DNA from: a phage | Sequence record: PX969468.1 | Reading direction: 5' to 3' (one strand) | DNA: 64,000 nucleotides | Shown here: positions 1 through 64,000 of the stretch, in pieces | How the letters are laid out: each line of letters opens with the position of its first letter | How positions within the stretch are numbered: position 1 is the first letter of the stretch | Position numbers and translations under genes: made by a program | The notes under the pieces: model-generated | What the model saw: only the letters and a program-made list of their open reading frames with translations | Database searches by the model: none | Told to the model about the DNA's origin: nothing

Positions 1-2625
1 GTGGGCCAAGAAATGAGGGTTCTTGAATGGGAGTTCACCAAAAAGGGCGGTGTCAAGGTAAAACTCCGTCAAGATGCTAAAGAGTGGAATGATGCCACAG
101 GGCAACTTCCGGATTCTGGAGATGTGGATATTCCGATATCCCCGTCCGGTGTAGCTCAACCGCAAAACTTCAGATACTCTGTTCTTCAAGCTGGGGAAGT
201 AACTCATGGTGTTTTGGCTTGGGACAACGTTGGAACTTATGCTCAAAATATTGTGCAGGTAAGAAAGAACGGAGAGATTATTTGGACAGCGCAAACAGTC
301 GAGCAGTTTGTCCGCGTAGAAGGATTGACCAAAGGGTCATATACAGCAACCGTGGTTGCAACATCTTATAAGGGTGGTGTATCTCCAGAAGCCTACTGCG
401 AGTTCAACATTCAAGCACCTGAAGCTCCTGTTTCTGTAGAAGTTAAGCAGGGATACTTTGCTATCACCTTGATTCCGCACAGCAGGGACTTAGCAAGTGT
501 AAGCACCCAGTATGATTTTTGGACATCTGGTATGACAAGGTTGCCTGACACAAGTGATGCAACCGTTACTTCAAAAGCCACCCGTATGGGTGTTGGTTCA
601 ACTTGGACATCTGAAGGTCTGCAGAACGATAAGATTTATTATTGGTATATTCGAACCACAAACGCTTTTGGTAGTTCTCAGTTTGTAGAATGCGCTGCAC
701 GCTGCTACACCTCTATTGAAGATTTGATGCCTCAGATAGATGCTGAATTTAAAAAGACAGAAACTTATAAAGAGTTGATGAGCACTTTAGATTCCTCTAT
801 CGAGGAGGTTGAAAATCGTGTCATAGAGCTTAACAAGTACATGGACGGAAGGGTAGATGAGGCATTCCAACAACTTGGAGATAGGATAGGTGCGGTAGTT
901 ACAGAGACAACTCAGAAGTTTGAGGATGTCAATGGAAATATCACAGCTCTGGATAGGAAACTTGTTGCTGCACAGAACAAGTTCACCAACGATCTGAACA
1001 CTGAAAGTGGAAGACTGGCATCCCTGATCGAGACAACCAATAAAGCAACCACTGATCTTCTGAACAAAAAGACAGAGGCTTTAGACGAGAAATTGGTTGC
1101 AGCCAAAGGGGAGTTGGTAGAACAAATAAGTGGTGTGGAGAGCGGATACCTTGCCGGAGATAAAACTCTAGATGGCAAGATCAATACCCAGAGAACGGAA
1201 CTTGATGCAAGCATCTTAAGCACCAACCAGGCGACAGTGGATCTTCTCAACAGGACATCTGAAACTCTGGATCAAAAGATCAGTCAGACAAACGCGACGG
1301 TATCTAAGAACTATACCACCCTTGATGGTAAGATAACTACCGCAAAAACTGATCTCAATACCTTGATTGCCAATACCAACAAGGCCACCACAGATTTGTT
1401 GAATCAGAAAACCTCTGCACTGTCGGAGCAGATAACTTCTGCACGTGGGGAAATTTCTACCAACAAACAGGCGATTAAGGATTTAGATGGGAAGCTGACC
1501 TCCACAAAAACAGCACTGGACGCTACAATCTCCGATACCAACAAAGCAACCGTGGATCTTATTAACGGCACAGCGTCAGCTATTCGTCAAGAACTTGCTG
1601 TTGCTAAGCAGGAGATCATTGATGATGTCGGTGATGTGTCAGAGCTTAGAGCTGCAGTAGCTACAACATCTAAGGCTGTGACAGACTTAGAGGGCAAAGT
1701 AAATGCTCAATGGGGCACAAAAATACAGGTAGACTCCGCAGGGAATAAGTATGTGGCAGGTATCCAGTTAGGCATGGAAGGCTCTGGAGGCCAAGTTCAG
1801 TCATATTTCATGGTTAGCGCAAACAACTTTGCGGTATACAACCCAGGCAATGGAACAGCAACCCTTGCTTTCGCAATCAAGAACAACCAAGCGTTCTTGA
1901 AAGACGCTTTTATAGAGAACGGCACGATCTCTTCTGCCAAGATCGCGCAAGAAATTTCGTCAAACAACTACGATGGCAATGGGTACCACAAATACGGTTG
2001 GTATATTAACAAGAACGGGCACGCCCAGTTTATGGATGTGTGGGTGAAAGGTAACATCAACGCTAGTGCAGGTAACTTCACAGGGGCAGTTAACGCTACC
2101 AGTGGCACCTTCCGTGGAGATGTTTATGCCAACAATGGTAGCTTTAGAGGAACCATAGATGCAACAGGAGGTACATTCCGTGGACGTGTAGAAGCTTCCG
2201 TTATCCGTGCTAACCAGTTCGAAGGTGCGATTGTTGCACACAGGACTTACGGAGATTGTGCTCCAGTATACAACTCCCAGCAAAGGGTTTGCCGTTGGAG
2301 GTGGAGATATGTAGATAACGTTTCAGGTCAGGGTAAGAACGTAACATTCTTCTTTAAACTGAATGGTACTCTTGCCAGCTCCCAGCTTAACGTTTGGATA
2401 GCCGGACATCAAATCCTTGCAGGCAAGAAGTACGGAAACGACAACAACGGCATGTGTGCGGTAGGGATAACAGGTCTTGGTGAACAAACTATAGACATTA
2501 TCGTCGAGATTTACACACCATGGTCAACGTCAAGTGTGACAGGGGTTACAATATCTTGTCCAACCGTAATAGTTAGTCGTTCAAACTCTAGCCTCCAGGG
2601 ACCTTGGAACGAGTCTCATGACTAA
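1..2625 (+). CDS. Tail tip/tail fibre (host-specificity, J-like) protein, C-terminal 874 aa; 5' end outside window
   Basis: ORF open at window start; repeated coiled-coil units (NKATTDLLN.., TALDATISDTNKATVDL..), then SYFMVSANNFAVYNP and GxFRG repeats typical of tail tip/fibre C-termini; intrinsic terminator follows. Confidence 0.75.
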   Translation: MGQEMRVLEWEFTKKGGVKVKLRQDAKEWNDATGQLPDSGDVDIPISPSGVAQPQNFRYSVLQAGEVTHGVLAWDNVGTYAQNIVQVRKNGEIIWTAQTVEQFVRVEGLTKGSYTATVVATSYKGGVSPEAYCEFNIQAPEAPVSVEVKQGYFAITLIPHSRDLASVSTQYDFWTSGMTRLPDTSDATVTSKATRMGVGSTWTSEGLQNDKIYYWYIRTTNAFGSSQFVECAARCYTSIEDLMPQIDAEFKKTETYKELMSTLDSSIEEVENRVIELNKYMDGRVDEAFQQLGDRIGAVVTETTQKFEDVNGNITALDRKLVAAQNKFTNDLNTESGRLASLIETTNKATTDLLNKKTEALDEKLVAAKGELVEQISGVESGYLAGDKTLDGKINTQRTELDASILSTNQATVDLLNRTSETLDQKISQTNATVSKNYTTLDGKITTAKTDLNTLIANTNKATTDLLNQKTSALSEQITSARGEISTNKQAIKDLDGKLTSTKTALDATISDTNKATVDLINGTASAIRQELAVAKQEIIDDVGDVSELRAAVATTSKAVTDLEGKVNAQWGTKIQVDSAGNKYVAGIQLGMEGSGGQVQSYFMVSANNFAVYNPGNGTATLAFAIKNNQAFLKDAFIENGTISSAKIAQEISSNNYDGNGYHKYGWYINKNGHAQFMDVWVKGNINASAGNFTGAVNATSGTFRGDVYANNGSFRGTIDATGGTFRGRVEASVIRANQFEGAIVAHRTYGDCAPVYNSQQRVCRWRWRYVDNVSGQGKNVTFFFKLNGTLASSQLNVWIAGHQILAGKKYGNDNNGMCAVGITGLGEQTIDIIVEIYTPWSTSSVTGVTISCPTVIVSRSNSSLQGPWNESHD

Positions 2626-2632
2626 CAGTAAA

Positions 2633-2660
2633 GCCCCGCTTCGGCGGGGTTTATTTTTAT
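2633..2660 (+). terminator. Intrinsic terminator
   Basis: CCCCGC-TTCG-GCGGGG hairpin followed by TTTATTTTTAT. Confidence 0.75.
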
Positions 2661-2667
2661 GCTCGGA

Positions 2668-2696
2668 TTGACTATTGTTACAAAATTTGGTAAAAT
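2668..2696 (+). promoter_or_regulatory. sigma70-like promoter
   Basis: TTGACT, 17-nt spacer, TAAAAT; upstream of GGAGG RBS and GTG start at 2730. Confidence 0.6.
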
Positions 2697-2729
2697 ACCT
2701 TGTAGAGATTTTCATACCGGAGGAGTGAC

Positions 2730-4220
2730 GTGGCTAAGTATGGATTGACAGAGGCTGGTTTCGTTATACCAACCCTAAATGACCTAATCGTTGAAACTAA
2801 GCAAAGCCTGATCCGTGCTTTTGGCGAAAACTTCAACGTACAGAGTAACTCCGTTGCAGATAAGCTGACCACTATCTTCAACGAGCGAGAGTATCAACTT
2901 ATTCTTATGGCAGCATCTGTATACGCATCGCAGACGCTGTATGGGGCAGAAGGTATTTACCTGGATGAGCTTCTTGGAAGACAGGGTATTTACCGAAGAG
3001 GCCGTTCTAAATCATCAGGTACCTGCCAGTTGACAATCAACACAACTGTGCCGTACAATATGATTTATGATTCCAAAACTTATACGCTGGACAGTGGCAA
3101 CTTTGTTCTTAGCAACGATGTGCAGGTGGCGGGAAATCTTATTGCTCACAGAATAAACGCTCCAGACCTAAGAATTGGGAAATACAACTTTCAAATTACC
3201 AACCAGACAGACGGAAGTATCAAAACAAAAAGTTTGGTTTTAACAGATAAGGCTCTGGACTCTTCTGATTTGCCAAGCTTTTACGGCGAGATTAAGCAAT
3301 TCATTGTCGATAATACAACCCTGCTGAATGATGATTTAATTCAGATAGATATGTTGACAGGGACGTTGTGGATAGGGTACAATTCGAATCTTGATCAGGT
3401 TGGACTTAATAGCAGGGTAGATTTCAGAGTATCCCCGATTGTAGGGGAAAGAACTATCACCCTAGATGTTATCGCTAACGAGGCTGGTGAGCTGTCAAGA
3501 GAGGCAGAAACCGTGACAACAATGTCACCTACTCCCAGCGGATTTATCAAGCTTACCAACCGAGAAAGATTCAATGAGGGTAGGGATGTTGAGAAAGACT
3601 CTGAGTATCGCTTAAGAGCTTCCAGCACTAAACAGCTGACATCTAAAGCTACCCGTCCTGCAATCCTTAGCGCTGTAAGCGAGGTGAAAGGTGTTGAAAA
3701 AGTAAGAGTGTTCTCTAACAACACCGATAAAACGGATGTGAAAGGTATACCACCTTATAAGTTTCAAGTGGTGGTGTTTGGTGGTGCAACAGAGGATATC
3801 TGTCAGGCGCTGTATCAAACCATAGCTTGCACAAACAGAACTTATGGGAATATCTTCTACGATATTACCACATCAGACGGTCAGACTGAAAGGATTTATT
3901 ACTCCAAGGCAAATACCTACCGCCTAGATGTAAGAATTACCTACTCAGGTGCTGCGCTTTCCACAACCGAAAAAGATGCCATTGTAGAGGCTCTTTTGCA
4001 GGTTGTTAACGGACTGGATGTTGCAGATACGTTGTACAATATCCAATTGGTTGGTGCTGCATCGGCTGCTGTGTCAATAGGCAGATTTAACAGACTTGTA
4101 ATTCAAGTCAAACCTGTGGGGGCCTCTGATGAAGCTTACACTACAAACGATATTGTTGCAAACATGACTGAGGTGTTTGACCTAGACGAAAGTAATATAA
4201 CTTTCCAACAAACTATTTAA
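2730..4220 (+). CDS. Virion structural protein (tail/baseplate region), function unassigned
   Basis: 496-aa ORF, GGAGG RBS, GTG start; sits inside tail-fibre module. Confidence 0.6.
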   Translation: MAKYGLTEAGFVIPTLNDLIVETKQSLIRAFGENFNVQSNSVADKLTTIFNEREYQLILMAASVYASQTLYGAEGIYLDELLGRQGIYRRGRSKSSGTCQLTINTTVPYNMIYDSKTYTLDSGNFVLSNDVQVAGNLIAHRINAPDLRIGKYNFQITNQTDGSIKTKSLVLTDKALDSSDLPSFYGEIKQFIVDNTTLLNDDLIQIDMLTGTLWIGYNSNLDQVGLNSRVDFRVSPIVGERTITLDVIANEAGELSREAETVTTMSPTPSGFIKLTNRERFNEGRDVEKDSEYRLRASSTKQLTSKATRPAILSAVSEVKGVEKVRVFSNNTDKTDVKGIPPYKFQVVVFGGATEDICQALYQTIACTNRTYGNIFYDITTSDGQTERIYYSKANTYRLDVRITYSGAALSTTEKDAIVEALLQVVNGLDVADTLYNIQLVGAASAAVSIGRFNRLVIQVKPVGASDEAYTTNDIVANMTEVFDLDESNITFQQTI

Positions 4221-4231
4221 GGCGGTGAGAT

Positions 4232-4918
4232 ATGGCAGAGATTAAGTCGGATGTCAACCACATCCACACTCTGCCAGATTTTGTTCAGGGAGGTCTTGAT
4301 TACCTGCCTGGGGATTTTCTGGCTGAGAAGGTTAATTTAGTCACATTCTTAACCGTGTACCTTAAAAGGTTGGAGAATGTTGATAAAATACTGGTAGGCT
4401 TGGCTGAAGGAAGATTGCTTAACAATGCCAGCGGGAGATACCTTGACGAAGTTGGTAATCAACTTGGTATCCTTAGGAATGGTCTTTCAGACGCGGATTT
4501 TCGTGCTACGCTGATTATTCAGCAGGCAGCATCATCAAGAGGTGGTACTCGCGAAGATGTCATCTCCACCTTACGACAGTTGTTCGGAAGAGATAATTTC
4601 GATACGTGGAAAGGTGACAATTTCAGGTTTGACATAAACATTAGAAAAACTTGCTTTGACATATTGCAGTCTATCGACCAGATCTTAGATATGCTGCCAT
4701 TGCCTTGTCATTTGCGTCTTACGGAATCGCAAGGGCAAGCTTTTGGTTTTGAAGGGGACTCTGCAGCTCTCGGCTTCGGATCAGTGTGGGAAGAAAACCA
4801 GTTCGGGGTTGGTGGGTTGGCTACTTTGTTATATGTTCCTGACGTAAGACCTGATTGGGACACCACAACTATTTATTGTGAAAGTATTACAGTAAACGCA
4901 ACTAGACAGGAGGGTTAA
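4232..4918 (+). CDS. Structural-module protein, function unknown
   Basis: 228-aa ORF, RBS GGCGGTGAG; stop overlaps next start (TAATG). Confidence 0.55.
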   Translation: MAEIKSDVNHIHTLPDFVQGGLDYLPGDFLAEKVNLVTFLTVYLKRLENVDKILVGLAEGRLLNNASGRYLDEVGNQLGILRNGLSDADFRATLIIQQAASSRGGTREDVISTLRQLFGRDNFDTWKGDNFRFDINIRKTCFDILQSIDQILDMLPLPCHLRLTESQGQAFGFEGDSAALGFGSVWEENQFGVGGLATLLYVPDVRPDWDTTTIYCESITVNATRQEG

Positions 4919-6990
4919 TGGCAATAGCTGTTTTTAAACCTTACCGTGATTACTCTACAATGGCTGCACGGTTTCATTACCGCACAGTTCAAGATACTGC
5001 AGTTCCAGGTAGGGATTATGATCATGTTGAGGGTGATATAACTATTCCGGTTGGGGCAACCAGTATTGAGATTCCTGTAGAAATTGTTGACAAATTGCCA
5101 AACAGGTTGCCAAGAAGCTTCTTTATGGAGTTTTCATCAAACTCCCAAGGGGTTATGATTGGAACACAAAGAGCGAAATGTACAATAGTTTCAGATGAGA
5201 ATCTTGACAGAATATCTTGGGATACCGTTGAGGAGAGAATGTTTCACCCAAGATACTGGGTTACAACCACACAGCAGACTGAAAGCACCTGTATTGTTGC
5301 GGATAATAACTGCTGTATTAACCGTTTAGTGTCAAGAACATATGGAGGCATGGCTGGGTGCATTTGGGAAACAGTTGACAAGTATGACCATTTCGGTATT
5401 GGATTTGATGATCACTACGAGATGAGAAACACCAAGCTTTGGTTCAGAATGTCAATAACCAATGCCAGCAACTTTTCCACCCCTGAAAAGATGATTATGA
5501 CTGTAGACCTTGTTGATGGTACAATCATCTATGTTCCTTTAGCTCAATATGCTGTCAGCATCTCAGAGGATAAGAATGTTGCAGAAATTCATATTGATTT
5601 CGAGGACTGCGTCGGGATGGACCAGAACAACAACATGATGGGTGTTGATCCTCGGCAGGTGAGAAGGATTCTAATACCACTTATGCCTAAAGATTGGGTA
5701 GGTAATAGCACAGACCCGAGAACGGAAAATGTAGAGTGTGAGCTGCGTCTAGATCTGCTTCAGCCGGACACAGGCTGGAAAATGATGCAACTTAACAATA
5801 TCCAGGTGAAAGAGCACGACGTCGGGATCTGCACAGCATATGACGATATGTGGAACGTATCCCCTTTAAGGGTGTTGAGCAATATCAAGCGCCTTGGCTA
5901 TACCGGAACCATAAATCATTATGTTGGTATGAGTCATTATTATGACTACACATGGTCAGGAACCCAATGGTCTATAAACAAAACAGGGGCTCTAAACGCT
6001 GCAGCTTATAAATGGCATGATGATTTTATGTACAATGCCAAACGACATGACTTCGACGTTATGCAGTCTGTAAGCTTTGAGCTTTATAGCGATGCCTGCC
6101 CGTTGGAATGGACCCAGAGAGACTGGAACGATAACTATGCTAAAACAGGCTATACGCCTTGTAGTTACCTCCTGTCTCCAACCATTGAAGAGGGTATGAA
6201 TTTCCTTACTGCGGTATTTAAGAATTTTGCATCAGCCGCTATGAGAAACAACCTGCCAGTGATTATGCAGATTGGTGAACCGTGGTGGTGGTTCAATACC
6301 GATACTCGTAAGCCTTGTATTTATGACTACCCTACAAAGCAGGCGTTTTATGATGAGACTGGTGAATATGCACTAGACATTGGGACTATTGACGATCCTA
6401 AAACTGGCGGTGTTTATGACAAGTATGTAGCATTTTGTCGTGGTAAGCTTGGCGCTCGTATTGCAGCCATTTCAAAGGCAATAAAAGCACACGCTGCATC
6501 GGCTCAGATGACAGCTTTACTGTTTTTCCCCACTATTATGGAAACCGAGCTTACGCAAAAACTGAACCTTGCTGACCAATATAAAAAGGAAGCAGGTGCT
6601 CTTGATTTCTTCTGCACTGAGTGCTACGATTGGGTGATGCAGGGAGGTATTGAAAAGGCAAAAGAGTCTGTAAACATACCTATCGTTAAGTTAGGTTGGA
6701 AACCGTCTGAAATACAATACCTTGCAGGGTTCGTTCCTAGCAAAGAGCTTGCTCCGGTATATGGCTACGACCCAACCAGGAATTACCAAGAATTTTTATG
6801 GAGATGTATTTGCGGAAACATGGCAACCATAGAGTATAGATACCCTGAGGTAAAACAGTATGTGTGGGCATACCCGCAAGTAATGTCTGACAGCATCACT
6901 GTTACCGCTAGAGATTCTACCGTGCTTCATATGGGGCAGGTTGCTCTGAAAGGGTATGTAGAAGATGTTGTCCCGCCAGACTTCTCATAA
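4918..6990 (+). CDS. Structural-module protein with N-terminal Calx-beta-like domain
   Basis: 690-aa ORF; N-terminus TVQDTAVPGRDYDHVEGDITIPVGATSIEIPVEIVDK fits Calx-beta pattern. Confidence 0.55.
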   Translation: MAIAVFKPYRDYSTMAARFHYRTVQDTAVPGRDYDHVEGDITIPVGATSIEIPVEIVDKLPNRLPRSFFMEFSSNSQGVMIGTQRAKCTIVSDENLDRISWDTVEERMFHPRYWVTTTQQTESTCIVADNNCCINRLVSRTYGGMAGCIWETVDKYDHFGIGFDDHYEMRNTKLWFRMSITNASNFSTPEKMIMTVDLVDGTIIYVPLAQYAVSISEDKNVAEIHIDFEDCVGMDQNNNMMGVDPRQVRRILIPLMPKDWVGNSTDPRTENVECELRLDLLQPDTGWKMMQLNNIQVKEHDVGICTAYDDMWNVSPLRVLSNIKRLGYTGTINHYVGMSHYYDYTWSGTQWSINKTGALNAAAYKWHDDFMYNAKRHDFDVMQSVSFELYSDACPLEWTQRDWNDNYAKTGYTPCSYLLSPTIEEGMNFLTAVFKNFASAAMRNNLPVIMQIGEPWWWFNTDTRKPCIYDYPTKQAFYDETGEYALDIGTIDDPKTGGVYDKYVAFCRGKLGARIAAISKAIKAHAASAQMTALLFFPTIMETELTQKLNLADQYKKEAGALDFFCTECYDWVMQGGIEKAKESVNIPIVKLGWKPSEIQYLAGFVPSKELAPVYGYDPTRNYQEFLWRCICGNMATIEYRYPEVKQYVWAYPQVMSDSITVTARDSTVLHMGQVALKGYVEDVVPPDFS

Positions 6991-7002
6991 TCAGGAGATA
7001 AA

Positions 7003-8043
7003 ATGTCAAAACCTAGTTTTCCATTAGAGATTTGGGCAGAGGAGGATCAGGTTCTGCCTAACACCCACAGACAGAACAGGCTACGCCCGATTGATGATTT
7101 GTGGAGAAAAGGTTGGGATCTTGGTCAAAAGCCCTCATGTGAAGAACTTAACTATATTTTCAATATGCTCGGAACTTGGGCAAAATACATTGCTGACGAG
7201 CAGATCCCCGCTCAAGAAGGCCGTTATCTGGTACGCGATAATAACTTGAGTGATCTTTTGAACATCCCTGTTGCCCGTAGAAACCTTGGGATTATTACTA
7301 AGGAAGAGGCAGACGCCAGGTATGTAAAAGTTACAGGTGATACAATGACAGGCCCATTGGGTTTGCAACGTATCAACTTTAAAGCTGCCGAGACAGACAG
7401 GGCTTGGATAGAGACAACTATTGGCCCAGATAAGACAACTCTCGACTTTGGGTTAAGTGATAATATTGGGTCGTTTGATGATGGTGGTACATCTACAGTA
7501 GATGCGTTTCGTTGGAGATTTCAGCCAACTCAGCCGGATATCAATCCGGAGTTCACTTTGATGTACCTTAACGCGATCACGGCTAACCGTGCGCTGTTGA
7601 AAGTGGTAGGCAATGTTGAAGTTGTCGATAACATGAGGTGCAATAACCTTACTATTAGCAATACAGCAACATTCACCAACTGTAATGTGGCTAGTCAGTT
7701 GACGGCTGGGTCAGTGTATGTTAATGGTGGTACAAGTTGTGACAGTATGGTTGTAAGAAGTCAGCACTGTGTTGTCGGTAACAGAAATGTGGTGCGCTCT
7801 GTAAATGGAGTGACGGCTAACGGTAACGGTGATGTAACAATCACTATCCCGCAGACAGGTGTGCAAGACATCAGAATCGGTGCAAGACTTGTTGACGGCG
7901 TTTCCGAATCTCCAATTCGCAACGGCTACGTTGTCACAGGCTGGCATTTCGGTGACAAAAAAGAGATGCGTGGTTCAACCTACTGGGCAGGACCTTTACA
8001 AAAACTTGTAAATGGTCAATGGATCACTGTTAATTATGCATAG
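7003..8043 (+). CDS. Tail fibre protein (receptor-binding, P2 gpH-like C-terminus)
   Basis: 346 aa; C-terminus LQKLVNGQWITVNYA resembles recalled P2 gpH end (IQKYINGTWYNV); RBS AGGAGA. Confidence 0.7.
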   Translation: MSKPSFPLEIWAEEDQVLPNTHRQNRLRPIDDLWRKGWDLGQKPSCEELNYIFNMLGTWAKYIADEQIPAQEGRYLVRDNNLSDLLNIPVARRNLGIITKEEADARYVKVTGDTMTGPLGLQRINFKAAETDRAWIETTIGPDKTTLDFGLSDNIGSFDDGGTSTVDAFRWRFQPTQPDINPEFTLMYLNAITANRALLKVVGNVEVVDNMRCNNLTISNTATFTNCNVASQLTAGSVYVNGGTSCDSMVVRSQHCVVGNRNVVRSVNGVTANGNGDVTITIPQTGVQDIRIGARLVDGVSESPIRNGYVVTGWHFGDKKEMRGSTYWAGPLQKLVNGQWITVNYA

Positions 8044-8057
8044 ATCGGAGGACTAGC

Positions 8058-8642
8058 ATGAAAATACTTCAAGAGTTTAAACTTTACCAACCGGGATCTG
8101 GCGAATACCACGCCAACAAGGAAACCAAAGAGCTGACCCCTCAAGAGGTTGAGGATTACACCGCATACACTGGGTATTTTTTACGTAATGATGATGGCGA
8201 TTGGTATGTGCAGTCACGAACATTACGACAAGAAAATCCGGGTTGTATCTTCCTACTTGTTGACGAGAAGGGAATTCTTAAGACATCTACAGAAGAGCCT
8301 GATGCCTTATGGCCTGCTCCAGGTCTTCGTGTGGTTATCGCCAAAAAAGAAGAGGTACCAGAAAACATTATGCTTCACCACGACGCTTTGCGTTTAGTTG
8401 GTGATGAATTTGTCACAGATAATGAATTCTTTGTTCAACAGGCAGAGGGTGTCATAGAGACAGAACTTGCTTGGGCTACTGCTAGAATTGGTGCCTATCA
8501 AGACATGATTGACCTTGAATATGATCTTACTGATGACCAGAAACGTAACATCAGAGATTTGAAAATGTACAGGGTAAAACTTCTTGAAATAGATACATCT
8601 AAAGCCCCTGACATTTTCTTCCCGGAGCGACCTACCCTCTAA
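8058..8642 (+). CDS. Tail fibre assembly chaperone (Tfa family)
   Basis: 194 aa; C-terminal LKMYRVKLLEIDTSKAPDIFFPERP matches Tfa signature (YR..L..ID.S.AP....P..P). Confidence 0.7.
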   Translation: MKILQEFKLYQPGSGEYHANKETKELTPQEVEDYTAYTGYFLRNDDGDWYVQSRTLRQENPGCIFLLVDEKGILKTSTEEPDALWPAPGLRVVIAKKEEVPENIMLHHDALRLVGDEFVTDNEFFVQQAEGVIETELAWATARIGAYQDMIDLEYDLTDDQKRNIRDLKMYRVKLLEIDTSKAPDIFFPERPTL

Positions 8643-8653
8643 GAGGAGGTGTT

Positions 8654-8968
8654 GTGGAGTTGGATTTGGCGGCATTGTACGGTATCTGCATGGGTACCGT
8701 TGTCCCGATCTGTGTATGGGCTTTCAACCAGTGGCACACCAAATGGAAAGGCATTTCCAAGAGGTTGGATGAACTGGAGAAAGACCTCATCTTAGTGAAA
8801 AACAGTATGGTTACAAAAGATAAACTTGATTCCGTTATCGAGACCCGGTTAAGCAAGCTAGAGGCCGATATTAACGACCTTAAGCAGGATGTCAGGACAG
8901 ATGTCTCCGGCATCCGAGCTGATGTACAAAAGATTTTGCACATGCTTGTAGAGCATAGTAAAAGGTAA
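8654..8968 (+). CDS. Small protein with hydrophobic N-terminus and coiled-coil C-terminus
   Basis: 104-aa ORF, GTG start 4 nt after AAGAGGAGG; start uncertain. Confidence 0.45.
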   Translation: MELDLAALYGICMGTVVPICVWAFNQWHTKWKGISKRLDELEKDLILVKNSMVTKDKLDSVIETRLSKLEADINDLKQDVRTDVSGIRADVQKILHMLVEHSKR

Positions 8969-8998
8969 ACAAAGGTCAGGACGGAAAGGACTCCGTTC

Positions 8999-9027
8999 TT
9001 GCATTTTGTTTCCTAAAGTGTTAAAAT
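8999..9027 (+). promoter_or_regulatory. sigma70-like promoter between the two fibre cassettes
   Basis: TTGCAT, 17-nt spacer, TAAAAT; upstream of AGGAGA RBS and ATG 9058. Confidence 0.55.
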
Positions 9028-9057
9028 AGTCCTAAGGAATTTTCTCAGGAGAACGTG

Positions 9058-10101
9058 ATGACTAAACCAGTTATCCCTCTTGATATTTGGGCCAATCAGG
9101 ATGTTGTGCTTGAAAATACGGGAGAATTGAATAAGTCTCAACCAAAAAAAGAAGAGAGATTGAAAGGTTGGGATATGACACAAAGAGTGGCATGTGAAGT
9201 TGTTAACTTTGAACTTCACATGCTTTCTGCGTGGTTAAAGCATTTAACAGAAGATGTTGTCCCAGGATGGGATAATAGATTCTTAAGGGTCACTAATAAT
9301 CTAGCAGACGTTCCAGACAAAGCTGCTGCACGTCAAGTTCTCAATGTATACTCGCCTGAAGAAATGGACGATCTGTATGTTGACAAGTCTGGAGACATAA
9401 TGACTCAGACTCAAACTTTAGGCCTTCAAAGAATCGAGTTTGCATCTGCGTCAACAGACAATGCGGCAATATATACCACCATAACCTCAGACAAGACGAT
9501 GATGGATTTCTGGATTATGGACAACATCGGTGGTGCTGACGGCACAGATCTTGATGATCCTTCTCACCAAATAGACGGGTTCCGTTGGAGATTTCAGCCT
9601 TCTGGTGGGCAGCCTGTGTTTTCGGCTATGAAGCTCAATGCTATAACTGCCAACCGTGCAAGACTGGCTATTCAAGGAAATCTTGAATGCAACGATGCAA
9701 AAAGTTCCTCTGCAAATGCCAATGCAGTTACTATACCAAGAGCCACTGTTAATGGTCAACAATCCTGTGGAAGCGCTCAAATAGGTGGAAGAGTTGATTG
9801 TAACGATGAAACCGTCAGGGGCCAATATGCAACAGTTGGTGGAAGAAACGTGGTCCGTAGGGTAAATGGTAACAGCGCAGACGGTAGTGGTAACCTTACT
9901 ATTCCTATGCCTAGTAGGGGTGTTGAAGATGTAAGGATAGCAAACCGTTTCAGAACCACCTACAGAGAATCAAGAGTATACCCTGGGCATGTAATGTGCT
10001 CCGGCAATTACGCCTATAAACACCCGTATCAGGGCGACTATTGGACTGGAGCCATTCAAAAATTTGTAAATGGTCAATGGATCACTATATCTTATGCTTA
10101 A
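9058..10101 (+). CDS. Tail fibre protein, paralog of 7003-8043
   Basis: Conserved N-terminus (P.IPLDIWA..D.VL.NT...KGWD) and C-terminus (IQKFVNGQWITISYA) shared with 7003-8043; central part divergent. Confidence 0.7.
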   Translation: MTKPVIPLDIWANQDVVLENTGELNKSQPKKEERLKGWDMTQRVACEVVNFELHMLSAWLKHLTEDVVPGWDNRFLRVTNNLADVPDKAAARQVLNVYSPEEMDDLYVDKSGDIMTQTQTLGLQRIEFASASTDNAAIYTTITSDKTMMDFWIMDNIGGADGTDLDDPSHQIDGFRWRFQPSGGQPVFSAMKLNAITANRARLAIQGNLECNDAKSSSANANAVTIPRATVNGQQSCGSAQIGGRVDCNDETVRGQYATVGGRNVVRRVNGNSADGSGNLTIPMPSRGVEDVRIANRFRTTYRESRVYPGHVMCSGNYAYKHPYQGDYWTGAIQKFVNGQWITISYA

Positions 10102-10112
10102 AAAGAGGGTAA

Positions 10113-10379
10113 ATGAAATTAACTCAGTTTTTATGGGGGTTGGTTGCAGCATCTGATGACCCTACGAAAGTGTCCCAATCTAAGCTATGGTCAAACATAG
10201 GCATGGCAGTGATGACTGGGGTGTTTATTCATATGGGGTACAATGATACGCTTCCTGAATGGTATGCGTGGATATATGCACCTTCAGTAGCCTGCCCCCA
10301 GCTTATTAGCAAATTCATCTCGCTCCGGTGGGGTTGCCAGCACCCTGACCACGTTAAAAACGAAGAGCAAAAAGCTTAA
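10113..10379 (+). CDS. Hypothetical protein (88 aa) downstream of second fibre
   Basis: ORF with hydrophobic stretch; position equivalent to a fibre accessory gene but no Tfa motif. Confidence 0.45.
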   Translation: MKLTQFLWGLVAASDDPTKVSQSKLWSNIGMAVMTGVFIHMGYNDTLPEWYAWIYAPSVACPQLISKFISLRWGCQHPDHVKNEEQKA

Positions 10380-10388
10380 GGAGAAATC

Positions 10389-12134
10389 ATGGCGCAAGAC
10401 ATGACAAGCTTCGAGCAGGCGGTAGATCAAGTAATTGTTGATTCTGAACGTTTGCACTTGATTGTCAACGGTAACGCTGTGGATGAAGTTGTCGTAGAGG
10501 ATGGGACCACCATCCCTACGGTACGAAAAGCCATGCTTGACACCCTTTATTTTAAAACGCCACCAATCCCTTGGGCGTATGGTGCATCCACAACAGTTTT
10601 TAACCAGTTGTATGAGTTTAAAGGGGATACAGGCACTCAGTGGTGGTATGCCCCAGCAGCATCAAAATCTAACCCGGTTAGGATGCCAGCAGATCCTTCA
10701 CAATCTCCGAACTGGAGATTATATACCGATTCTGCAGTAATGGCAAAATACTACGCAAAACTTAACAGTCCAAGGTTCGAAGGTGACCCGAGAGCACCTA
10801 CACCTCCAATGGACGATAAGTCCGAGTCTATAGCAAACACAGAGTTTGTTGTTGACTATGTGGATAGTATATTCAAAGCCATGGAGGGGATGAAAGTAAC
10901 TGTAGGGTCTTTGGTAGTAAAAGGTCTTACAGAACTGGCTAACACCATAGTTGGTGGCACCCTTACCATACACGGGCCTGTTAATGGAGCGGATTCTACT
11001 GCACGCTTCAGGAACCTAATCCTTACTGCAAATACTTCTACACTAACTTTTGCGTGGAGCGATCCTAAGCATGCCGACTGGAGAAGCACAGAGCTGCAAC
11101 CTCATGAAGTATCCACCCACAGAGTTATAGCCGACACTATAACCTCTGGGAAACCAGTGGCTAATAACAACGATGTGCATTTTGACGGTCTAGGTAATAA
11201 CTTTTTTGACTACGTGTACATTCGTGGTAATGCCATGAAGGCAGCAACCGAACCGACATTGCAGGTCGATGGGACCACTAGGGTTAAGAACCTTGAGGTG
11301 ACAGGTACCGTTACAGGGATAACCTACTCTGTCGATGGCACCATGATCTACCCTAGCTATATTGAAAGCACGGGTGACGCATTAATAAATGGTGATTTGG
11401 AGGTTGGCGGGTCTGTAGTTATTCGAGGTACGGCCTCTATCCAAAACATAGCTCTGAATACTCTCAGAGTCAATGAGCGTGCAACTTTTGAAGGAGAAGG
11501 GCTTACAGCCAACAAAGGTGTAATTACCGAGCTGACAACCACCACTTTAACTGCAACAACTGCAAACTCTGAAAACTGCAACGTTACCAGAAACTTGCAG
11601 GTAAATGGGGATGTTAGTTTAAACGCAGCAGGTACGGGCACCACCTACCTTCACAACCTTGAAATATCCGGCACAGTGACTGGTTGGCTGCCAGACTTCT
11701 CTAATGTCAACTTTGTCTGTAATGGTATTAACTCTAGTGGTAAGATAACCACCTCTCAAGAAATTGAGGCTGGTAAAACCATCACTGCCCCTACTTTCCA
11801 CGCAGGGAAGGTAGATTTCGATTTAGAGGAGGTTGACGCGTCCAGTGGGACATGGACACCTAACGGGCAGGCCAGTATGTATGTTGTCCACGCTAAAGGG
11901 GATTTTACAATAGGCCAATGGCCTGGAACATCGGCTGAAGATAAACCTTACCCGTTTACTGCAATCATCTATGTCATTCAAGATGCCGTAGGCCACAACG
12001 TGACTTTGCACGATAAATATGCCATACTGTCGGCTACCCCTGTTATTAACAACAAAGCCAACAGCGTCACCTTGCTACAATTGACATATTGTGGTGTTGG
12101 TGATATCGTAGATGTGGTTATTGCACAACGTTAA
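10389..12134 (+). CDS. Tail fibre protein
   Basis: 581 aa, Thr/Gly/Asn-rich beta-type repeats (LEVTGTVTGITYSVDG..), RBS AAGGAGA. Confidence 0.65.
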   Translation: MAQDMTSFEQAVDQVIVDSERLHLIVNGNAVDEVVVEDGTTIPTVRKAMLDTLYFKTPPIPWAYGASTTVFNQLYEFKGDTGTQWWYAPAASKSNPVRMPADPSQSPNWRLYTDSAVMAKYYAKLNSPRFEGDPRAPTPPMDDKSESIANTEFVVDYVDSIFKAMEGMKVTVGSLVVKGLTELANTIVGGTLTIHGPVNGADSTARFRNLILTANTSTLTFAWSDPKHADWRSTELQPHEVSTHRVIADTITSGKPVANNNDVHFDGLGNNFFDYVYIRGNAMKAATEPTLQVDGTTRVKNLEVTGTVTGITYSVDGTMIYPSYIESTGDALINGDLEVGGSVVIRGTASIQNIALNTLRVNERATFEGEGLTANKGVITELTTTTLTATTANSENCNVTRNLQVNGDVSLNAAGTGTTYLHNLEISGTVTGWLPDFSNVNFVCNGINSSGKITTSQEIEAGKTITAPTFHAGKVDFDLEEVDASSGTWTPNGQASMYVVHAKGDFTIGQWPGTSAEDKPYPFTAIIYVIQDAVGHNVTLHDKYAILSATPVINNKANSVTLLQLTYCGVGDIVDVVIAQR

Positions 12135-12142
12135 TATATCTG

Positions 12143-12170
12143 ACCGCTCCTGACGGGGCGGTTTTCTTAT
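12143..12170 (+). terminator. Intrinsic terminator
   Basis: ACCGCTCC-TGAC-GGGGCGGT hairpin followed by TTTCTTAT. Confidence 0.65.
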
Positions 12171-12182
12171 CTGGAGAACACA

Positions 12183-15100
12183 ATGCTTCCAATCCCTTTG
12201 CTAAAACTTGGTCGTCATTTCCTCGATAAGAGGGGTGGAGTTAAGGAACTTGCTGTTCTGTCATACCCAATAGACAACAGTGACGGTACAAGCACTACAG
12301 TGCCATATGTAAATAGCTTAGCCATACTTTTTGACGACGGTCAACTCAATATTACAGGTTACAACAGGTTCGGGGAGTGCAGGACTGGAGATCTTGACAC
12401 GATAAACTACCCAAATGAGGCTGCCTGGAACGTTGATCATGTGTGGAGAGCAGACCGTGCGTTTGTGATCCGAACTTTTGATAATCAGTTTTTCTACATC
12501 GGCTGCACTGCAGGGCTTATTGGATCTGATGCTGCAGGTGGTAATGATGTTTGTGTAAGGGAGTGGACACCTCTTCCTGAACAGATTGTTAAAGGGTTGC
12601 ACCTTGACACCCACCCGGAGCGCCTTGTTGAGGTGATGGGTGGTATTAACAACACTGTCTGGGTTATTGCAGAGGCAGAAGGCACAGGCATACTGAATCT
12701 GTATGGGTCTGGTAACAACACCTACGGATCTTTGCATGTAGATAAAAATCAGCATGCAACCCCTGTAAAGATCGGTGAGACATCGGAAAATCCTGAAACA
12801 GGCCCTTGGAAAAACCCAAGCATTAACTGCGAGGTGCATGACAACTCTGTTATTTTCGGTGGTCCTAGAGGTTTCTGGATTGCTGGATACGACTTTCTGA
12901 GAAATAACAGTAGAAACGACCTTGTTTGGCCTCCTGTGCAGATTACTCGTAACGATTTGAGAGGCATTCCTGCAGATGAGGAGTGGAAAGGGTTTATGTG
13001 TGGTCCTAACGGGGCAATAATTGCCACACAGAGGATGCACAAACCTAATGACCAGCAGCTTGTTAACGTATTCTACGGGCAAGACGTCTGGGGAGATGAC
13101 ACATGGCGTTCCTTAAATATCACCTACACCCATGAGGTGATAATGGCTCGTGGATACGGCACAAGTGGCATTTTCTTCAATAATGGCACTAAGCAGTATC
13201 GTGGGTTCTCTCGCAACTTGTGTAATGATATTGGTGCACAATCTGCAAACAATAGCCCTAGGGCCAATTTTATCCACTATCAAGCTCTTGCTACAGCTAA
13301 ATATGTTGAGCAACGCCTGCCAGTTAGCTGGACAGAGAGTGTTTATTTCCAAGGCATCCACAGAGAAGGTTTCTTAGGGACCTTTACTGTTGTTAATGGT
13401 AAACTTTGGTGGTCAGGCATCCCGAGGGGAAGTTTTGCAGGATCTAACAACCTGTTTGGCGGCAGACTTAATAGTCAGGGGTTCACAGAGGTTCCTGAGA
13501 ATTGGTATAAAAATGTCCCAGTAGACAGTTGGGGTGTTGATGATATTTTCGATGTTAACGGTGTTAGCAGCGTTAGCAATATCTACATTGGTGACACGGT
13601 CAAGATGAAACTGAAGCCTCAGCCAGAGGGGGCTACGTTCATTATTGACAAAATTGAACTGGTAAATGCTGCAGGCACGGTTGTTACAGATGCAAATTAC
13701 CAATTCTCCACCAACTGGAACCACGGTGGGGCCAACGAAGTTGTTGTTACCCAATATAACAGAAATGTTAACAGACGTGGACTGTACTCTGTAAAAATAA
13801 CCTATCATGACAAACATGGCACAGGCAGAACCCACACAACAAGGACTTTGAACTGGAACACTATCGTCCCAGCGTACCCGTCTGATGGTAAATGGCATAC
13901 TGTCGGTAGAAACAAACAGTTCCATGTCAACGATACTGTATACTTTGGGTTGAATGCCGCCCAGCCTGCAGTAGAAGGGGATACATCGTATATGGTCAGA
14001 CTCCATAGAATGGATGCTGGATCAGTAACTTATGATGTTACTCAAGAGATTTATAATCAGCGACGAAATACCTATGATAACTTGGTGCAGACACAGGCCT
14101 TATGGGAGTTCAACCCAAACGGCAGAGGTGGTAAAATGTTGCAGGTCAATGAACAAAACTGGACATCGTTGACTGTTCACGAACACCAAAACCCTTGGCC
14201 TGATCCTGGAAAACCTAACTCTGGTGCTCGTACACTGAAAATTGTCAGCCATGATGTAGGGTATTTCGGAATACGCTGGGAAGCTACAGTAAGATATGCT
14301 GATGGGACAACAAACAACATAGGGATCACTCTTGGTGGCACTAGTGAGGATAACTCACTGAAAATTGCCTACACCCCTAGAGGCATCTCTATTGACAATA
14401 TGGATGTTGTTCGCAACGGTTACGGCGATGTGAATGTCAAAGTTACTCTTGGCGAACATCTTGGTGGGGAAAGGATCATCATGTATGCCTTTGATCATGA
14501 CCCTCGCACCAATGGAACCTATGCAGACCAAGCATGGAGTTACCTGATAAGCGCACCTGAGCCAAATACTAAAGAATTCTACTATGGTATGAAGCGAGAT
14601 GTGTGCAAGAAAACAGGAACACATGACTGGATTGCTATCTGCGTTAAAGATGAGCGCACAGCTTGGGATGAGCCTGTTAACAGATGGTTCATAGGTATTC
14701 CTACCAGAAGTGATAAGTATGTCGCAGAGTATATTGTATGCATGGGCGGTACCAACCTGAACATGTGTTGGAACGAAGATGTAAACAAATACTCTGATTA
14801 TGACTATATGAGGGATTACTCTTGCAATCTGTGGTTTAACCAAACTACAGGTTACCCTCCGCGTCAGGCAAGGGTAAATCCTGCAATCTTTACAGATACT
14901 CAGGTTTTCTTGACAAAACAGGCCAACGAGGTTCAGACCTTCAAGAATAAATACGATCCTAACAAGTGGTTCTACAACTGTTACGGCGCATTTTTCTGGG
15001 GCCCTGGTGAGTTACCTGGTGGAGGATCTTGCTTGAATGAGGCAACTTACGCCAGTGACTACATCATGGGGCAGGTCAAGAAGTATAAGATAATTCCCGG

Positions 15101-17810
15101 TCCTGAAACTCTGGGTAATGCCGTTGACCCTTATATCATCATGACTGCACTGAGATCCAACATGGACGGGACATCCATGTCTATGCAAATTCCGGTAACA
15201 AACGGGTACAAACGTGTTGTGATGATCATTAAGTGCGACTTAATAGGTAAACAAGTTCTTGCAGAAAACGGGACATCCACACATCCTTTTGAGGTTGCTC
15301 TGCACTATCAGTTTGCTGACTCACCTTTTGCAGGCGATAAGAGAATATCTGATACAGATGCACAGCGTTGTAAGAAAGTATTGTTGGGTGCAGGTTGGTG
15401 GTGGTATGAGTTTGATTTAACAGACAAATTCACCGACACGTCTAAAGTTGTAACAGGACTTCGTCTAGACCTTGGTGAGAACATGCACAAAGCTGTTTGT
15501 GATGGCACCTATGGTGACCCTACAATATACCTAAAATATATTTCTTTTGAGCATCCGGAAGATGTTGTCTACGGTCCAAAACTGAGATTGTTTGGCAGTT
15601 GGATTGCAAAAGATAGGGTAGGGATGGGTAAGAAGGTGAGAGGGTTCTTGGTTGATGCAGGAACAGAAGACATGCTGGTTAATGCAGTATGGCCTGAATT
15701 ACCCGGGACTCAGTGGAACAACTCAGCCAAATCTATAAACTGGTTTAACATTCATAGAGCCATGTGGACCACCAACTGCTACTTGTGGAGAGAGCTTAAC
15801 GATCAGGCCTTTGGCTTCAGCGATGGTAGAAGGATGGCGATCATTTGCTGGACAACACTGCAAAGATGTTATGACCATGACTACGAGATTGGGGGCAGGG
15901 CATGGAAAAATATCAGGGACAGAATCATAACCAATTTTGCAGACGACAACGGTGGTGGAGCACATAACTTTGGCACAAGCCGACTCATCCATTTGAACGG
16001 ATCCTCAGCCTACAAGAAAGAAGGTTACTCTGGGTCTATGATCGAGTGGGGTCTGGTGAAAGATGCTCGCGTATTGATGGGCCAGCAACTTGCTGCCGCA
16101 ATAGGTCCCAGCGCAGTGCAGTCGGTTAAACCAGCGTGGTTCGATATTCCAATATGGTCATCTGGAACACCAGGAACTGCTGCAATCAATCCTACTACCG
16201 GGGATCTGGAAATCTCTTGGGAGGACTTGAAGCAGGTTGGGGGCTGGGATAAGACAGGGTACCAGGTGCAATGGTGGAGGTCTGACGGATCGTTAGCTGC
16301 TGATGAGTTTGTTAAGGACAACTTCTACACCATGCCCTCTGCAAAAGCACAACAACTGTTCGGTCAGTCTACCCCGTCAACGATCACCATGTCCATGTGC
16401 TGTAAAGACAACAGGACTGGAGCTTTGGGCCCAAGGGTTGCTAAAGTTTTCTCAGGTATCAAATGGAATCTTCCTGTTCAAAGTGTTGCATGGAAGCAAA
16501 TAGGCGATAACAAGCTGCTAGTTACCCCAGCTTGTCAGTTCAACGCAACTCTTAACGTTGATCCTGCTGTTGCGGCAAACTCAGCTAAAGCTTCTGACTT
16601 CTCTGTGTCTAACACTGCCATGGCAGATGTGAGGAAGATTGACACGCTGAACGCCAGAATTACCTGTAAAAACACTTATGGCACATTTCAGATCATCAAC
16701 AACTTCACAGACGCGGATTCTAAGGTAGTGAGGACAGCAAGCCAGACTCTGAGTTTAGGAACTCTGGCCTATGCGGCCCTGATCACTGAACAGTCAGCAA
16801 CACTCCAAGGGGGTGGTGTAGGCAAGTCCATTACAACACCTGTGTGGAAGCCAAATGAGTGGGTTGTGTTTGATTTGACCGTGGACTTCTCCAGCGATAA
16901 TAACTGGACATGGGTAAGGAATTGCTTGTCACAACTGATGGGTGGTCCAAGCTCCGTTAGTGATAGCCACTACTCCACTGACCCGAGTGTGTTTCAGGTG
17001 GGTAAAACTCACCCGGAGACTGGAGCAACGTTGCCTGACAGGAAGTATGCTTTGGTTTGCATCTCTTACGGGAAGGCAGATGTCACCTTCTCAGGGACAC
17101 ACACTTATAACGGAACCTACAACTTCTCAAGGAAGTATAGTCTCAAAGCAGGGAACATTATAGACGAGGTTGGTGTGCTGTATAATCCTGGCAACGGCAT
17201 AGGGATTGTGGGCGGTAAACTGCAGATGCAGGAACCTTCTATTACCCCTTCCAACGTATCCGGGATTAGAAAGACTTGGGAAAGTAGTAATACCAACATT
17301 GCAACAGTGGATGCCACCACAGGGCTGGTAACATTTAAAGCTACTGGGAATGTCACCATAAAGTTTGTAGTTACAGATGATGCAGGCCGCAAAACGTCTT
17401 CAACATCGTTTACTGTCAGACAGATGGCACCTCAGTGGTTTATTTGGGAAGGAAATCCTCTTGACGGGGCTTACCCTAGACCTGCAGGAACGTCCAATAT
17501 GAGGGTCTTTACCGGTCCGGTCATGAACAATCCGACCACAACCACCAACCCTACATTTTTTGGTGCTTACATACCTGAAATTATTGGCCTACCAAGGAAC
17601 CAGATACAACTGCTTTTCGGAGCAGGTGTTGATGGTCTAGCCACTTTTGGGTACAGTGACAACATTGATGCAGCCAGAAGCTCGGGTTGGATTGGATTTA
17701 AGTTTCAGTGGAACCCTGGTGGTAGAACATTAGGTGTTGCAAGCATAGGTGTTATGCTACCTGGTGACCAGCAATACCATCTCGAAGCTTATACAAACTT
17801 CCCTAGTTAA
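12183..17810 (+). CDS. Large tail-associated protein (1875 aa) with C-terminal Ig-like (Big_2-type) domain
   Basis: Single long ORF; Big_2-like segment (ITPSNVSGIRKTWESSNTNIATVDATTGLVTFKATGNVTIKFVVTDDAGRKTSSTSFTV); Gly/Asn-rich repeats at N-terminus. Confidence 0.7.
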   Translation: MLPIPLLKLGRHFLDKRGGVKELAVLSYPIDNSDGTSTTVPYVNSLAILFDDGQLNITGYNRFGECRTGDLDTINYPNEAAWNVDHVWRADRAFVIRTFDNQFFYIGCTAGLIGSDAAGGNDVCVREWTPLPEQIVKGLHLDTHPERLVEVMGGINNTVWVIAEAEGTGILNLYGSGNNTYGSLHVDKNQHATPVKIGETSENPETGPWKNPSINCEVHDNSVIFGGPRGFWIAGYDFLRNNSRNDLVWPPVQITRNDLRGIPADEEWKGFMCGPNGAIIATQRMHKPNDQQLVNVFYGQDVWGDDTWRSLNITYTHEVIMARGYGTSGIFFNNGTKQYRGFSRNLCNDIGAQSANNSPRANFIHYQALATAKYVEQRLPVSWTESVYFQGIHREGFLGTFTVVNGKLWWSGIPRGSFAGSNNLFGGRLNSQGFTEVPENWYKNVPVDSWGVDDIFDVNGVSSVSNIYIGDTVKMKLKPQPEGATFIIDKIELVNAAGTVVTDANYQFSTNWNHGGANEVVVTQYNRNVNRRGLYSVKITYHDKHGTGRTHTTRTLNWNTIVPAYPSDGKWHTVGRNKQFHVNDTVYFGLNAAQPAVEGDTSYMVRLHRMDAGSVTYDVTQEIYNQRRNTYDNLVQTQALWEFNPNGRGGKMLQVNEQNWTSLTVHEHQNPWPDPGKPNSGARTLKIVSHDVGYFGIRWEATVRYADGTTNNIGITLGGTSEDNSLKIAYTPRGISIDNMDVVRNGYGDVNVKVTLGEHLGGERIIMYAFDHDPRTNGTYADQAWSYLISAPEPNTKEFYYGMKRDVCKKTGTHDWIAICVKDERTAWDEPVNRWFIGIPTRSDKYVAEYIVCMGGTNLNMCWNEDVNKYSDYDYMRDYSCNLWFNQTTGYPPRQARVNPAIFTDTQVFLTKQANEVQTFKNKYDPNKWFYNCYGAFFWGPGELPGGGSCLNEATYASDYIMGQVKKYKIIPGPETLGNAVDPYIIMTALRSNMDGTSMSMQIPVTNGYKRVVMIIKCDLIGKQVLAENGTSTHPFEVALHYQFADSPFAGDKRISDTDAQRCKKVLLGAGWWWYEFDLTDKFTDTSKVVTGLRLDLGENMHKAVCDGTYGDPTIYLKYISFEHPEDVVYGPKLRLFGSWIAKDRVGMGKKVRGFLVDAGTEDMLVNAVWPELPGTQWNNSAKSINWFNIHRAMWTTNCYLWRELNDQAFGFSDGRRMAIICWTTLQRCYDHDYEIGGRAWKNIRDRIITNFADDNGGGAHNFGTSRLIHLNGSSAYKKEGYSGSMIEWGLVKDARVLMGQQLAAAIGPSAVQSVKPAWFDIPIWSSGTPGTAAINPTTGDLEISWEDLKQVGGWDKTGYQVQWWRSDGSLAADEFVKDNFYTMPSAKAQQLFGQSTPSTITMSMCCKDNRTGALGPRVAKVFSGIKWNLPVQSVAWKQIGDNKLLVTPACQFNATLNVDPAVAANSAKASDFSVSNTAMADVRKIDTLNARITCKNTYGTFQIINNFTDADSKVVRTASQTLSLGTLAYAALITEQSATLQGGGVGKSITTPVWKPNEWVVFDLTVDFSSDNNWTWVRNCLSQLMGGPSSVSDSHYSTDPSVFQVGKTHPETGATLPDRKYALVCISYGKADVTFSGTHTYNGTYNFSRKYSLKAGNIIDEVGVLYNPGNGIGIVGGKLQMQEPSITPSNVSGIRKTWESSNTNIATVDATTGLVTFKATGNVTIKFVVTDDAGRKTSSTSFTVRQMAPQWFIWEGNPLDGAYPRPAGTSNMRVFTGPVMNNPTTTTNPTFFGAYIPEIIGLPRNQIQLLFGAGVDGLATFGYSDNIDAARSSGWIGFKFQWNPGGRTLGVASIGVMLPGDQQYHLEAYTNFPS

Positions 17811-17820
17811 CAGGAGGCAA

Positions 17821-17853
17821 ATAAAAAGGGGGCCAGACGGCCCCTTTCTTTTT
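17821..17853. terminator. Bidirectional intrinsic terminator between convergent modules
   Basis: GGGGCC-AGAC-GGCCCC hairpin flanked by A-tract on one side and T-tract on the other. Confidence 0.75.
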
Positions 17854-17857
17854 ATAA

Positions 17858-18058
17858 TTAGTAATATTCCCAACACGACCCATCTTCAGACGGCTGGACA
17901 CGCTTACCTTCATGATCGACATAGGTGTAACCACAGCCTTCACAGATAACAGGGGCCGCATAACCTTCCTTCCACTGGTCCTCTGTGATCAGTCCTTTCA
18001 GATCTCCGCAGTCACGACCAAACAACTCTTCAGAACAATCTTTGCAAAAATCAGCCAT
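17858..18058 (-). CDS. Zinc-ribbon protein (66 aa)
   Basis: CxxC..C..C and CEGCG Cys pairs. Confidence 0.5.
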   Translation of the reverse strand: MADFCKDCSEELFGRDCGDLKGLITEDQWKEGYAAPVICEGCGYTYVDHEGKRVQPSEDGSCWEYY

Positions 18059-18061
18059 TTC

Positions 18062-18508
18062 TCAGTCCTCGCATTTAACAAATTTTTCTACAGATCCACC
18101 AAGCACAGCTTGTTGTTTAATGGCACTTTCTTCATCATAGTGGGTAGATTTATGTTCCGTACCTCCAAACTTACCTGTGTGGAAGGTGTGCACCCAAATC
18201 TCTTTAGGAAGGGATTTATTCTCTTCCTCCACCAACTCCCACATACCCCACAAGTGATCTGTGATATCTCTGATGAAATATCCCTCACCGAGGTTTGTAT
18301 TCACACTATAAGCTGATTCGTGATCTCCGCAAATATAACGGAAGGCAGTGTACTCTTTACCTGGTGTGAAGTGAGTGTCCATTAGTATAGCTGTTAAAGA
18401 ATAAGGGTCTCGAAAGCCTAAGAACTTTAGTTTAACAATTTCGACATTTACATCCGCAAGATTATCCATGACGATCTCCTCTGTTCGGTTGGTGAGATAA
18501 TCATACAT
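18062..18508 (-). CDS. Hypothetical protein (148 aa); weak phosphoesterase-like motifs
   Basis: MDTHF and ICGDHES motifs only; weak. Confidence 0.45.
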   Translation of the reverse strand: MYDYLTNRTEEIVMDNLADVNVEIVKLKFLGFRDPYSLTAILMDTHFTPGKEYTAFRYICGDHESAYSVNTNLGEGYFIRDITDHLWGMWELVEEENKSLPKEIWVHTFHTGKFGGTEHKSTHYDEESAIKQQAVLGGSVEKFVKCED

Positions 18509-18633
18509 AGATCTGGTGTTGGTGTCAAGTTTAATTTTAAGCGATTCTGGGGAGGTATTTTGTTCAGGAGGGTAATCACACAGGGTAGGGCAATTTATGA
18601 AGGCACAGGCCTCGTTTGAGGCCTTAAAATAGG

Positions 18634-19014
18634 TTATGACGCTTTGACGTAGCGCTCTGACAAAGCTGGGAAGCCAAAAGCAGTACCTATACTACCGTAT
18701 GCTACCCACCAGTGAAGTTCATCGTGACACCATTTTCCGATCAGGAAGGTGCTGGGGTAGCGGGTCAGTATTTTGGCATAAGCTTTAGGGTCTGCATCCT
18801 CTGGGATAATGATACTTGGAACATCTTTGTTATGACCACAGCAGCAGTTTAGAGTTTTCAATCCTGCCGCCCATAGACTCATGATAGGCTTAGCCATGCA
18901 CTTATCAAGGCACACACGTTTTTTGCCGTCACGGAGCTTTTTAGGCACATCAACGATAACATTTTGATGCTTGGCACCTTTCACTTTCCAATTATAGGAT
19001 TTACACTTGCACAT
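18634..19014 (-). CDS. Cys-rich hypothetical protein (126 aa)
   Basis: CKCK..., CLDKC, NCCCGHNKD clusters suggest metal binding; GGAG RBS. Confidence 0.5.
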   Translation of the reverse strand: MCKCKSYNWKVKGAKHQNVIVDVPKKLRDGKKRVCLDKCMAKPIMSLWAAGLKTLNCCCGHNKDVPSIIIPEDADPKAYAKILTRYPSTFLIGKWCHDELHWWVAYGSIGTAFGFPALSERYVKAS

Positions 19015-19039
19015 TTAATCAGTCTCCATCTAGAAAGCA

Positions 19040-19215
19040 ATACTTTACTTAAAATCTTTGTCACCTATTACGATTGCACGAATCCACTCATTGTGATGTT
19101 CAATGGCGGTAAGATGTAACATAATGCAGTGATTGTCATTACCAAACACGGTGCGGTAAGCTTTAGCAGCACCATGATATAACTTCCACATCAGGTAATG
19201 ATATCTTCGCCTCAT
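19040..19215 (-). CDS. Possible small protein (58 aa), below ORF-track cutoff
   Basis: ATG overlaps stop of upstream gene (ATGA); His/Tyr-rich; low confidence. Confidence 0.3.
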
Positions 19216-19691
19216 GGCTCTTTCTCCGGTTCAGGATCTGGGTAATCTTCAATAATAAAGGGCCATCCGTTCCGCTTAGCCTCAGACTTGTACTCAATCT
19301 CCTTCATTGCAAACTCTAACTGATTTTTAGCCGGAATACATGCCGGAGAATCATCCACCCAGATGTCAGGGTAGATATCGAACTGCGCCAGGTAGGCTGC
19401 CTTCTGCACACCGCCTGTATAGAACACACCTACGTCCAACTCTTTGCGCCAATACTCAATGTCCACGTTGTCTTGAGTGATGAATCGGAAAGTCACAAGG
19501 TATACTGTCCACCCTTCCTTTTTCAAGTCCCTAATCAGACGGGAGAAGATGAAAGGACTCGCATTAAATGTTCCATCAAAGTCAATGGCAATGATGTGTG
19601 TGCCGTGGCGAGTCTCGTATGGATTGCTTGTGGTAAGATTACTGTAGTTAAAAGGAACTTCTTCCCCGCAGTAGCTGTAGTCCATATTCAC
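19212..19691 (-). CDS. HAD-superfamily phosphatase (nucleotidase-like)
   Basis: Motif I IIAIDFDGT and motif IV DIWVDD. Confidence 0.6.
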   Translation of the reverse strand: MNMDYSYCGEEVPFNYSNLTTSNPYETRHGTHIIAIDFDGTFNASPFIFSRLIRDLKKEGWTVYLVTFRFITQDNVDIEYWRKELDVGVFYTGGVQKAAYLAQFDIYPDIWVDDSPACIPAKNQLEFAMKEIEYKSEAKRNGWPFIIEDYPDPEPEKEP

Positions 19692-19963
19692 ACCTTCTCG
19701 TTGATAAATTTACGGGCGGTTTGGTGAGTTGTTTCTGCTGTCTTCAGAATGATATTAATTTTATTGTCAAGATCATTCATCTCTGCAGTTAATTCAGGAA
19801 TCTCTCCAGCATGCATAGTGAAATCATACATAGACATGCCCAGAATCTCATTGATGCGACGGTTGCATTCTGCAGCACGCTGGTTCATTTTCCAAGCTAA
19901 TACCAAAGCCTCCTGCGTAGCCTCTAGTGCAAAGTCTAATACGTCGGCCTCTTCTTTCGTCAT
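19688..19963 (-). CDS. Hypothetical protein (91 aa)
   Basis: ORF in operon-like array on - strand, overlapping stop/start with neighbours. Confidence 0.45.
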   Translation of the reverse strand: MTKEEADVLDFALEATQEALVLAWKMNQRAAECNRRINEILGMSMYDFTMHAGEIPELTAEMNDLDNKINIILKTAETTHQTARKFINEKV

Positions 19964-20018
19964 CTCAGTCTCTCCTGTTGTATTGTTGGTAGGTGCATGA
20001 ACACCTTATATCTCACTT

Positions 20019-20585
20019 TTATTCAAACTGCAATAGCAAGTCCACCACCGCACTAGGCCTGTCAACAAATTCCCCAGGTCCACATGCCCATAGAGGGTAT
20101 CCATCAACATACCGCCATATCCAACCTGCAGTGTGAAGCTCAAGCAGGGCAGTGCCGTCCTTACTGTCAACCACCCTTTCCCACAGTGTTGGGCAGCGAA
20201 GCTTGAGAATCGGATCACCCCCCTTATACCCGTCCATGTAGATGCCCATTGCAAAGTTCAGCATCATCTTTTTGTGCACTGATCTCTTACTGAGAGTGCT
20301 CATCACTTCCTCTTTGTGAATGTTTGTAAGCTTCTCTTTGGCTACCCGCAGATCGTTGCAACCATTGTTCAGCAGATCTTCCAGACACTTGATCCGAAGG
20401 TCGTGAATGTCTTTGTCGTGTACCGTTGGCACAGGGTCGTAGCGGTATAGCACTGTTGATACAAGGTTGCTCGGGTGTGGGTCTGACAGCAACCCATAAC
20501 CCCAATACTCTTCTGTATCTGAAAGGACAATACACCCAATGTCTCTGTCAAGCTTTCCTGTGTTGTAAGCCACATTGACCGCCAT
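20019..20585 (-). CDS. Hypothetical protein (188 aa)
   Basis: ORF, no recognised motif. Confidence 0.5.
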   Translation of the reverse strand: MAVNVAYNTGKLDRDIGCIVLSDTEEYWGYGLLSDPHPSNLVSTVLYRYDPVPTVHDKDIHDLRIKCLEDLLNNGCNDLRVAKEKLTNIHKEEVMSTLSKRSVHKKMMLNFAMGIYMDGYKGGDPILKLRCPTLWERVVDSKDGTALLELHTAGWIWRYVDGYPLWACGPGEFVDRPSAVVDLLLQFE

Positions 20586-20587
20586 GA

Positions 20588-20833
20588 CTATAGCTCCACT
20601 AACAAAGTGCTTTCAAAGTGCCGTTCATGCAGACCGTTGTAAGGGACCACTTCTACAACGCCATCACGGACATATGGGGCCATCATAGTAGTATAATCTC
20701 CAAACGGGTTGGTATTGTCACTAACCACAACCACCTTCTGCCCTTCCTTGGCAGAGTGCCAGATAGACCTGCACTTCATCAGGTGTTCGAGAGTTCCTGG
20801 TAAAATTTTGTTACGTTCTTTACGGGTCTTCAT
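20588..20833 (-). CDS. Hypothetical protein (81 aa)
   Basis: ORF, tightly packed with neighbours. Confidence 0.45.
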   Translation of the reverse strand: MKTRKERNKILPGTLEHLMKCRSIWHSAKEGQKVVVVSDNTNPFGDYTTMMAPYVRDGVVEVVPYNGLHERHFESTLLVEL

Positions 20834-21279
20834 AACAGGTATAGCTCCTTATGAAAGTAGTCTTTTAATTTCTCACTGAGAAACTTCTTGATACCTTCCT
20901 CTAAAGTGTTTTCGATGTAGTCCAGCTTAACTGCTTCGATGGACATATCATAGATCGCCAGCTCTAAGCTGTCAAGTCCCATCATAGCATGAACCATAAG
21001 ATTTTCATCTTCAGATACATTCAGGGGACTTCCTATAACATCTGTAGGGAGGATAGTTTCCCAATTATTCTGGGGGGTAGTTCTCCCGCCATCCACTTTA
21101 CGGCGCAGTTCGAAGGTGTTCTTAGTGTAGAACACTTCATAAGAAACGATACGACTATCGCTCTCATAATAAACGAAGTTCAGGTAGGAGCCTAGCCGCA
21201 GTCGGCAAACTTCTACCCCAAACCATTGTTTCTTATAAGAATTCAGGCTAATGCTGTCGCATTCACGTTTGCTCAACAC
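20830..21279 (-). CDS. Hypothetical protein (149 aa)
   Basis: ORF overlapping neighbour by 4 nt. Confidence 0.5.
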   Translation of the reverse strand: MLSKRECDSISLNSYKKQWFGVEVCRLRLGSYLNFVYYESDSRIVSYEVFYTKNTFELRRKVDGGRTTPQNNWETILPTDVIGSPLNVSEDENLMVHAMMGLDSLELAIYDMSIEAVKLDYIENTLEEGIKKFLSEKLKDYFHKELYLL

Positions 21280-21294
21280 GGCTCTCTCCTTTTG

Positions 21295-21528
21295 TTAATC
21301 TTCGTAAATCAGGATTTCTGCTTTAGGTTTTCGTGCTTTCAGGTCCAGCTCTATCCAGTGCACCATAGCTGTTTCAAGAAAAACAGCTTGGATGCATCCG
21401 TCCTCAGCGTGCCCCACCAACATAACAAGATCTTCACCTTCGTCATCTGCATCACGAACATACAGAATCTCTCCAGATTCAAAGTCTTTCACAACCTGAT
21501 TGCTGGATAATTTACGAATTTTTGCCAT
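21295..21528 (-). CDS. Hypothetical protein (77 aa)
   Basis: ORF. Confidence 0.45.
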   Translation of the reverse strand: MAKIRKLSSNQVVKDFESGEILYVRDADDEGEDLVMLVGHAEDGCIQAVFLETAMVHWIELDLKARKPKAEILIYED

Positions 21529-21529
21529 A

Positions 21530-21793
21530 TCAGAAACCCTCTAAAAAGCTCTTGTAGAAAATAATTTCAGTGTCCACACCTGTCACGATCTTATCGTTTC
21601 GGATCTCATCTGTGAGGTAGGTGTCAAAACGCAGAACCTGTGTGGTGTTGTCACACATCCACTCAGCTGTGACCATTGCGAAAATCTTAGCATCTTCATT
21701 ATCTGGTGTGAATGTTACCACCTCACCGCACTTAAACTTTTCGATAGGTTGAGTGTTGGCTTTCGGTTCTGCGATAGTGATTTTTGTGGTCAT
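21530..21793 (-). CDS. Hypothetical protein (87 aa)
   Basis: ORF. Confidence 0.45.
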   Translation of the reverse strand: MTTKITIAEPKANTQPIEKFKCGEVVTFTPDNEDAKIFAMVTAEWMCDNTTQVLRFDTYLTDEIRNDKIVTGVDTEIIFYKSFLEGF

Positions 21794-22059
21794 TACTCTT
21801 CCTCCATAGTTTCACCAAATACTTCGATACGAGCATCGAGCTCGGTTGCTTTCAGCTCCCCAACAAAATCTTTTAGTTCTTTCTCGTCCAGATCGTAAGC
21901 CCACACACAAGAAGAACATGCAGATTTCACAATCAGCAGCGTAGATATACGGCCTGACTCCGTGATCATGCTCACAATGGTTCCTACAGGGAACGTGTTG
22001 ATAGCTTTTTTAACTGGGCGTTCAGCTTTGATTACTACCTCTGTTGCCATAAATAACAT
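21793..22059 (-). CDS. Hypothetical protein (88 aa)
   Basis: ORF. Confidence 0.45.
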   Translation of the reverse strand: MLFMATEVVIKAERPVKKAINTFPVGTIVSMITESGRISTLLIVKSACSSCVWAYDLDEKELKDFVGELKATELDARIEVFGETMEEE

Positions 22060-22065
22060 CCTCTC

Positions 22066-23559
22066 TTACTTAGCGTACTCGATTAATTCCACAGTTTTCC
22101 CAAAGCTCGGAATATAATTTTTATTATACCCTTCGGTGAGAACCCATAGAGTATCGTACTTTTTCCACTTGTTGTCAACAGCCTTTTGTTCAAAGTTATG
22201 CTCAAAGTATAGGTCGGTCAGGACGATGACATCTTTTGCATTCGGTATGTTAGCATCCAGATACTCGAACACGCAAGCAGCTGTTGTGCCCCATGTTGAG
22301 TGGACCTCATAGTTGATCATCTCGTCTATGTTGCCGCGAGTGTATACTTTAACCTCTCCAACCTCAGTTGACCAACAGAACATTGTAACCTTAAACTCTT
22401 TATACAGATTGCACAATCCTGTGATTTCATTGAACATTTTCTTTAAAGTTCTTTGAGAGATCGAGCCAGAAACGTCCAAAGCCACCACAATATCTATAGT
22501 GTTTTCCGGATTACGACCAGGAACAATAACGTGTTGGTTCTTGTTTATAGCTCCGACTTTTCGCATTGTGCTGGTCAAAGACCCAGATCGGCGACCAGGT
22601 TTTCTGTAGGTCAGTTCGGCCTTTCTTTTAGACAACATACGCTGCTTGATGATGTCTATATAATTGATTACAGGCTTACCTCTATTCTTGACAAACTCAC
22701 GAACCGCCTCAGGGCAACGACCTCCGGAAGCTTGCATTGCTGCCTCAAGCATGTCACCAGAGTCCTGCATGGCCTGATCTTTATCAGATTGGCTGATTAC
22801 AGGTTGTGGCTGATCATACCCCATCGCCTTTCCAAGATCATCACTAGTGCCACCGTTACCACTCATGTGATCGTCGGTTTGTCGTTTATCTCCTTGAGAG
22901 TTCTCGCCTTTACCGTTCTTACTTTTACCGCTATTCTGATCTCTTTGCTTATCAAGAACCGCATAGACGTTCTCAGCAATCCATCCATGGAACCTCATGT
23001 CACAGTAGCAACTAGCTAAGAAGCCAAAAGACTTACCTTTTACAAACGTAGTGCTTTTCCCCTTCGGGAAGAAAACACAAGGGGGCTTGCTAAAGTCAAC
23101 CACAAGACCTGTGTTGATAACATGATCACAGGCAATATTGAACAGCTCCGGCTCAAAACTTTTGCCACGGACCAGATGATCACAGATAATATGCCCCACC
23201 TCATGCGATAGAAGAAATGCCACCTCTTTCACAGATTTTGGGGAATAGAAAACCTCAGCCATCTCAAACTGCTTGTCAGTCAAAGATGCTTTAAGAATGG
23301 TTTTGCGCTCATCCGCCAATCCCATAATGAACTCAGGGCTGTAATAAATGCGTTTATGGTCTGTTGCCATGGTGGAGCACCATGTGTGGTTTTCTACGAA
23401 CTGCAACCCTGACAACAGTGTGCCATAAAACGGCAGTTTTTCAAGAAGATACATACGTGCTGCCTGCAGCATTCGCAAGGCGTCATCTTTTTGTGCGGCA
23501 ATGATTTCTGAACTTCTGCTATCCATTAAAACTCCAGAAGGGGCCTTGGCCCCTGTCAT
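22066..23559 (-). CDS. vWA-domain protein with N-terminal HExxH metallopeptidase-like domain
   Basis: HEVGH motif (LLSHEVGHIICDH) and MIDAS DxSxS (VVALDVSGSIS). Confidence 0.7.
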   Translation of the reverse strand: MTGAKAPSGVLMDSRSSEIIAAQKDDALRMLQAARMYLLEKLPFYGTLLSGLQFVENHTWCSTMATDHKRIYYSPEFIMGLADERKTILKASLTDKQFEMAEVFYSPKSVKEVAFLLSHEVGHIICDHLVRGKSFEPELFNIACDHVINTGLVVDFSKPPCVFFPKGKSTTFVKGKSFGFLASCYCDMRFHGWIAENVYAVLDKQRDQNSGKSKNGKGENSQGDKRQTDDHMSGNGGTSDDLGKAMGYDQPQPVISQSDKDQAMQDSGDMLEAAMQASGGRCPEAVREFVKNRGKPVINYIDIIKQRMLSKRKAELTYRKPGRRSGSLTSTMRKVGAINKNQHVIVPGRNPENTIDIVVALDVSGSISQRTLKKMFNEITGLCNLYKEFKVTMFCWSTEVGEVKVYTRGNIDEMINYEVHSTWGTTAACVFEYLDANIPNAKDVIVLTDLYFEHNFEQKAVDNKWKKYDTLWVLTEGYNKNYIPSFGKTVELIEYAK

Positions 23560-24611
23560 TATTTAACGTGCTTGAAAATACCAGCCAACTCGGTCATTGT
23601 CATGCGGGTGGTCTTCATAAGGTCTGTCATAGCCTTCTCCATAATTGGAGATACTACCATAAAGTTACCTTTGGTGAAACCTTTATTCCAATCGGTCACT
23701 AATAGTGGTTTAAGTCCGGTCCCGAGACGCTCACCAGTTAAAGCACAACATTTTCGAATATACGTGCTCTTAAACTGACTGAATGACAGATCAACTTTCA
23801 TACCTGCATCGTAGAACGTCTGGCAATAGAAAGTGTAAGCTTTGGCAATCTCAACATCGTCAGGCAGTGCAGGAACCTCTTCTGTAAGCTCTTCTTCGGC
23901 CTCTTGAGGCTCTTTTTCCTCTTCGTGATCCTGTTGCATCATTTCTTCAATCTCTTCTGTTACAGGCTCATTTACGATGTCAGAAATGTGCTTGTTGGCT
24001 CCACGATTAGCCATGAAGTTTTTAAAATCCTGCATTGGTGACATATCTTCCTCCCATTCTTCGTCAAAGAGTGCTAGTTTATCCTCTTCCGTTCCATATT
24101 GCAAGATGAAATCTTCAAAAGTGTAATCACCTTTCAATTTCTCCATACGCTCTTCGCTCAGGTGGAGCATCATCTGCTGGACAATTTTTCGATCAGTTTT
24201 GTCTTTAATCAAGACTGCGGTCTTTTTATCTACCAGACAGTCCTTTAGAGAGTTGCATCTCAATCCCACCACACAACAATTATCAACAGCATAAGGACCT
24301 TCATCATCTATCCGCTCTAGGGAGGGGTAGAAAGGATTTCCCAGTCCGTTTTCATCTGTGTGCATGTCGAAAGGTATAAGGGTATAGTCGCACACCCCCT
24401 CTCCTAAAAGTTTTTTACCAAATAGGAGGTATTCTTCCCATGACAGGTTGAACTCTATATCTCGTTTCCGTGCATTATTTTGTTTGCGTCTGTATTTTTT
24501 GAGCAAGCGCTCTAACTCTTCTGGTGTATAATATTTTTCAAGATTCATGAGTTGTCTCTCGTGCTCTGTAAGTGAAGAAATCTTATCAATTGTCTCAACA
24601 GATGTCAACAT
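23559..24611 (-). CDS. HNH endonuclease-like protein (possibly degenerate), acidic central linker
   Basis: ARKRDIEFNLSWEEY and KVDLSFSQF repeats, IRKCCALTG..DWNKGFTKGNF resembles HNH_3 core but lacks terminal Cys pair. Confidence 0.4.
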   Translation of the reverse strand: MLTSVETIDKISSLTEHERQLMNLEKYYTPEELERLLKKYRRKQNNARKRDIEFNLSWEEYLLFGKKLLGEGVCDYTLIPFDMHTDENGLGNPFYPSLERIDDEGPYAVDNCCVVGLRCNSLKDCLVDKKTAVLIKDKTDRKIVQQMMLHLSEERMEKLKGDYTFEDFILQYGTEEDKLALFDEEWEEDMSPMQDFKNFMANRGANKHISDIVNEPVTEEIEEMMQQDHEEEKEPQEAEEELTEEVPALPDDVEIAKAYTFYCQTFYDAGMKVDLSFSQFKSTYIRKCCALTGERLGTGLKPLLVTDWNKGFTKGNFMVVSPIMEKAMTDLMKTTRMTMTELAGIFKHVK

Positions 24612-24621
24612 CAAAAACGTG

Positions 24622-24650
24622 TTGACTTTACTCTAAATCTCCGATATAGT
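24622..24650 (+). promoter_or_regulatory. sigma70-like promoter for + strand module, in divergent intergenic region
   Basis: TTGACT, 17-nt spacer, TATAGT. Confidence 0.65.
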
Positions 24651-24690
24651 GCACCCATTCGAAAGAAAACTAACATAGGAGCACTCACTC

Positions 24691-25590
24691 ATGGCAAATC
24701 TTAACAGTTTTAGTACGCGGTGGAAACAGGACATAACAACCAATCTTTCAGCTGGGGACATCCTTTCTGCAATTTACGAGGCTTTAGATGATAAAGCTAC
24801 TTCAAAAGCGGTTTGTACCAACCCACTAATTCCTATAGTGATGAAGGTGATTGAGCGTAGATTGGTATCGGGGTCTGATAAGTGGACATATTTAGATAAT
24901 GAAGGACACACCTATTCCAACGGGTATGTCGATATAAAAGTAGAATACGCGGTATCATACCGCCGGAGCGGTTCTGTGACTTTCAACTTTTCTGGAGGTT
25001 TTCGATCTCTGGCAACTTCACCTTTTGTTTCCTCAGAAGAGAAGTTTGAACTTCCGTTCCTTTGGATGATGGCTAACGCGACAGGAAAAACCCCCGTGAG
25101 CATTCGCGTAAAATACAACTACAACGGGTCCAGTAAGATCTATGCCGAGAGTATCTCAGCAAGTTTTTATTTTGTGATGGGGGATGGAATCCTCAAGCAC
25201 ATAAAGATGTGCGATATGCATGATGTTATAAATGAAGTGACTGATAAGAATGTTTTAGTGAAGGACCTCAACAATTTCTATACACCTGGGGACTATTACG
25301 TCAACCGCCCACTGTGCATCTTTAATGCCGCACACCCTTTAGGTGAATACCTGATCGTTAATAGTGACATTGCTAACAACATTTTTGAACTGGCAAGAGT
25401 ACAAAATGAGGTATTGACATCCTGCAAAAGTGGTGATAAATTTACTGATGAAGAGATGGGTGTTTTAGAAATGATGGGGTATAAATGCAGTCTTTGGGTA
25501 GATGAGGTGTTTAATGACTACATCTACGGACAGGATATTTACCCGTTAAAGAAGTATACTGATACAAGTTTAATTTATGCGGGGATTTGA
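24691..25590 (+). CDS. Hypothetical protein (299 aa), first gene of + strand module
   Basis: ORF with RBS AGGAG. Confidence 0.55.
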   Translation: MANLNSFSTRWKQDITTNLSAGDILSAIYEALDDKATSKAVCTNPLIPIVMKVIERRLVSGSDKWTYLDNEGHTYSNGYVDIKVEYAVSYRRSGSVTFNFSGGFRSLATSPFVSSEEKFELPFLWMMANATGKTPVSIRVKYNYNGSSKIYAESISASFYFVMGDGILKHIKMCDMHDVINEVTDKNVLVKDLNNFYTPGDYYVNRPLCIFNAAHPLGEYLIVNSDIANNIFELARVQNEVLTSCKSGDKFTDEEMGVLEMMGYKCSLWVDEVFNDYIYGQDIYPLKKYTDTSLIYAGI

Positions 25591-25865
25591 CTATGATGAA
25601 GGCATGTGGTAATGTATATTACGTCGGTGAGCATGTTCAGGCAGACAGTGTGTGGAAATCTATTAAGTCCACCACTGACGATGCCTTTCTGAGTGGACTA
25701 TGTTTCCCCAATCCGGGAGACATCCTCCCTCACCCTGGAGATTTTGTTATCAACAAGATGGACGGTTATACCGTGTGCCTGATGGTTGAGAAAATCTTTT
25801 TAGACACTAGGCACAATCACCGTCTTGTGTTAAAATTTCAAGAATGTAAAATGACAATTGCCTAA
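25587..25865 (+). CDS. Hypothetical protein (92 aa)
   Basis: ORF overlapping upstream stop. Confidence 0.4.
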   Translation: MTMMKACGNVYYVGEHVQADSVWKSIKSTTDDAFLSGLCFPNPGDILPHPGDFVINKMDGYTVCLMVEKIFLDTRHNHRLVLKFQECKMTIA

Positions 25866-25878
25866 GGAGGCCTTACCT

Positions 25879-26235
25879 ATGTCTAAAGTTACTTATCGTG
25901 CAGCTATTTACTGCAATGAACACCCAATCAATAATGATGGTCACTGCCTTTTTAAAGAAAATCAGTTGGGCTGTATTGTCCTACCTGATGAAGGGGAAGG
26001 TTATCTGATTGCATTGACAGGGTTTGAGCCTGAAGCTCTGGAAGCCAATCTGGACTACCTGGTAGAAGAGGGTGCTGCAGACCTGGTTGCTAATGGCCTC
26101 TCCGTAAGCCTTGACGAAGTGGAGCGCTTCATGGGCAATTACCGTGTAGTGCGGGAGTTTACTATCGATGTGGAAACTCCAGAGTGGGGTAGCACTGAAA
26201 CTAATGCCGAAGAAAAAGAAGAGGAGGTAGAATAA
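25879..26235 (+). CDS. Hypothetical protein (118 aa), acidic C-terminus
   Basis: ATG 8 nt after AAGGAGG; track start 25858 is an in-frame TTG. Confidence 0.45.
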   Translation: MSKVTYRAAIYCNEHPINNDGHCLFKENQLGCIVLPDEGEGYLIALTGFEPEALEANLDYLVEEGAADLVANGLSVSLDEVERFMGNYRVVREFTIDVETPEWGSTETNAEEKEEEVE

Positions 26236-26492
26236 TGAAAGTACAGATCTTGACTAATGCCGAGAAGATGTTTATTGAAGATACACCTTTTGAAGCTGGT
26301 GAGCTACAGTTTGTTTATTTTGTTGACTTAGATAAGGTGTTTCCTGCACTGAATCTGGGTCTGGATGAAGTTCCTCATAAGGTTTTGTGCCAAGTTGTTC
26401 GTGCCTTAGCGGCAGAGGGGGAGTTCCGCACCCTTCAAGATGTCCAGACCTACGGGTATCTTGAACTACAACGAGAAGAAGAGGTGGACTGA
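26235..26492 (+). CDS. Hypothetical protein (85 aa)
   Basis: ORF, ATGA overlap with upstream gene. Confidence 0.45.
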   Translation: MKVQILTNAEKMFIEDTPFEAGELQFVYFVDLDKVFPALNLGLDEVPHKVLCQVVRALAAEGEFRTLQDVQTYGYLELQREEEVD

Positions 26493-26494
26493 TA

Positions 26495-26875
26495 ATGGCA
26501 CGGTGGAAGACAACAGTTGACCTTCATGATCAGTGGTTAGGACGCATCACTGAAGACGGGAAACTAGTGGAGTGGGACAATAAGCATGTTAGCGAGTTGG
26601 CAAGCATTGTGGCTGGCAAGTTACGCTCCAAGTTCCCTGAACAACTGGATCCTGATAATTCAAAGTTCGATCCTGAGTTGGAGGATGTTGTATACTACTT
26701 CGATACCGTGGATGACTACGATGCGTGGTTTGCAGCACGAGAGCTTTACCCACAAGGCTCTGCTATGCGCCAGATGGAAGAAGATTATCCTCCGTGCGAG
26801 CAATTTAATAGCGCAATGACTTGCCTCTACGATTGGGCAGATAAGAACCTTGTCTGGATTCGGACTGCATTCTAG
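26495..26875 (+). CDS. Hypothetical protein (126 aa)
   Basis: ORF. Confidence 0.45.
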   Translation: MARWKTTVDLHDQWLGRITEDGKLVEWDNKHVSELASIVAGKLRSKFPEQLDPDNSKFDPELEDVVYYFDTVDDYDAWFAARELYPQGSAMRQMEEDYPPCEQFNSAMTCLYDWADKNLVWIRTAF

Positions 26876-26881
26876 CAGGTA

Positions 26882-27184
26882 GTGGCAAGGATGCCACTTA
26901 AAAGAGTAATAAACATGTTATACCAGAAACACGAACTTTGTGCAGAAAAAGAGTTAAATTTTGACAAAGTTATCCACAGATATTGTTATGGAAAAACCGG
27001 AAGACAACTAAGAAGATGCACTCCAGCATTCTTTCACCCCAGCAGGCGGCTAAGTCCTGAAGAGGCGACAGCAGAAAGGGTTGCATACAACTGGGAAGTT
27101 GTGTACGATATTGACAGATCCGATGTGACATCTGTTTTGGAAAACTTTGAAAACACTTACACACAAGTAGAGGATTTTTACTAA
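26882..27184 (+). CDS. Hypothetical protein (about 100 aa), start uncertain
   Basis: ORF; weak RBS. Confidence 0.4.
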   Translation: MARMPLKRVINMLYQKHELCAEKELNFDKVIHRYCYGKTGRQLRRCTPAFFHPSRRLSPEEATAERVAYNWEVVYDIDRSDVTSVLENFENTYTQVEDFY

Positions 27185-28368
27185 TGTCAAGAAACGTATT
27201 TGAAAGTGGTCAAATCACTGTCCGTGAGTTGCCAGCTATCATTCAGTTTGCCCAGCGTCATAACCGATCTGTCCTGATTTTAGGACCAATGGGTGTGGGA
27301 AAGAGTCAGGTGATGAAGCAGATCGCTGATAATATGTTCGGTGAGCGAGATGACAACCTGGTTGACGTGCGGCTGTCAGATAAAGATCCTGCCGACTTAT
27401 CTGGGCTACCTATCCCTGTAGAAGCTGATGGAACTACACGTACAGTGTTTGCAATTCCAGAATTTTGGCCTGCAGATCCGAACTGGAGCGGAATTATCTT
27501 TCTGGATGAGCTTACTCATGCAGATAACTATCTGCAAAAGGTTGCAATGCAGATTATGCTCGACCACAAGTGCGGCACCTATGCATTCCCTAAAGGCTCT
27601 GTTTTTGTGGCTGCGGGTAACCGTTCTACAGATGGTGCTGTTCTTTCGGCGCTCGAAGCTCCTCTGGCTAACCGCTTTATCATTGTAGAGGTTACAAGCA
27701 ATGCAGAGGTGTTTATTGAGGACTACGCATTCCTCAACGGGGTTCACTCCTCTGTAATTGGGTATCTGAAAAGAGTTCCATCAGCTATTGATAATTATGA
27801 GGCTATGGCTGAGATTAATTGTCCATCTTTTGCCACACCACGATCTTGGGTTGCTGCATCTGACATCTTGCACGATTTTGACAGCGGTATTATTTCTGAC
27901 GCTATGGCCCGTGTTCTTCTGCAAGGTGCTATTGGTCACACTGCAGCGGTAGAGATCTGGACCTACCACACCAAGAAACGCAACTTACCGGAAATCGGTC
28001 GGATTATGGCAGGGGGTTGCAAAGAATACGTAGGTCCTAAACAGCCAGACATCTTGTGGATTCTTGGATCTGAAGGTTGTATCGCTATTCGTAATATGAT
28101 GGAAAATGCAAGTATCTCCGACGAAGATCTTGTTAGCTGTGTGGCAAACTTCCTCGATTTCCTTTGGGAAAACTTCAAGGACGAGAACCGAGATTTTGTA
28201 TTCTCAGTCTTTATGGCGATGATGAAACCTAATGCCTTAGGAAATGCCTTGCTTATCGGTAAAGGTCGTGACAAGATTGTTGCTCAGCTGATCAAAGCAT
28301 ACCCAAACCTGATGAAGATTGTAAAAGAGTTTGGTGAAGAGTTTAGCGCCATTTTGGCTAAAGCTTAA
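27184..28368 (+). CDS. MoxR-like AAA+ ATPase
   Basis: Walker A LILGPMGVGKS, Walker B IIFLDELTHA. Confidence 0.75.
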   Translation: MSRNVFESGQITVRELPAIIQFAQRHNRSVLILGPMGVGKSQVMKQIADNMFGERDDNLVDVRLSDKDPADLSGLPIPVEADGTTRTVFAIPEFWPADPNWSGIIFLDELTHADNYLQKVAMQIMLDHKCGTYAFPKGSVFVAAGNRSTDGAVLSALEAPLANRFIIVEVTSNAEVFIEDYAFLNGVHSSVIGYLKRVPSAIDNYEAMAEINCPSFATPRSWVAASDILHDFDSGIISDAMARVLLQGAIGHTAAVEIWTYHTKKRNLPEIGRIMAGGCKEYVGPKQPDILWILGSEGCIAIRNMMENASISDEDLVSCVANFLDFLWENFKDENRDFVFSVFMAMMKPNALGNALLIGKGRDKIVAQLIKAYPNLMKIVKEFGEEFSAILAKA

Positions 28369-28377
28369 GGAGGTTGT

Positions 28378-28758
28378 ATGGCTAAAGTAGGTAAGCGGGG
28401 AAACTACCTGGTGGTATTGACCGAGGAGCCGGAGAAGGAGTACGAATGCAGCTCCACTTGCGTGATCGATATCCGAGAAAAAGATGTAGATGAAATCTGG
28501 TTTAAAATATTGGACGCTTGCGATAGCAGTGATTATTTCTTCATCTATGTCAACGATAAGGCTGGGTTCTTCCATGACGACGGAGAGTTGCCGTATGAAA
28601 TCTATGAACTTGTAGAGGCTTGCCATCGTGGAGATGCGGAGTTGTTTGGCCTACGGCTGAAAAGCGGTAAATTCTTCTATCAAGATGAGTGCATGAATCT
28701 TCATAACTTTGTAGAGGGAACTTGCAACGATGGAGAGATTTTGGCACACTACGATTAA
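28378..28758 (+). CDS. Hypothetical protein (126 aa)
   Basis: ORF with RBS AAGGAGG. Confidence 0.45.
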   Translation: MAKVGKRGNYLVVLTEEPEKEYECSSTCVIDIREKDVDEIWFKILDACDSSDYFFIYVNDKAGFFHDDGELPYEIYELVEACHRGDAELFGLRLKSGKFFYQDECMNLHNFVEGTCNDGEILAHYD

Positions 28759-28769
28759 TTTCTAATACC

Positions 28770-28797
28770 ACCCCGCTTCGGCGGGGATTTTCTATTT
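28770..28797 (+). terminator. Intrinsic terminator (same stem as 2633-2660)
   Basis: CCCCGC-TTCG-GCGGGG followed by ATTTTCTATTT. Confidence 0.7.
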
Positions 28798-28806
28798 GGA
28801 GTTATT

Positions 28807-29307
28807 GTGAAAATTAAGATCTTTGCTATTATTTTGAGCGCATTTTTATCGCTGCCTGTTGTTGCAGCACCAAAACAAAAAGTATATCATACTTGCAAGC
28901 CCTCAGATACTAAGGAAAACATTTTGGCATGTAATATCTACAGGGAAGCTAGAGGGGATGGCACGATGGGTATGCTGGCATCTGGGTTTGCCACATTAAA
29001 CAGGAAATCTCACCCTAAATACCCAGACACTATAAGAAAGATTGTCTACCAACCTAACCAGTTTTCGTGGACAAACCACGGCAAAACTTTTAAGGTGACA
29101 GAAAAAGATTCATGGGATCACGCTAAAAGTCTTGCAAAGATGCTTCTAAAGGTCTATAATAACAACCATGTTGCATACATGGCTATGGACATAACAGGTG
29201 GAGCAACACACTACCATACAACCAAAGTACTACCGAAATGGGCAAAAAAGATGCAGAGGACAGCTCAATTCGGGAGCCATATCTACTACAAGGAGCGCAA
29301 TAAATGA
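28807..29307 (+). CDS. Secreted cell-wall hydrolase, SleB/CwlJ-like
   Basis: N-terminal signal peptide (MKIKIFAIILSAFLSLPVVAAP); NIYREARGDG..ATLNR resembles EARGE motif of the family. Confidence 0.6.
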   Translation: MKIKIFAIILSAFLSLPVVAAPKQKVYHTCKPSDTKENILACNIYREARGDGTMGMLASGFATLNRKSHPKYPDTIRKIVYQPNQFSWTNHGKTFKVTEKDSWDHAKSLAKMLLKVYNNNHVAYMAMDITGGATHYHTTKVLPKWAKKMQRTAQFGSHIYYKERNK

Positions 29308-31286
29308 TTGTAAACAGTAATGAAACTAAAGCAGTGCTAACCGGAAATATGGAGGTCACCAGGGGCTCAATTTCTCTTAACAAAGAGACTTTTGGGCTAA
29401 TCATTAAAGGGATTTACGAAGATAAGGTGCTGGCAAGCTGCCGTGAACCAATCTTCAATGCTGTGGACTCTCATGTTGAGTCTGGACGGGGTGATGTGCC
29501 GATCATTATTCACTCTCCTACAGACCTTGAACCATACTTCTTTGTGCAGGACGTTGGATTGGGCATGTCAGAAGAGATGGTCCGCAACACTTTCATGAAC
29601 CTCGGTGAGTCAACCAAGCGCAACAGCAACGCTCTGGTTGGCAATAAAGGTGTTGGTTCAAAGGCTCCGTTCAGCATGGTGGACACTTTCGATGTTATCA
29701 GTGTGCACAATGGTATTGAAAGCACATATCTATTGTTCTTGGATCAGGGTATCCCAAACGTTACCAAGATCCGCGAGCGGAAGACTGAAGAGCACAACGG
29801 GGTAAAAGTTCAGTTCCATGTTAAGAAAGAGCATGTTCTGAAATATCGCACTGCTATTGCGTCATGCCTACGCTATGCAAAGTTTCCGTTTACCGTTACC
29901 GACCCTATGACCAGTAAGATGCTGGAAGGTGACAAGGTTGAGGCGCAGTATCGCTACGAGAAAGATGGTTGGAAAATGACTATCCTGAAAGGTTATACCA
30001 GCTCTGATGAGAGCCGTGTGGTGATGGGACACCAACCTTACCGCTCTAAGTTTCTGGAAACATTGACAGACTACCCTGCAATCTGTGTAGAGATCCCTAT
30101 CGGGGATTGCAATATTAACCCTGGGCGCGAATGGACCATAGAGGGGCACGACGATGGTGGATTCCAGGATCGCCTGGAGGCCTTTGTCAAAGAAGGTATA
30201 CGTCTTCGTGGGGCAGAAGTTGTTGCAGAACTGGAGACGGCAAAAACCTCCGCAGAAGCACGTGAAATGATGAAGAATAGTGGGGTGTTCGGACACATCT
30301 TCGGCAAAAACTTTATGTGGAACCGTTGGGAAGAAACAGGACTTGGAGACTTAGGCGATTGTGAAATTTTCGCTGGCGGCTTAAATAAAGGCCGCATAGG
30401 CTATGCTCGTTATGGAAAGTCAGAGTTCTTACGGGGAGTCTATTTAGTATTTAACGACGGAGACGGCAAATATAACCGAAATAAGTGTAACTACTTAAGC
30501 GAGATCACCGGACGCAACGTTTTCTATTGCCGTAACACGGATCTGGTGGAAGAGTTTAAAGAAGCGGCACACCACCCGTTCTTTGCAGATACAGTCAAAT
30601 TGTTATCAGAGCTCCCTCGCCGACCTGTCAAGAAAGGTGAAACAAAAACTCGTTATGAGCCAGGCTATTGGGTTAAAAAACTTGAGAAGGATGGTTACTT
30701 CCGCCGTGAGCGTATTACTAAGGCAGAGTTCCGGAAGATTAAACACTGCATCCCTTATGAGGGTGATATCCAACGTGGAAGTTGTTGGCTGGGGCAGATG
30801 AGTAACATCTACCAGCAAGATTATGACCGTGTACGTGCGGCACTTCAGATTCCTGAAGGTGAAGATCTGTATCTGGTATCTGAATCTCGTCTGCTTTGGA
30901 CTGATCCTGATTGCCAGTATGTTACAGAGAAGAATGTGGAGCACCTGTTGAAAGAGGATGCTTGGAAATTCTTACTGACCCGTGCAGCAAATGAGACTTC
31001 TTATGACAGCCTGTATAGACAATTAGGGAAAATTATTCCCATGCAAGATTTTGGAAATTATCGGCCACATTTCCACAAGTGGGAAGGTAACACCACGTGG
31101 AAGCACAGTGAGCTAAATCATCGTGCCAAAATCTTAATCGCCAACCGAGTTAAATGCGGGAAGGCCTATATTGCAAGATTGGAAAAGAAATACCCACTTT
31201 TGAAGCATGTAGGCTTGAAATATTGGGACACTCCTGCTATGATTGAATACCGTGAACTGATCGATACAAAGAATAACATCAAATAA
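29304..31286 (+). CDS. rIIA: rIIA-like protein
   Basis: N-terminal GHKL-type motifs (FFVQDVGLGMSEEM, GNKGVGSKAPFSM) matching recalled T4 rIIA N-terminus. Confidence 0.7.
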   Translation: MIVNSNETKAVLTGNMEVTRGSISLNKETFGLIIKGIYEDKVLASCREPIFNAVDSHVESGRGDVPIIIHSPTDLEPYFFVQDVGLGMSEEMVRNTFMNLGESTKRNSNALVGNKGVGSKAPFSMVDTFDVISVHNGIESTYLLFLDQGIPNVTKIRERKTEEHNGVKVQFHVKKEHVLKYRTAIASCLRYAKFPFTVTDPMTSKMLEGDKVEAQYRYEKDGWKMTILKGYTSSDESRVVMGHQPYRSKFLETLTDYPAICVEIPIGDCNINPGREWTIEGHDDGGFQDRLEAFVKEGIRLRGAEVVAELETAKTSAEAREMMKNSGVFGHIFGKNFMWNRWEETGLGDLGDCEIFAGGLNKGRIGYARYGKSEFLRGVYLVFNDGDGKYNRNKCNYLSEITGRNVFYCRNTDLVEEFKEAAHHPFFADTVKLLSELPRRPVKKGETKTRYEPGYWVKKLEKDGYFRRERITKAEFRKIKHCIPYEGDIQRGSCWLGQMSNIYQQDYDRVRAALQIPEGEDLYLVSESRLLWTDPDCQYVTEKNVEHLLKEDAWKFLLTRAANETSYDSLYRQLGKIIPMQDFGNYRPHFHKWEGNTTWKHSELNHRAKILIANRVKCGKAYIARLEKKYPLLKHVGLKYWDTPAMIEYRELIDTKNNIK

Positions 31287-31296
31287 GGAGACCAAG

Positions 31297-32502
31297 ATGA
31301 TTTTCATCTACGAACATTTCAAAACTCGTAAAGAAGCACGCGACCGCCGTGCAGAACTTGAGAAGAAAGGTTTCACATGTGCCATTGAGAAAGGTGACAC
31401 AACCTGGACACTGGCAGTGGGTGCCCCAGAATTGTTCGATCCTGACCGTGACAGCGTCTGCTACACCCGTGAGGATTTTGAAACCCGTGAAGAGGCCCGT
31501 CTATTTCGATATGGGCTGGAAGATAACGGTAAGTACGCCATGATCTTAGACTTAGGCGAAGGTTCCGTTAAACGTTGGGGCGTGATATACCCACTGTGTG
31601 TTGTTCACGGTGTGGGGTTTACTGGGGTAGCAATCAAGTCAGAAGAACCTTTAGTAGAAGTCAAAGATCCGGTGCTGGAAGTGGTGAGCAGTGTGTCTCA
31701 GCAACAGACTCGAAGCATCGAGCCTTTGGTAGTTATTTGCGGGGAACTCCTCCAGATCACCTGCAACGAAGGAATTTTTGAAATTCGCCGCAGCGAAAGT
31801 GAGGAAGTTTACCAGAAAGTCTTCGACCATATCTCTGTTCAGGAATATGATGAGGCAATTGGTGAAATCCTTGTCTGGCTGGAACGCAAGAATGAGTTCA
31901 CCACACTTGCAGACAACCTGATCATGAAAGATGGTAAGCTCTACTACTACGGTGTAGAGATGCGATCCACCATTGCAAAGAAAATTGAGAAAGATTATGC
32001 AGACGGAACGCTGGATGACCGCTATGTGAAATTCCTCGTTCGCCTGCTACGCAATCCTTCTGCAAAATCTGTAAACATGCTCTACGATTTTATGCAGGCC
32101 AATGATATTCAGATTGCAGAAGATGGTCGAATCATTTGCTACAAAGGGGTTCAGTTTAACGGCAGCAAGTGGGTGGATTGTCACAGTGGTAAAGTTCCAC
32201 AATACCAGGGTGCTTTTGTATCCATGCCTCGTAACTTTGTAGAGGATGATCCGGAAGCTGCGTGCTCCTATGGCTTACACTGCGCCAGCAAAGAGTATGC
32301 AAAGAGCTACGGCACTGTAATGACTGTTATGGTTGATCCTGCAGATGTGGTTAGTGTGCCATACCAACACAATAGCGCTAAGTGCCGTGCATGCCGCTAT
32401 GAGATTGTGGTAGCTCCGGAAGCACGCAAAGATGGAGACCCTATTGAATATGTAGTTGATCGTGACGGTAACACTATCGACATTCTTTACGAGGAGGCGT
32501 AA
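31297..32502 (+). CDS. rIIB: rIIB-like protein
   Basis: C-terminal signature (MLYDFMQANDIQIAEDG..DCHSGKV..MPR..SYGLHCASKEY..DVVSVPY..AKCRACRYEIV) matching recalled T4 rIIB. Confidence 0.65.
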   Translation: MIFIYEHFKTRKEARDRRAELEKKGFTCAIEKGDTTWTLAVGAPELFDPDRDSVCYTREDFETREEARLFRYGLEDNGKYAMILDLGEGSVKRWGVIYPLCVVHGVGFTGVAIKSEEPLVEVKDPVLEVVSSVSQQQTRSIEPLVVICGELLQITCNEGIFEIRRSESEEVYQKVFDHISVQEYDEAIGEILVWLERKNEFTTLADNLIMKDGKLYYYGVEMRSTIAKKIEKDYADGTLDDRYVKFLVRLLRNPSAKSVNMLYDFMQANDIQIAEDGRIICYKGVQFNGSKWVDCHSGKVPQYQGAFVSMPRNFVEDDPEAACSYGLHCASKEYAKSYGTVMTVMVDPADVVSVPYQHNSAKCRACRYEIVVAPEARKDGDPIEYVVDRDGNTIDILYEEA

Positions 32503-33872
32503 TGGAAAAAGGGCAGTATGATGTAGGCACAGATGCTGCCCTCGTTGCAATCATGAGCGGTGAGAATGTCTTCGTTTCAGGACCCGCAGGTTGTGGGAAG
32601 ACGTACCTCATCAACATGATCCAGTCAATGTATGGAGACTCTTGCATAACGGTTGCCCCGACAGGGGTAGCCGCTTTAAACGTTAATGGAGCAACAGCAC
32701 ACCGAACCTTCGATCTTGCAGCAGGTGTGAGCATGGAGTCAGACTGGACCGCAATAAGGGAAAAAACAGCAAAGCCTTTGAAAAGCAAGGCATTTACCAT
32801 CCTAATTATCGATGAAATCTCTATGATCCGTGCTGATAAGTTTATAGAGATGGATAGGAAACTCCGCTTCCTTCGAAAAAATGACAAACCTTTCGGGGGC
32901 ATACAGGTCATATTGTTTGGCGATTTTTACCAGGCACCTCCTGTTGTCTCTTCTATGGAGAAGGAAGCCTACTTCAACTTCTACCATACGGACCTATGTT
33001 GCTATACCGAATCTTGGAAAGAGCTTGACCTCCACAACATAGCCCTAATAGATCAGTTCCGACAGGAGTCTATTCGATTCGCCACAATGCTCAACTGTGT
33101 TCGTGAGGGTCGTCGCATAAAAGAGGTTGTAGCAGAGCTTAATGCTCGCTGTTACAAAGGTGGTGTACCAACAGACGCTCTCACAATTTGCGCCACCAAC
33201 AAACAAGCAGAGGAAGTGAACAGAAGGTTCTATGATGCCATCAACGCCCCAGAGAAGGTATACACTGGTGAAATGAAGGGTAAGTTTCCCTCCACCTTGC
33301 CAGTTGAGCAGGAGATGAAGTTGAAAATTGGCATGAAAGTTATGATAACCGCCAACGATGTTGACCCGACGCACAAAGTACCTTATTATGTTAACGGAAC
33401 ACGTGCCACGATTGTTAAATTTAAGAACAAGGCAGTGGTGGTAGAGCTTGAAGATGGAACACAGGTTGACATAGAGCAGAGGTTGTGGGAGAATAACGAG
33501 TATAAGCCATCTCAAAGATACAACATTGCAGAAAGGAAGATGGAGAAGTTTATAGAGAGGGTAGTGATTGGATCATACAAGCAACTTCCTCTGAAATCTG
33601 GGTATGCCGTAACATCTCATAAAAGTCAAGGACTTACGCTAGATTGTTACAACCTGGACCTTGGAAAGAACGGAGCTTTCTCTCCTGGGATGACGTATGT
33701 TGCTTTGAGTCGAGTTAAGACAATACAAGGAATAAACTTGTTGCGTCCACTAAGAGAAGTTGACATTATTGTTGACCCGCGAGTCGTAGAGTTTTACAAT
33801 ACAACATTCCCTGACTTAGACAAAATTGTCAGGAAAGATTTTGAAACCAGAGCAGAAGAGGGGGACGTATGA
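32502..33872 (+). CDS. SF1 helicase, Dda/Pif1-like
   Basis: Walker A VSGPAGCGKTY, Walker B ILIIDEISMI, YAVTSHKSQGLTLD motif. Confidence 0.75.
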   Translation: MEKGQYDVGTDAALVAIMSGENVFVSGPAGCGKTYLINMIQSMYGDSCITVAPTGVAALNVNGATAHRTFDLAAGVSMESDWTAIREKTAKPLKSKAFTILIIDEISMIRADKFIEMDRKLRFLRKNDKPFGGIQVILFGDFYQAPPVVSSMEKEAYFNFYHTDLCCYTESWKELDLHNIALIDQFRQESIRFATMLNCVREGRRIKEVVAELNARCYKGGVPTDALTICATNKQAEEVNRRFYDAINAPEKVYTGEMKGKFPSTLPVEQEMKLKIGMKVMITANDVDPTHKVPYYVNGTRATIVKFKNKAVVVELEDGTQVDIEQRLWENNEYKPSQRYNIAERKMEKFIERVVIGSYKQLPLKSGYAVTSHKSQGLTLDCYNLDLGKNGAFSPGMTYVALSRVKTIQGINLLRPLREVDIIVDPRVVEFYNTTFPDLDKIVRKDFETRAEEGDV

Positions 33873-34210
33873 GTTTGTGGAGAAATATAGTTAACTACGT
33901 GTGTGGCAATCCAACTCCTGAAGAGAAGGATGTTGTGATTCACGATTTTACTAAAAGATCTCGTGAAAAAGACCTACTGCTAACAAAGGTGACTGATAAA
34001 GATCCTGCAGTAGGGGACTGGGCAGGTTTTGCGTTTACATCGGACAAATACACCTTTAACAAAGGTGACTATCTTGTTGTAGATTTTAACGAAGACATTG
34101 ATGGTGCTGAACCCTACTATCAGACCCTTATTATTGCAGGGTGCGTTGATCTCTCTGCAGGCATGCACAGTTTGATTCTTTTTGAGCTTGACTCTGAAGA
34201 CCTTCAGTAG
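33869..34210 (+). CDS. Hypothetical protein (113 aa)
   Basis: ORF. Confidence 0.45.
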   Translation: MSLWRNIVNYVCGNPTPEEKDVVIHDFTKRSREKDLLLTKVTDKDPAVGDWAGFAFTSDKYTFNKGDYLVVDFNEDIDGAEPYYQTLIIAGCVDLSAGMHSLILFELDSEDLQ

Positions 34211-34270
34211 TAAGATGTTAGTCTAAAGGGGAGGCACTCCTCCCCACAAAAACTAAGGAAGCACTAAACG

Positions 34271-34573
34271 ATGAAACGTTATAAACCATACACTTTTGAA
34301 ATCGATTTCGAACTTGACGATATGTTTACTGTGGAAGCTCAAGCAGTTGTCCAGTTGCCAGACTCGGAGTGCCGTGACTCTGATGTTGACTATTACGGAT
34401 TTAGACAAATTACCGATGTGCGTGTTTACCACAACGGTGAAGAGGTGGACTTCCACCAACTGCCAAACGATATGCGCTACTCAATTTACAAACGTGCAGC
34501 CCGTGAACTAGAGTCCTATCTGGATGCAGCGACGACAGCAGCTGCATTTGCTGAAGAAGTTGGAGGTTTCTGA
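34271..34573 (+). CDS. Hypothetical protein (100 aa)
   Basis: ORF with RBS AAGGAAG. Confidence 0.45.
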   Translation: MKRYKPYTFEIDFELDDMFTVEAQAVVQLPDSECRDSDVDYYGFRQITDVRVYHNGEEVDFHQLPNDMRYSIYKRAARELESYLDAATTAAAFAEEVGGF

Positions 34574-34968
34574 TGATTACAGGTGTGAAGATTATCCAAT
34601 ACCACTTAACCAAATTGGAAGATGCTGAAAAAGAGCTTGCAGAAGTTCTGAATAGTGGATATACTTTGCTATCATGCGCCTGCTCAGATACCTACGCTGT
34701 GTGGACACTTACCCGGAAGGAAGAGCCTGCATGGGTCTTGGTGCCAAACCCTAAGATTATTAGTGAGGTGGATGACTACCCTCAGGACGGCCTGCCAGAA
34801 GACTGGGAAGTATGGGAAGGTGGTGAAAACCCTGCACCAGGTAAGTGGGTAAAATATAAACTACGTAGTGGTGCACAGTACGCTGACTACTCTGATAACC
34901 TAGACTGGAGTCATTCTTCACTAGGATCGTCTGCAAGTTCATATGATATCGTTGCTTTTCAGGAATAA
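34573..34968 (+). CDS. Hypothetical protein (131 aa)
   Basis: ORF. Confidence 0.45.
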   Translation: MITGVKIIQYHLTKLEDAEKELAEVLNSGYTLLSCACSDTYAVWTLTRKEEPAWVLVPNPKIISEVDDYPQDGLPEDWEVWEGGENPAPGKWVKYKLRSGAQYADYSDNLDWSHSSLGSSASSYDIVAFQE

Positions 34969-34980
34969 GGAGAAGGTAGT

Positions 34981-35463
34981 ATGTCAGATTTTATGTGGAA
35001 AGTAGGTTATGCCTCTCCTGAAATGTGCGAGGCTTGCTTTGTAAAAATAGGCCGCGAGGATATTGACAAAGTGATCTTTAAGTTTCGTGATGTATCTGTG
35101 ATCGGCAACCGAGTGCTTAAGCACTTAAAGAATCTGAAGCTCACCAAAAAGAAGTTCTTCGGACTTTTCGAAGAGAAAGTTGATGCTTGGACCCATTGCA
35201 TTCAGGAAGCTAAATCTCACTACAGTGCTATCGTTACCCCAGAACGGGTAGCCAAGATGGAAGGATTCATCAACAGCACAGAGTTTGAGTGCCTAAAGGC
35301 TGCCCTTAATAGTTATCCAAAGTGCCTCAAACACCTTGACAAGTATGTAGAAAAGGATGGGGAAATGTATCTCACCCTGGATGCATACTATGAGATGCAA
35401 GAAATTTTAAATTTAGATTTGACATTGGTATCCACCGAGTATACAATAGGTATCCGGGTTTAA
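34981..35463 (+). CDS. Hypothetical protein (160 aa)
   Basis: ORF with RBS AGGAGAAGG. Confidence 0.45.
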   Translation: MSDFMWKVGYASPEMCEACFVKIGREDIDKVIFKFRDVSVIGNRVLKHLKNLKLTKKKFFGLFEEKVDAWTHCIQEAKSHYSAIVTPERVAKMEGFINSTEFECLKAALNSYPKCLKHLDKYVEKDGEMYLTLDAYYEMQEILNLDLTLVSTEYTIGIRV

Positions 35464-35468
35464 CACTA

Positions 35469-35497
35469 GGCCCTGCCCGAAAGGGTGGGGCTTTTTG
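35469..35497 (+). terminator. Intrinsic terminator (identical stem-loop to 46467-46495)
   Basis: GCCCTGCCC-GAAA-GGGTGGGGC followed by TTTTTG. Confidence 0.7.
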
Positions 35498-35514
35498 CAT
35501 TAGGAGACAGCAAA

Positions 35515-36279
35515 TTGAAATTTATCTATAAAGAACACTACCACAAAGGTGTTGTGTGGAGTCTATTTGACGGATCTGGCGGTGCAGTCATTGACTGGGC
35601 AAAAGCTGGATATCTGTGCCTGTGCTTTAACGCAGAAGGTGCTGACCACGGCAGTTATGCAGAGGTGATCACCGATCATCCAAATATTCACTATGTAGAT
35701 TATTGGATTGATCCATGGTTCCCTCAGGAAACTTTCTGCATGTACCCAGCTCCGGACTTTGTTCTTGCATTTCCTCCGTGCACGCATTTAGCGGTATCAG
35801 GTGCTGCACATTTTAAGAAAAAGCTGGCTAAGGATCCTTTGATCCAAATTAATGCTGTAAAGGATGCTCGGGTTGCGGAAGAGCTGGGAGAGATTTACGA
35901 TTGCCCGTGGCATGTAGAGAATCCTGTTGGTGTTATGTCCACACTGTGGCGCAAACCTGATTACCGTTTTCATCCTTCTGACTATGGCGGGTATTTACCG
36001 GAGGATGATGTAAACCCCTGGTTTCCTGAATTTATAGCTCCACGTGATGCCTATCCAAAAATAACTTGCGGCTGGATAGGTAATGGATTTATAATCCCGG
36101 CCACAAAACCTGTCCCGCAAATAGTTGACGCGGTTAGCGGGTATTCCATGCAACACGCCAAGCTGGGTGGAAAGAGTGCAAGAACGAAGATGATCCGAAG
36201 CCTCACACCACGTGGCTGGGCAAAAGCCGTATTCTTAGCAAACGAGCCTGTAGTAAGGAGCAGAATTAATGGGAAGTAA
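35515..36279 (+). CDS. DNA (cytosine-5)-methyltransferase-like protein
   Basis: Motif I LFDGSGGAV (FxGxGG), motif IV FPPCTHLAVSG (PC), motif VI HVENPVG (ENV); TTG start after GGAGA. Confidence 0.55.
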   Translation: MKFIYKEHYHKGVVWSLFDGSGGAVIDWAKAGYLCLCFNAEGADHGSYAEVITDHPNIHYVDYWIDPWFPQETFCMYPAPDFVLAFPPCTHLAVSGAAHFKKKLAKDPLIQINAVKDARVAEELGEIYDCPWHVENPVGVMSTLWRKPDYRFHPSDYGGYLPEDDVNPWFPEFIAPRDAYPKITCGWIGNGFIIPATKPVPQIVDAVSGYSMQHAKLGGKSARTKMIRSLTPRGWAKAVFLANEPVVRSRINGK

Positions 36280-38347
36280 ATTTATGGCATCTGCATACAA
36301 CCGTTTCGGTGAGCCAAACCCGAAAGCAACTAAGTATAAAAGTGGGGGAAGTGTGAAACGAGACTATCGTGATGAAAAAGAAGTTGAAACTGTAGAGACT
36401 GTTTTAGAAAATACTAAAATTGTCCCTGTCCCACAACAAAATATCGGTCTGATGGCTGCACAATATTTTGGTGTGCGATCAGCATTGTCCCAAGAAGACG
36501 GTGTGACAGTCACTGCAACATATTTCCCATATTACGACCGCTACGGAAATCTGTCCGGTTTCAAAAAGCGTGACTGGACGATTCCTAAAGAGCAAAGGGG
36601 CCATTTCTCCGTTGTTGGCATCGTAAAGGCCAACTCCCAGATGTTTGGTCAAAAGCTGTGTGCATCTTCCAACAACCGTAAGCAGATTAACGTTTGTGAG
36701 GGAGAAGGTGATGTTATTGCAGCATGGCAGGCTGCATATCAGATACAAGTAAAAGGGATTCTCACCAACGCTAAAGCCCCGGCAAAGGTGAAGCAGTGGG
36801 CTAAAGAGGTCCAGGACGGGATCGACGCAGTTATCAACGGTGGTGATCTGGCAGGAAAACCCTGCCTGCCTTTTGTTGGAATTAACTGTGGATGTGCAAA
36901 CGCAGTAGATACTTTTGCAAACAATGAGAAGTTTATCCGTAGCTATGGAACAGTTGTGCTGGCAATGGATAACGATGCAGCTAACGAGGTAGAGAAGCAA
37001 AAACACGTCATTAAAGGTGTTGAGGCCACGCACAATATCGCAGCATTTTTGATGGCTGATAACGTTTACCACGTAGAATACCCTGGTGAAGTAAATGACC
37101 CTGACGGTGTAAAAGATATCCGAGACATGCTGAAGGCTAAAAAGCTGGAAGATATTGTCAACATGTTCCGGCACCCTGTTAAATATGTGCCTGATGCTGT
37201 GTCGGATTTAGAAGACTTCTCTATCGAATCTTTGCGGAAAAAGACTTCCAACGGGGTAGATATCAGCGCAGAGTTCCCAAAACTGCAAAAAATGCTAAAA
37301 GGCTTGCACAAAGGGACACTTGTAATGCTTACAGGTCCATCAGGAGGCGGTAAAACAACTGTAGCTAAAAAACTGGAACACTGTATTGCAAGATACCTAA
37401 TGGACCCGACATGCCAGAAGGCTGATGACTACGAAGAGGATGATCGTCTATGTATGATCCATCTTGAGGAGGACCCAGAGGAAGCAATTAACTCCTTGTA
37501 TGCAAACCAGTTAGGGTTCGATGTTAAAGAGTTTGTTGAAGATCCTAGCCAGTTTTTAACTGATCAAGAACACGCAGAGATTCACCAATCATGGGCAAAA
37601 GCTGGAAAAATCAAAGTGTTCAAACATTTCGGGTCTATTCCGGTGGACGAGTTGATTACCAAGCTTAAGCAAATGGTTTGCCTGTACCATTGTCGTTATA
37701 TTGTACTGGATCACCTGTCCATGGTAATTTCAGGGCTTAATGTTAAGGATGAGCGAAAAGAACTGGACATAGCTATGACCCAACTGGCTGCGTTTTGTAA
37801 GCAGTTTAATGTGTTTATCTTGGTGATCGCTCACCTCAAACGTACAGAGATTGTGCCTCCTAAAGACAAGGATGGTAACCCGTTACCTTTCTGGTATCCT
37901 GTGCGAAAAGAGAATTTGCGAGGATCGGCTGGGCTTGAACAGTTGAGTTGGGTAGTTATAGGTGTCGAGGCCGAAGAAATGGTGGATCGTTCTCGTGGAC
38001 GTGTCCGTCTGGTAGGTCTTAAAAACCGTCCAGCAAAAACTTTAGGTATTGCTGACACTTTGGTTATGGACCCGCATACAGGTAAGTTCCATGATGCCAG
38101 TAATTGGTACTGGGACAAAGAAATGCAAATGTTTACAGATGGAGAAGGTGGGGAGGTTGTTTGGAGACCTCAGGCTATGTTTGAGGATCAGGAGCATGCA
38201 GTTGTAGAAACACCTATGGGCAAGGTTGTGGCTGATAAGGTTGTAACTCCTACTGTTAAGCCTGTTGACACGCAGGAAGACCTCCAGTACGATGATCCGT
38301 CCTCTGACCCTGTTCCTGGTTTTGAAGACGATGAAACACCTTTTTAA
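36269..38347 (+). CDS. Replicative primase-helicase (DnaB/gp4-like helicase domain)
   Basis: Walker A LTGPSGGGKTT, Walker B IVLDHLSMV, RecA-like fold motifs; N-terminal domain putative primase. Confidence 0.7.
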   Translation: MGSKFMASAYNRFGEPNPKATKYKSGGSVKRDYRDEKEVETVETVLENTKIVPVPQQNIGLMAAQYFGVRSALSQEDGVTVTATYFPYYDRYGNLSGFKKRDWTIPKEQRGHFSVVGIVKANSQMFGQKLCASSNNRKQINVCEGEGDVIAAWQAAYQIQVKGILTNAKAPAKVKQWAKEVQDGIDAVINGGDLAGKPCLPFVGINCGCANAVDTFANNEKFIRSYGTVVLAMDNDAANEVEKQKHVIKGVEATHNIAAFLMADNVYHVEYPGEVNDPDGVKDIRDMLKAKKLEDIVNMFRHPVKYVPDAVSDLEDFSIESLRKKTSNGVDISAEFPKLQKMLKGLHKGTLVMLTGPSGGGKTTVAKKLEHCIARYLMDPTCQKADDYEEDDRLCMIHLEEDPEEAINSLYANQLGFDVKEFVEDPSQFLTDQEHAEIHQSWAKAGKIKVFKHFGSIPVDELITKLKQMVCLYHCRYIVLDHLSMVISGLNVKDERKELDIAMTQLAAFCKQFNVFILVIAHLKRTEIVPPKDKDGNPLPFWYPVRKENLRGSAGLEQLSWVVIGVEAEEMVDRSRGRVRLVGLKNRPAKTLGIADTLVMDPHTGKFHDASNWYWDKEMQMFTDGEGGEVVWRPQAMFEDQEHAVVETPMGKVVADKVVTPTVKPVDTQEDLQYDDPSSDPVPGFEDDETPF

Positions 38348-38405
38348 TGTTTAACCAAGAGTGGGAGGGGTAGTACAACCGCCTCCCCTTTAAGGAGAAC
38401 ACTTT

Positions 38406-40835
38406 ATGAGTATGTATAGCTTCGATTTTGAGGCCTCTGGGCTTTTGGAAGATCCAGACCTTTATTATCACTGCGGCCTGTTTAAAGCGTTGAATAAGAA
38501 CCGTTTTATGCTGTTCCTTCCTCTAAATGACCGCACACACTACTCCGAGGAGGATATAGAAAAGGCTAAGAACTTCATTCTGGCAAAGAAAACTCTTTAT
38601 AAAGATTTTGAAGTTCGCATAGCAGATTTTTCAGAGTTGGAAGGTTGGCTTACAGGAAATTCTGACTGGTCACCAACAGCTTTGAACTGCCATAACTGCT
38701 ACAGTTATGACTTTATGCTGATGGAAAGATTATCTGGTATTCATTTTGATATGTTCCGTGATCCTAAATGTATGGGGACTATCAACGATCACCAGGTTAA
38801 CCTGTTTGATACGTTGGCGATGAGCCGAATCTTGTGGCCTGATCGCCCTTTACCAAAAGGTTGTCCGGACTCTGTATTCAACCCGGTTACTAAGAAAATG
38901 CAGCCTGTTGGTCCTCACGGCCTTATGGCATGGGGCTACGCCCTTGGTAACCAGAAAGTTCAAATTGATGACTGGCGCGATCTTCCGTTATGGAAGTATG
39001 TGGATCGTGTATTTGAGGACGTTATCATCCAGGAGCTGCTCTGGAAAGAGCTGGTAGCGGAATCAAAAGGTGTATTCTACGGCAAATCTGACATGCAGAA
39101 CTTTATGTACGATCCTGCCAAAGAGAAGCCGAAAGGGTTCAAGAAGATCACCTGGAAGAACGCATTACGTCGAGGCATGTTGCAGCACTTCCTGATGGAG
39201 CTGCAGGCCCGTCAGGGTGTATACTTCGACATAGATGGAGCTATTGCTTTACGTGACCGTTGCGATGCGTGGATGAAAGAAATCGCTGATCGTGTTGAAC
39301 CACAACTGCCTTTAAAAGAGCTGTCAATGTCTCAGCGGCCCAAGTTCCCTGAAAAGCCGTTTAACCAAGATGGGACAATCTCTAATAATGGTTGGAAATG
39401 GTTAAAAGATAAGCTTGGCTATCCTGTGGACATGAGTGCTTTAGAGTTCAAAGCCCCACCTAAGCGAGCATTTACCTCTACAGGAGATGTCAGTAAGATG
39501 GGGATAAAATGGTGTGAAGAGATGGGCTGCAAAGACCACGATAAGATGGCTGATTTCTTGAGAGGCTATATTAAGGGCACCTCCACACCACAACCTTTAC
39601 CTAAAGAGCTAATGGATCAGGCAATAAGTGATCTACAGCAGAAGCGAATGCCGGACTGCAAGATACCTATGAAAATCAGCAATCAGGACGACATTAAGCG
39701 ATACCTGATCAGTGCTGGTTGGCTTCCGACAATGTGGAGAACTAAGGATGTAACTAAAGACAGCAAGAAGAAAGCTTTACCTGATGCAGATGTTGATGCA
39801 CGAGTATATGCATATATGGACGAGCTTTTGGAGTCAGAGTATTGTGACCTAATTATCAACTTCTGGAACAAAACTGATGCTAAGTTCCAGACAACCGTGC
39901 ACAAGTTCCGAAGCTTTCCTAACTCCGAAAGGATTAAAAAGGAAGTATTCGGGAAAATACGTAGAAAAGCTAGGGCACTTATTACTTCTCCGCAACTGAA
40001 AGATACGTTTGGACACCTGTGTCCGAATCTTGAAAAATTGAACGGAGAGATGGCTAAAGATATCGTCTTATGGTTATCATTGCGAAACCGCAGATCGGTA
40101 CTTGATCCAATCAAGGAGGATAAGGTTGACACTGGTCTTCTTAATCACCCACGTTTGAAGATTGACCATAAGCTTCCTGCTAAAAGCTCTGGATTAACAA
40201 ACACTTCCAGACAGAAACACAGTATTTGTGCAAACATGCCTAAACCCTCTCCTAAAGTGGTTATGGGTAAAGAGATGCGTAGCTTGTGGGGTGTTCCTCC
40301 AGGATACTTTGAGATCGGTATCGACGGGTCCAACTTAGAGCAGCTTATCGGGGCTTGGGGTGCCTTTGAGTTCGACAACGGCCTGTATTACGATGTTGTA
40401 AGTAACGGAGACGCACACCAAAACAATGCTGAGGCATATACAAAAGTAGCAGGCAGAGAGGTGTCCCGTAACGACGGTAAACCTATCACGTATGGGGTTA
40501 TGTACGGGGCACAAAAAGATAAAGTTGCAGATATGCTGGACATCTCTCCAGAGTTGGGACAAAGGGTAATCGATGCGCTTTGGGATGCCAACCCTGGTCT
40601 TAAGGGCCGTAAAGAGGATCTGGAGAAATTCTGGGAAGCAACGGGTAAGAAGTTTATCTACTCTTTTGATGGTCATGCCATCTGGACCCGATCTAAACAC
40701 TCTTTACTTAATGCATACCAACAGAATGGTGGTGCATCGCTGTGTGACTTAGTTGGGATACTCATGCACCACCAAATGGTGAAGCGTGGGTGGTACGATG
40801 AAGGTGTTCGTCGTATTATTTATTACCATAAATAA
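38406..40835 (+). CDS. DNA polymerase, family A
   Basis: Exo I FDFEASG, motif A IGIDGSNLEQL, motif B RNDGKPITYGVMYG. Confidence 0.85.
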   Translation: MSMYSFDFEASGLLEDPDLYYHCGLFKALNKNRFMLFLPLNDRTHYSEEDIEKAKNFILAKKTLYKDFEVRIADFSELEGWLTGNSDWSPTALNCHNCYSYDFMLMERLSGIHFDMFRDPKCMGTINDHQVNLFDTLAMSRILWPDRPLPKGCPDSVFNPVTKKMQPVGPHGLMAWGYALGNQKVQIDDWRDLPLWKYVDRVFEDVIIQELLWKELVAESKGVFYGKSDMQNFMYDPAKEKPKGFKKITWKNALRRGMLQHFLMELQARQGVYFDIDGAIALRDRCDAWMKEIADRVEPQLPLKELSMSQRPKFPEKPFNQDGTISNNGWKWLKDKLGYPVDMSALEFKAPPKRAFTSTGDVSKMGIKWCEEMGCKDHDKMADFLRGYIKGTSTPQPLPKELMDQAISDLQQKRMPDCKIPMKISNQDDIKRYLISAGWLPTMWRTKDVTKDSKKKALPDADVDARVYAYMDELLESEYCDLIINFWNKTDAKFQTTVHKFRSFPNSERIKKEVFGKIRRKARALITSPQLKDTFGHLCPNLEKLNGEMAKDIVLWLSLRNRRSVLDPIKEDKVDTGLLNHPRLKIDHKLPAKSSGLTNTSRQKHSICANMPKPSPKVVMGKEMRSLWGVPPGYFEIGIDGSNLEQLIGAWGAFEFDNGLYYDVVSNGDAHQNNAEAYTKVAGREVSRNDGKPITYGVMYGAQKDKVADMLDISPELGQRVIDALWDANPGLKGRKEDLEKFWEATGKKFIYSFDGHAIWTRSKHSLLNAYQQNGGASLCDLVGILMHHQMVKRGWYDEGVRRIIYYHK

Positions 40836-41102
40836 CATTGTGGCTTCATAGAGTAATCTATGTCGAATAACCTCTTTAACTGCGGGAAGCCTAAACCTTA
40901 TGGCAAGGTAATCCGCAACGAAGCGCTCAAAAGAGCGAACGCTCAGAGGCCATTCCGAAAGGAAGTAGACCAGCAAGTGCGGTCGAAATGGGAGGATTCC
41001 TGTGGTTGCTTATCATAGGAATATGAGATGGTCCGATCCTACGTGAAAACGTATGGCTATGCACGTAATGGTGCGGGGTAGCTTAACGACCTACCTGAAC
41101 TA

Positions 41103-41459
41103 TTGGATGAGTACCAACTTCAAGTGCCTGACACACCGAAGTATAAGACTGTGTACACCTTCGACACAATTGAAGAACTGGAAGCATTTAAGGCAGAACA
41201 GGAGGCCAAACTTCATGTGTTCGACGGTCATAAGTACAAAAAGGCACGCAAAGATGAGGACGGAAACGAAGTAGTTGACAGGGACGGAAACACGGTGTAC
41301 GATCCTATCCTGAACGATGACGGAAAGCTTGAACTTATCTGGAGCCCTGTGGGCGAAATGGTGGTGCATTGCTTCTGGCAAGCTTCTAAAATGATGGGCG
41401 TTCCGTTCCAGATCACAGGTGAATACTTGTGTGGTCGTAACTGGGGCGATTGTCACTAA
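41103..41459 (+). CDS. Hypothetical protein (118 aa), start uncertain
   Basis: ORF; weak RBS. Confidence 0.4.
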   Translation: MDEYQLQVPDTPKYKTVYTFDTIEELEAFKAEQEAKLHVFDGHKYKKARKDEDGNEVVDRDGNTVYDPILNDDGKLELIWSPVGEMVVHCFWQASKMMGVPFQITGEYLCGRNWGDCH

Positions 41460-41508
41460 TGTAAACTATCAACACACGGAAGTGTTGTTAGATAGAGAGG
41501 AGACTTTT

Positions 41509-41793
41509 ATGGTAGTAGAACCGACAAAAACATTTACCTCCATGACTATTCCTGTTATTATGCAGGTAGAGTGCGTTCAGGTGTCTCAAGTGTGGCCAGG
41601 TACTAAAATTCCAACAGGGCCTGATTTCTTTCAGGTCGGCAAAGTGTATAATGTCTGGAAGGCACCGGATTGTTACCCTTTCATTAAAGATGACCGTGGA
41701 ATGTTATGGTATCTGGGAAATGATTTGACACTGCATCTTGGAAATGCTATTATTGCAGTGTTCCGGCTCAACAAGAAGGAGGCAGATCAATGA
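41509..41793 (+). CDS. Small protein, paralog family A (member 1)
   Basis: RBS AGAGGAG; C-terminal DDRGMLWYLGNDLTLHLGNAIIAVF shared with next two genes. Confidence 0.45.
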   Translation: MVVEPTKTFTSMTIPVIMQVECVQVSQVWPGTKIPTGPDFFQVGKVYNVWKAPDCYPFIKDDRGMLWYLGNDLTLHLGNAIIAVFRLNKKEADQ

Positions 41794-42017
41794 CAACTTT
41801 GGTTAAAGCGACGTTTGTAGAAGAAAAGATGACAGACCTGTCATTCTTTGAAGAAGGTAAGGTCTACAAGGTTTACTACGATAAGGATCGCAGGAACAAT
41901 ATGATCGAAGACGAGGAAGGTGTTGCCTGGTTTATCTCCCATCTGGCAAATGGTGAGTATCATATCTATGGAACCACCCTACTTGCCAAGTTTGTAGCTG
42001 TTGAAGAGGATCTATGA
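41790..42017 (+). CDS. Small protein, paralog family A (member 2)
   Basis: DEEGVAWFISHLANGEYHIYGTTLLAKFV. Confidence 0.45.
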   Translation: MTTLVKATFVEEKMTDLSFFEEGKVYKVYYDKDRRNNMIEDEEGVAWFISHLANGEYHIYGTTLLAKFVAVEEDL

Positions 42018-42208
42018 AAGTAAAGTATCTGGCTGAAGGTATGAGTAGGTATTTTACCCTCGGAGAGGAGTATTGGCCCTTTACGGAAAATGGAGATGTA
42101 TACGTGAAGGATGACCAAGGTGTGCCGTGGTTTCTGCACCATAATGGGTTGGGGTATTCCATCTACTGCGGTGCAGTGAACAACACAACCCTTGCAGAGT
42201 TTGTCTAG
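42014..42208 (+). CDS. Small protein, paralog family A (member 3)
   Basis: DDQGVPWFLHHNGLGYSIYCGAV. Confidence 0.45.
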   Translation: MKVKYLAEGMSRYFTLGEEYWPFTENGDVYVKDDQGVPWFLHHNGLGYSIYCGAVNNTTLAEFV

Positions 42209-42218
42209 AGGAGGCAGA

Positions 42219-42590
42219 ATGTTAGTAAAAGGTACCCACACAGTCAAGCAACGTATTGAAGTTGAGATCGATGATTGTGAGCTGAAGCATATTTTGCGGT
42301 CATGCTCCAACGTTTTGCTCCTTAGTATTCTCCAGGAGCGAGCGGAGAACGAGTTCTTAAATGCACTGGCAGGTCGCCCCGGTGACTTCTGTGTGCGTAA
42401 GCGTGGTGACAACAAGTCATGGTTGTGGGAAATCGATGCCGACTGGGATTACCACAAAAATGAGGGTATAGATGAGCCTATTCGTGAATTGACAGACAAA
42501 GAGATTCAGATGTACAATGAAGTTTGTCATTGGGCAACACGCCAACAAATTTACCTCGACCCTGTGTGGCTGATTGAAAATAGCCATTGA
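42219..42590 (+). CDS. Hypothetical protein (123 aa)
   Basis: ATG after GAGGAGG. Confidence 0.45.
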   Translation: MLVKGTHTVKQRIEVEIDDCELKHILRSCSNVLLLSILQERAENEFLNALAGRPGDFCVRKRGDNKSWLWEIDADWDYHKNEGIDEPIRELTDKEIQMYNEVCHWATRQQIYLDPVWLIENSH

Positions 42591-42666
42591 CAAGAAGTAA
42601 GATTAGATATAAGATGCTTCACACAAACAGAGCGTTGATTTTTAAATAACCAAGGAGACTGCCAAG

Positions 42667-42921
42667 ATGAAAATCACTTTGAAGCCAGAAGAAGTTGCAA
42701 ATGACCGAGCTTTTAAGGATTGCACAGTCGGTGCAATTTATGAAGCAGAGTTTTGTGAGAACCCTCTGGTAAAAGCCCTTCTGGAAGAAGGGGCCCCTTT
42801 ATCACAAGAAGAGATTGATGAGCTGGAAAACTCAGCACAGTGCCTTACCTTTAAAGACGATGAAGGAGACTCTGTCTTGTGCACTGTTAACGAAGTAGTT
42901 TTTGTAAAACCTGAACATTAA
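42667..42921 (+). CDS. Small acidic protein, paralog family B (member 1)
   Basis: AFKDCT...DDEGDSVLCT motif shared with 42985-43245 and 43944-44189. Confidence 0.45.
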   Translation: MKITLKPEEVANDRAFKDCTVGAIYEAEFCENPLVKALLEEGAPLSQEEIDELENSAQCLTFKDDEGDSVLCTVNEVVFVKPEH

Positions 42922-42924
42922 TAC

Positions 42925-42961
42925 TTGACAACAGTGATAGGGCCTAATATAATGGCCCTAT
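42925..42961 (+). promoter_or_regulatory. Consensus sigma70 promoter with -10 embedded in an 8-bp-arm palindrome
   Basis: TTGACA, 17-nt spacer, TATAAT; ATAGGGCC-TAATATAAT-GGCCCTAT. Confidence 0.6.
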
Positions 42962-42984
42962 CAAAACGAAAGGGGACCACAGCA

Positions 42985-43245
42985 ATGACTAAACAATATC
43001 AACGAATTAAAGCCAAGGTTAAGCCAGACTATCTGGAGAAGGACTCTGCTTTTCGGGACTGCACAGCGGACAAAGTTTACACAGGGGCCGTCCTGTTGAA
43101 CGATGAACTTGAAGTAGATGTTCTGGGTAAAGAGGCCGTTATCGAGGATGACAACGGTGACTGTGTTTTCTGCACCACACGGGAGCTAGAAGTTTTAGAA
43201 TACTTCGGTGAAATCTTCAACTCCTTAGACGAAGAGGAAGCGTGA
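42985..43245 (+). CDS. Small acidic protein, paralog family B (member 2)
   Basis: AFRDCT...DDNGDCVFCT; ATG after AAAGGGGA. Confidence 0.45.
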   Translation: MTKQYQRIKAKVKPDYLEKDSAFRDCTADKVYTGAVLLNDELEVDVLGKEAVIEDDNGDCVFCTTRELEVLEYFGEIFNSLDEEEA

Positions 43246-43634
43246 TGAAAAATATTTGGGATATTGATATCTTTGAAGCCTCTAAGCTTGACGGTGCTGA
43301 TGGAGTGATTATGGTGTCTGATGGCAAGGCAACACTAACTTCCGGAGATACCATCTATGCCTTGGACGAGCTGGCGCTTCTGAAATCTACCGGTAACACT
43401 TTAGAGGAGCGTCTTCAAGGCTTCGCCTTCAAAGAAGGCACAAATACCGCCATGATGGGTACCACACGGACAGTCCAGGTTGGTAACGGTGTCTATATGA
43501 TCATTGCTGTGTGTCCTAAATTCAGCAACGTCAACAAAGATGATGCTGACGCTGTCAACGATGTGGTTGTTCTCTTCGTGGGTGACGCTATGGCAGACCT
43601 GATGAATGCAGGAGAAGCGGCAAATGAAGACTGA
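43242..43634 (+). CDS. Hypothetical protein (130 aa)
   Basis: ORF. Confidence 0.45.
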   Translation: MMKNIWDIDIFEASKLDGADGVIMVSDGKATLTSGDTIYALDELALLKSTGNTLEERLQGFAFKEGTNTAMMGTTRTVQVGNGVYMIIAVCPKFSNVNKDDADAVNDVVVLFVGDAMADLMNAGEAANED

Positions 43635-43926
43635 AAACATTACCCCAGCAGGGTTCTTAAAAGTATACCGTGAACTGCTATATACTACAGAGGACAGTGT
43701 TCTAGAGTATCCAGAATATCTTTTGCTGTATAAGTATCTACAGGAAGCTGGTGAAAATCTGCCAGTTAGTGCAGAAGGTGGTCCGAACTGGATATACAGC
43801 GCATGGAGAAAGGTTGACATTCTCCCAGATCCAGGTAAAGATATGGTAGTTTGGCAGCTTATCAACAACATCGGGATTCCAATCTTCGATGAAGCTGTTA
43901 AAATCTATTTTGAACTTGACGATTAA
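43624..43926 (+). CDS. Hypothetical protein (100 aa)
   Basis: ATG after GGAGAAG, overlaps upstream stop. Confidence 0.4.
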   Translation: MKTENITPAGFLKVYRELLYTTEDSVLEYPEYLLLYKYLQEAGENLPVSAEGGPNWIYSAWRKVDILPDPGKDMVVWQLINNIGIPIFDEAVKIYFELDD

Positions 43927-43943
43927 TATCAGGAGACCTTAAG

Positions 43944-44189
43944 ATGGCTGAAGCAGTTGCTCGCGCGGGACAGAAAGTACGTTGTGTTGAAGTAGGTTTT
44001 GGTGGTAAAGGGTGTCAAAACTTGACTCAAGGTAAGGAATACGCTGTTATTTCTGGTGGTGGCGACGAAAGTATTGTGTTCGAGGGCCACATCCTGGATG
44101 CTGAAAACTTTGAAATCTTTGACGACGATGGGGATCCGATCACCTGCCTGCTGGACGGGAATTGGGGAACTTTCGAAGTGATTGGCTAA
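43944..44189 (+). CDS. Small acidic protein, paralog family B (member 3)
   Basis: DDDGDPITCL motif. Confidence 0.45.
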   Translation: MAEAVARAGQKVRCVEVGFGGKGCQNLTQGKEYAVISGGGDESIVFEGHILDAENFEIFDDDGDPITCLLDGNWGTFEVIG

Positions 44190-44272
44190 CAAATACCTAT
44201 TGTAATTTACAGAAGGGGATGCTAAAATAGTGTCTCCTTCTATGTTGTTCAAATAAAATCGGAGATTCCATA

Positions 44273-44638
44273 ATGGAACAAATGAACGATCAAGCGTCGG
44301 TTGCGATGAACGAGCAAGAACAACCTCAAGAATTTTTCTTAGGGTTAAGTAAAGATCAAGTGTCTCTTCTGCTAGTGCTTTCTTCTTTCATGGGAAGACT
44401 TCAGGAGCTCACACAACAACCGGAGGCTGAACAATTATTTCAGGCTCTGCGTGAAGAAGAAAAATATCGTCGTTTGGACTATGCCTTAGGTTGGGTAGCT
44501 CAACAACGAGATATGCTGATGGCCCTCTCTGGGACCACAAGTTTTGCAATGGGCCTGTTGGCTCAAGTTCAGGACAAATTAATTCAAGCAGGGTTTGCAC
44601 ACACGGCAAACACTAACGAAGAACAAGGAGACAAATAA
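44273..44638 (+). CDS. Hypothetical protein (121 aa)
   Basis: promoter-like TTGTAA-17-TAAAAT upstream; RBS GGAGA. Confidence 0.45.
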   Translation: MEQMNDQASVAMNEQEQPQEFFLGLSKDQVSLLLVLSSFMGRLQELTQQPEAEQLFQALREEEKYRRLDYALGWVAQQRDMLMALSGTTSFAMGLLAQVQDKLIQAGFAHTANTNEEQGDK

Positions 44639-45864
44639 TGAGCGTTATTCAACAATTCGCTAACCCGATGAATCCGCGTGAAACTGTTTTACTGGCTCAC
44701 GGCATGATCAAGCGTGTTAGCATCAAGCCTATCAAAGGTGCTGATCCTACAACAGGTATTAAAACCACTGTGTGGCAAGGTAAGAAAATTGAGTCCAGCC
44801 ACACCATCTCTTTACTGATTTCTGAACTGGATTCCTCTGATAACCTACTTCAAGGTGGTGAAGAAGTTTGGATCAGTATGGGCGATAAGCTGCTTAAACC
44901 GGGTCATCAAGACTCTGTCTCTGTTAAAATTGATGACAAGTGGGAAACCGTAACGCCAGGATGGATCGTAAATATCCCTTTGAAGGCAAACGAGCATAAC
45001 GGTAAGACCTACTACAAAGGCTCACTGGCTAAGATGGTTAAGCTGGGTGCAGGAGAGGCTCCAGCAGCGACTCAGCAGCAAAAACCGCAACAAGGTGCAC
45101 AATCACAAGGCCAGAAGCAGAAACATCAGCAGAATGCCAATCAGGACGTTTTACGCATCTATGGTGATGTGACTCAGATTGTTGGCAACGTGGTTACTGT
45201 TAATGACCACAAGATTGGCGAAGGTGCTATGGTTGTAACTGATGAGCAGCTTAAAGACCTGGTGGTAGGTGGTCGTGTTGCAGCCATTGTTGACAAAGAC
45301 ACCGGAAACATTATCAGTGGTTTCAAGGCCTATCCTCCTAAGGCAGAGAACGGCACTCAAGGCTCTGGTGGCAAGCGTAAATCCTCTTACGACCCTATCG
45401 GTGTGGAAACGGGGCATAGCATCAATGCGTTGCAAATCATCCTGGATCGCGGGTTTAAGGTAGACGACCCACTAGGAGTGGCTAAAACACTACACGTAGT
45501 CACTATTGAGCTTAAGAAAGAGTATGCTCAAGCCACCAACCGAACTGAAGATGAAGTAGGTGCCAGTGTCGGTAATGCGGTGTTGAACGCTTGTCGCCGT
45601 ATTGACAAGAAAACGAAAGTTGATGATTTTGCAGCGGCAATTACTGCAGAAGCAAAAGATGTCTTGACTAATCTGGCTGAGCCGTTGTACGATTGGATCA
45701 AGAACGGTGCTGGGTCAACTGACCATCAAGAACCTCAGGCTGCCAAACAGGAAGCAGCTCCACAGCAAAACACTGTAGACGCTCCTCCTGTAAATGATGA
45801 GGAAGATGACCCAATGGATCAGAATCCAGCACAGTATGAGTTCGATGACTCGATCCCCTTCTGA
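44638..45864 (+). CDS. ssb: Single-stranded DNA-binding protein-like, with acidic C-terminal tip
   Basis: C-terminus ...EFDDSIPF resembles SSB acidic tip (DDDIPF); Gln-rich low-complexity linker. Confidence 0.55.
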   Translation: MSVIQQFANPMNPRETVLLAHGMIKRVSIKPIKGADPTTGIKTTVWQGKKIESSHTISLLISELDSSDNLLQGGEEVWISMGDKLLKPGHQDSVSVKIDDKWETVTPGWIVNIPLKANEHNGKTYYKGSLAKMVKLGAGEAPAATQQQKPQQGAQSQGQKQKHQQNANQDVLRIYGDVTQIVGNVVTVNDHKIGEGAMVVTDEQLKDLVVGGRVAAIVDKDTGNIISGFKAYPPKAENGTQGSGGKRKSSYDPIGVETGHSINALQIILDRGFKVDDPLGVAKTLHVVTIELKKEYAQATNRTEDEVGASVGNAVLNACRRIDKKTKVDDFAAAITAEAKDVLTNLAEPLYDWIKNGAGSTDHQEPQAAKQEAAPQQNTVDAPPVNDEEDDPMDQNPAQYEFDDSIPF

Positions 45865-45872
45865 GTCCAGTT

Positions 45873-46451
45873 ATGAAATGCAAACGTTGTGGGGAGGACA
45901 AGGAGGCCTCCGACTTCTATACCAGCAACAAATCAACGTGCAAAGAGTGTTGCAAGAAGGCCAGTAGAGAGTCTGACCAATTTGCTAGAGACTCTTCAGA
46001 AAAAGGTGTAATACGCGTGTTGTACAAGGCTCAAAAGTGCAACAGCAAGCAAAGAGGTCACCCTCCTCCGACTTACACCAAGAAAGAGTTTAAGGATTGG
46101 CTATACCTAAACGGTTACAAAGAGTTGTATGACCAATGGGTAGCCAGCGGATACGACAAAAGGAAAAAGCCTTCTTGTGACAGGATAGATGATTTCAAAG
46201 GATACTCTTTTGATAATATCCGTTTAACGACTTGGGGAGAAAATAAAGACAAGCAGACAGAGGATATTCTATTGCATAGAAGCACCAGCGGTAGACGGTG
46301 TAAAAACGTAAGAAGGCTGGACAGGAATGGCAACATTCTCAAAGAGTGGGTATCTCACAACTCTTGTAGGAGAGAAACCGGAATATGTGTTGATTACTAC
46401 ATTCATGAAAAAATTCCAGCCCCCGATGGGTACTTCTATGAATACTTTTAA
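45873..46451 (+). CDS. HNH homing endonuclease
   Basis: N-terminal CxxC..CxxC zinc motif; PSCDRIDDFKGYSFDNIRLTTWGEN resembles HNH_3 core. Confidence 0.6.
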   Translation: MKCKRCGEDKEASDFYTSNKSTCKECCKKASRESDQFARDSSEKGVIRVLYKAQKCNSKQRGHPPPTYTKKEFKDWLYLNGYKELYDQWVASGYDKRKKPSCDRIDDFKGYSFDNIRLTTWGENKDKQTEDILLHRSTSGRRCKNVRRLDRNGNILKEWVSHNSCRRETGICVDYYIHEKIPAPDGYFYEYF

Positions 46452-46466
46452 CACCTAGTTAACATA

Positions 46467-46495
46467 GCCCTGCCCGAAAGGGTGGGGCATTTTTG
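46467..46495 (+). terminator. Intrinsic terminator (identical stem-loop to 35469-35497)
   Basis: GCCCTGCCC-GAAA-GGGTGGGGC followed by ATTTTTG. Confidence 0.7.
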
Positions 46496-46513
46496 TATAA
46501 GGAGATCTGAAAA

Positions 46514-46930
46514 ATGACATTAGAAGATATCATTGTTAAACCTGAGAACTATAACCAATACAATCTATCAACCCAATCTGTGGACCTTGGATGCGCCACT
46601 GTCAGTGCGTGGCTGGTTAACGGAAAAGAGTTGGATAAATGCTTAGAAGCTCACATGACTGTGAACAAGTTCCTTGATGAAAATACTCACTGGCTGGAAG
46701 GTGCAGGTGTATACGCTTCGTGGCTAGAGAGTATGGGATTTGACTACCAATCTGAAGAGGGGTGGTGGAGCTATCTGGCTATCTGTCCAGAGACATTGCA
46801 ATGCTTCATGAAATATTCTGAAGATTTGGAGTACCGGGCGGTGGTTGACAGTGCTATTGCTCGTTATAGCCGTAAACCTTTTTCCCACGACATTAAAACT
46901 GTGGAAGAATTTGTTGAAGTTTTCTGTTGA
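46514..46930 (+). CDS. Hypothetical protein (138 aa)
   Basis: ORF with RBS AAGGAGA. Confidence 0.45.
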   Translation: MTLEDIIVKPENYNQYNLSTQSVDLGCATVSAWLVNGKELDKCLEAHMTVNKFLDENTHWLEGAGVYASWLESMGFDYQSEEGWWSYLAICPETLQCFMKYSEDLEYRAVVDSAIARYSRKPFSHDIKTVEEFVEVFC

Positions 46931-47026
46931 CACAGGTTGTAAGGTGTGCAATTATAACCTTGTAGAGCTGGAGGATGTGATGAACGAAGAAAACTGGGAT
47001 GTGTAACTAACAGGAGGCCACTGCCC

Positions 47027-47224
47027 ATGATTTATCGAATCCGTGTGAGAGAAGATGCACCAGGTTGTTACTTTGACTGGCGTGGGTGGTGGTTTCTCCA
47101 CCCAATGGATGGACTCACAGATAGAATGCTGGATGCTGCCCTTTACACAGATACCGACATAGAGTATAATCTTTACTTGAAAGATGGTATCGATAACGGC
47201 CTGTTTGAAGCAATTCCTGCGTAA
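47027..47224 (+). CDS. Hypothetical protein (65 aa)
   Basis: RBS AGGAGG. Confidence 0.4.
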   Translation: MIYRIRVREDAPGCYFDWRGWWFLHPMDGLTDRMLDAALYTDTDIEYNLYLKDGIDNGLFEAIPA

Positions 47225-47289
47225 GAGAATGTGATCGCCATGTTTTATGATCTTCCTGTAGCACCACCTATTGATCCTGGAGAACTACG

Positions 47290-47709
47290 ATGATTTATGA
47301 AATGCCAAAATTGATCCGTGACGATGCCCAAAACCACACCATTATTATGGGTAAACGCATGAATATCCTTTGCCGTAACGATTTCTGTGGTGTAGAATAC
47401 GTTGCAGACTACTTCGGTGAGAATGGTAAACACCCTGTTCAGTTCTTCCTTGACCATGAGGATAACATTATCTGGGAGTTTGAAACTGAAGATATCCGCA
47501 ACCTCTTCATCTTCCTCGGTGTCAAGGTTAAGGCCAATTTCGCGGAAGGTGAGTGCGACGATTGTGGATTTTATGAGGTGACAGACTTCTATCTCCCGAG
47601 TGGCAAGAACCTTTACTATGAGAGTCACTTCGGAAACACCAACATGCCTCAAAGCTGGGAAGAATTTTTCAGTATCGTAGAAGAGGAGCTGGCATACCGT
47701 GATTATTGA
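47290..47709 (+). CDS. Hypothetical protein (139 aa), overlaps macro-domain gene
   Basis: ORF with two Cys pairs (C..C, CDDC); 11-nt overlap with downstream gene. Confidence 0.45.
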   Translation: MIYEMPKLIRDDAQNHTIIMGKRMNILCRNDFCGVEYVADYFGENGKHPVQFFLDHEDNIIWEFETEDIRNLFIFLGVKVKANFAEGECDDCGFYEVTDFYLPSGKNLYYESHFGNTNMPQSWEEFFSIVEEELAYRDY

Positions 47710-48157
47710 TACTGTAAAGGGAGATTTAATCTCCCTTTTTAAGAGCGGTGCTGGTCACCTAATCCACGGTTGTAACTGCTTCCACACAATGGGTAAGGGC
47801 ATAGCAAAACAGATTGCCCGTGAGTTTCCTCAAGCATTGTCAGCCGACAAAGAGACCAGACACGGTTGCCTAAGTAAACTGGGTGCGTTCTCCCGATGGG
47901 AGCACTTATCTCCGAGAGGTATTGTCTACGGAATCAATCTGTATACTCAGTTCTACCCAGGGCCTAATGCTGAATATTTCTCAATCCTGAAAGGCTTTGA
48001 GCTAGTCAATGAGGTATTCGAGGGATCGACTTTACCATTCTACATCCCTAAGATCGGATGCGGTATAGGCGGTTTGAAGTGGGAGCACGTAGAGGACGTT
48101 ATTAACCTCGCCACTTTTGATATAGATATTATCGTGGTGGAGTACAAAGAGTGTTGA
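47699..48157 (+). CDS. Macro-domain protein (ADP-ribose binding/hydrolase-like)
   Basis: GDL..HGCNCFHTMGKGIAKQI resembles macro NAAN..GGGV..AI; IPKIGCGIGG resembles second Gly-rich motif; GTG start. Confidence 0.6.
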   Translation: MIIDTVKGDLISLFKSGAGHLIHGCNCFHTMGKGIAKQIAREFPQALSADKETRHGCLSKLGAFSRWEHLSPRGIVYGINLYTQFYPGPNAEYFSILKGFELVNEVFEGSTLPFYIPKIGCGIGGLKWEHVEDVINLATFDIDIIVVEYKEC

Positions 48158-48213
48158 CAGCTGACTTTTGAGATGGTATAGTCACCACAACGATTGAGAG
48201 AGGGAGCACCACT

Positions 48214-48414
48214 ATGGAGACTAAAATCTTAATTCTGGCTGTGATAGATACGACCGAAGGGGCCGTGTTCGAATCTGCAGGAGGGTATTTCTACCTGCCC
48301 TACGGAAAAATAACTTCCGAACCGAGTAAAGATTCAATCCTTAAAGTGTTCCCTTGTGCTTTCTGGCTGGAGATTCTGGTAGAAGATTGCAGAGGATTGG
48401 GGAGAGAATTATGA
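48214..48414 (+). CDS. Hypothetical protein (66 aa)
   Basis: RBS GAGGGAG; ATGA overlap with next gene. Confidence 0.4.
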   Translation: METKILILAVIDTTEGAVFESAGGYFYLPYGKITSEPSKDSILKVFPCAFWLEILVEDCRGLGREL

Positions 48415-48605
48415 GAAACAAGAAAGAGCTTTACTCTGGCGAGTGGATCAACGATCAACAGGTCGGAGAGGTAACCTGCTTCCGGTGTTTTACTCGGTAC
48501 AATCTTAAAACTGCACCAAAAAGTGTTCCAAAGACTGACGGTTATTACATAAAAGAACCTCATTGCCCAAAATGTAAATGCCGATTGTACTGGAGCAATC
48601 TATAA
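48411..48605 (+). CDS. Zinc-ribbon protein (64 aa)
   Basis: CFRCF ... CPKCKC. Confidence 0.45.
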   Translation: MRNKKELYSGEWINDQQVGEVTCFRCFTRYNLKTAPKSVPKTDGYYIKEPHCPKCKCRLYWSNL

Positions 48606-48668
48606 GAGGTTGACATCTGAAAACTGCAGTGTATAGTATACACATAAACTAACAGAGAGCGATGTATT

Positions 48669-48860
48669 ATGGTAATTTTTAACCGGGATGGTATCATAGT
48701 TAGACAGCACCCGTTCCTTGAATACTATCAAATTGAGCAATGGTGCTACGGGGATTGCAGTCACTCTTATGGGCAAAGTTGGGGATATCGCACAGTTTTT
48801 GAATCAACAGACCTTGACAAAGTAAGACAGAAAGTTTTAGAACTTATTAACAACAAGTGA
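48669..48860 (+). CDS. Hypothetical protein (63 aa)
   Basis: ORF. Confidence 0.4.
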   Translation: MVIFNRDGIIVRQHPFLEYYQIEQWCYGDCSHSYGQSWGYRTVFESTDLDKVRQKVLELINNK

Positions 48861-48870
48861 GTATCGTGCC

Positions 48871-49203
48871 ATGGTAACATTGGAAAGACGTAAAGCTATC
48901 GCCGCCACACTGGCAGACATCTTTTGGGATTGCAACTTAAAAGATACTCGAAATTGTGGCGCATCTGTAGATGTATTATTCCCACGGCCCACCATTGTTG
49001 CAATGGGAAACCTGCTCGATGTGGTATATGGAGCATGGGACAAGGAAGGTGGATTCTATATCTGGCAACCTGACTACGGGACTTGGAAAGAGGTTAGTGG
49101 TTCTTCGGACTTCACTCCTGCAGTGGCTAAAATGGATAGCTGGAAAATCTATGTCGGTAACGACATGGAACTGAAAGGCGAAATTGTTTACTGGTTACCT
49201 TAA
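48871..49203 (+). CDS. Hypothetical protein (110 aa)
   Basis: ORF. Confidence 0.45.
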   Translation: MVTLERRKAIAATLADIFWDCNLKDTRNCGASVDVLFPRPTIVAMGNLLDVVYGAWDKEGGFYIWQPDYGTWKEVSGSSDFTPAVAKMDSWKIYVGNDMELKGEIVYWLP

Positions 49204-49224
49204 GAAAGTCCAGGAGATAAAGTT

Positions 49225-49470
49225 ATGAACAAAGGGTGGACATTTGTAGACGGCGTTAAAAACATGCCTCTAGGAAAGTATATTGTAGCCATGGCAGATG
49301 AGAATGGCAATGTGGATTTCGGAGCTTGCGAGGTTGTTCTTGCAGGATCTGGTAACTATGTGGACAAAACCGGGATAATTAACGGTCAGTTCTACTTTGA
49401 TCACAACCCTGTTGTAGCGTATATGGCTATGCCAGAGTTCAAGTTCCCAAAGGAGGGTGCAGATGTTTAA
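49225..49470 (+). CDS. Hypothetical protein (81 aa)
   Basis: RBS CAGGAGA. Confidence 0.45.
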   Translation: MNKGWTFVDGVKNMPLGKYIVAMADENGNVDFGACEVVLAGSGNYVDKTGIINGQFYFDHNPVVAYMAMPEFKFPKEGADV

Positions 49471-49660
49471 GCTTAAATCTGCATGGAACATCGCTGTGGG
49501 GGACGAGATCCGTATCCCAGGTGGAAAGACCATTATGAAGATATCTCGTATCGAGTACGAAGGTGATCGTGTATTTCATATCTTTGCAGAGGATGGTCGA
49601 GAAATTTATATACAGGCAGGCTCTCACATCTATATTCGTAAGAAAGGGGACGACAAATGA
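49463..49660 (+). CDS. Hypothetical protein (65 aa)
   Basis: ATG after AAGGAGGG. Confidence 0.4.
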   Translation: MFKLKSAWNIAVGDEIRIPGGKTIMKISRIEYEGDRVFHIFAEDGREIYIQAGSHIYIRKKGDDK

Positions 49661-49983
49661 CAGAGATCATCGTTTCAACTGCAGGGTATGTATTCCTGAC
49701 AATCATTGCGCTGGCTATTCTGGTGGCGGTGTATGGATTTGTTATCCTGCCCATTCTTGAGACATTTAGTTTGTGTCGGTGTTGGAGAAAAGCTTACGGT
49801 CCACAACCATGGAAGGACTGGCCCCACCTGGTGCGCTTAGCGTTCTCTTATGCTTACGATCACTCCAGCAGTGCATGCATAACCGGATACCACGCCCACA
49901 ACTGGAGCTGGGAAGGGTTGAGGAAATGGAATGTTACAAAGACCATACCTCTGCGCATGTACAAAGGAAAAAGGAGGGATTGA
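49657..49983 (+). CDS. Small membrane protein (108 aa)
   Basis: N-terminal TM helix (YVFLTIIALAILVAVYGFVILPIL). Confidence 0.45.
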   Translation: MTEIIVSTAGYVFLTIIALAILVAVYGFVILPILETFSLCRCWRKAYGPQPWKDWPHLVRLAFSYAYDHSSSACITGYHAHNWSWEGLRKWNVTKTIPLRMYKGKRRD

Positions 49984-50627
49984 TGGGGATACCTGTTAAA
50001 GACAGAAAAATATGTGGTCGTGGAGTAAACGATTTAAAAGACAAAGTCCCAATGTACCAATCTGTTAATGGTAAGAGAGTACCAGAACCTCACTATGCTA
50101 CATGGAAAGCATTATTCCAGAGGTGCTACGGCGATAACTCAAAGTACCATACAGGTTGTGAAGTTGTAGAAGATTGGTGGTTGTTCTCAGAATTCTGGAA
50201 ATGGATGGATACACAAGAGTGGAAAAGAGACGCTAAGAAGTTCACTCTTGACAAAGACCTGAAAATCCCCGGAAACAGAATATACTCCCCAGAAACATGT
50301 ATGTTTGTTCCACCACAAATAAACACCTTATTTGGCATAAGACAGGCAGCACGAGGGGATTTACCTTTGGGTGTGACACTTAGAAAAGATGTAAACAAGT
50401 ATCTCGTGCATTGTCATCAAGATGGAAAAATTGTTCATGGTGGTCATTTCGATGATCCGCAGATAGCACACAAGGTGTGGCAAGAAATGAAACTTGAGGA
50501 GATGAAGCTTCAAGCTATTAAAAACAAAGATGAGATTTGGCTGTTCGCCATTAAACGTGCAATAACTATCCTTGAGAATGATTTGAAAAATAATAAGGAG
50601 ACTATAACATTGGTGAAATTTATTTAA
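49983..50627 (+). CDS. Homing-endonuclease-associated DNA-binding/HNH-like protein
   Basis: ATG after AAGGAGGG; YATWKALFQRCYG..YHTGCEVVEDWWLFSEFWKWM motif common in phage HNH/AP2-type proteins. Confidence 0.45.
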   Translation: MGIPVKDRKICGRGVNDLKDKVPMYQSVNGKRVPEPHYATWKALFQRCYGDNSKYHTGCEVVEDWWLFSEFWKWMDTQEWKRDAKKFTLDKDLKIPGNRIYSPETCMFVPPQINTLFGIRQAARGDLPLGVTLRKDVNKYLVHCHQDGKIVHGGHFDDPQIAHKVWQEMKLEEMKLQAIKNKDEIWLFAIKRAITILENDLKNNKETITLVKFI

Positions 50628-50639
50628 GATATTTATGGT

Positions 50640-51250
50640 GGTATTTATTTTAAAATTATAAAAATTTTAGGTGATGAGGGAAAATATGTAATGGATTTTC
50701 CCTTATTTATCAGATATTTGCAGATATTTGGAAATCCTTAGAAAATCAGAAAATGGATCGAAAACTAAAATGGATTTTTCAGAGTAGGCGCGACAAGCTG
50801 AATAACTCATCCTATCGTTTGCACCATATTCCAGGCCACCATTATAGATTTCCCACACATGCTAACCTCCCTCTACTAGAACTTCCTCCACTTACCCTTG
50901 ACCTTCTATGGTAACAATCTAACCACTATCTTGAAGTTGCGGTGCAGCTTTCCAGGTACTCGATCTACTTTTCATTTCAGGGCTTGGATTTTCTGAAAAT
51001 TTTTCTCGATAAATTTCTCAGTACTCGATCTGTTTTTCGTTTTCTGAATCGGATTTTCTGGAAATCGTTCCGGATCTAGGCCTGAAATTTTTAGGGACGA
51101 AATCGATTTTTCGTTTTCAGAAATGGATTTTTAAAATTTCTATATGGGAATATTTTAGTGGATACTATTTTATAGGAAATTGTTACGGAGGGTAATTAGC
51201 GTGCTAATTAAATTTATTAAATGCGAGGAGTTCTCATTTAGAATTTTGAA
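50640..51250. repeat. AT-rich non-coding region with short direct repeats (origin-like)
   Basis: AAATGGATTTTTC / GGATTTTCTG copies, tandem CAGATATTTG x2, GTACTCGATCT x2, GATTTTTCGTTTTC x2. Confidence 0.6.
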
Positions 51251-51278
51251 TGATAATCATTCTCGTTTGCAGAATAAC

Positions 51279-51308
51279 GGGCAGGCCCGGTGATTGTCTC
51301 CCGGCCCC
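51279..51308. repeat. Left copy of 25-bp inverted repeat GGCAGGCC(C/T)GGTGATTGTCTCCC
   Basis: Matches reverse complement of 61065-61089 at 23/25 positions; partial third copy at 51419-51437. Confidence 0.7.
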
Positions 51309-51675
51309 TACTGCCCCGGCTTGTTATTATAGTAACACACAGGACAAAGAAAGCAAGAAGTTTTTGCATAAATTTTTAGACGATAATGATAATCGTTCTC
51401 ATTTCATGCAGCGCCCATCCCCGGTGGTTGTCTCCCCCGTCACCGGTGCCTGCCGTCCTTTCGATATGTATATTGTGCCACCTGGCGGGGCCGCTGTCAA
51501 CACTTTTCAAAAAATTTTTTCTAACCTGATGCGCTAACCGCTGCAACCTGGCGGGGCCAGCCTGGCAGGACCTAACTGACCAGGTAGGGGAGAATGAAGG
51601 CTTGCAAACCTGGTGGGCCTATGCTATAGGATAGGTAACAATTGAAGAGGAGGTACAAAAAATGAAAGGTAATAT

Positions 51676-51840
51676 ATGATCCCCCTGGAAAATGTAGCTA
51701 TTAATGACACTGAGGCTATCGCCCTGGTTGAAAAGGCTATGGCGGGAGCGTTGGAACATAAAGAAGAGTACGAAAAAATGATGGTTAACCTGGCAGGGGC
51801 GGCGGCTGGAGAATTCTACCCAAAAAATAATTTTAACTAA
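51676..51840 (+). CDS. Possible small protein (54 aa), below ORF-track cutoff
   Basis: ATG after GGAGG and a 5-codon leader mini-ORF. Confidence 0.3.
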   Translation: MIPLENVAINDTEAIALVEKAMAGALEHKEEYEKMMVNLAGAAAGEFYPKNNFN

Positions 51841-51843
51841 TGG

Positions 51844-51872
51844 TTGACAGCTCGGACAGTTCTTGTTATTCT
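51844..51872 (+). promoter_or_regulatory. sigma70-like early promoter
   Basis: TTGACA, 17-nt spacer, TATTCT. Confidence 0.55.
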
Positions 51873-51925
51873 TATCCTCGCAAGGTGAACAACACCACAC
51901 CAATTAACAGAGAGGATAAAAAATC

Positions 51926-52123
51926 ATGAACGCCTACGGAATTAAAGTACGTCGCAACACTCGCCAGGTGGTCACCAATCAAGTGATTTGCCGGGTGGAT
52001 GTAACCATCAACAACGGGCAAGGCCTTTATAAATTTCGTCGCGGTCATAGCTATACCCTGCAGCAGCTTAACCGTTGCGCCCTGACAAAAGGTCAGATCA
52101 ACCACTGGTTTAATAAAAAATAA
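51926..52123 (+). CDS. Early-region small basic protein (65 aa)
   Basis: RBS AGAGAGG; own promoter. Confidence 0.5.
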   Translation: MNAYGIKVRRNTRQVVTNQVICRVDVTINNGQGLYKFRRGHSYTLQQLNRCALTKGQINHWFNKK

Positions 52124-52136
52124 ATATTGACACGTA

Positions 52137-52165
52137 GTCTGACACAAAATATACTTAAATCACAA
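52137..52165 (+). promoter_or_regulatory. sigma70-like early promoter
   Basis: TTGACA, 17-nt spacer, TATACT. Confidence 0.65.
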
Positions 52166-52187
52166 AAGACACTAAGAGGATAAAATC

Positions 52188-52586
52188 ATGAAAACTACAA
52201 CCTTTAATTTTGACAATGCCGACTTCTCTTTTTCTGATGTTAAGAATTGCCGCCGTGATCGTGGATTTTACAAGGCTTATAATCTGGTTGGCCTAGACGA
52301 TGATAATAATTTGCACGAAGTAGCGGAGATCCGGTACTATGCCGCCGCCAGCGGTAACACTAACTACTGCGTTTTTTGGATACACGACAACAAGAATAAT
52401 AAGTACGGTTATACTGGTGGCAAGGCGAGCGGTCACGGTTATGATAAGGCCAATGCAGCACTTGAGAGCGCGTTAAATGCTATGGGGATCACTGCCAACG
52501 GCTGGATCTATGAAGATGAGTTTTTGTCAGCACTTGCTGCCCACCTGGGGTATAAAAAGCACATTGTGACATGCGCCCACGAATAA
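52188..52586 (+). CDS. Early-region protein (132 aa)
   Basis: RBS AAGAGGA; own promoter. Confidence 0.55.
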   Translation: MKTTTFNFDNADFSFSDVKNCRRDRGFYKAYNLVGLDDDNNLHEVAEIRYYAAASGNTNYCVFWIHDNKNNKYGYTGGKASGHGYDKANAALESALNAMGITANGWIYEDEFLSALAAHLGYKKHIVTCAHE

Positions 52587-52597
52587 AAAAAAAATTA

Positions 52598-52654
52598 TTG
52601 ACACGCTGCAAAATTAAAGTAAACTAGACACAAAAGGCGGGAATGTTTCCCGCC
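52598..52654 (+). promoter_or_regulatory. Early promoter plus 5'-leader GC hairpin
   Basis: TTGACA-N16/17-TAAACT, then GGCGGGAA-TGT-TTCCCGCC hairpin, CA-rich spacer, SD, ATG 52675. Confidence 0.55.
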
Positions 52655-52674
52655 AACACAAAGGAAAAAAGATC

Positions 52675-53070
52675 ATGAATAAGAACGTACGCCGCATCAT
52701 GAACGAACTGGCAAACGATGAAAAAATTATTGATATGCATTTGGTAAACATTTGCCGCCGTTGTGTAACATATAACAACCGCGCCGCAAAAGCGCGTGAG
52801 ATGAACGCAAAAGGCACCTTAAAGCCCTTTCAGGTGGTTGTAAAATCTATAACCAGTGCAGCAGGCCAGGCGCATGACCACAACAACGGGAGCACTAATA
52901 TTGATCCGTCTTACGTAATGAAACGGATCCGGACTTGCAAGAATAAAGAGCAGGTGTATAACGTCATAGATTGGCTGGACTCCCTGGGCGATGTGGTTTA
53001 TAATAGGTTTTCTGCAGCTATCGAGATCCAGCTTGACAGACTGGACGGGAAAGTACTGAAAACTTACTAA
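52675..53070 (+). CDS. Early-region protein (131 aa)
   Basis: RBS AAAGGAAAAAAG; own promoter and leader hairpin. Confidence 0.55.
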   Translation: MNKNVRRIMNELANDEKIIDMHLVNICRRCVTYNNRAAKAREMNAKGTLKPFQVVVKSITSAAGQAHDHNNGSTNIDPSYVMKRIRTCKNKEQVYNVIDWLDSLGDVVYNRFSAAIEIQLDRLDGKVLKTY

Positions 53071-53082
53071 GTTTATTTTTAG

Positions 53083-53119
53083 ATGGCCTTGACGCCAGGG
53101 CCATCAATAAAGTAAACTA
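53083..53119 (+). promoter_or_regulatory. Palindrome-embedded promoter element, copy 1
   Basis: GATGGCC-TTGACGCCAG-GGCCATC with -35 TTGACG in the centre and TAAACT at -10. Confidence 0.6.
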
Positions 53120-53149
53120 ATCCCAGTTAAGCTAAAAGGAGGCTTGAAG

Positions 53150-53269
53150 ATGAGCACTACACGCCAGCACACAAAGGTAACTATTATCGTTTGCATCATT
53201 GGTTATATCCTGGCGCAAATGTTGATGGGTAGCGCCAACGGTGTCGCAAAATTTTTCTTAAACTTTTAA
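53150..53269 (+). CDS. Possible small hydrophobic peptide (39 aa)
   Basis: ATG after AAAAGGAGG immediately downstream of palindromic promoter; TM-like core. Confidence 0.4.
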   Translation: MSTTRQHTKVTIIVCIIGYILAQMLMGSANGVAKFFLNF

Positions 53270-53324
53270 TTGACAAGCTAACTTAGATCGGTATACTAAA
53301 CACATCAACGGGAAAACTTCCCAG
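53270..53324 (+). promoter_or_regulatory. Early promoter plus 5'-leader hairpin
   Basis: TTGACA-N16-TATACT, then GGGAA-AAC-TTCCC hairpin. Confidence 0.6.
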
Positions 53325-53347
53325 AACACACAAAAGGAGAAAACACC

Positions 53348-53689
53348 ATGACCACTATGACCGCCGCAGAAAAAGCTATTCAGATCGCTGCCCTGAAAAA
53401 ACAGATCGCAGACCTTGAGAATAAGATCGATAACTTTGAAATCGACGAGGACAAGTACGACGAAAACTATGATGAATGGTTAGACGAGATCTACGGCGAA
53501 ATTATGATCGGAAACATTTCTTTTCTTCCGTCGCGTATCCTCAAGGAGCTAGATCCTATCGCTTACCGCTGCGGATTTAGCGACTACATCGACAGCCTGG
53601 ATATTGAGGACGATGAAGAATACCAGGAATTACAGACAGAGTTGGAAGAAGCAAAAGAAGAGCTTGCGGAGCTGGAAGAAAACGAGTAA
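53348..53689 (+). CDS. Early-region highly acidic protein (113 aa)
   Basis: RBS AAAGGAGA; Asp/Glu-rich throughout. Confidence 0.55.
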   Translation: MTTMTAAEKAIQIAALKKQIADLENKIDNFEIDEDKYDENYDEWLDEIYGEIMIGNISFLPSRILKELDPIAYRCGFSDYIDSLDIEDDEEYQELQTELEEAKEELAELEENE

Positions 53690-53702
53690 GATTATTTTTA
53701 GA

Positions 53703-53738
53703 TGGCCTTGACTCCAGGGCCATCAATAAAGTAAACTT
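53703..53738 (+). promoter_or_regulatory. Palindrome-embedded promoter element, copy 2
   Basis: GATGGCC-TTGACTCCAG-GGCCATC then ATAAAGTAAACT. Confidence 0.6.
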
Positions 53739-53778
53739 TATACTGTTAACACTGAACTAATGCATAGGAGTTAAAACC

Positions 53779-54024
53779 ATGGCAGCACTAATCACTAAAT
53801 ATTACGCCCCTACCAACACCAAAAGCGCCCGTATCATGGTAAAAGGCTTCGGACGTAAAAAGGTTTACACCTGGGATTATGCCTTAGACATGGAAGACAA
53901 CTACACCAACGCGATGACAGATTTTATTAATGAGCTGAACACGCGGATCTTGACAAATTATAAAATTACCGATATTGCCTATATAGGGGAAGGCGGGATC
54001 TGTTTTGTCGGTATCGTCAAATAA
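53779..54024 (+). CDS. Early-region protein (81 aa)
   Basis: RBS TAGGAG. Confidence 0.5.
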   Translation: MAALITKYYAPTNTKSARIMVKGFGRKKVYTWDYALDMEDNYTNAMTDFINELNTRILTNYKITDIAYIGEGGICFVGIVK

Positions 54025-54100
54025 ACTGTTTTTTCGGTGGTCCTGGTAGCAGGGCCATCTATAAAGATAGTTTATCAATACAATGAAAGGAGAAAGTAAC

Positions 54101-54454
54101 ATGATCAGTGGGGCAAGTTTTATTATTGGCGCTATTGCTACGGCTTTAATTGTAAACAAGATCCAATCTAAAAACGAAAAAGAGAGCAACGCGCTCACAG
54201 AATACCCATTTTGGATATTCAACGACAATGAAGACTACATTATCAAGTACAAGAATGAGAAGGGCGACCAGGTAACACCGCGACCGATCCCGGCCTACAA
54301 GATGCAAGAAACACTATACCGCCTAAAGGCTGGAGGCGCAAAAATCGTAGACTTTTGGGGATATGATTGCAAGGATCAGGAGGTTATAAAACGGCGTATC
54401 CGGGCTATTCAGGCCAATATTGAAGTTAGCAAGGGGGGAATATATGAAGATTAA
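54101..54454 (+). CDS. Early-region membrane protein (117 aa)
   Basis: ATG after AAAGGAGAAAG; N-terminal TM helix. Confidence 0.5.
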   Translation: MISGASFIIGAIATALIVNKIQSKNEKESNALTEYPFWIFNDNEDYIIKYKNEKGDQVTPRPIPAYKMQETLYRLKAGGAKIVDFWGYDCKDQEVIKRRIRAIQANIEVSKGGIYED

Positions 54455-54641
54455 TTTTGAGAAGATTGTAAAGCGATCTCATGATTCCGAAGAGCTGCCG
54501 GAACGCCGCCAGCGTAACAATAAACTGAATAAGCCAAAAAGATTTGGGAAGATCTGGCGGAATCATTATGATCGTAAATTGCCGGGCCTCCTTTTGGAAC
54601 GTGAACGGCAGGCGGAACGATACCGCCATAAAGACAAATAA
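54444..54641 (+). CDS. Early-region small basic protein (65 aa)
   Basis: ATG after AAGGGGGGAA; Arg/Lys-rich. Confidence 0.45.
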   Translation: MKINFEKIVKRSHDSEELPERRQRNNKLNKPKRFGKIWRNHYDRKLPGLLLERERQAERYRHKDK

Positions 54642-54659
54642 CAACCAACGCCCCGCCAT

Positions 54660-54689
54660 CGTGCGGGGCTTTTTATTTCTACCCTACGA
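54660..54689 (+). terminator. Intrinsic terminator
   Basis: CCCCGC-CATCGT-GCGGGG followed by CTTTTTATTT. Confidence 0.7.
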
Positions 54690-54884
54690 ATAGCGCCCCT
54701 GGTTGGCCCCACAACGCCAAAAAGGCCCCACCTATGCAATCGCCCCCCTTTAACCTGAAAACATCGCTTAGGGCCGTTTTATGGCGTTAAAAATATCATT
54801 GACAGTGATTTTATTTAAAGCTTGACATCTAAAATATTCTAGATATACTAATCACATCAAAGCGAGAAGTAAGGAGTAAACGCC

Positions 54885-55145
54885 ATGCGTAAATTAAAAA
54901 ATTTTGATAAAGTTGATATTGTCCTGAATAATTTTTACTACTGCAATAACAAGGCCGTTTGGTGGCGTGATAGTTCCACCGATAAAGTCAAGGCGCGCTT
55001 TCTCCAGGGGCACTGGCAAGGCCGCCCAGTGATTAAAATCATGGGGCAATTGGTAGCGTTTAAAAATTGCCGCCGTGTTGATGACGTTGAAGAGATTTTA
55101 AACATTTTGCGCCACAATAATTTAAAAAATAGTGTTGACAAGTAA
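54885..55145 (+). CDS. Early-region protein (86 aa)
   Basis: RBS AAGGAG; promoter-like TTGACA-N16-TATACT at 54827-54856. Confidence 0.5.
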   Translation: MRKLKNFDKVDIVLNNFYYCNNKAVWWRDSSTDKVKARFLQGHWQGRPVIKIMGQLVAFKNCRRVDDVEEILNILRHNNLKNSVDK

Positions 55146-55191
55146 ATCTCAATAAGTATAATTAAAAACACAGGCGGGAAAACTTCCCGCC
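55135..55191 (+). promoter_or_regulatory. Early promoter (overlapping upstream stop) plus leader hairpin
   Basis: TTGACA-N16-TATAAT, then GGCGGGAA-AAC-TTCCCGCC hairpin. Confidence 0.65.
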
Positions 55192-55219
55192 ACTAACAAA
55201 GAAAACAGGAGAAAATATC

Positions 55220-55843
55220 ATGACCACCGTTAACATTACCACAGGTTACAATTTAGCTTTCGACGTGCTGACCGACGAACAAAAAGAAAAAGCCGTGGAA
55301 ATGGTCCGCGAAAGAGAAGAACACAGCGGGGATAACTTTTTTGCAGAAAGTGTAATTGAGTACTATAAAGAATATATCTTTCCAGAGTACGGCCTTGAAG
55401 ATACCGATGTACATTGGTCAGGCTTTTGGTGCCAGGGTGACGGCGCGTCAATCAGTGCGGAAAACGTGGATTTAGAAAAATTCTTGCGTAAAGTCAAGTC
55501 TCTGACTAAATTCCGCTCAATTCGTCACTTGTTCGGCACAATGCACGATGGCGAGTTATCCGCAAGTGTTGAGCGTGATCCATATAGCCGCTATAGTCAC
55601 GAAAACACTGTAAACGGATACATCGATACTACATGGCTAGACCTGACCACCAAACAAGAAAACAAAGTGGAAGATCTGGAAGAGCTGATCACCGAGACGG
55701 TACGGGAGTTATCCCGCAAGGTTTACGTAGACCTGGAGGAAGCCTATCTTGAACAATTCACCGCCGAAAACTTGATCGGCCTTATCGAGGCCAATGATTG
55801 GCGGTTTGATGTCGATGAACACGGTGAGATGACTTTTTCATAA
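55220..55843 (+). CDS. Early-region acidic protein (207 aa)
   Basis: RBS CAGGAGAAAA; own promoter and leader hairpin. Confidence 0.55.
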   Translation: MTTVNITTGYNLAFDVLTDEQKEKAVEMVREREEHSGDNFFAESVIEYYKEYIFPEYGLEDTDVHWSGFWCQGDGASISAENVDLEKFLRKVKSLTKFRSIRHLFGTMHDGELSASVERDPYSRYSHENTVNGYIDTTWLDLTTKQENKVEDLEELITETVRELSRKVYVDLEEAYLEQFTAENLIGLIEANDWRFDVDEHGEMTFS

Positions 55844-55931
55844 ATAAAGTGTTGCAATAACCTAAAAACCTGCTATATTAAAACTCAAGGGGCAAGACGT
55901 TTGCCCCACACAAAACAAAGAGGTAAACATT

Positions 55932-56312
55932 ATGAAAAACACTACTAAAGCTATTGACACCGTTATGTTTAACCTGGTTACATTCCGTGAAGATATGAAA
56001 GATCTTCCACGTGAAACAGTGTGCGATCACATTGAAAACTATCGCAAACTAATCAAAGAGTTGCCTTTAAAACGTGACCAGTATGCGGCTAACGCTATGC
56101 TTAACGCCATGATCAAAAAGATGATTCAGTGTGATTTAACTCTGGCCTATGATTATGCAGGTGGTCGTTTTGCAGTATACAATCAGCCCGTGCCTGGTAT
56201 GAGCACCACCGAAGAATTGCACGCGTTAAATCTGAAACAAGATGTATGGGATAACATGCCCCGCGTGGTGGTGTGGGCAGAAAGCGGAAAGATTTACGGC
56301 GATAATTTTTAA
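55932..56312 (+). CDS. Early-region protein (126 aa)
   Basis: promoter TTGCAA-N16-TATATT upstream, hairpin GGGGCAA..TTGCCCC, RBS AGAGG. Confidence 0.55.
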   Translation: MKNTTKAIDTVMFNLVTFREDMKDLPRETVCDHIENYRKLIKELPLKRDQYAANAMLNAMIKKMIQCDLTLAYDYAGGRFAVYNQPVPGMSTTEELHALNLKQDVWDNMPRVVVWAESGKIYGDNF

Positions 56313-56376
56313 TCAGGTAACAGGCGGCATATTTGCCGCCTTATTGTTAAACAGAACTGCAAAAGAGGTACATAGA

Positions 56377-56748
56377 ATGGAATTTATTATTTTGGCTGTA
56401 GTAGTTGCCTTGTTCAACGCCTGGATCGCTGGCAAGATAGGTAGATCCGCTTTTCTATGGTTTGTTATATCTATTTTCCTGGGAGTGGTTGCAACTATTG
56501 TATTGGTTATCCTTGCAATTGTTGACAAGGGCGATAATAGAAAGGGTAAAGTGTTTTCCGACCTGTATGACGCACAAACGTTTGTCAACGCCTATTATAG
56601 TGATCTTCCAGTCTCCCTACGCTGCAGCCTGGCACAACAGGTTTTTGATGAGGCTAAAACCAGAGACCAAGCCCATGAGATATGTTTAACTGAAGCGGAT
56701 CGCCTATTTGAGAGGAATAGAAAATATGTGGACCAGCCGTTTAAATAA
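56377..56748 (+). CDS. Early-region membrane protein (123 aa)
   Basis: ATG after AGAGG; two predicted TM helices; leader hairpin GGCGGCA-TATT-TGCCGCC. Confidence 0.5.
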   Translation: MEFIILAVVVALFNAWIAGKIGRSAFLWFVISIFLGVVATIVLVILAIVDKGDNRKGKVFSDLYDAQTFVNAYYSDLPVSLRCSLAQQVFDEAKTRDQAHEICLTEADRLFERNRKYVDQPFK

Positions 56749-56947
56749 CGCCACGTTAATTAATCCCTTTAGTGAAGATTTGAAGCCAGCCGCCTGGCGT
56801 GACGGATTCAATAACGAACGCTTTATTTTCAGGCCTGATCTTGAGGAATTTTATAACAATGGATCGAACAACAGCGGAGATAATTTTTCTTGTGGTGTGC
56901 GTGGTGATAGGACTCCTGGGGGCCATTGTAAACCACGTCACCACTAA
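56726..56947 (+). CDS. Possible small protein (73 aa); alternative overlapping frame also possible
   Basis: ATG after GAGAGG; overlaps 56859-56984 frame that would encode a TM peptide. Confidence 0.3.
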   Translation: MWTSRLNNATLINPFSEDLKPAAWRDGFNNERFIFRPDLEEFYNNGSNNSGDNFSCGVRGDRTPGGHCKPRHH

Positions 56948-56967
56948 CAGGAGGGAAGGGGGAGACG

Positions 56968-57087
56968 ATGACAACCAAGGATAAGCCATGCGCTGATAAG
57001 GTGCGCCGTGTTATGGTATGGCTTGAGATTATCGCCCTTGAAATATTGTTAGGCGTAGGGATGTACTTTATCGCTGTAAGTAACTAA
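56968..57087 (+). CDS. Possible small membrane peptide (39 aa)
   Basis: ATG after AGGAGGGAAGGGGGA; hydrophobic core; terminator follows. Confidence 0.35.
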   Translation: MTTKDKPCADKVRRVMVWLEIIALEILLGVGMYFIAVSN

Positions 57088-57091
57088 GAGC

Positions 57092-57125
57092 GGCCCCCGA
57101 TCATGGGGGCCTATCTTTTAAAAAA
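57092..57125 (+). terminator. Intrinsic terminator
   Basis: GGCCCCC-GATCAT-GGGGGCC followed by TATCTTTTAAAAAATTTTTC. Confidence 0.7.
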
Positions 57126-57225
57126 TTTTTCTTCCGGGGTGTTGCAATCCGGTCCGGAATGTGGATAATAACAATCAACGGGGAGCTAATCCCCACCACC
57201 ACAAAAACCAGAAAGGAGAAACAAA

Positions 57226-57426
57226 ATGAGCAACAATATCCGCGTTATTAACTTCAAAAAAGAAGAAAAAATTGCCGTGCTGATTGACGGTCAAGAAATC
57301 TTCAAGGGCGACTATGAAGATCATCAAACGGCGATTAGTATCACTCGCGTGATTGGTTATCATAATTTCTACCCCCAAGGCGCTGAGGCAGCAGTTAAAC
57401 GAATCAAAGAGATTGTAGGCCTGTAA
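57226..57426 (+). CDS. Early-region protein (66 aa)
   Basis: promoter TTGCAA-N17-GATAAT upstream, hairpin GGGGA..TCCCC, RBS AAGGAGA. Confidence 0.5.
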   Translation: MSNNIRVINFKKEEKIAVLIDGQEIFKGDYEDHQTAISITRVIGYHNFYPQGAEAAVKRIKEIVGL

Positions 57427-57438
57427 AATTTATTTTTA

Positions 57439-57475
57439 GATGGCCTTGACTTCAGGGCCATCGATAAAGTAAATT
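57439..57475 (+). promoter_or_regulatory. Palindrome-embedded promoter element, copy 3
   Basis: GATGGCC-TTGACTTCAG-GGCCATC then GATAAAGTAAATT. Confidence 0.6.
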
Positions 57476-57510
57476 TAAACCCTGTTAAAATACCACGCAG
57501 TTAACAAGGA

Positions 57511-57819
57511 GTGATAGACATGTTTATCCAGGCTAATAATCTTTATTTCTTTGATGGTCAGATCGTAGATGGTGTGGAAGTGGAGATCACCGGGTGCCCT
57601 GGCGGTCAGGCTATGACTTTTCGGAATAATGCCTTTGATGATTCTCATATCGTTATGAGAATGGAAGTTACGAAGCTGGACGACAAGAAAACACTTATTG
57701 ACTATTCTGTGAAAGATCATCCAGACTACCGCATGATCCATGGTGATTTGTGCATTGTTGACCGTGACAAGGTGGGCGGCATTGTGATCGCTATTGTGAA
57801 CGATGTTTTCTCAAACTAA
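57511..57819 (+). CDS. Early-region protein (102 aa)
   Basis: RBS AAGGAG. Confidence 0.5.
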   Translation: MIDMFIQANNLYFFDGQIVDGVEVEITGCPGGQAMTFRNNAFDDSHIVMRMEVTKLDDKKTLIDYSVKDHPDYRMIHGDLCIVDRDKVGGIVIAIVNDVFSN

Positions 57820-57836
57820 TTTCAGCAGGCGATTTT

Positions 57837-58187
57837 ATGAAAGTCAAACTATATTACCTTAATGAGCTTAACCCCCTTGCCCAGGTCCGCGCCCTAGCTA
57901 ATACCTTGATTTGTGAGAAATCTGTATATTGTGTTGAGCTTAACGCCATGCGTGAACGTCTCAAAGGTGGTTACTTTGACATCCATGCTGCAATCAACGG
58001 CCTGAATATGGAATTTATACGCTTACGTAACAGCCGCCGGAATCTGGCAAGAATGGAACAAGATCCGGCCCACCTTCGTAAGCTGGTTATTGAAAATCAT
58101 CTGATGTTTAATGCCGAGGGTGATTATTACCATTTTCACCGCAAACGCTGGTACCGTGGCGGCAATACAGGCAAGAATGCAAAATAA
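57837..58187 (+). CDS. Early-region protein (116 aa)
   Basis: ORF; weak RBS. Confidence 0.45.
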   Translation: MKVKLYYLNELNPLAQVRALANTLICEKSVYCVELNAMRERLKGGYFDIHAAINGLNMEFIRLRNSRRNLARMEQDPAHLRKLVIENHLMFNAEGDYYHFHRKRWYRGGNTGKNAK

Positions 58188-58222
58188 GGCCCCTAGCAGG
58201 GCCTGCAGCAATATAATCACAT

Positions 58223-58255
58223 AAAGGCCATGCGGTTGCATGGCCTTTATTATTT
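58223..58255 (+). terminator. Intrinsic terminator
   Basis: AAAGGCCATGC-GGTT-GCATGGCCTTT followed by ATTATTTTGG. Confidence 0.7.
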
Positions 58256-58389
58256 TGGCGTTACAACGGCATACGGGGCGCTTAAAAAATTTTTAAAGAA
58301 GTACTTGCATCATTCCCGACAATATGGATAATAAGAGTTGTCGAGGGGGAGGCCCCCAATCGTTGACCAGATAGATAGGAGTTAAAATC

Positions 58390-58674
58390 ATGGCTATTGT
58401 TACCGCTGGCGATGTAGTAGAAATGGAAGCAAAATACTTAAAAGCGGGTATGCACATCCTACGGAATGATCAAGAGTTATTATTAACGATGGTTGACTAT
58501 AATCACGGCCAGGATTATCCAAGCATCGACTACTTTTTTGAGTATGTTGATGAAGAGTTGAAAGAGGATGAGGCCTATTGCGGTGAGTTCTGCAACTTCT
58601 TTTGTCCTGATGAGGTTGTAAAGGTTATTTATCAACCTGGCGTAGCTTTCCCGCTGCACGCTATCAATAAATAA
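58390..58674 (+). CDS. Early-region acidic protein (94 aa)
   Basis: promoter TTGCAT-N17-GATAAT upstream, hairpin GGGGG-AGG-CCCCC, RBS TAGGAG. Confidence 0.5.
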   Translation: MAIVTAGDVVEMEAKYLKAGMHILRNDQELLLTMVDYNHGQDYPSIDYFFEYVDEELKEDEAYCGEFCNFFCPDEVVKVIYQPGVAFPLHAINK

Positions 58675-58729
58675 ACCTGGCGGGGCCGAAAAGGCCCCCA
58701 ATTATGAAAATAAAGAGAGGCAAATCATC

Positions 58730-58963
58730 ATGATGGAACAAATTAAACGCGCCGAGGCTATTAATGGCAACGTGATCTATTTTGTCAGCAAAAACGAAAA
58801 AGGCGTACCATATGCGGCAGTAATAGTACAACCTGACGGCGATTATTGGTTTACTGTGTACGGCACTTATTCTTTTGGGCGTCCAGTGCATGATAAAATT
58901 TTGAAAGTAGCGAACCCTACCGGGAAGAATATCACAGCAGAAAAATTTTTTGAAAATAGTTGA
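58730..58963 (+). CDS. Early-region protein (77 aa)
   Basis: RBS AGAGAGG. Confidence 0.5.
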   Translation: MMEQIKRAEAINGNVIYFVSKNEKGVPYAAVIVQPDGDYWFTVYGTYSFGRPVHDKILKVANPTGKNITAEKFFENS

Positions 58964-59038
58964 CATGACCATATAAGACTGTAATATATAAATCAAAGGG
59001 GGCAACGAACCCCACCAACTACAAAGAGGATAAAAATC

Positions 59039-59218
59039 ATGGCTATTATTGCAAAGACTGAGATCGTAGGCTTAGATTCTATTCTCCTCGCATATGAGGA
59101 AGCTATAGAAATGTATGTGGTTTCCTATGGTGAGTATATCCGTGAATATAAATCTATTGATCTGGCTTTTGAATGTTATATCCGCCAGGTTAATAAAGCG
59201 TACGATGATTATCGTTAA
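59039..59218 (+). CDS. Possible early-region protein (59 aa), below ORF-track cutoff
   Basis: promoter TTGACA-N16-TAATAT at 58968, leader hairpin, RBS AGAGGA. Confidence 0.4.
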   Translation: MAIIAKTEIVGLDSILLAYEEAIEMYVVSYGEYIREYKSIDLAFECYIRQVNKAYDDYR

Positions 59219-59224
59219 AATAGT

Positions 59225-59253
59225 TTGACAACAGCCATCTTACAAAGCATAAT
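59225..59253 (+). promoter_or_regulatory. sigma70-like early promoter
   Basis: TTGACA, 17-nt spacer, CATAAT; followed by GGCGG..CCGCC leader hairpin. Confidence 0.6.
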
Positions 59254-59305
59254 ACATAAGGCGGTGGAATGGTCCGCCACCTGGAACAAAGAAGAGGTAA
59301 ACACC

Positions 59306-59551
59306 ATGAAAAGCAATAAAGGTTATAACGGTTACAAAAACAAAACTCATTGGAATGTAAGCCTTTGGATTAATAACGATGAGTCATTGTACCGGTTGGC
59401 CCAAGGCTTTATTAACGCCAATGCTAATCGTAATGATGCGGCGCGGGATATGATGCTTTTTCTGGAGCTAACCGGACAAGATAAGACCCCGGACGGCTTC
59501 AAGTACAGCACTACGGCGATCCGTGCCGCGATGGTTGGAATGAAACACTAA
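59306..59551 (+). CDS. Early-region protein (81 aa)
   Basis: ATG after AGAAGAGG; track ORF start 59225 lies in promoter. Confidence 0.5.
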   Translation: MKSNKGYNGYKNKTHWNVSLWINNDESLYRLAQGFINANANRNDAARDMMLFLELTGQDKTPDGFKYSTTAIRAAMVGMKH

Positions 59552-59628
59552 AAGCACATAGCTGCCTTACCCTGGGGCTGTGGTAGCGGCCCCATGAATA
59601 AGGTTACTAACAGAAGAGAATAAACACC

Positions 59629-59733
59629 ATGAAACAGAAATTAATCGATGCAGTGATCTTGGTTATTGCCCTGGGTATTGGCCTGATTGCAACCATGTCT
59701 AATATGATCTTGTCTTCCAACGGTATCGGGTGA
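59629..59733 (+). CDS. Possible small membrane peptide (34 aa)
   Basis: ATG after AGAAGAG; hydrophobic core. Confidence 0.3.
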   Translation: MKQKLIDAVILVIALGIGLIATMSNMILSSNGIG

Positions 59734-59742
59734 GGTTGGCAA

Positions 59743-59958
59743 ATGATCACTAACAAAACAGGCAAAACGGAATTTTTACGCAACTTACAGATCGGCAAGC
59801 CTGAGATCTGGTACTGCACTAAAACACCGCGTGACGAAATGAAAGACTTCACCGCCACGCTGCAACGGGTAAAGATATCTATCACGCAGAAAAAGGCCTT
59901 ACTAGTGGTGGAAGGGGAGATCCCCCAAACCGTTGTTATAGTTGAGCGTACAGCATAG
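59743..59958 (+). CDS. Early-region protein (71 aa)
   Basis: RBS GAGGTTGG. Confidence 0.45.
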   Translation: MITNKTGKTEFLRNLQIGKPEIWYCTKTPRDEMKDFTATLQRVKISITQKKALLVVEGEIPQTVVIVERTA

Positions 59959-60049
59959 TTTAATTTATACAGATACCTGAAAATTAACCAACAAAGCATA
60001 AACAGGCGGTTACCGCCGCCTTAAACGTAGCAGAAAGAGGATAGACACA

Positions 60050-60334
60050 ATGAAAAAGATGATCGCAGTGGTTACCCTGGTTGTTGGACTTAATGCGCCT
60101 GTAATGGCTAAAGAGCTGGCAAAAGAGGTTAATCTAACGGATATTCATGCCGTCAATCAAATCGGGGTTACTTATCGCTTATGCCTTGCCGCTAAAACTT
60201 TTAAGGACGGCACAACAGAGTACTACGGATTCGAGGGTATCCGGTGCGGTGAGCTTGCTCGCGACCTTAAGGAAGATCCAGACCTGGAGGATCTGCCCAT
60301 AACCGTGAACGGGAAAACTTACGTGAACCGTTAA
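60050..60334 (+). CDS. Early-region secreted protein (94 aa)
   Basis: signal-peptide-like N-terminus (MKKMIAVVTLVVGLNAPVMA); RBS AGAGGA; leader hairpin GGCGG-TTA-CCGCC. Confidence 0.5.
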   Translation: MKKMIAVVTLVVGLNAPVMAKELAKEVNLTDIHAVNQIGVTYRLCLAAKTFKDGTTEYYGFEGIRCGELARDLKEDPDLEDLPITVNGKTYVNR

Positions 60335-60336
60335 CC

Positions 60337-60471
60337 ATGAGAAAGATAATTATTACCATGGGGATCGTGGCGGCAATGTTGGCGATCTTTCCCTTTATGG
60401 TTAGGTATGTGCTGATTAATGTTGTCCTGGTAGTCAGCGATCTGGTGTTATATATTAACTCATTGTTTTAG
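60337..60471 (+). CDS. Possible small membrane peptide (44 aa)
   Basis: ATG 2 nt after upstream stop; hydrophobic. Confidence 0.3.
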   Translation: MRKIIITMGIVAAMLAIFPFMVRYVLINVVLVVSDLVLYINSLF

Positions 60472-60479
60472 GCGCGATA

Positions 60480-60671
60480 ATGACAGCGGAAGAAGTTAAA
60501 AAAGTACTGGCGGTACTGCGTTATCATAATCATTGCAAGGTGAAGAATGATCCTGATTATCTTGATTCATCCCTTGAAGAGGATACACTACAAGCCATAA
60601 GCAACATGCAAGAATTGCTTAAGCGTATGACAGAGAAAAACCGACCGGACTACATAGGGGGTAAAATATGA
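60480..60671 (+). CDS. Early-region protein (63 aa)
   Basis: ORF. Confidence 0.4.
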   Translation: MTAEEVKKVLAVLRYHNHCKVKNDPDYLDSSLEEDTLQAISNMQELLKRMTEKNRPDYIGGKI

Positions 60672-60979
60672 TCGCTATTACGCCAACCGTTTTAGATTGG
60701 TATCGGCAACGCATAGCGCCTCCGCTGGCTATCTTCAAAGATGCGGAAGCAAAACAACGCCGGATCTCAATACATGAGATCATCAACCTTAACGCTGGAG
60801 GCACACCATACCGCCCAGGACCTGGCCGTGAGATGGACAATACATTGGCGATCCTGAAGATACGCCGTAAACGGTCCTCCCTTACGCTGGATTCATTACA
60901 CACAATGCAGTCTCCGTTCCAGGTGACTGGGAAACGGATCGCCAGGTCCTGGACAAAGGCCAATGACCGGACCGTATAA
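60668..60979 (+). CDS. Early-region protein (103 aa)
   Basis: RBS AGGGGG; ATGA overlap with upstream gene. Confidence 0.45.
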   Translation: MIAITPTVLDWYRQRIAPPLAIFKDAEAKQRRISIHEIINLNAGGTPYRPGPGREMDNTLAILKIRRKRSSLTLDSLHTMQSPFQVTGKRIARSWTKANDRTV

Positions 60980-61064
60980 ATAAAAAGTGTTTTGGTACTG
61001 ATTTTGGGGTTGACTTGTTCGGCCCCTTTTGCTATTCTTATTAAACGGGCGGCACTTGGGAACA

Positions 61065-61089
61065 GGGGGAGACAATCACCAGGCCTGCC
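61065..61089. repeat. Right copy (inverted) of 25-bp repeat GGCAGGCC(C/T)GGTGATTGTCTCCC
   Basis: GGGGGAGACAATCACCAGGCCTGCC is the reverse complement of the 51279-51308 core. Confidence 0.7.
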
Positions 61090-61197
61090 TGTCATATAAG
61101 AACTATAAAAACCGTTGACATCTGCCAGGGGGTGGGGTAACATTTATCTTGAAGGGGCAAAGGTGCCCACACAACAACCAGAAGAGAGGAAAACACT

Positions 61198-61470
61198 ATG
61201 TCAAGCTGGATTAATCAAGAAGTCGAATCACGTTTTAATGCTATTTGGGATCTCATCGAAAAAGAAGACGGCACATCAAGCCCCTACCTCAACAATTTGG
61301 AATTCCATTTTGTGGAAGCGATGAACGCAGAACATGATCACGAAGGTGGTGCGGACGAGTTCGCTAAAGGGTATGGCTTCAATAATGCCAACGAAATGAT
61401 CGAGGCGGTTGTACTCCAGGCTGAGGAAGATTATCAATTAAAAACGCTTGAATTCTGCCGCCGTAAGTAA
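61198..61470 (+). CDS. Early-region acidic protein (90 aa)
   Basis: promoter TTGACA upstream, leader hairpin GGGCA-AAGG-TGCCC, RBS AGAGAGGAAAA. Confidence 0.5.
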   Translation: MSSWINQEVESRFNAIWDLIEKEDGTSSPYLNNLEFHFVEAMNAEHDHEGGADEFAKGYGFNNANEMIEAVVLQAEEDYQLKTLEFCRRK

Positions 61471-61530
61471 TAAGATAATGACACGGGCCGGGAGGCCCAC
61501 TAATCAGAACCACACAAAGAGGTAAACATC

Positions 61531-61794
61531 ATGAAACGTCTTGATCAGCTTAAACTAGTTCAGTACATGGCCTACAAAGTTCTTGAAGTCCAAAAAGGTA
61601 GCAAAAAAGAGGTTTGCGAGAAAGCATATAAGATCTTTACCCGTAAAAAAGATGATTGGATGTTACGCCAGACCAAAAAAGCCGATATCCTGGGATACCT
61701 GGAAGAAGAGATCCGACTTGAAGAACAAGAAGAGATCCGCCGTAGTGAGGCAGATTATCAGGCAGCTTGGGAAAACTGGATGAGCAACAAATAA
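61531..61794 (+). CDS. Early-region protein (87 aa), Lys/Glu-rich
   Basis: leader hairpin GGGCC-GGGA-GGCCC, RBS AGAGG. Confidence 0.5.
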   Translation: MKRLDQLKLVQYMAYKVLEVQKGSKKEVCEKAYKIFTRKKDDWMLRQTKKADILGYLEEEIRLEEQEEIRRSEADYQAAWENWMSNK

Positions 61795-61937
61795 TACAAC
61801 AAGTTACATGGTCAGGGGCAATAAAGCCCCTTGATCACATAAAAATTATGCTATCCTTGGTTGACAAGGATCGGCAGTTTTGCTATATTCTTTTTGAAGG
61901 GAAGTTGTAAGAAAATTAACTAAGAGGTAAAAACACC

Positions 61938-62357
61938 ATGAACATTAAATCTAATAATCCGGCATATAGCTTTGATAACGCTTTTTGTCACGGTCCGGCG
62001 GCGAAAGGATTCGAAATCGATGGTAAACTAATTATTGTCAATGTTGACGGGGAAGAGGTTGCAGTATATCCGGTGGCAGACGTAAAAAGCCGTTTACAAT
62101 GCCGCATTGATGTTACCGCCTATCAGCTTGATCCGGTCCGCATAGTTGCCCTGGTCCTGGAAGAAGAAATTAAAGCCATGCACCATAGCAACAGATTTAT
62201 TGGTGACGCGCAGGATAATATGAAAGTATGCCGCCATAAAGTTAATGAAGTGCTTAAAGAGTACGGCTATAAAGATCTTATGATCAAACGTGAGGAAAAA
62301 TTCCGCTACCGTAACGACCTGGCAAATCGAATCTATGAAATATACGAATCATTATAA
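61938..62357 (+). CDS. Early-region protein (139 aa)
   Basis: promoter TTGACA-N17-TATATT at 61861-61889, RBS AGAGG. Confidence 0.55.
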   Translation: MNIKSNNPAYSFDNAFCHGPAAKGFEIDGKLIIVNVDGEEVAVYPVADVKSRLQCRIDVTAYQLDPVRIVALVLEEEIKAMHHSNRFIGDAQDNMKVCRHKVNEVLKEYGYKDLMIKREEKFRYRNDLANRIYEIYESL

Positions 62358-62376
62358 TTTCTTAACTAAACTATCA

Positions 62377-62403
62377 GGGGCTTTAAAAGGCCCCTTTCTT
62401 TTT
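62377..62403 (+). terminator. Intrinsic terminator closing the small-gene block
   Basis: GGGGCT-TTAAAA-GGCCCC followed by TTTCTTTTTG. Confidence 0.7.
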
Positions 62404-63020
62404 GTCTGTATTTCTCCTACCACAAACGGCCCAGCCTGGCAAGTGGAATAATTGACTAGCCATCAATCCCACACACTGTACAAATATACATGGAAAATAA
62501 CTATTGCATAATCTTTCATTGTGTGGTAGCAGGGACATTTTTACCCGTTTTCTCTCCCAAAAGTGCACGTAATGCCGCTATTGCACAAATTTTAACCTGA
62601 TGCACATCTCCAATATCTTGTCAACAACTAAAAATCTTTATAAGTCATACACTTACACAACATCGAAAGCGTGTCCTACGCGAAAAATCGAGTATAACTA
62701 TAGCCGCCAAATCTCAGAATTCACGTACGCACGCCATTCTATAGCCTGCAAAGTATTTATTCCAACCACAGAATAACGGAATAGTCAATACCTGCATAAA
62801 ATAATTATTCGTGTAAACTGCATAACATAAATCCGCTCAGGTGTCAACATTTTTCGTAAACAGTCCGAAATTATCACGATGAGTTATCATAAACAAAGAA
62901 ATCTTTAGTCGTCTAATGTTTACTGTACATTACTATACTGACTGGAATCATTAGATGACTAAGAGAAAGATAAGGAATAATTAACAATGTAAGTATTTTA
63001 CCTGCAACAATAAGGCAACT

Positions 63021-63040
63021 ATGCAAACGAATGGCATGGC
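63021..63040. repeat. 20-bp direct repeat, copy 1
   Basis: ATGCAAACGAATGGCATGGC; second copy at 63325-63344 with one mismatch. Confidence 0.7.
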
Positions 63041-63053
63041 GCGACGGAGTCGC

Positions 63054-63205
63054 GACATAATATAAAAGCAGTAACAATCACCCCCGTGATAGTTTTTCTG
63101 CAATCTATTATTCAGATCATAGTTGCCTTGTATCCAGTTAATCATGACATAATAAGCAAGGCAACTATAGATCTGATAATAGTTGCCCTGCTTTTATATT
63201 ATGTC
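63054..63205. repeat. Perfect 18-bp inverted repeat pair enclosing AAGGCAACTAT sites
   Basis: GACATAATATAAAAGCAG (63054-63071) and CTGCTTTTATATTATGTC (63188-63205); four AAGGCAACTAT-like copies between 63011 and 63190 in both orientations. Confidence 0.75.
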
Positions 63206-63256
63206 ATAGAAACGCCCGAAGGGGTGACCTAGTCACCTGGCATAGCCAGCGAAAGA

Positions 63257-63320
63257 TTATTAACTTGTTAATCGTCAGCTTGTTGGCTGTTAGCTTGTCA
63301 ATTGTTAACTTGTTAATTGT
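63257..63320. repeat. Iteron array 1 (4 x about 15 bp, TTAACTTGTTAAT-like)
   Basis: TTAACTTGTTAATCG, TCAGCTTGTTGGCTG, TTAGCTTGTCAATTG, TTAACTTGTTAATTG in tandem. Confidence 0.7.
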
Positions 63321-63324
63321 TTTC

Positions 63325-63344
63325 ATGCAAACGAATGTCATGGC
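63325..63344. repeat. 20-bp direct repeat, copy 2
   Basis: ATGCAAACGAATGTCATGGC. Confidence 0.7.
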
Positions 63345-63356
63345 TTATCATATCTG

Positions 63357-63432
63357 TGTAAACTGTCAAGGTGTAAACTATCCAGGCGTAAACAGTCTAT
63401 GCGGGAACAATCTATACGTGAACAGTGAAACA
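63357..63432. repeat. Iteron array 2 (5 x about 15 bp, GTAAAC-N3-TC-like)
   Basis: GTGTAAACTGTCAAG, GTGTAAACTATCCAG, GCGTAAACAGTCTAT, GGGAACAATCTATAC, GTGAACAGTGAAACA. Confidence 0.7.
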
Positions 63433-63453
63433 TGAAATAATAACAGTCGTTAT

Positions 63454-63545
63454 TGTGTCGAAAGTGTATAAAGTGTCAGATTATGGCATATTGTGTGACA
63501 TTGTGTCAAAGGTAAAAGTGTCAAAAGTGGCAAAAGTGTCAGACA
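63454..63545. repeat. Iteron array 3 (about 8 x 10 bp, AAGTGTCA-like)
   Basis: TTGTGTCGAA, AAGTGTATAA, AAGTGTCAGA, TTGTGTGACA, TTGTGTCAAA, AAGTGTCAAA, AAGTGGCAAA, AAGTGTCAGA at about 10-bp period. Confidence 0.7.
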
Positions 63546-64000
63546 AGTTTTTCTCCTCTTTGTCAAGTGCTGCATGAAAAATTTACAAACTGGTATGGTA
63601 GCATTTTTGCGGCCCTGTTTACATTCAGGAGTGTATGTATAACCCTTGTTGTGTGGGCGTTTAGACGTCTGGACGGTCAGAAGTCCGCAGGTTAATATCT
63701 AATCTATTGGTCGCTAACTATATCCCCCACAAATAATAAGAAATGCAATTGTTATGTGCGTAAACAGTGACTCATGTTATCAATCCCTGTATGTATCGCC
63801 AGTGGTGCGCATAATGGGTATTATGTTAAATTGCCCGTAATGATAACTATTCTCACAATGATAGGTATTCTCATTCAACCCCGCAAAACAGGTTGCAAAT
63901 GTTGTGCCACTGTGTGAACGGCCTCACCTATTAATCTGCCTCACTGCCCCGATATTTGAGAATTGTTATAAGAATGAGAAGTATTCCCATTTCGTCCGCC

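Follow-up and report, generated by a model that had tools for sequence, protein, structure and literature searches.

PeSL cassettes are the closest described elements to the GC-rich boxes reported here. In T4-type phages (RB49/phi1, PST and nt-1), they combine a strong sigma-70 early promoter, an A/T tract and a G(n)-loop-C(n) stem-loop located just upstream of the promoter, occur in many copies flanking ORFans, and mediate modular shuffling (PMC2839356, PMC4122927). Regulation in the rV5-like phages is essentially undescribed, though these phages are widely used as candidates for therapy and biocontrol. In the rV5 genome paper, only predictions of sigma-70 promoters and terminators are given, the origin is not placed, and neither the 13-mer motif nor Fur boxes are mentioned (PMC3606486). 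Literature searches for the motif, Fur boxes, the origin and Vequintavirinae transcriptomes gave nothing relevant.

Other known systems come into the comparison at the level of single sites. Operators within or next to core promoters include repressor sites over the −35/−10 spacer and MerR-type spacer sites, the latter with spacers of 19–20 bp, and the boxB hairpin of the lambda nut site has a 5-bp stem and a GAAAA loop. Here, we describe a 13-mer GC box, ACCTGGCGGGGCC, which is a real, conserved, lineage-specific and orientation-fixed cis element, and we weigh what its copies may do.

The GC box and its control region

The window, i.e., the whole 64,000-nt stretch of record PX969468.1 that was analyzed, belongs to an rV5-like Vequintavirus and matches more than 100 genomes with 90–98% identity in Megablast. 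The box cluster occupies the right end of a non-coding region of ~1 kb (50630–51660), flanked on the left by an HNH-like ORF and on the right by small ORFs in an array, every one of which has a sigma-70 promoter close to consensus. From left to right, this region holds iteron-like repeats, a Fur-box promoter, units A/B, the leftward promoter P_L, the remaining boxes and a weak rightward site (Table 1), and it is, in Vequintavirus phages, the bidirectional control region between the replication-gene block and a series of small genes driven by sigma-70 promoters. The initial annotation had placed the cluster upstream of the first early gene, which holds only approximately: the cluster is part of non-coding control DNA inside a long array of co-oriented genes (rV5 unit 10-1-238-164).

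Table 1. Coordinates of the boxes and of the neighboring elements in the window
Feature	Position	Strand	Remarks
Iteron-like direct repeats: AATGGATTTT boxes and three ~65-nt units (50946–51131, containing GTACTCGATCT)	50690–51131		Same non-coding region
Rightward promoter-like site TTGAAT-17-CAGAAT	51246–51275	+	Overlapped by Fur-box-like operator A (51246–51264, 15/19 to GATAATGATAATCATTATC)
Paralogous GC-rich units A and B, core CCCGGTGRTTGTCTCCC	51280–51457		Joined by the long-range inverted repeat GGCAGGCCCGGTGA ... TCACCGGTGCCTGCC
Fur-box-like operator B, GATAATGATAATCGTTCTC	51382–51400	+	17/19 to the Fur consensus; in unit B
P_L, predicted leftward sigma-70-type promoter	51472–51523	-	−10 CACAAT (51477–51472) with preceding TG; 17-bp spacer; −35 TTGACA (51500–51495); A/T tract (51501–51523)
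Box copy 1, ACCTGGCGGGGCC	51480–51492	+	Inside the 17-bp spacer of P_L
Box copy 2, ACCTGGCGGGGCC	51546–51558	+	Isolated; P_L −35 hexamer 45 bp away (box upstream)
Half-copy AGCCTGGCAGG	51559–51569	+	Immediately 3′ of copy 2; can pair with copy 2 (RNA or single-stranded DNA)
Weak rightward promoter-like site TTGCAA-17-TATAGG	51602–51607 / 51625–51630	+	Before the first small ORF; box 3 begins the spacer
Degenerate copy 3, ACCTGGTGGGCC	51608–51619	+	Fills the beginning of the spacer in the TTGCAA-17-TATAGG site; A at 51607 comes before it
Box copy 4 and stem-loop GGGGCC-GAAAA-GGCCCC	58675–58698	+	Box part 58675–58687; between ORF 58390–58674 and ORF 58730–58963

Three exact copies of the 13-mer were found in the window, all of them on the plus strand. 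The first and the last start at 51480 and 58675, i.e., six positions and one position away from where the initial annotation had put them (51486 and 58676), while the second copy and the variant at 51608 had been located correctly. With up to two mismatches allowed, the window contains six matches against 0.50 expected, a number reached in none of 100 dinucleotide shuffles, and the degenerate pattern ACCTGGYRGGSC has four matches against 0.03 expected, so the counts are well above chance. The description of the boxes as GC islands in an AT-rich context was also borne out, as GC content is 0.56 at 51478–51625, 0.34 in the non-coding DNA to the left (50630–51240) and 0.44 over the whole window. 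In the complete rV5 genome (138 kb), the 13-mer is present at the three orthologous sites only, all on the strand of the local genes, and it is thus a local element and not a genome-wide signal. Note that the octamer ACCTGGCG was considered as a genome-wide signal, with nine occurrences against 1.05 expected, and was rejected, its five minus-strand copies all being in-frame CGC-CAG-GTN (Arg-Gln-Val); the lack of any high-order k-mer excess supports this rejection. Clustering of CCWGG was likewise set aside, as five sites in 170 nt are equalled in other parts of the window, which shows no overall avoidance of CCWGG.

Conservation in related phages, which had been proposed as a check of the motif, was found at several levels of divergence. 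Among 14 rV5-like sequences, box 1 is unchanged in 13 (the exception being Gotham, with T to C at the fourth base), and box 2 is invariant save for A/G at its first base, with a variable left flank that has diverged beside an intact box in DrSchubert. It should be noticed that much of 51428–51565 is equally invariant in the rV5-like clade, so that box conservation there has little power. L108, a divergent 140-kb IMG/VR contig that lacks unit B and differs from the window in its iterons and downstream gene, carries two exact boxes with window-type flanks of 3–5 nt (GCC-ACCTGG and CTGCA-ACCTGG), and the exact 18-mer CTGCAACCTGGCGGGGCC is common to the window and L108 while the next 45 nt are only about half identical. 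In relatives of L108, the box is altered (L144, ACCTGGTGGGGCC) or degenerate (L148, ACCTGACGGGCC), and it must therefore be dispensable or evolvable in some lineages. The initial IMG/VR scan used a 15-mer, for which the matches were mostly at chance level.

The same non-coding gap exists in phiTE (Certrevirus), 4MG and SSE121 (Seunavirus) and nepoznato (Phapecoctavirus). In the Pectobacterium phage phiTE, the equivalent rightward promoter (TTGACA-17-CACAAT) has a spacer, ACCTGGCCGGGCC..., that matches the box at 12 of 13 bases; SSE121 and 4MG have TTGCAT-CC(T/C)GGCGGGG within a promoter-like site, and the spacer of the rightward promoter in nepoznato includes GCCAGGTGGC, the inverse of box 1 and its flank. 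The pseudo-ToxI locus of phiTE was considered and discarded, as it sits elsewhere in the phiTE genome.

The ORF 51250–51537 (95 aa), called spurious-looking in the initial annotation, is judged from the sequence to be very probably not a gene, because its start lies within the Fur-box promoter, AlexBoehm has a 134-nt deletion inside it that is not divisible by 3, and distant relatives lack such an ORF. Two further reading frames were rejected, namely a small ORF from GTG 51290, whose Ser/Arg codons seem synonymous across relatives but whose frame is lost in nepoznato and 4MG (alignment reading), and the minus-strand ORF 50703–50858, which falls in the most variable stretch, one with non-triplet indels.

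Some observations concern the surroundings. To the left, a stretch at ~49985–50722 with the HNH-like endonuclease ORF and its flank is missing from most relatives, whose alignment begins at ~50722, and is probably a mobile insertion; a Pfam search with the long ORF 49773–50627 gave no match. To the right, at 51663–51680, the first small ORF has a 2-nt insertion right after the ancestral ATG 51663, leading to a stop codon, and the ORF restarts at ATG 51676. The Pfam scan of ten neighboring small ORFs gave no match and hence no candidate binding protein. Elsewhere in the window, a group I intron was identified at 40820–41055 (Rfam RF00028, 64.7 bits, above the gathering score), and the low-GC stretch at ~62000–64000 corresponds to the 2.6-kb unannotated 'non-coding' box of rV5 (104013–106618), where two transcription units converge.

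Promoters, Fur-box-like sites and iterons around the boxes

P_L is predicted as a sigma-70 promoter on the basis of hexamers at 17 bp, an extended −10 TG, an upstream A/T tract that is UP-element-like and its conservation in relatives, and it obtained a promoter-scan score of 10/12 with TG. Positional equivalents are present in L108 (11/12), phiTE and SSE121, and the hexamers are kept in five genera or lineages, in which the spacers are GC-rich throughout but unrelated in sequence. In five lineages (the window, L142, L108, L144 and L148), a box lies 41–45 bp from the P_L −35 hexamer; the upstream distance of box 2 corresponds to roughly position −85 relative to P_L, and boxes 1 and 2 are separated by ~62–66 bp, i.e., roughly six helical turns. 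The promoter scan found no hexamers at copy 2 and at the 58675 copy. A sigma-54 promoter on the minus strand was rejected, as the spacing in TGGCCC-N7-TTGCA is two bases too long.

In the opposite orientation, the promoter-like site at the left of the units is kept in the window, phiTE, nepoznato, 4MG and SSE121 according to the alignment, and the L108 version was also flagged. Fur-box-like sites cover the −35 and the spacer of this conserved rightward promoter from Escherichia to Pectobacterium phages. Operator B is the only site of the window with at most three mismatches to the Fur consensus (none in shuffles), and the Fur 7-1-7 core is matched throughout in 4MG and with a single mismatch in phiTE, nepoznato and L108. 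Tandem Fur-box-like sites, two to four in number, occur in phiTE and nepoznato; in relatives, Fur-box-like sites lie at ~1410–1525 in L012, ~1440–1555 in L013 and ~1500–1550 in L014. If Fur acts on it, this promoter would let a virulent phage sense a host metal regulator, which would be unusual, and a literature search for Fur boxes in virulent phages gave nothing relevant.

Two other patterns were noticed outside the window. Relatives from Seunavirus, Certrevirus and Phapecoctavirus carry, immediately before the −35 in minus-strand promoters, a CpxR-box-like GTAAA-N5-GTAAA that does not occur in the window (L012 1617, L013 1659, L014 1644, L015 1619, L149 12288 and three sites in L078). In L073, an unrelated 108-kb IMG/VR contig, the pattern scan found by chance a long tandem Fur-box-like array (AAATGAGAATCATTC...) at ~6300–7000 beside the DnaA-box-like TTATCCACA.

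The rightward promoter-like site whose spacer begins with box 3 is weak and not conserved. Deletions or changes affect this box and the promoter-like site in FV3, Gotham, 241Ecol014PP, Mangalyan and DrSchubert, with deletion endpoints in repeats; box and rightward promoter are a variable distance apart (39, 43 and 47 bp), and FV3 and Gotham have lost the rightward site.

At the other end of the control region, the iteron-like repeats (50690–50780 and 50946–51131) are nearly invariant in rV5-like phages, the 160 nt between them (50780–50940) being variable and carrying indels. At the equivalent place, relatives carry iterons of their own that are specific to the lineage (GGGTCTCGATC in phiTE, TAACTATTAATCACCGT in L108). 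The repeats may be an origin or an array of protein-binding sites. Two exact Tus-binding Ter cores (ATGTTGTAACTAA) were observed on the minus strand of L108 (2871–2883 and 2959–2971), each just left of a GC box and in an orientation predicted to block leftward-moving forks.

Possible functions of the boxes

We tentatively read the boxes as operator-like DNA sites for a sequence-specific regulator of these promoters. Of the roles suggested in the initial annotation, that of recognition sites for a DNA-binding protein fits best, since the boxes lie in promoter spacers or at a fixed upstream position and persist beside diverged flanks, the binding itself remaining putative. The motif excess, the restriction of the 13-mer to three same-strand orthologous sites in rV5, the position in the P_L spacer, the conserved P_L hexamers around differing GC-rich spacers, the 41–45 bp distance, the intact boxes beside diverged flanks in DrSchubert and L108, the 12/13 match in phiTE and the box-like sequences at promoters of SSE121, 4MG and nepoznato all argue for operators. 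Against them stand the negative Pfam scan of ten neighboring small ORFs, the asymmetry of the box, which is unusual for dimeric operators, the changes in L148 and L144, the weak power of conservation within the clade, the variable 39/43/47 bp distance, the loss of the rightward site in FV3 and Gotham, and the 58675 copy, which has no promoter.

Under the operator reading, the regulator, either a phage product or a host factor, would bind the 13-mer boxes sequence-specifically. A protein on the spacer boxes would exclude RNA polymerase and could be stabilized by the upstream box, ~62–66 bp off, so that the promoters might be switched off or tuned once the regulator appears. The 58675 copy beside its stem-loop may serve as a roadblock or as an extra titration site in the small-gene array. 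If the boxes are operators, they offer a handle on the switching of the earliest promoters and a bait for the regulator. More speculatively, and with low confidence, the box cluster might be one layer of a host-sensing control hub common to the virulent Vequintavirinae and Stephanstirmvirinae, in which a strong leftward promoter and a Fur-gated rightward one face each other across a conserved GC-rich segment beside iterons, with the ACCTGGCGGGGCC boxes as the regulator's operators, and in which early transcription and possibly replication initiation would be tuned to host iron status and to a phage-timed switch.

It is also conceivable, if somewhat doubtful, that the boxes have no sequence-specific function and are relics of local duplication or gene conversion in a GC-rich linker, persisting because the phages are closely related and acting as accidental recombination substrates. 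Units A/B and the module made of the −35 and the A/T tract are visibly duplicated, and several deletions end at the repeats: the one in FV3 fuses copy 2 to copy 3, those in Gotham and 241Ecol014PP run between CCTGG repeats, and the one in AlexBoehm is an A/B recombinant in which the two units have collapsed into one hairpin. The decay of the box in L148 and L144 and the equal invariance of the surrounding 51428–51565 in the clade point in the same direction. However, this explanation does not account well for the exact 18-mer common with L108 next to poorly matching sequence, for the intact box by a diverged flank in DrSchubert, for the conserved distance to P_L, for the 12/13 match at the equivalent rightward promoter of phiTE, which belongs to another genus, or for a copy 7 kb away that is identical at 13 of 13 bases and conserved. 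If the boxes are only duplication relics, their interest is one of local annotation, e.g., the removal of rV5 ORF 198 and its homologues. Chi sites (GCTGGTGG) were rejected, as the boxes read CCTGGCGG or CCTGGTGG, i.e., 6–7 of 8 bases.

A function at the RNA level appears unlikely. According to this explanation, the box in rightward transcripts would flank GC-rich stem-loops or make up their 5′ arm, and these structures would attenuate, terminate or stabilize early RNAs in a PeSL-like manner; every exact copy is on the strand of rightward transcription. The fusion of the 13-mer to a GGGGCC-GAAAA-GGCCCC hairpin downstream, noted initially, was confirmed: the box at 58675 provides the 5′ arm (GGGGCC, 58682–58687; GGCCCC, 58693–58698) of a fold of −15.9 kcal/mol. 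Together with the window, five phages (with rV5, FV3, YP-6 and B9-1) keep this box and stem-loop, the first base being A or G and the loop measuring 5–6 nt (GAAAAA in FV3 and YP-6), and the stem is lengthened into GGCGGGGCC/GGCCCCUCC in FV3, YP-6 and B9-1. On its 3′ side lies a ribosome-binding site rather than a promoter, no promoter being nearby. The phi92-like homology begins just downstream of this copy, and phi92 has a different, unrelated stem-loop at the equivalent place, upstream of the homologous gene; moreover, the small-gene array is rich in G/C-tract hairpins. Within the cluster, copy 2 can pair with the adjacent half-copy, and ACCUGG of copy 3 with CCAGGU at 51580.

Yet, of all box copies, only the one at 58675 belongs to a stable, conserved stem-loop. 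For the plus-strand RNA of 51525–51665, folding is no better than in shuffles (z = −1.4); copy 1 does not form a stable local hairpin (−7.7 kcal/mol), and the window, L137 and L108 have different pairing partners 3′ of the box. A tRNA search found none in the window, and Rfam gave no match in the region at the gathering score, only chance-level matches at E up to 10, and none in four relatives; the suggestion that 51478–51625 contains seeds of structured RNAs is not supported. In addition, the box lies in the spacer, upstream of that promoter's start site, in the phiTE and window promoters, both L108 copies lie between divergent promoters, and no U-tract follows any copy. Intrinsic (Rho-independent) terminators were rejected on this last ground, the terminator scan having listed no box copy and the 58675 stem being followed by CAAUUAUG. 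A tRNA or tRNA-like 3′ end, considered for the minus-strand reading GGCCCCGCCA, was also rejected, given the negative tRNA search and an upstream partner arm at 58675 only.

The structured-RNA signal of this area lies to the left of the box cluster and on the opposite strand. The minus-strand RNA of 51200–51470, which P_L would produce across units B and A, has a folding z-score of −3.68 (−0.57 for the plus strand) and uses a 14-bp long-range helix between unit B and unit A. A conserved RNA hairpin of unit A across genera was rejected, as RNAalifold gave no consensus pairs.

Finally, a part in a replication origin, where the box would help to define an R-loop/primer transition or an unwinding boundary, is quite improbable. 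In its favor, the GC-rich DNA borders on iterons and an A/T tract, with strong promoters directed towards the iterons or away from them; the iteron-like repeats are nearly invariant and have lineage-specific counterparts at the same place in phiTE and L108, and two exact Ter cores stand next to the L108 boxes. Against it, GC skew in the window has no switch at this region (in rV5 it changes only where transcription turns; PMC3606486), the 58675 copy is far from the iterons, and the control region of the window holds no Tus Ter core, this core being present only in the relative L108.

Comparison with described elements

Like PeSL cassettes, the boxes are short, conserved and repeated, and they involve G-tract/C-tract stem-loops in a region of small genes without assigned function. 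A strong sigma-70-like promoter with an A/T-rich upstream tract accompanies copy 1, in P_L, and not copy 2 or the 58675 copy. The FV3, Gotham and 241Ecol014PP deletions end at the repeats, as indels between PeSL-bearing relatives do, and the 138-kb rV5 genome has only three exact copies. The boxes differ from PeSL in that copies 1–3 have no stable local stem-loop just upstream of a promoter, that one copy lies inside a promoter spacer, and that the copy with a stem-loop, at 58675, has no promoter.

The stem-loop at 58675 resembles lambda nut boxB in its GC stem over a GAAAA pentaloop in an early transcript. A lambda-type nut site was nevertheless rejected, as the loop varies between GAAAA and GAAAAA and no boxA-like sequence lies upstream; the other copies also lack such a hairpin. 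N-like proteins are not known from rV5-like phages.

The neighboring element, and not the box, can be compared with the Fur-repressed promoters of Enterobacteria, whose 19-bp consensus it matches at 17/19 and 15/19; it differs from them in belonging to a virulent phage genome, and Fur binding is here a prediction from sequence. As for operators of core promoters, including the MerR type, the box differs in that it is not a dyad and that the spacers measure 17 bp versus 19–20 bp. It resembles them in its placement, with boxes in the 17-bp spacers of P_L, of the rightward site of the window and of the phiTE rightward promoter, and with a further box at a fixed upstream distance.

Follow-up and report, generated by a model that had tools for sequence, protein, structure and literature searches.

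Promoter-early stem-loops (PeSLs) have been described from the phages RB49/phi1, PST and nt-1 (Arbiol et al. 2010, PMC2839356; Comeau et al. 2014, PMC4122927), and a hairpin placed after the -10 box is one of five PeSL subclasses in Arbiol et al. (PMC2839356). Stem-loops at the 5' end of mRNA are known from ompA and papA, where they are described as mRNA stabilisers, and the papA element works at a processed internal 5' end (both as cited in PMC3997798). RppH and RNase E require at least two unpaired 5' nucleotides and favour at least three (PMC8833179), and in RNase E substrates (CA)n provides a spacer free of structure (PMC11194081).

The window analysed here, the whole 64,000-nucleotide stretch of record PX969468.1, comes from an rV5-like coliphage of the genus Vequintavirus and has 98.9% identity to Escherichia phage A6-1. 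Its + strand carries an 11-kb array of small ORFan genes (51.6–62.4 kb), and all ten array proteins tested were assigned to PHROG families of unknown function. The repeated hairpin and leader design found inside this array is a genuine feature, in which an AT-rich upstream tract, a near-consensus sigma-70 promoter, a G(n)-loop-C(n) hairpin, a spacer, an SD and an ATG follow one another; the spacer is unstructured, A-rich and low in U and G, and the SD is strong and at a fixed distance from the ATG. These cassettes appear to be the rV5-like-phage counterpart of the mobile PeSL "promoter / stem-loop" cassettes from T4-like phages, a match that holds for all sequence features testable here; they evidently express small early genes whose function is unknown and double as gene-swap joints. 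We assign a probability of roughly 0.55 to the reading that PeSL-type regulatory cassettes of ~65–90 nt each are scattered across the ORFan array and that their hairpin is a predicted 5'-proximal mRNA structure, most likely giving each mRNA protection or insulation. The first-pass annotation had recognised the structural element and the mRNA 5'-end geometry, both of which stood, and had missed the dispersed PeSL-type repeat cassettes and the recombination joints.

Hairpin cassettes of the array

All eleven hairpins listed by the first-pass annotation were found, displaced by 0–4 nt; two unlisted ones of like kind (58682-58698 and 58998-59013) bring the total in the noted range to 13, and one more lies beyond that range (34228-34245). 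A position downstream of a -10 box, claimed for the hairpins generally, was found for nine with a strong promoter (8–12 of 12 consensus positions; -10-to-hairpin gap 6–12 nt, mode 10) and one with a weak promoter, and did not apply to the three promoter-less hairpins at 56322, 58682 and 60004. The transcribed form, with its hairpin ~10 nt past the -10, is termed class A and is the form first noted.

34187..34274, + strand: class A, outside the noted range; TTGACT-17-TAAGAT, gap 11, hairpin GGGGAGG-cact-CCTCCCC 34228-34245, ATG 34272
52598..52677, + strand: class A; -35 TTGACA 52598, -10 TAAACT 52620-52625, gap 10, hairpin GGCGGGAA-tgt-TTCCCGCC 52636-52654 (leader fold -14.6 kcal/mol, z -4.1), A/C spacer, SD, ATG 52675
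53270..53350, + strand: class A; TTGACA-16-TATACT, gap 12, weak hairpin GGGAA-aac-TTCCC 53310-53322 (leader fold z -1.3), ATG 53348 (exact AAACACCATG)
55135..55222, + strand: class A; perfect TTGACA-16-TATAAT, gap 10, hairpin GGCGGGAA-aac-TTCCCGCC 55173-55191 (leader fold z -4.7), ATG 55220
55852..55934, + strand: class A; TTGCAA-16-TATATT with upstream TG, gap 9, hairpin GGGGCAA-gacgt-TTGCCCC 55889-55907 (z -3.4; loop inverted in FV3, acgtc), ATG 55932
56322..56379, + strand: promoter-less; hairpin AGGCGGCA-tatt-TGCCGCCT 56322-56341, 9 nt past a stop codon, then TTATTGTT, ATG 56377; stem identical to the phAPEC8/phi92 class A consensus stem
57142..57228, + strand: class A; TTGCAA-16-GATAAT, gap 10, hairpin GGGGA-gctaa-TCCCC 57180-57194, ATG 57226; canonical terminator 57092-57111 upstream
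58305..58392, + strand: class A; TTGCAT-16-GATAAT, gap 12, hairpin GGGGG-agg-CCCCC 58345-58357 (pairing extends from the predicted +1), ATG 58390; canonical terminator 58221-58250 upstream
58682..58732, + strand: promoter-less; hairpin GGGGCC-gaaaa-GGCCCC 58682-58698, 7 nt past a stop codon, ATG 58730; phage 206 has an inverted loop (ttttc) on a stem grown to 10 bp
58960..59041, + strand: class A; TTGACA-16-TAATAT, gap 10, weak hairpin GGGG-gcaacgaa-CCCC 58998-59013, ATG 59039; replacement junction of FV3 and YP-6 immediately past the -35
59225..59308, + strand: class A; TTGACA-17-CATAAT, gap 6, hairpin GGCGG-tggaatggt-CCGCC 59260-59278 (alternative register 59263-59281), ATG 59306; replacement junction of typing phage 14 past the -35
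60004..60052, + strand: promoter-less; hairpin AGGCGG-ttaccg-CCGCCT 60004-60021 (loop inverted in FV3 and YP-6, cggtaa), ATG 60050; phAPEC8 keeps the orthologous promoter-less hairpin, and the downstream protein is 80% identical
61115..61200, + strand: class A; TTGACA-17-TAACAT, gap 11, hairpin GGGCA-aagg-TGCCC 61155-61168, ATG 61198
61448..61533, + strand: class A with weak promoter overlapping the end of the upstream gene; TTGAAT-17-TAAGAT, gap 8, hairpin GGGCC-ggga-GGCCC 61485-61498, ATG 61531; typing phage 14 carries an inserted gene between hairpin and ATG, flanked by imperfect repeats of the leader/ribosome-binding stretch

Under a strict definition (stem ≥5 bp, including ≥4 G-C pairs, starting 5–13 nt past the -10), hairpins occurred at 7 of 17 module promoters, with 0.010 expected per promoter (binomial P = 1.9e-10); 2000 dinucleotide shuffles gave a mean of 0.075 strict hairpins at promoters and a maximum of 2. 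The G-rich arm came first in all 13 hairpins. The dispersed cassettes group into repeat families D1, D2, D5 and D6, and the array also holds a class B and other forms, as follows.

51844..52190, + strand: two cassettes without GC hairpin; promoters 51844 and 52127, same promoter and ribosome-binding region
53068..53152, + strand: class B, copy 1 of the 51-nt repeat family D1; hairpin ATGGCC..GGCCAT around -35 TTGACG, -10 TAAACT, ATG 53150
53687..53781, + strand: class B, copy 2; 96% identity to copy 1, ATG 53779
54022..54103, + strand: class B, degenerate (67%); -35 lost, hairpin retained, ATG 54101; called 'terminator' in the Murica annotation
54822..54887, + strand: hairpin-less; -10-proximal sequence as at 53297 (repeat family D2), ATG 54885
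57425..57522, + strand: class B, copy 4 (88%); ATG 57520
59565..59631, + strand: class B-like, degenerate; hairpin TGGGGCTG-tggtag-CGGCCCCA, ATG 59629 (exact AAACACCATG)
61814..61940, + strand: hairpin AGGGGC-aataaa-GCCCCT 61814-31, then promoter 61861 with its -35 within an inverted repeat, ATG 61938

Cassettes without any hairpin numbered four, and they count against the 5'-hairpin reading.

Nearly every intergenic region of the array held exactly one GC hairpin, irrespective of its position relative to the promoter. This regularity speaks for the main rival to 5' protection, attenuation of read-through transcription, a role proposed for PeSL stem-loops, whereby each hairpin acts as an attenuator or insulator that stops some of the upstream polymerase and prevents expression pile-up. 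The promoter-less hairpins, present and conserved, would suit such a role, as would the annotation of 56322 as the rho-independent terminator t184 of rV5, and so would an RB49 stem-loop, likewise without a clean U-tract, which according to the PeSL authors lowered lacZ expression as much as rrnB T1 when set between lacZ and a promoter. However, 12 of the 13 hairpins are followed on the + strand by A/C-rich sequence rather than a U-tract, a class A hairpin lies within its own promoter's transcript and would attenuate that equally, and the tight 10-nt spacing from the -10 is left unexplained. Three class A hairpins (57180, 58345 and 61155) already have a canonical U-tract hairpin upstream of their promoters (57092, 58221 and 61006, the first two being rV5 terminators t181 and t177), which argues against a pure read-through stop. 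We regard attenuation as a tentative and rather unlikely alternative.

Because the + strand sequence upstream of the hairpins is A-rich, eight of them score terminator-like on the - strand, a strong - strand promoter is located at 63509, and the array is faced by a late-promoter-like motif (62994-63003). That the hairpins are intrinsic terminators of the - strand, halting antisense transcription ahead of each promoter, nevertheless seems extremely improbable: 57194, 58357 and 61169 have a weak antisense U-tract or none, as do the phi92/phAPEC8 cassettes (tail TATGTGATAC), and no late-type promoter was found on the - strand within the array.

Leader anatomy and the predicted 5'-end role

The 22 nt preceding the -35 were 78% AT, compared with 56% window-wide. 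The spacer, initially described as CA-rich, fits that term roughly (A+C 78% before the SD) and is A-rich instead, with 53% A, 18% C, 17% G and 11% T measured from hairpin to ATG and T depleted in this stretch (P = 2e-12). The start context AAACA(C/T)CATG, thought to be present in every leader, was matched exactly by just 3 of the 13 leaders with a hairpin; five exact copies occur, on the + strand, with 0.65 expected for the whole window and both strands. A looser ribosome-binding consensus, AAAGGAG/AAAGAGGtAAAcAyC-ATG-A, was common to all 22 promoter-proximal genes, hairpin-less ones included.

A literature search found no 5'-end mapping, and the start sites used here are predictions. On these, the proposed mRNA 5'-end geometry was upheld, with hairpins starting 0–6 nt (median 3) past the predicted start site, a pyrimidine-purine step at positions 7–8 of the gap between -10 and hairpin, and leaders of 43–50 nt. 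In-silico folding gave a single 5' hairpin for 10 of 10 predicted leaders, with spacer, SD and AUG essentially unpaired (at most 2–3 weak pairs there in the minimum-energy folds of five leaders). Among about two dozen cassettes from three genomes, the -10-to-hairpin gap centred on 10–11 nt (sd 2.0) while the hairpin-to-ATG distance varied over 17–35 nt (sd 4.5), which points to a hairpin coupled to the start of transcription. Processing by RNase III, also raised earlier, is unsupported, since stems of 4–8 bp (maximum 10 with mismatches) are far too short.

Lying ~10 nt past the -10, the class A hairpin would be transcribed by host RNA polymerase as the first structured element of its leader, with 0–6 unpaired 5' nucleotides predicted ahead of it. 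There it would hinder 5'-end-dependent attack by RppH and RNase E, as ompA/papA stem-loops do, and hold the fold of the ribosome-binding site constant whatever RNA lies upstream; the U-poor spacer would present few RNase E sites and leave the SD accessible, and the combined outcome would be strong early expression independent of context. Promoter-less hairpins would act likewise at processed 5' ends, or shield the 3' end of the upstream cistron.

Protection of the 5' end may be weak, because the predicted overhang (median 3, up to 6 nt) equals or exceeds what RppH and RNase E need to be efficient; simple stem-loops within a 5' UTR hardly slow RNase E scanning, which also counts against protection (PMC11194081). 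A primary 5' end is not needed for the hairpin, since three hairpins are promoter-less, one of them conserved as such across subfamilies. The hairpins of class B and of most RB49 PeSLs precede the start site and are thus in read-through RNA only, a placement that favours a shared role exerted on transcripts from upstream or on the DNA itself.

Stem conservation and gene exchange at the cassettes

Stems appear clearly to be under purifying selection compared with loops and flanks (divergence among orthologues 2.6%, 16.8% and ~7%, respectively). Three loops were exactly reverse-complemented in relatives with the stem retained, paired extensions of the stem arms were seen among relatives, and stem sequences were unlike from cassette to cassette, a pattern that supports the earlier suggestion of a structural element rather than a sequence-specific site. 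phAPEC8 and phi92 show this design too, again with a spacing of 10 nt, and the PHIRE-annotated 'promoters' of phAPEC8 are really this hairpin. A test for strand-specific G-U pairs in the stems gave no signal, with no excess of G-U over A-C pairs, a result that counts against the favoured reading.

The hairpin and its conserved 5' flank (CATA/CACA, then GGSGG) might also be bound by a phage or host factor, for instance an early-gene shut-off nuclease or repressor, or act as a nut/put-like signal modifying RNA polymerase. The 5' arm always starts GG(C/G)G at a fixed position, the phi92 and phAPEC8 sequence GTAGGGCGGCAAT(A/G)GTGCCGC is nearly invariant, and the GAAAA loop at 58688 resembles the lambda boxB loop. 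Such a site is very unlikely, however, given loops that vary in length (3–9 nt) and sequence and freely invert, stems that differ among cassettes, the absence of a boxA-like partner and the lack of an Rfam match.

Gene gains, losses and swaps among relatives had breakpoints within cassettes. In 6 of ~12 indels the junction fell in the -35, the hairpin stem or the ribosome-binding site, most often in the -35 or ribosome-binding site rather than the hairpin; the alignments overlapped by 13–36 nt at the three junctions where this was measurable, and two junctions introduced phi92/phAPEC8-type leaders. Promoters, hairpin stems and ribosome-binding sites evidently serve as joints for gene deletion, insertion and exchange because the cassettes are repeated, and some exchanges span the subfamilies Vequintavirinae and Stephanstirmvirinae.

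These joints raise the alternative that the hairpin plays no part of its own as RNA and persists in a selfish or recombinogenic DNA cassette, where the inverted repeat aids template switching or exchange and is carried along with promoter and ribosome-binding site. The three loop inversions are a signature of template switching at DNA hairpins, and the FV3 deletion runs from hairpin to hairpin, fusing hairpin 61814 to the terminator 62376-95 with which it shares one stem; the other junctions within cassettes, the lack of G-U excess and the persistence of hairpin-less cassettes are also in line with it. We nevertheless consider it unlikely, in view of the selection on stems, the differing stem sequences, which offer little homology for recombination, the preference of junctions for parts other than the hairpin, and a position relative to the -10 that is kept across two subfamilies despite differing intervening sequence.

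Comparison with known systems

The cassettes share with PeSLs the AT-rich tract, consensus sigma-70 promoter, G(n)-loop-C(n) stem-loop, A/C-rich leader and strong SD-ATG, the packing into 65–90-nt intergenic regions ahead of ORFans, and the clustering in a plastic region where gene indels among relatives join at cassettes; RB49 leaders, for example ...TATACTacacacataccgaaacgaactaggagaatcaattATG, resemble those seen here. Unlike PeSLs, which belong to Straboviridae, they occur in Vequintavirinae/Stephanstirmvirinae and have no sequence homology to RB49 cassettes. In the RB49 region examined, the stem-loop lies mostly between -35 and -10 or over the -10 and is thus outside the promoter's own RNA, whereas the main form here is transcribed and begins ~10 nt past the -10. 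Terminator activity and mini-circle formation are described for PeSLs.

The ompA/papA stem-loops (Emory, Bouvet, Bricker and Belasco, as cited in PMC3997798) are likewise short hairpins of arbitrary sequence that stand within a few nucleotides of the 5' end and precede a single-stranded leader and ribosome-binding site; the predicted overhang here (0–6 nt, median 3) is at the edge of the protective range, and the element is found on at least 13 genes within a mobile cassette. Rho-independent terminators share the GC-rich stems of 5–8 bp and loops of 3–6 nt, and 56322 is annotated as one, but 12 of the 13 hairpins have no sense-strand U-tract and the hairpins stand downstream, not upstream, of promoters. 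In the phage T7 gene 10 leader and in synthetic 5' hairpin/insulator vector parts, a promoter, a hairpin near +1, an unstructured A-rich leader and a strong SD are combined, and leaders of this type give high, context-independent expression. Those leaders use T7 RNA polymerase, are single-copy and are not recombination modules, whereas the cassettes described here use the host sigma-70 polymerase.

Organization of the ORFan array and its hairpin cassettes

The array of about 31 small + strand genes (51.6-62.4 kb; 11 kb), with intergenic regions of 55-90 nt, forms the distal end of the rV5 transcription unit "10-1-238-164" and is bordered on the left and right by non-coding repeat regions. The sequence at 52400-61600 shared 98.9% identity with Escherichia phage A6-1 and 93-98% with many rV5-like phages (Vequintavirus), and all ten proteins of the array that were tested fell into PHROG families of unknown function. 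Among the matches listed, 22 "Campylobacter phage" records (stated host C. jejuni) showed 93-95% identity to this coliphage region and look like mislabelled or contaminant Vequintavirus genomes. The gene at 59306-59551, encoding an 81-aa ORFan (phrog_871), had 84-86% DNA identity to sequences in jumbo coliphages (326-383 kb), Klebsiella phage ZCKP1 and phi92, which points to a wide, horizontal spread of this single small gene.

The left non-coding block (50630-51630) carries repeats, about 65 nt in period, that include GGATTTTC/GGAAA, and in the right one (62400-64000) there are several families of short repeats (GTGTCAAAAGTG, TTGTTAACTTGTTAAT, ATGCAAACGAATGNCATGGC) as well as a strong - strand promoter at 63509; both may be origin, packaging or regulator-binding regions. 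At 62994-63003 (-), AGGTAAAATA differs by one mismatch from the rV5 late-promoter motif TGGTAAAATA and points leftward, toward the ORFan array. The 14-nt motif GGGAGACAAYCACC occurred three times, versus 0.05 expected, at 51289-51302 (-), 51423-51436 (-) and 61067-61080 (+). Each copy lies in non-coding DNA, 25-45 nt downstream of a sigma-70-like promoter and within GC-rich imperfect inverted repeats. These loci may encode small non-coding RNAs; they had no Rfam match, and the consensus fold of the three sequences was weak.

The hairpin/leader feature of the array is real and strongly non-random. All 11 hairpins reported by the first-pass annotation were recovered, displaced by 0-4 nt, and unlisted hairpins of the same kind were found in the array (58682-58698 and 58998-59013) and elsewhere in the window (34228-34245). 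The proposed position downstream of a -10 box was confirmed for nine array hairpins with a sigma-70 promoter and for one with a weak promoter (TTGAAT-17-TAAGAT), and did not hold for those at 56322, 58682 and 60004, which have no recognisable promoter. The nine promoters matched 8-12 of 12 consensus positions and had spacers of 16-17 nt, and the gap between -10 and hairpin was 6-12 nt (mode 10); its positions 7-8 form a pyrimidine-purine step. AT content was 78% in the 22 nt preceding the -35, versus 56% window-wide, as in the AT-rich tract of promoter-early stem-loop (PeSL) cassettes of T4-like phages. The G-rich arm came first in 13 of 13 array hairpins, with folding energies of -4 to -15 kcal/mol, and the unit ended with a 20-35-nt spacer, a Shine-Dalgarno sequence (SD) and ATG. 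Under a strict definition, a GC hairpin lay 5-13 nt past the -10 at 7 of 17 array promoters, with 0.010 expected per promoter (P = 1.9e-10); 2000 dinucleotide shuffles yielded on average 0.075, and never more than 2, such promoter-hairpin pairs, versus the 7 observed. Table S4 of the rV5 paper includes most of these promoters; the paper names 56322 the rho-independent terminator t184 and is silent on hairpins behind promoters. The cassettes are dispersed repeats (families D1, D2, D5 and D6), and four lack any hairpin.

In class A cassettes the hairpin follows the -10 by about 10 nt. Class B consists of a 51-nt repeat of family D1, TATTTTTAGATGGCCTTGACnCCAGGGCCATCAATAAAGTAAACT, in which a 6-10-bp hairpin is formed around the -35 of the promoter. 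Four copies and a degenerate relative were found, and in degenerate copies the -35 was lost and the hairpin kept:

53068-53118, class B copy
53687-53737, class B copy
54022-54072, class B copy
57425-57475, class B copy
59565-59600, degenerate class B relative

Outside the array, the promoter at 42925-42963 has a 10-bp stem (42935-42963) with TATAAT in its loop, i.e., a hairpin over the -10, and at the promoter at 41725-41760 the arms ACTGCA and TGCAGT (41731-41758) flank the spacer and the -10.

Predicted leader length was 43-50 nt, of which 0-6 nt (median 3) are unpaired at the 5' end, as calculated from promoter geometry only. All 10 predicted leader RNAs folded into a single 5' hairpin with the spacer, SD and AUG essentially unpaired, in agreement with the leader design proposed before; in the minimum-energy folds, these elements entered at most 2-3 weak pairs in five leaders, and fold z-scores ranged from -0.45 to -4.7. 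The spacer had been called CA-rich, which is correct in part: A predominates (A 53%, C 18%, G 17%, T 11%), with G and T depleted upstream of the SD. The start context AAACAYCATG, attributed to each leader, was present in exact form in only 3 of 13 hairpin leaders, and the + strand held five exact copies versus 0.65 expected in the window. A ribosome-binding consensus with fixed spacing, AAAGGAG/AAAGAGGtAAAcAyC-ATG-A, was common to all 22 promoter-proximal genes, whether or not they have a hairpin.

Conservation and exchange of the cassettes

Divergence per site was calculated between the window and seven Vequintaviruses whose identity to it in these regions is 88-100%.

Divergence of cassette elements among Vequintaviruses
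Promoter hexamers: 0.7%
Stems: 2.6%
SD to ATG: 4.9%
Promoter spacer, gap and leader spacer: about 7%
Loops: 16.8%

In three cases, relatives carried the exact reverse complement of the loop with the stem kept (GACGT/ACGTC, GAAAA/TTTTC and TTACCG/CGGTAA), and several stems had gained one base on both arms. The low divergence of the stems, together with free or inverted loops, indicated that the stem is under selection and the loop is not, and the inversions further indicated that the repeat acts as a hairpin at the DNA level. The first-pass annotation had interpreted the hairpin as a structural element rather than a sequence-specific site, and this interpretation was borne out by the conserved stems, the free and invertible loops and the variation of stem sequence between cassettes. 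Among 88 leader hairpins in 11 sequences, G-U and A-C stem pairs numbered 20 and 10 overall and about 7 and 4-5 in class A, counts too noisy to distinguish an RNA from a DNA hairpin or either strand from the other. An Rfam search of 50-64 kb in E-value mode returned nothing but two sub-threshold chance matches.

The same design and spacing were found in phAPEC8 and phi92 (Stephanstirmvirinae), where TTGACA-N16/17-TAnnnT is followed by 10 nt ending in CATA, the hairpin GGGCGGCA-atrg-TGCCGC(C/T)C, an A/C spacer, SD and ATG. In about two dozen cassettes drawn from three genomes, the gap to the hairpin centred on 10-11 nt (sd 2.0), and the distance from hairpin to ATG was 17-35 nt (sd 4.5). The promoter-less hairpin ahead of gene 60050 was also present before its phAPEC8 orthologue (protein 80% identical), with a changed and still paired stem. 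The phAPEC8 features annotated as "putative promoter determined with PHIRE" (556-575, 937-956, 1787-1806 and 3202-3221) coincide with the leader hairpin GTAGGGCGGCAATGGTGCCG; because they sit downstream of a normal sigma-70 promoter, they are probably mis-annotated. In a Certrevirus, hairpins lie over the -10 or the -35 and the A/C-rich leader is retained.

Comparison of the array with the seven relatives revealed about 12 indels, six of which had junctions inside cassette elements. In YP-6, 55138-55841 is deleted with -35 joined to -35 and a 207-aa gene lost; in phage 206, 59321-59611 (gene 59306) is deleted from one ribosome-binding site to the next, the alignments overlapping by 32 nt where the ends meet. 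Typing phage 14 carries an additional gene between imperfect repeats of a leader/ribosome-binding stretch (36-nt overlapping alignment), and FV3 lacks gene 61938, two hairpins of equal stem (AGGGGC/GCCCCT) being joined. Replacements in FV3, YP-6 and typing phage 14 begin right after TTGACA, and their new leaders closely match phi92 or phAPEC8 cassettes, showing exchange between subfamilies. Whole genes travel with their own promoter, hairpin and ribosome-binding site, in some cases between subfamilies.

Possible roles of the leader hairpin

The architecture of the cassettes, their non-randomness, the selection on stems, the kept spacing to the promoter and the recombination junctions are shown by the sequences. 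We propose with moderate confidence that class A hairpins act at the mRNA 5' end. The class A hairpin would be the first structure of the mRNA and, lying a few nucleotides from the 5' end, would hinder RppH and RNase E, which need at least two unpaired 5' nucleotides and prefer at least three (PMC8833179). Precedents are the 5' stem-loop of ompA and that of papA at a processed end (references in PMC3997798). Stabilising stem-loops of this type sit no more than about 2-4 nt from the RNA 5' end, compared with the predicted 0-6 nt (median 3) here. They prolong mRNA half-life in an RNase E- and RppH-dependent way and act through structure rather than sequence; the latter also holds here, where stems are conserved and differ between cassettes and loops are free and invertible. 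The U-poor, (CA)n-like leader would be unstructured and would offer few RNase E cleavage sites, the cited work extending as far as CA repeats being unstructured (PMC11194081), and the SD would be left free, as in the predicted leader folds. Several points speak against such a 5' hairpin. The predicted overhang is of borderline length, hairpins lacking a promoter are conserved, and neither class B hairpins nor most RB49 stem-loops form part of the promoter's own RNA; in addition, strong polarity was measured by the PeSL authors with one stem-loop that likewise has no U-tract.

Alternatively, the hairpins could attenuate read-through transcription. A rho-independent terminator combines a GC hairpin with a U-rich tract on the transcribed strand, and among the 13 hairpins a + strand scan flagged only 56322; the U-tract is missing after 12 of 13, and the true terminators (54650, 57092, 58221 and 62376) are elements apart from these hairpins. 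Attenuation is further disfavoured by the promoters of three class A hairpins, which already have an upstream hairpin with a U-tract (two of these being rV5 t181 and t177), and because a terminator within its own promoter's transcript would defeat the promoter. The placement about 10 nt after the -10 is kept in two phage subfamilies despite sequence turnover. We regard it as quite improbable that the GG(C/G)G-initiated hairpin at this position is a cis-acting signal read at or just after promoter escape, rather than a passive stabiliser; such a signal would act via RNA polymerase itself or a phage early protein and would time early genes, e.g., by joint mRNA shut-off or a termination-resistant polymerase.

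Processing by RNase III, raised by the first-pass annotation, was discounted, as the stems of 4-8 bp (at most 10 with mismatches) are too short; an RNase III site requires about 20 bp of double-stranded RNA, roughly two helical turns. Antitermination of the nut boxB or put type, or a loop-binding protein, was rejected on loops of 3-9 nt that are mutually unrelated and invertible and that belong to no Rfam family; such antitermination RNAs present a conserved loop or a two-hairpin fold to a factor or to RNA polymerase, and nut has a boxA partner in addition. Antisense terminators were rejected because the U-tract is not conserved in phi92/phAPEC8 and the - strand of the array is free of late-type promoters, and Rho loading because the C-rich, G-poor stretch spans just 6-21 nt; a rut site needs roughly 70 nt. 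N4-type hairpin promoters for a phage polymerase and the PHIRE "phage promoter" reading were also rejected, as the motif is always just downstream of a full sigma-70 promoter and no such polymerase is known in this phage group.

Relation to PeSL cassettes of T4-like phages

In a PeSL, a consensus sigma-70 promoter is preceded by an AT-rich tract that holds the upstream stop codon and is joined to a stem-loop of the G(n)-loop-C(n) type, for which five positions are described, downstream of the -10 being one of them; SD/ATG follow. PeSLs cluster ahead of ORFans in plastic regions, where they mediate modular shuffling (Arbiol et al. 2010, PMC2839356; Comeau et al. 2014, PMC4122927). Their definition also includes the stem-loop as a terminator/attenuator, and mini-circles. 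In the literature covered, which did not extend to the PVP-SE1 genome paper (PMC3194984), no account of PeSL-like cassettes or of hairpins like these was found for rV5-like phages, nor any transcript mapping or mapped 5' ends; the one RNA-seq paper mentioning Vequintavirinae concerned a T5-like phage.

The PeSL, or "mobile regulatory cassette", concept, which comes from T4-like phages, is extended by these cassettes to the large rV5/phAPEC8/phi92 group, members of which are in wide use in phage therapy collections, with ORFan arrays rebuilt by moves of gene, promoter, hairpin and ribosome-binding site together. For annotation, it is the leader hairpin that has been labelled as PHIRE "phage promoters" in phAPEC8 and as several "terminators" in rV5-like genomes. 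The more than 12 hairpin/leader variants on host-type promoters form a natural set for relating 5'-proximal hairpins and U-poor leaders to mRNA life and translation in E. coli, and the cassettes are possible compact expression parts. We consider the relevance to phage genome evolution, annotation and natural expression parts to be moderate.

We identify these elements as PeSL-type cassettes with fairly high confidence, and hold the 5'-hairpin mechanism with moderate confidence, because of the points set out for and against. The promoter-linked class A cassettes share with PeSLs a near-consensus sigma-70 promoter, and the stem-loop is joined to the promoter (past the -10 in class A, over the -35 in class B and over the -10 at 42935). 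Further likenesses are the SD and ORFan start codon at the 3' end, the clustering in a plastic region and the gene indels between relatives that are joined at cassettes. The RB49 cassettes resemble those described here, A/C-rich leader included; they differ in the place of the stem-loop, which mostly occupies the interval from -35 to -10 or covers the -10 and is not part of what the promoter itself transcribes.

Follow-up and report, generated by a model that had tools for sequence, protein, structure and literature searches.

We read five small open reading frames in the early-type block of this phage genome as probably genuine, lineage-restricted early accessory genes for small proteins, four of them encoding membrane peptides that would act as modulators, with a sixth frame as a remnant. 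The window, a 64,000-nt stretch of phage record PX969468.1, belongs to Vequintavirus (rV5-like coliphages), and its block shares 98.8% identity with phage A6-1 and 98.3% with MaxTheCat, likewise a Vequintavirus. All six ORFs listed by the initial annotation are present as given, at 51676–51840, 53150–53269, 56968–57087, 59039–59218, 59629–59733, and 60337–60471, each running from an ATG start through the stop codon and encoding 54, 39, 39, 59, 34, and 44 aa, respectively. Below, ORFs are named by their first position, and every feature lies on the + strand.

The description of these ORFs as unannotated is valid just for the 60-aa ORF track from which it was made; public records already carry them. 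In a profile search, all six matched PHROG families end to end (PHROGs 16391, 13629, 9374, 14631, 16005, and 21957), and all six are annotated coding sequences in MaxTheCat. The type phage rV5 (NC_011041) annotates five, namely gp188/ORF193 (53150), gp176/ORF181 (56968), gp169/ORF174 (59039), gp168/ORF173 (59629), and gp165/ORF170 (60337), and Table S3 of the rV5 paper lists four of the five as “membrane protein, 1 TMD” (Kropinski et al. 2013, PMC3606486). Order and lengths of these five genes are alike in rV5 and the window, with the exception of the ORF173 call. Public protein sets contain five of the sequences exactly, with contig counts from 3 to 629 and the maximum for 59039. Annotation is uneven among GenBank records, and the nearest relative, A6-1, lacks calls for 59629 and 60337. 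We claim no novelty for the set, since five of the ORFs are catalogued small phage genes that a close relative could do without in a laboratory transposon screen, and the sixth survives only as a frameshifted remnant.

Gene status follows from conservation, as ORF length was mostly not significant in a shuffle test, in which four ORFs gave P values of 0.10–0.18, 59039 gave 0.02, and 60337 gave 0.003. Across 11 to 15 relatives, five ORFs are conserved in length and in their start and stop; the start codon is ATG, apart from a single GTG locus for 59629 and another for 60337. Substitutions in these five cluster at third codon positions, and nonsynonymous changes are depleted: 53150 has 16 synonymous versus 10 nonsynonymous changes (P = 6e-6, omega about 0.16), 59039 has 27 versus 11 (P = 7e-11, omega about 0.11), and depletion is also seen for 56968 (P = 0.004), 59629 (P = 4e-4, omega about 0.37), and 60337 (P = 0.04, omega about 0.63, marginally under neutral), so that omega spans 0.11–0.63 over the conserved ORFs. 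The counts are small because the relatives compared are close, mostly 87–99% identical. For all conserved ORFs, the pN/pS minimum falls in the assigned frame; the codon-usage score is positive in that frame only, and replacements retain hydropathy in an amino-acid substitution test. Among 8 to 14 haplotypes, no indels fall inside the five ORFs, with indels present in the flanking spacers. Frame loss in relatives, which the initial annotation had named as evidence against coding, was found for 51676, in several relatives; the other five keep their frame. Mass spectrometry of rV5 sampled virions only.

The exception, 51676–51840, derives by 5′ truncation from a 58-aa gene (orthologue bas54_0103) and matches positions 5–56 of the 56-position phrog_21957 profile with an E value of 6e-33. 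As read from the sequence, the region 51647–51679 holds a Shine-Dalgarno (SD) sequence, GAGGAGG (51647–51653), and a five-codon mini-ORF (51662–51679, MKGNI and a stop) whose stop codon shares nucleotides with the ATG that opens the 54-aa ORF (ATATGA). The strong SD (duplex energy −13.3) serves ATG 51662, which is out of frame with the 51676 ORF; in A6-1 and Bas54, the counterpart of this ATG is in frame and yields a 58-aa protein. At this site, the window contains one additional A and one additional AT, and none of 101 phage records matched the stretch at >95%. The SD-linked start is out of frame through a 2-nt insertion private to the window genome, and this copy of the gene is frameshifted at codon 5. 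The frame is also disrupted in relatives, including rV5, by single-base A-run indels and longer out-of-frame deletions, and the exact 54-aa form was not found among public proteins.

Of the conserved genes, 53150 (phrog_16391) follows a promoter/stem-loop cassette (53068–53118), one of four copies in the block of a repeat that we call D1. Repeat analysis and a promoter scan (53089–53118) placed a hairpin, GATGGCC..GGCCATC, around the −35 element TTGACG, followed by the −10 element TAAACT (53113–53118). The SD AGGAGG (53137–53142) and a 7-nt spacer lead into the ORF, the two together covering 53137–53269, and the peptide consists of an N-terminal tail, MSTTRQHTK, a helix at residues 10–27, and the tail SANGVAKFFLNF. 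Length, start, and stop are equal in all 12 other loci compared. Directly at the end of its stop begins a sigma-70-type promoter (53270–53297, TTGACA-16-TATACT, 11/12 match; annotated as P192 in rV5), so that, with the cassette upstream, 53150–53269 forms a promoter-flanked single-gene unit. The second 39-aa peptide, 56968, is the third and final gene of a unit headed by a 123-aa protein with two transmembrane (TM) segments. Two SDs, AGGAGGG (56949–56955) and GGGGGAG (56958–56964), precede it (56949–57087 in all), and it is predicted to be tail-anchored, with a basic N-terminal tail and a helix, MVWLEIIALEILLGVGMYFIAV, that holds two Glu residues. Residues 16–37 are invariant in eight haplotypes, the five variable nucleotides are all synonymous, and both Glu are retained in the sole distant homologue found, P0128 (63% identity). 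An intrinsic-terminator-like hairpin, GGCCCCCGATCATGGGGGCC, of eight pairs, seven of them GC, followed by a T-run (57092–57121), closes this unit; the terminator scan found it, and the Murica annotation also carries a terminator here.

The 59039 gene, which occurs also in Phapecoctavirus and is missing from SYGMH1, would yield an acidic soluble 59-aa protein, as its sequence indicates. Its region (58960–59218) comprises a promoter (58960–58987), a leader hairpin (58999–59013), the SD GAGGA (59026–59030), and the ORF. Adjoining the end of the ORF, the promoter scan found a sigma-70-type promoter (59225–59253, TTGACA-17-CATAAT, 11/12 match) that starts a unit reaching the terminator-like hairpin at 61006–61026 (terminator scan and unit map), which closes the unit holding 59629–59733 and 60337–60471. 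A DUF7249 gene has been inserted upstream of 59629 in the window's lineage. The 34-aa peptide of 59629–59733 consists of MKQK, a helix at residues 5–23, and the uncharged tail SNMILSSNGIG, and the SD of the following 71-aa gene (59743–59958) contains the stop codon of 59629. Two alleles have divergent N-terminal halves, yet both preserve the tail TM(A/S)N(M/V)ILSS(N/H)GIG as well as peptide length and hydrophobicity. The start is ATG, and GTG in A6-1; rV5 calls ORF173 as 46 aa from an upstream ATG in the leader hairpin, and the conserved ATG gives 34 aa.

The ATG of 60337–60471 lies 2 nt downstream of the stop of a 94-aa gene (60050–60334; phrog_9845, orthologue bas54_0127), whose translation begins with a signal-peptide-like segment, MKKMIAVVTLVVGLNAPVMA, and whose AF2 model (pLDDT 78.6) had no fold match in the PDB. 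Most of the loci compared, Phapecoctavirus among them, have the 94-aa gene directly before the 44-aa ORF; the 94-aa gene is missing from SYGMH1. The 44-aa peptide is very hydrophobic (GRAVY 1.80) and is modeled by AF2 as a single continuous helix over residues 2–43 (pLDDT 95.6). It is 44 aa long in 14 of 15 sequences (the window and 14 loci), the odd one being V18, where it is fused to the next gene; Murica lacks the gene. Replacements keep hydropathy (P = 0.004), and just 14 clusters make up the family, every one from rV5-like or Phapecoctavirus-like phages. Pfam DUF7396 (46 aa) aligns end to end with 60337 and with 9 of 12 scanned family members, with a best score of 16 bits, below the curated cut-off of 27, and this similarity may be just shared hydrophobic composition.

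The initial annotation had described all six products as hydrophobic, which fits 53150, 56968, 59629, and 60337 (top 19-residue Kyte-Doolittle windows 2.08 to 2.56) and does not fit 59039 (GRAVY 0.05) or 51676 (−0.12). The same four are predicted to be single-helix membrane-type peptides, in line with its mention of several single-TM products. All four begin with a short, positively charged N-terminus and end in a C-terminal tail that is short and uncharged or almost absent, so that by the positive-inside rule inner-membrane insertion with a cytoplasmic N-terminus is expected. Good SD spacing, also ascribed to the whole set, was found for 53150, 56968, and 59039, with anti-SD duplex energies of −11.6, −10.8, and −5.8 kcal/mol. 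The SD is weak for 59629 (−2.9, near the random-position mean of −2.4), absent for 60337 (+0.3), and, for 51676 (−3.9), linked to the out-of-frame ATG.

The block has the character of an early region, as had been proposed: the promoter scan placed near-consensus sigma-70 promoters, nearly all on the + strand, before almost every gene. Promoters flank the ORFs, terminators delimit units, promoter/stem-loop cassettes recur between genes, and gene content differs among close relatives (losses of 60337 and 59039, gain of DUF7249). In transposon sequencing of the close relative Bas54 on E. coli K-12, with orthologues confirmed through position and sequence, the counterparts of all six ORFs tolerate insertions. 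Those of 53150 (bas54_0107, 6/6 TA sites), 56968 (bas54_0117, 11/11), 59039 (bas54_0123, 22/22), and 60337 (bas54_0128, 8/9) are non-essential, that of 59629 (bas54_0125, 7/9) is scored “Reduced fitness,” and that of 51676 (bas54_0103, 12/14 hit) “Intermediate.” In a clinical isolate, insertions in bas54_0123–0129, a run that starts at the promoter preceding 59039 and includes the 59629 and 60337 orthologues, were depleted about 4- to 7-fold (bas54_0123, log2FC −2.85, adjusted p 0.0012), which would fit a value that depends on the host. This uniform seven-gene depletion may instead be a polar effect on a single downstream gene, with no role for the small peptides, and its host is ambiguous because the supplementary sheets of two isolates carry identical numbers in the copy used.

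Most likely, the four peptides are accessory inner-membrane modulators expressed early from sigma-70 promoters. Host RNA polymerase would read the ORFs from these promoters soon after infection, and the peptides would enter the inner membrane with their N-termini in the cytoplasm. There they could serve as small modulators, binding host envelope proteins or phage-encoded neighbors through helix-helix contacts or short periplasmic tails. Any benefit would be confined to some hosts, with growth on E. coli K-12 independent of the peptides, which would be neither lysis nor killing factors. No homology to proteins of known function was found for the peptides, searches of Pfam, NCBIfam, and PADLOC gave no sequence match to known exclusion, toxin, holin, or defense families, and the literature searched offered nothing on superinfection exclusion or membrane perturbation by these peptides.

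It is conceivable, though unlikely, that the peptides, possibly with the secreted 94-aa neighbor, block DNA entry of later phages at the inner membrane or periplasm, in the manner of T4 Imm and Sp. Superinfection exclusion would suit the early-type promoters, the predicted inner-membrane location, the signal-peptide protein directly upstream of 60337 in most relatives, and dispensability in single infection of K-12. However, Pfam, NCBIfam, and PADLOC gave no similarity to Imm or other exclusion families, and exclusion leaves the depletion in single-phage competition on the clinical isolate unexplained, though that signal may be polar; we know of no exclusion phenotype for these peptides. We doubt still more that they are membrane-perturbing toxins or lysis-timing factors, such as Hok/TisB-like depolarizing peptides, holins, or antiholins. 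In size and hydrophobicity they are similar to type I toxins, and 56968, with two conserved acidic residues in its helix, follows the 2-TM protein that some records name “putative holin.” Yet models of Hok, Ldr, Ibs, TisB, and holins remained unmatched at E values up to 1, the C-termini are uncharged, unlike those of holins, the genes lie behind strong early-type promoters outside the endolysin lysis cassette (the rV5 endolysin is Gp89), and insertions are tolerated in the “putative holin” as well as in every peptide gene. That the ORFs are chance open frames in spacers, conserved via promoters, leaders, or terminators, is the least probable reading: nonsignificant length for four of six, the lack of a good SD for 59629 and 60337, ORFs left uncalled in several GenBank records, and a 51676 frame truly broken here and in many relatives would fit it, but the other five combine third-position substitutions and nonsynonymous depletion with indel-free frames next to indel-bearing spacers, starts that swap only to other start codons, and codon usage fitting the assigned frame alone.

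For the preferred role as accessory inner-membrane modulators, the bacterial single-pass regulators AcrZ (49 aa), MgrB (47 aa), MgtS (31 aa), and SgrT (43 aa), which bind larger membrane proteins, offer a comparison. The phage peptides share their 30–50 aa and single helix, and binding a partner in this way is the mode we infer here; they differ in being phage-encoded and without homology to these regulators (NCBIfam, E up to 1), and to our knowledge no binding partners of the phage peptides are known. T4 Imm (83 aa, two TM segments) and Sp are membrane proteins, made early, that keep superinfecting T-even phages out. As predicted for the peptides, they are small and early, reside at the inner membrane or in the periplasm, and are not required in single infection, but there is no sequence similarity, and the peptides are half the size of Imm with a single helix. 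At the level of the block, the hyperplastic regions of T4-type phages, where small ORFan genes are flanked by promoter-early/stem-loop cassettes (PeSLs), provide a further parallel (Arbiol et al. 2010, PMC2839356; Comeau et al. 2014, PMC4122927). [quoted passage not shown]

The six tiny ORFs lie exactly where the initial annotation had placed them, at 51676–51840 (54 aa), 53150–53269 (39 aa), 56968–57087 (39 aa), 59039–59218 (59 aa), 59629–59733 (34 aa), and 60337–60471 (44 aa), and each starts with ATG; we refer to them by start coordinate. Over the stretch 53000–60600, identity is 98.8% to Escherichia phage A6-1 and 98.3% to both MaxTheCat (Bas57) and several O177 phages; these phages all belong to Vequintavirus, the genus of rV5-like myoviruses. 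In total, 291 phage records match this stretch, with more distant, partial matches in Phapecoctavirus and related genera. Some 20 GenBank records labeled "Campylobacter phage" (MG0656xx, Campylobacter jejuni) also show ~94–95% identity to the E. coli phage block, and these are probably mislabeled or represent coliphage contaminants of those preparations.

The description of the six ORFs as unannotated does not survive comparison with public data, which hold PHROG families, rV5 and MaxTheCat CDS, a 2013 table, and exact sequences for these genes. Each ORF gave a whole-profile match to a PHROG of unknown function, and the matches to PHROGs 16391, 13629, 9374, 14631, and 16005 were full-length, with every profile position covered (E 8e-23 to 6.5e-39). 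Annotated maps of rV5, MaxTheCat, and Bas54 (MaxBurger), together with pairwise comparison, placed the rV5-type small early genes in the same position and order as in rV5 and Bas54. All six carry CDS annotation in MaxTheCat, five are annotated in rV5 (gp188, gp176, gp169, gp168, and gp165), and three are labeled "putative membrane protein" in phage I29. Table S3 of Kropinski et al. 2013 (PMC3606486) describes ORF193, ORF181, ORF173, and ORF170 as "membrane protein, 1 TMD" by TMHMM and Phobius. Exact sequences of five of the ORFs were found in a public protein collection, on 117, 96, 68, 629, and 3 contigs. Public annotation of these phages is inconsistent for genes <45 aa: the A6-1 record lacks annotation of 59629 and 60337, the Murica record lacks that of 53150, and 60337 is left uncalled in many records. 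The six ORFs are ordinary: annotations, membrane-protein labels, family-database entries, and an essentiality screen already exist for these genes. Their orthologues entered GenBank with the rV5 genome, and the finding matters little as it stands, though a 60-aa ORF cutoff conceals about a fifth of the genes in the early block.

Comparing the window with 15 related loci, we conclude from patterns of sequence change that 53150, 56968, 59039, 59629, and 60337 are protein-coding. ORF length was not beyond chance expectation from shuffles for four of the six (P 0.10–0.18), with lower P values for 59039 (0.02) and 60337 (0.003). Conservation of the reading frame in relatives, which the initial annotation had proposed as a check, was found among the 15 loci for these five ORFs and was not found for 51676, where indels in relatives break the frame. 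Wherever the gene is present, the five keep an identical length and stop, with the exception of 60337 in V18, and their start codon is ATG, apart from a GTG at one locus for 59629 and at one for 60337. No indels fall inside them among the related loci compared, whereas the flanking spacers do carry indels. Against a neutral expectation that 75–80% of distinct single-base changes would be nonsynonymous, we counted 16 synonymous and 10 nonsynonymous changes in 53150 (P = 6e-6, omega ~0.16), 10 and 9 in 56968 (P = 0.004, omega ~0.26), 27 and 11 in 59039 (P = 7e-11, omega ~0.11), 24 and 27 in 59629 (P = 4e-4, omega ~0.37), and 26 and 51 in 60337 (P = 0.04, omega ~0.63). For every ORF, the annotated frame had the lowest pairwise pN/pS, and it alone had positive codon-usage scores. 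Despite the high omega of 60337, its replacements keep hydropathy more than random nonsynonymous changes do (P = 0.004). Residues 16–37 of 56968, which form its helix, are invariant, with five variable nucleotides, all synonymous. An exhaustive HMMER search with 56968 over 1.84 billion representatives returned only one other protein, at 63% identity, in which both intramembrane Glu residues are retained. There are two alleles of 59629. Most nucleotide positions in the N-terminal half differ between them, and each is 34 codons long and encodes a hydrophobic core together with the tail TM(A/S)N(M/V)ILSS(N/H)GIG.

To assess translation signals, anti-SD duplex energies were scored upstream of each start, with 23 larger neighboring genes (average −7.1) and random positions (−2.4) as references. 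The good SD spacing ascribed to all six ORFs was borne out for 53150 (−11.6 kcal/mol, AGGAGG with a 7-nt spacer), 56968 (−10.8 kcal/mol, strong), and 59039 (−5.8 kcal/mol, moderate), but not for the other three. The value for 59629, −2.9 kcal/mol, is at the level of random positions. No SD precedes 60337 (+0.3 kcal/mol), whose ATG lies 2 nt past the stop of the 94-aa gene at 60050–60334, so any translation of it must be coupled. For 51676 the energy is −3.9 kcal/mol, and the strong GAGGAGG nearby (−13.3) belongs to an out-of-frame ATG at 51662.

The ORF at 51676 is a private frameshift variant. Its relatives encode a 58-aa protein that begins with MEGN or MKGN from an SD-linked ATG, corresponding to phrog_21957 and bas54_0103; in the window this SD-linked frame is not intact, and ATG 51676 encodes only profile positions 5–56. 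At 51636–51715 the window carries an additional A ahead of the SD-linked ATG and, past codon 4, an inserted AT; the latter puts ATG 51662 out of frame and thereby disables the SD-linked start. What ATG 51662 opens instead is a five-codon frame, MKGNI*, whose TGA overlaps ATG 51676. Both indels are private to this genome (shared by 0 of 101 matching phage records) and reflect either a real pseudogenizing mutation or sequencing error in short repeats. Out-of-frame indels also occur in the gene in relatives, some of them single bases in A-runs, and the rV5 sequence carries several frameshifts within its homologue.

Hydrophobicity had likewise been ascribed to all six ORFs, and by best 19-residue hydropathy and GRAVY this was upheld for 53150 (2.08 and 0.82, respectively), 56968 (2.15 and 0.66), 59629 (2.55 and 1.28), and 60337 (2.56 and 1.80), but not for 59039 (1.41 and 0.05) or 51676 (0.78 and −0.12). 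The same four contain the one hydrophobic stretch of ~18 or more residues expected of a single-pass peptide. That several of the ORFs encode single-TM peptides is thus supported for four by hydropathy, in keeping with the "1 TMD" calls for rV5 orthologues and with a single AlphaFold2 helix for 60337, which runs continuously over residues 2–43 (pLDDT 95.6). The N-terminal tails of the four carry two to three net positive charges and the short C-terminal tails at most one charge, which by the positive-inside rule suggests an N-in orientation. For the 94-aa neighbor of 60337, predicted to be secreted, AlphaFold2 produced a model of moderate quality, and a fold search with it against the PDB returned no match (best E 0.07, TM <0.36).

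A promoter scan placed a near-consensus sigma-70 promoter on the + strand before almost every gene between 51.6 and 62.4 kb. It returned 43 promoter-like sites against 28 expected, the best matches being nearly all on the + strand, and, over both strands together, a terminator scan returned 27 terminator-like hairpins where 12 were expected, of which a handful lie on the + strand. By these predictions, 53150 and 59039 are single-gene units with promoters either side (53089–53118 and 53270–53297; 58960–58987 and 59225–59253), 56968 is the last of three genes in a unit closed by a terminator at 57092–57111, and 59629 and 60337 share a unit that runs from 59225 to a terminator at 61006–61026. A 51-nt cassette occurs in four copies (53068–53118, 53687–53737, 54022–54072, and 57425–57475), each with a T-rich run, a hairpin GATGGCC..GGCCATC that encloses the −35 element TTGAC, and the −10 element TAAACT, in that order.

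Gene content in the block varies among close relatives, with genes gained, lost, or replaced: Murica has no 60337, V18 has it fused to the following gene, SYGMH1 has no 59039, and in the lineage of the window an inserted DUF7249 gene separates 59629 from the leader. A 61-aa ORF in an alternative frame, starting with GTG and encoding a membrane-like segment (AEIIFLVVCVVIGLLGAIV), lies at 56799–56984, where it overlaps the 73-aa gene at 56726–56947 as well as the beginning of 56968; in some records the ORF annotated there is instead on the minus strand. In three Phapecoctavirus-like loci (L010, L014, and L015), the equivalent block has other, non-homologous tail-anchored peptides of 31–39 aa, such as the 39-aa MSKYTVEYTVENPAVSEGKKMTFAISIIAFVVTILSIIL and the 31-aa MINKENSLTVGTINAIILAVPFWVVVAVIIF, and tiny membrane peptides are therefore recurrent in such regions.

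Fitness data for the orthologues come from transposon sequencing of the Vequintavirus Bas54 (MZ501093) in a 2025 HIDEN-SEQ preprint (doi 10.1101/2025.11.20.689424), and orthology to the six ORFs was confirmed by position and sequence. In the reference library on K-12, all six tolerate insertions. The orthologues of 53150 (bas54_0107, 6/6 TA sites), 56968 (bas54_0117, 11/11), 59039 (bas54_0123, 22/22), and 60337 (bas54_0128, 8/9) are classed as Non-essential, that of 59629 (bas54_0125, 7/9) as Reduced fitness, and that of 51676 (bas54_0103, 12/14) as Intermediate. When K-12 was compared with a clinical isolate in the same preprint, bas54_0123 to bas54_0129 were uniformly depleted (log2FC −2.1 to −2.9; adjusted p 0.0012 for 0123, 0.018 for 0126, 0.025 for 0127, 0.095 for 0128, and 0.24 for 0125), while the two genes just upstream of bas54_0123 were not. 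The depleted block corresponds to the stretch from the promoter before 59039 to just short of the terminator at 61006–61026. This depletion may be polarity on one downstream gene and so is not assignable to the small peptides. In the copy of Extended Data Table 8 that we used, the CFE303 and CFE311 sheets are numerically identical, which makes the host of these values uncertain; depletion of the MoxR gene and bas54_0140 suggests CFE311. Directly upstream of 53150, a 131-aa gene (52675–53070) is identical at 130 of 131 residues to bas54_0106, which is non-essential in K-12 and shows strong depletion when K-12 is compared with the clinical isolate (log2FC −3.18, adjusted p ~0), making it a candidate host-specific or counter-defense gene.

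An ORF-poor stretch at 50950–51540 has 6.5–7.7% variable columns across six Vequintavirus genomes, compared with 26–55% in its flanks, and its variable sites show no codon-position bias. It contains three repeats of ~65–74 nt and two Fur-box-like sequences, one of which (51382–51400) matches GATAATGATAATCATTATC at all but 2 positions; no such site is expected by chance. In Bas54, two ORFs are called over the equivalent stretch: bas54_0101, hit at 0/11 TA sites, was classed as "Essential," and bas54_0102, hit at 5/15, as "Strong fitness defect" (doi 10.1101/2025.11.20.689424). As their translations look non-protein-like, the stretch seems more likely to hold an essential cis-acting element or RNA than to encode proteins. 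Three copies of a 14-nt motif, GGTGRTTGTCTCCC (0.06 expected), lie in GC-rich surroundings at 51289–51302 (+), 51423–51436 (+), and 61067–61080 (−), one of them inverted just downstream of a promoter-like site. Structured RNA at these sites was set aside with unconvincing folding z-scores of −0.4 to −2.0, and Rfam returned nothing there; bas54_0130, the ORF called over the third copy, was "Intermediate" in the transposon screen. At 62400–64000 the GC content is 0.39 and there are no ORFs of at least 62 aa, with 15-nt tandem repeats at 63256–63426 and a tandem pair of Fur-box-like sequences at 63839–63872. The + strand at 40820–41055 carries a group I intron by Rfam (RF00028), its 64.7 bits exceeding the gathering score; in the rV5 paper (Kropinski et al. 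2013, PMC3606486), an intron within a TerL gene comes up in the lysis section.

In searches of Pfam, NCBIfam, and PADLOC, neither the six peptides nor their neighbors matched any family whose function is known. Homologues, searched for in the case of 59629 with its 46-aa rV5 form, are confined to rV5-like phages, with those of 59039, 59629, and 60337 also found in Phapecoctavirus-like phages. Pfam DUF7396 was rejected for 60337, with 16.1 bits (E 0.013) against a 27-bit gathering threshold; the best member of the 60337 family reached E 0.0042. A literature search on the early genes of Vequintavirus found no transcriptomic, ribosome-profiling, or proteomic data, and CRISPRi-ART on the relative EdH4 covers capsid and rII genes only.

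The reading that best fits these data is that the peptides are accessory inner-membrane microproteins, which would be made early and would modulate envelope proteins with an effect that depends on the host. Superinfection exclusion by the peptides is possible, though it lacks specific support; searches of Pfam, NCBIfam, and PADLOC at E up to 1 placed none of the peptides in a described exclusion family (T4 Imm/Sp and similar). Membrane toxicity is possible on the same footing, again with no specific support; type I toxin models (Hok/Gef, Ldr, Ibs, and TisB) gave no hits in Pfam or NCBIfam. A role as holins is unlikely, given the early setting in a sigma-70 promoter block and not a lysis cassette or late context, the uncharged or nearly uncharged C-termini (SN, SSNGIG, YINSLF, and the 53150 tail AKFFLNF with one Lys), and the dispensability of the Bas54 orthologues, whose insertions in K-12 argue, indirectly and from a relative, against a requirement for lysis. 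Although the gene preceding 56968 is annotated "putative holin," a holin/antiholin role for 56968 was rejected as both genes are insertion-tolerant and the setting is early. Kropinski et al. 2013 (PMC3606486) give the rV5 lysin as Gp89, encoded elsewhere in the genome.

A further and rather doubtful proposal is that the unit at 58960–61026, with 59039, 59629, and 60337, forms a host-specific envelope or counter-defense module in which the tiny helices anchor or partner the proteins of adjacent genes. Here, 59629 would pair with the 71-aa protein encoded at 59743–59958, and the secreted 94-aa protein with 60337. Such a module would explain the ~4- to 7-fold depletion of the Bas54 block in a uropathogenic isolate and not in K-12. 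If the peptides carry the host-dependent fitness effect that the unit shows in Bas54, they would be simple phage membrane microproteins that tune host range or counter defense, activities that to our knowledge are documented for very few phage proteins of such size.

In its organization, though not by homology, and with cassettes that here are consensus matches only, the predicted promoter and stem-loop arrangement of the block recalls the PeSL (promoter-early/stem-loop) cassettes of hyperplastic regions in T4-type phages (PMC2839356). Like the PeSL ORFans, the ORFs in this block are small and non-essential, are flanked by repeated promoter/stem-loop elements (the D1 and D2 repeat families), and are shuffled among close relatives.
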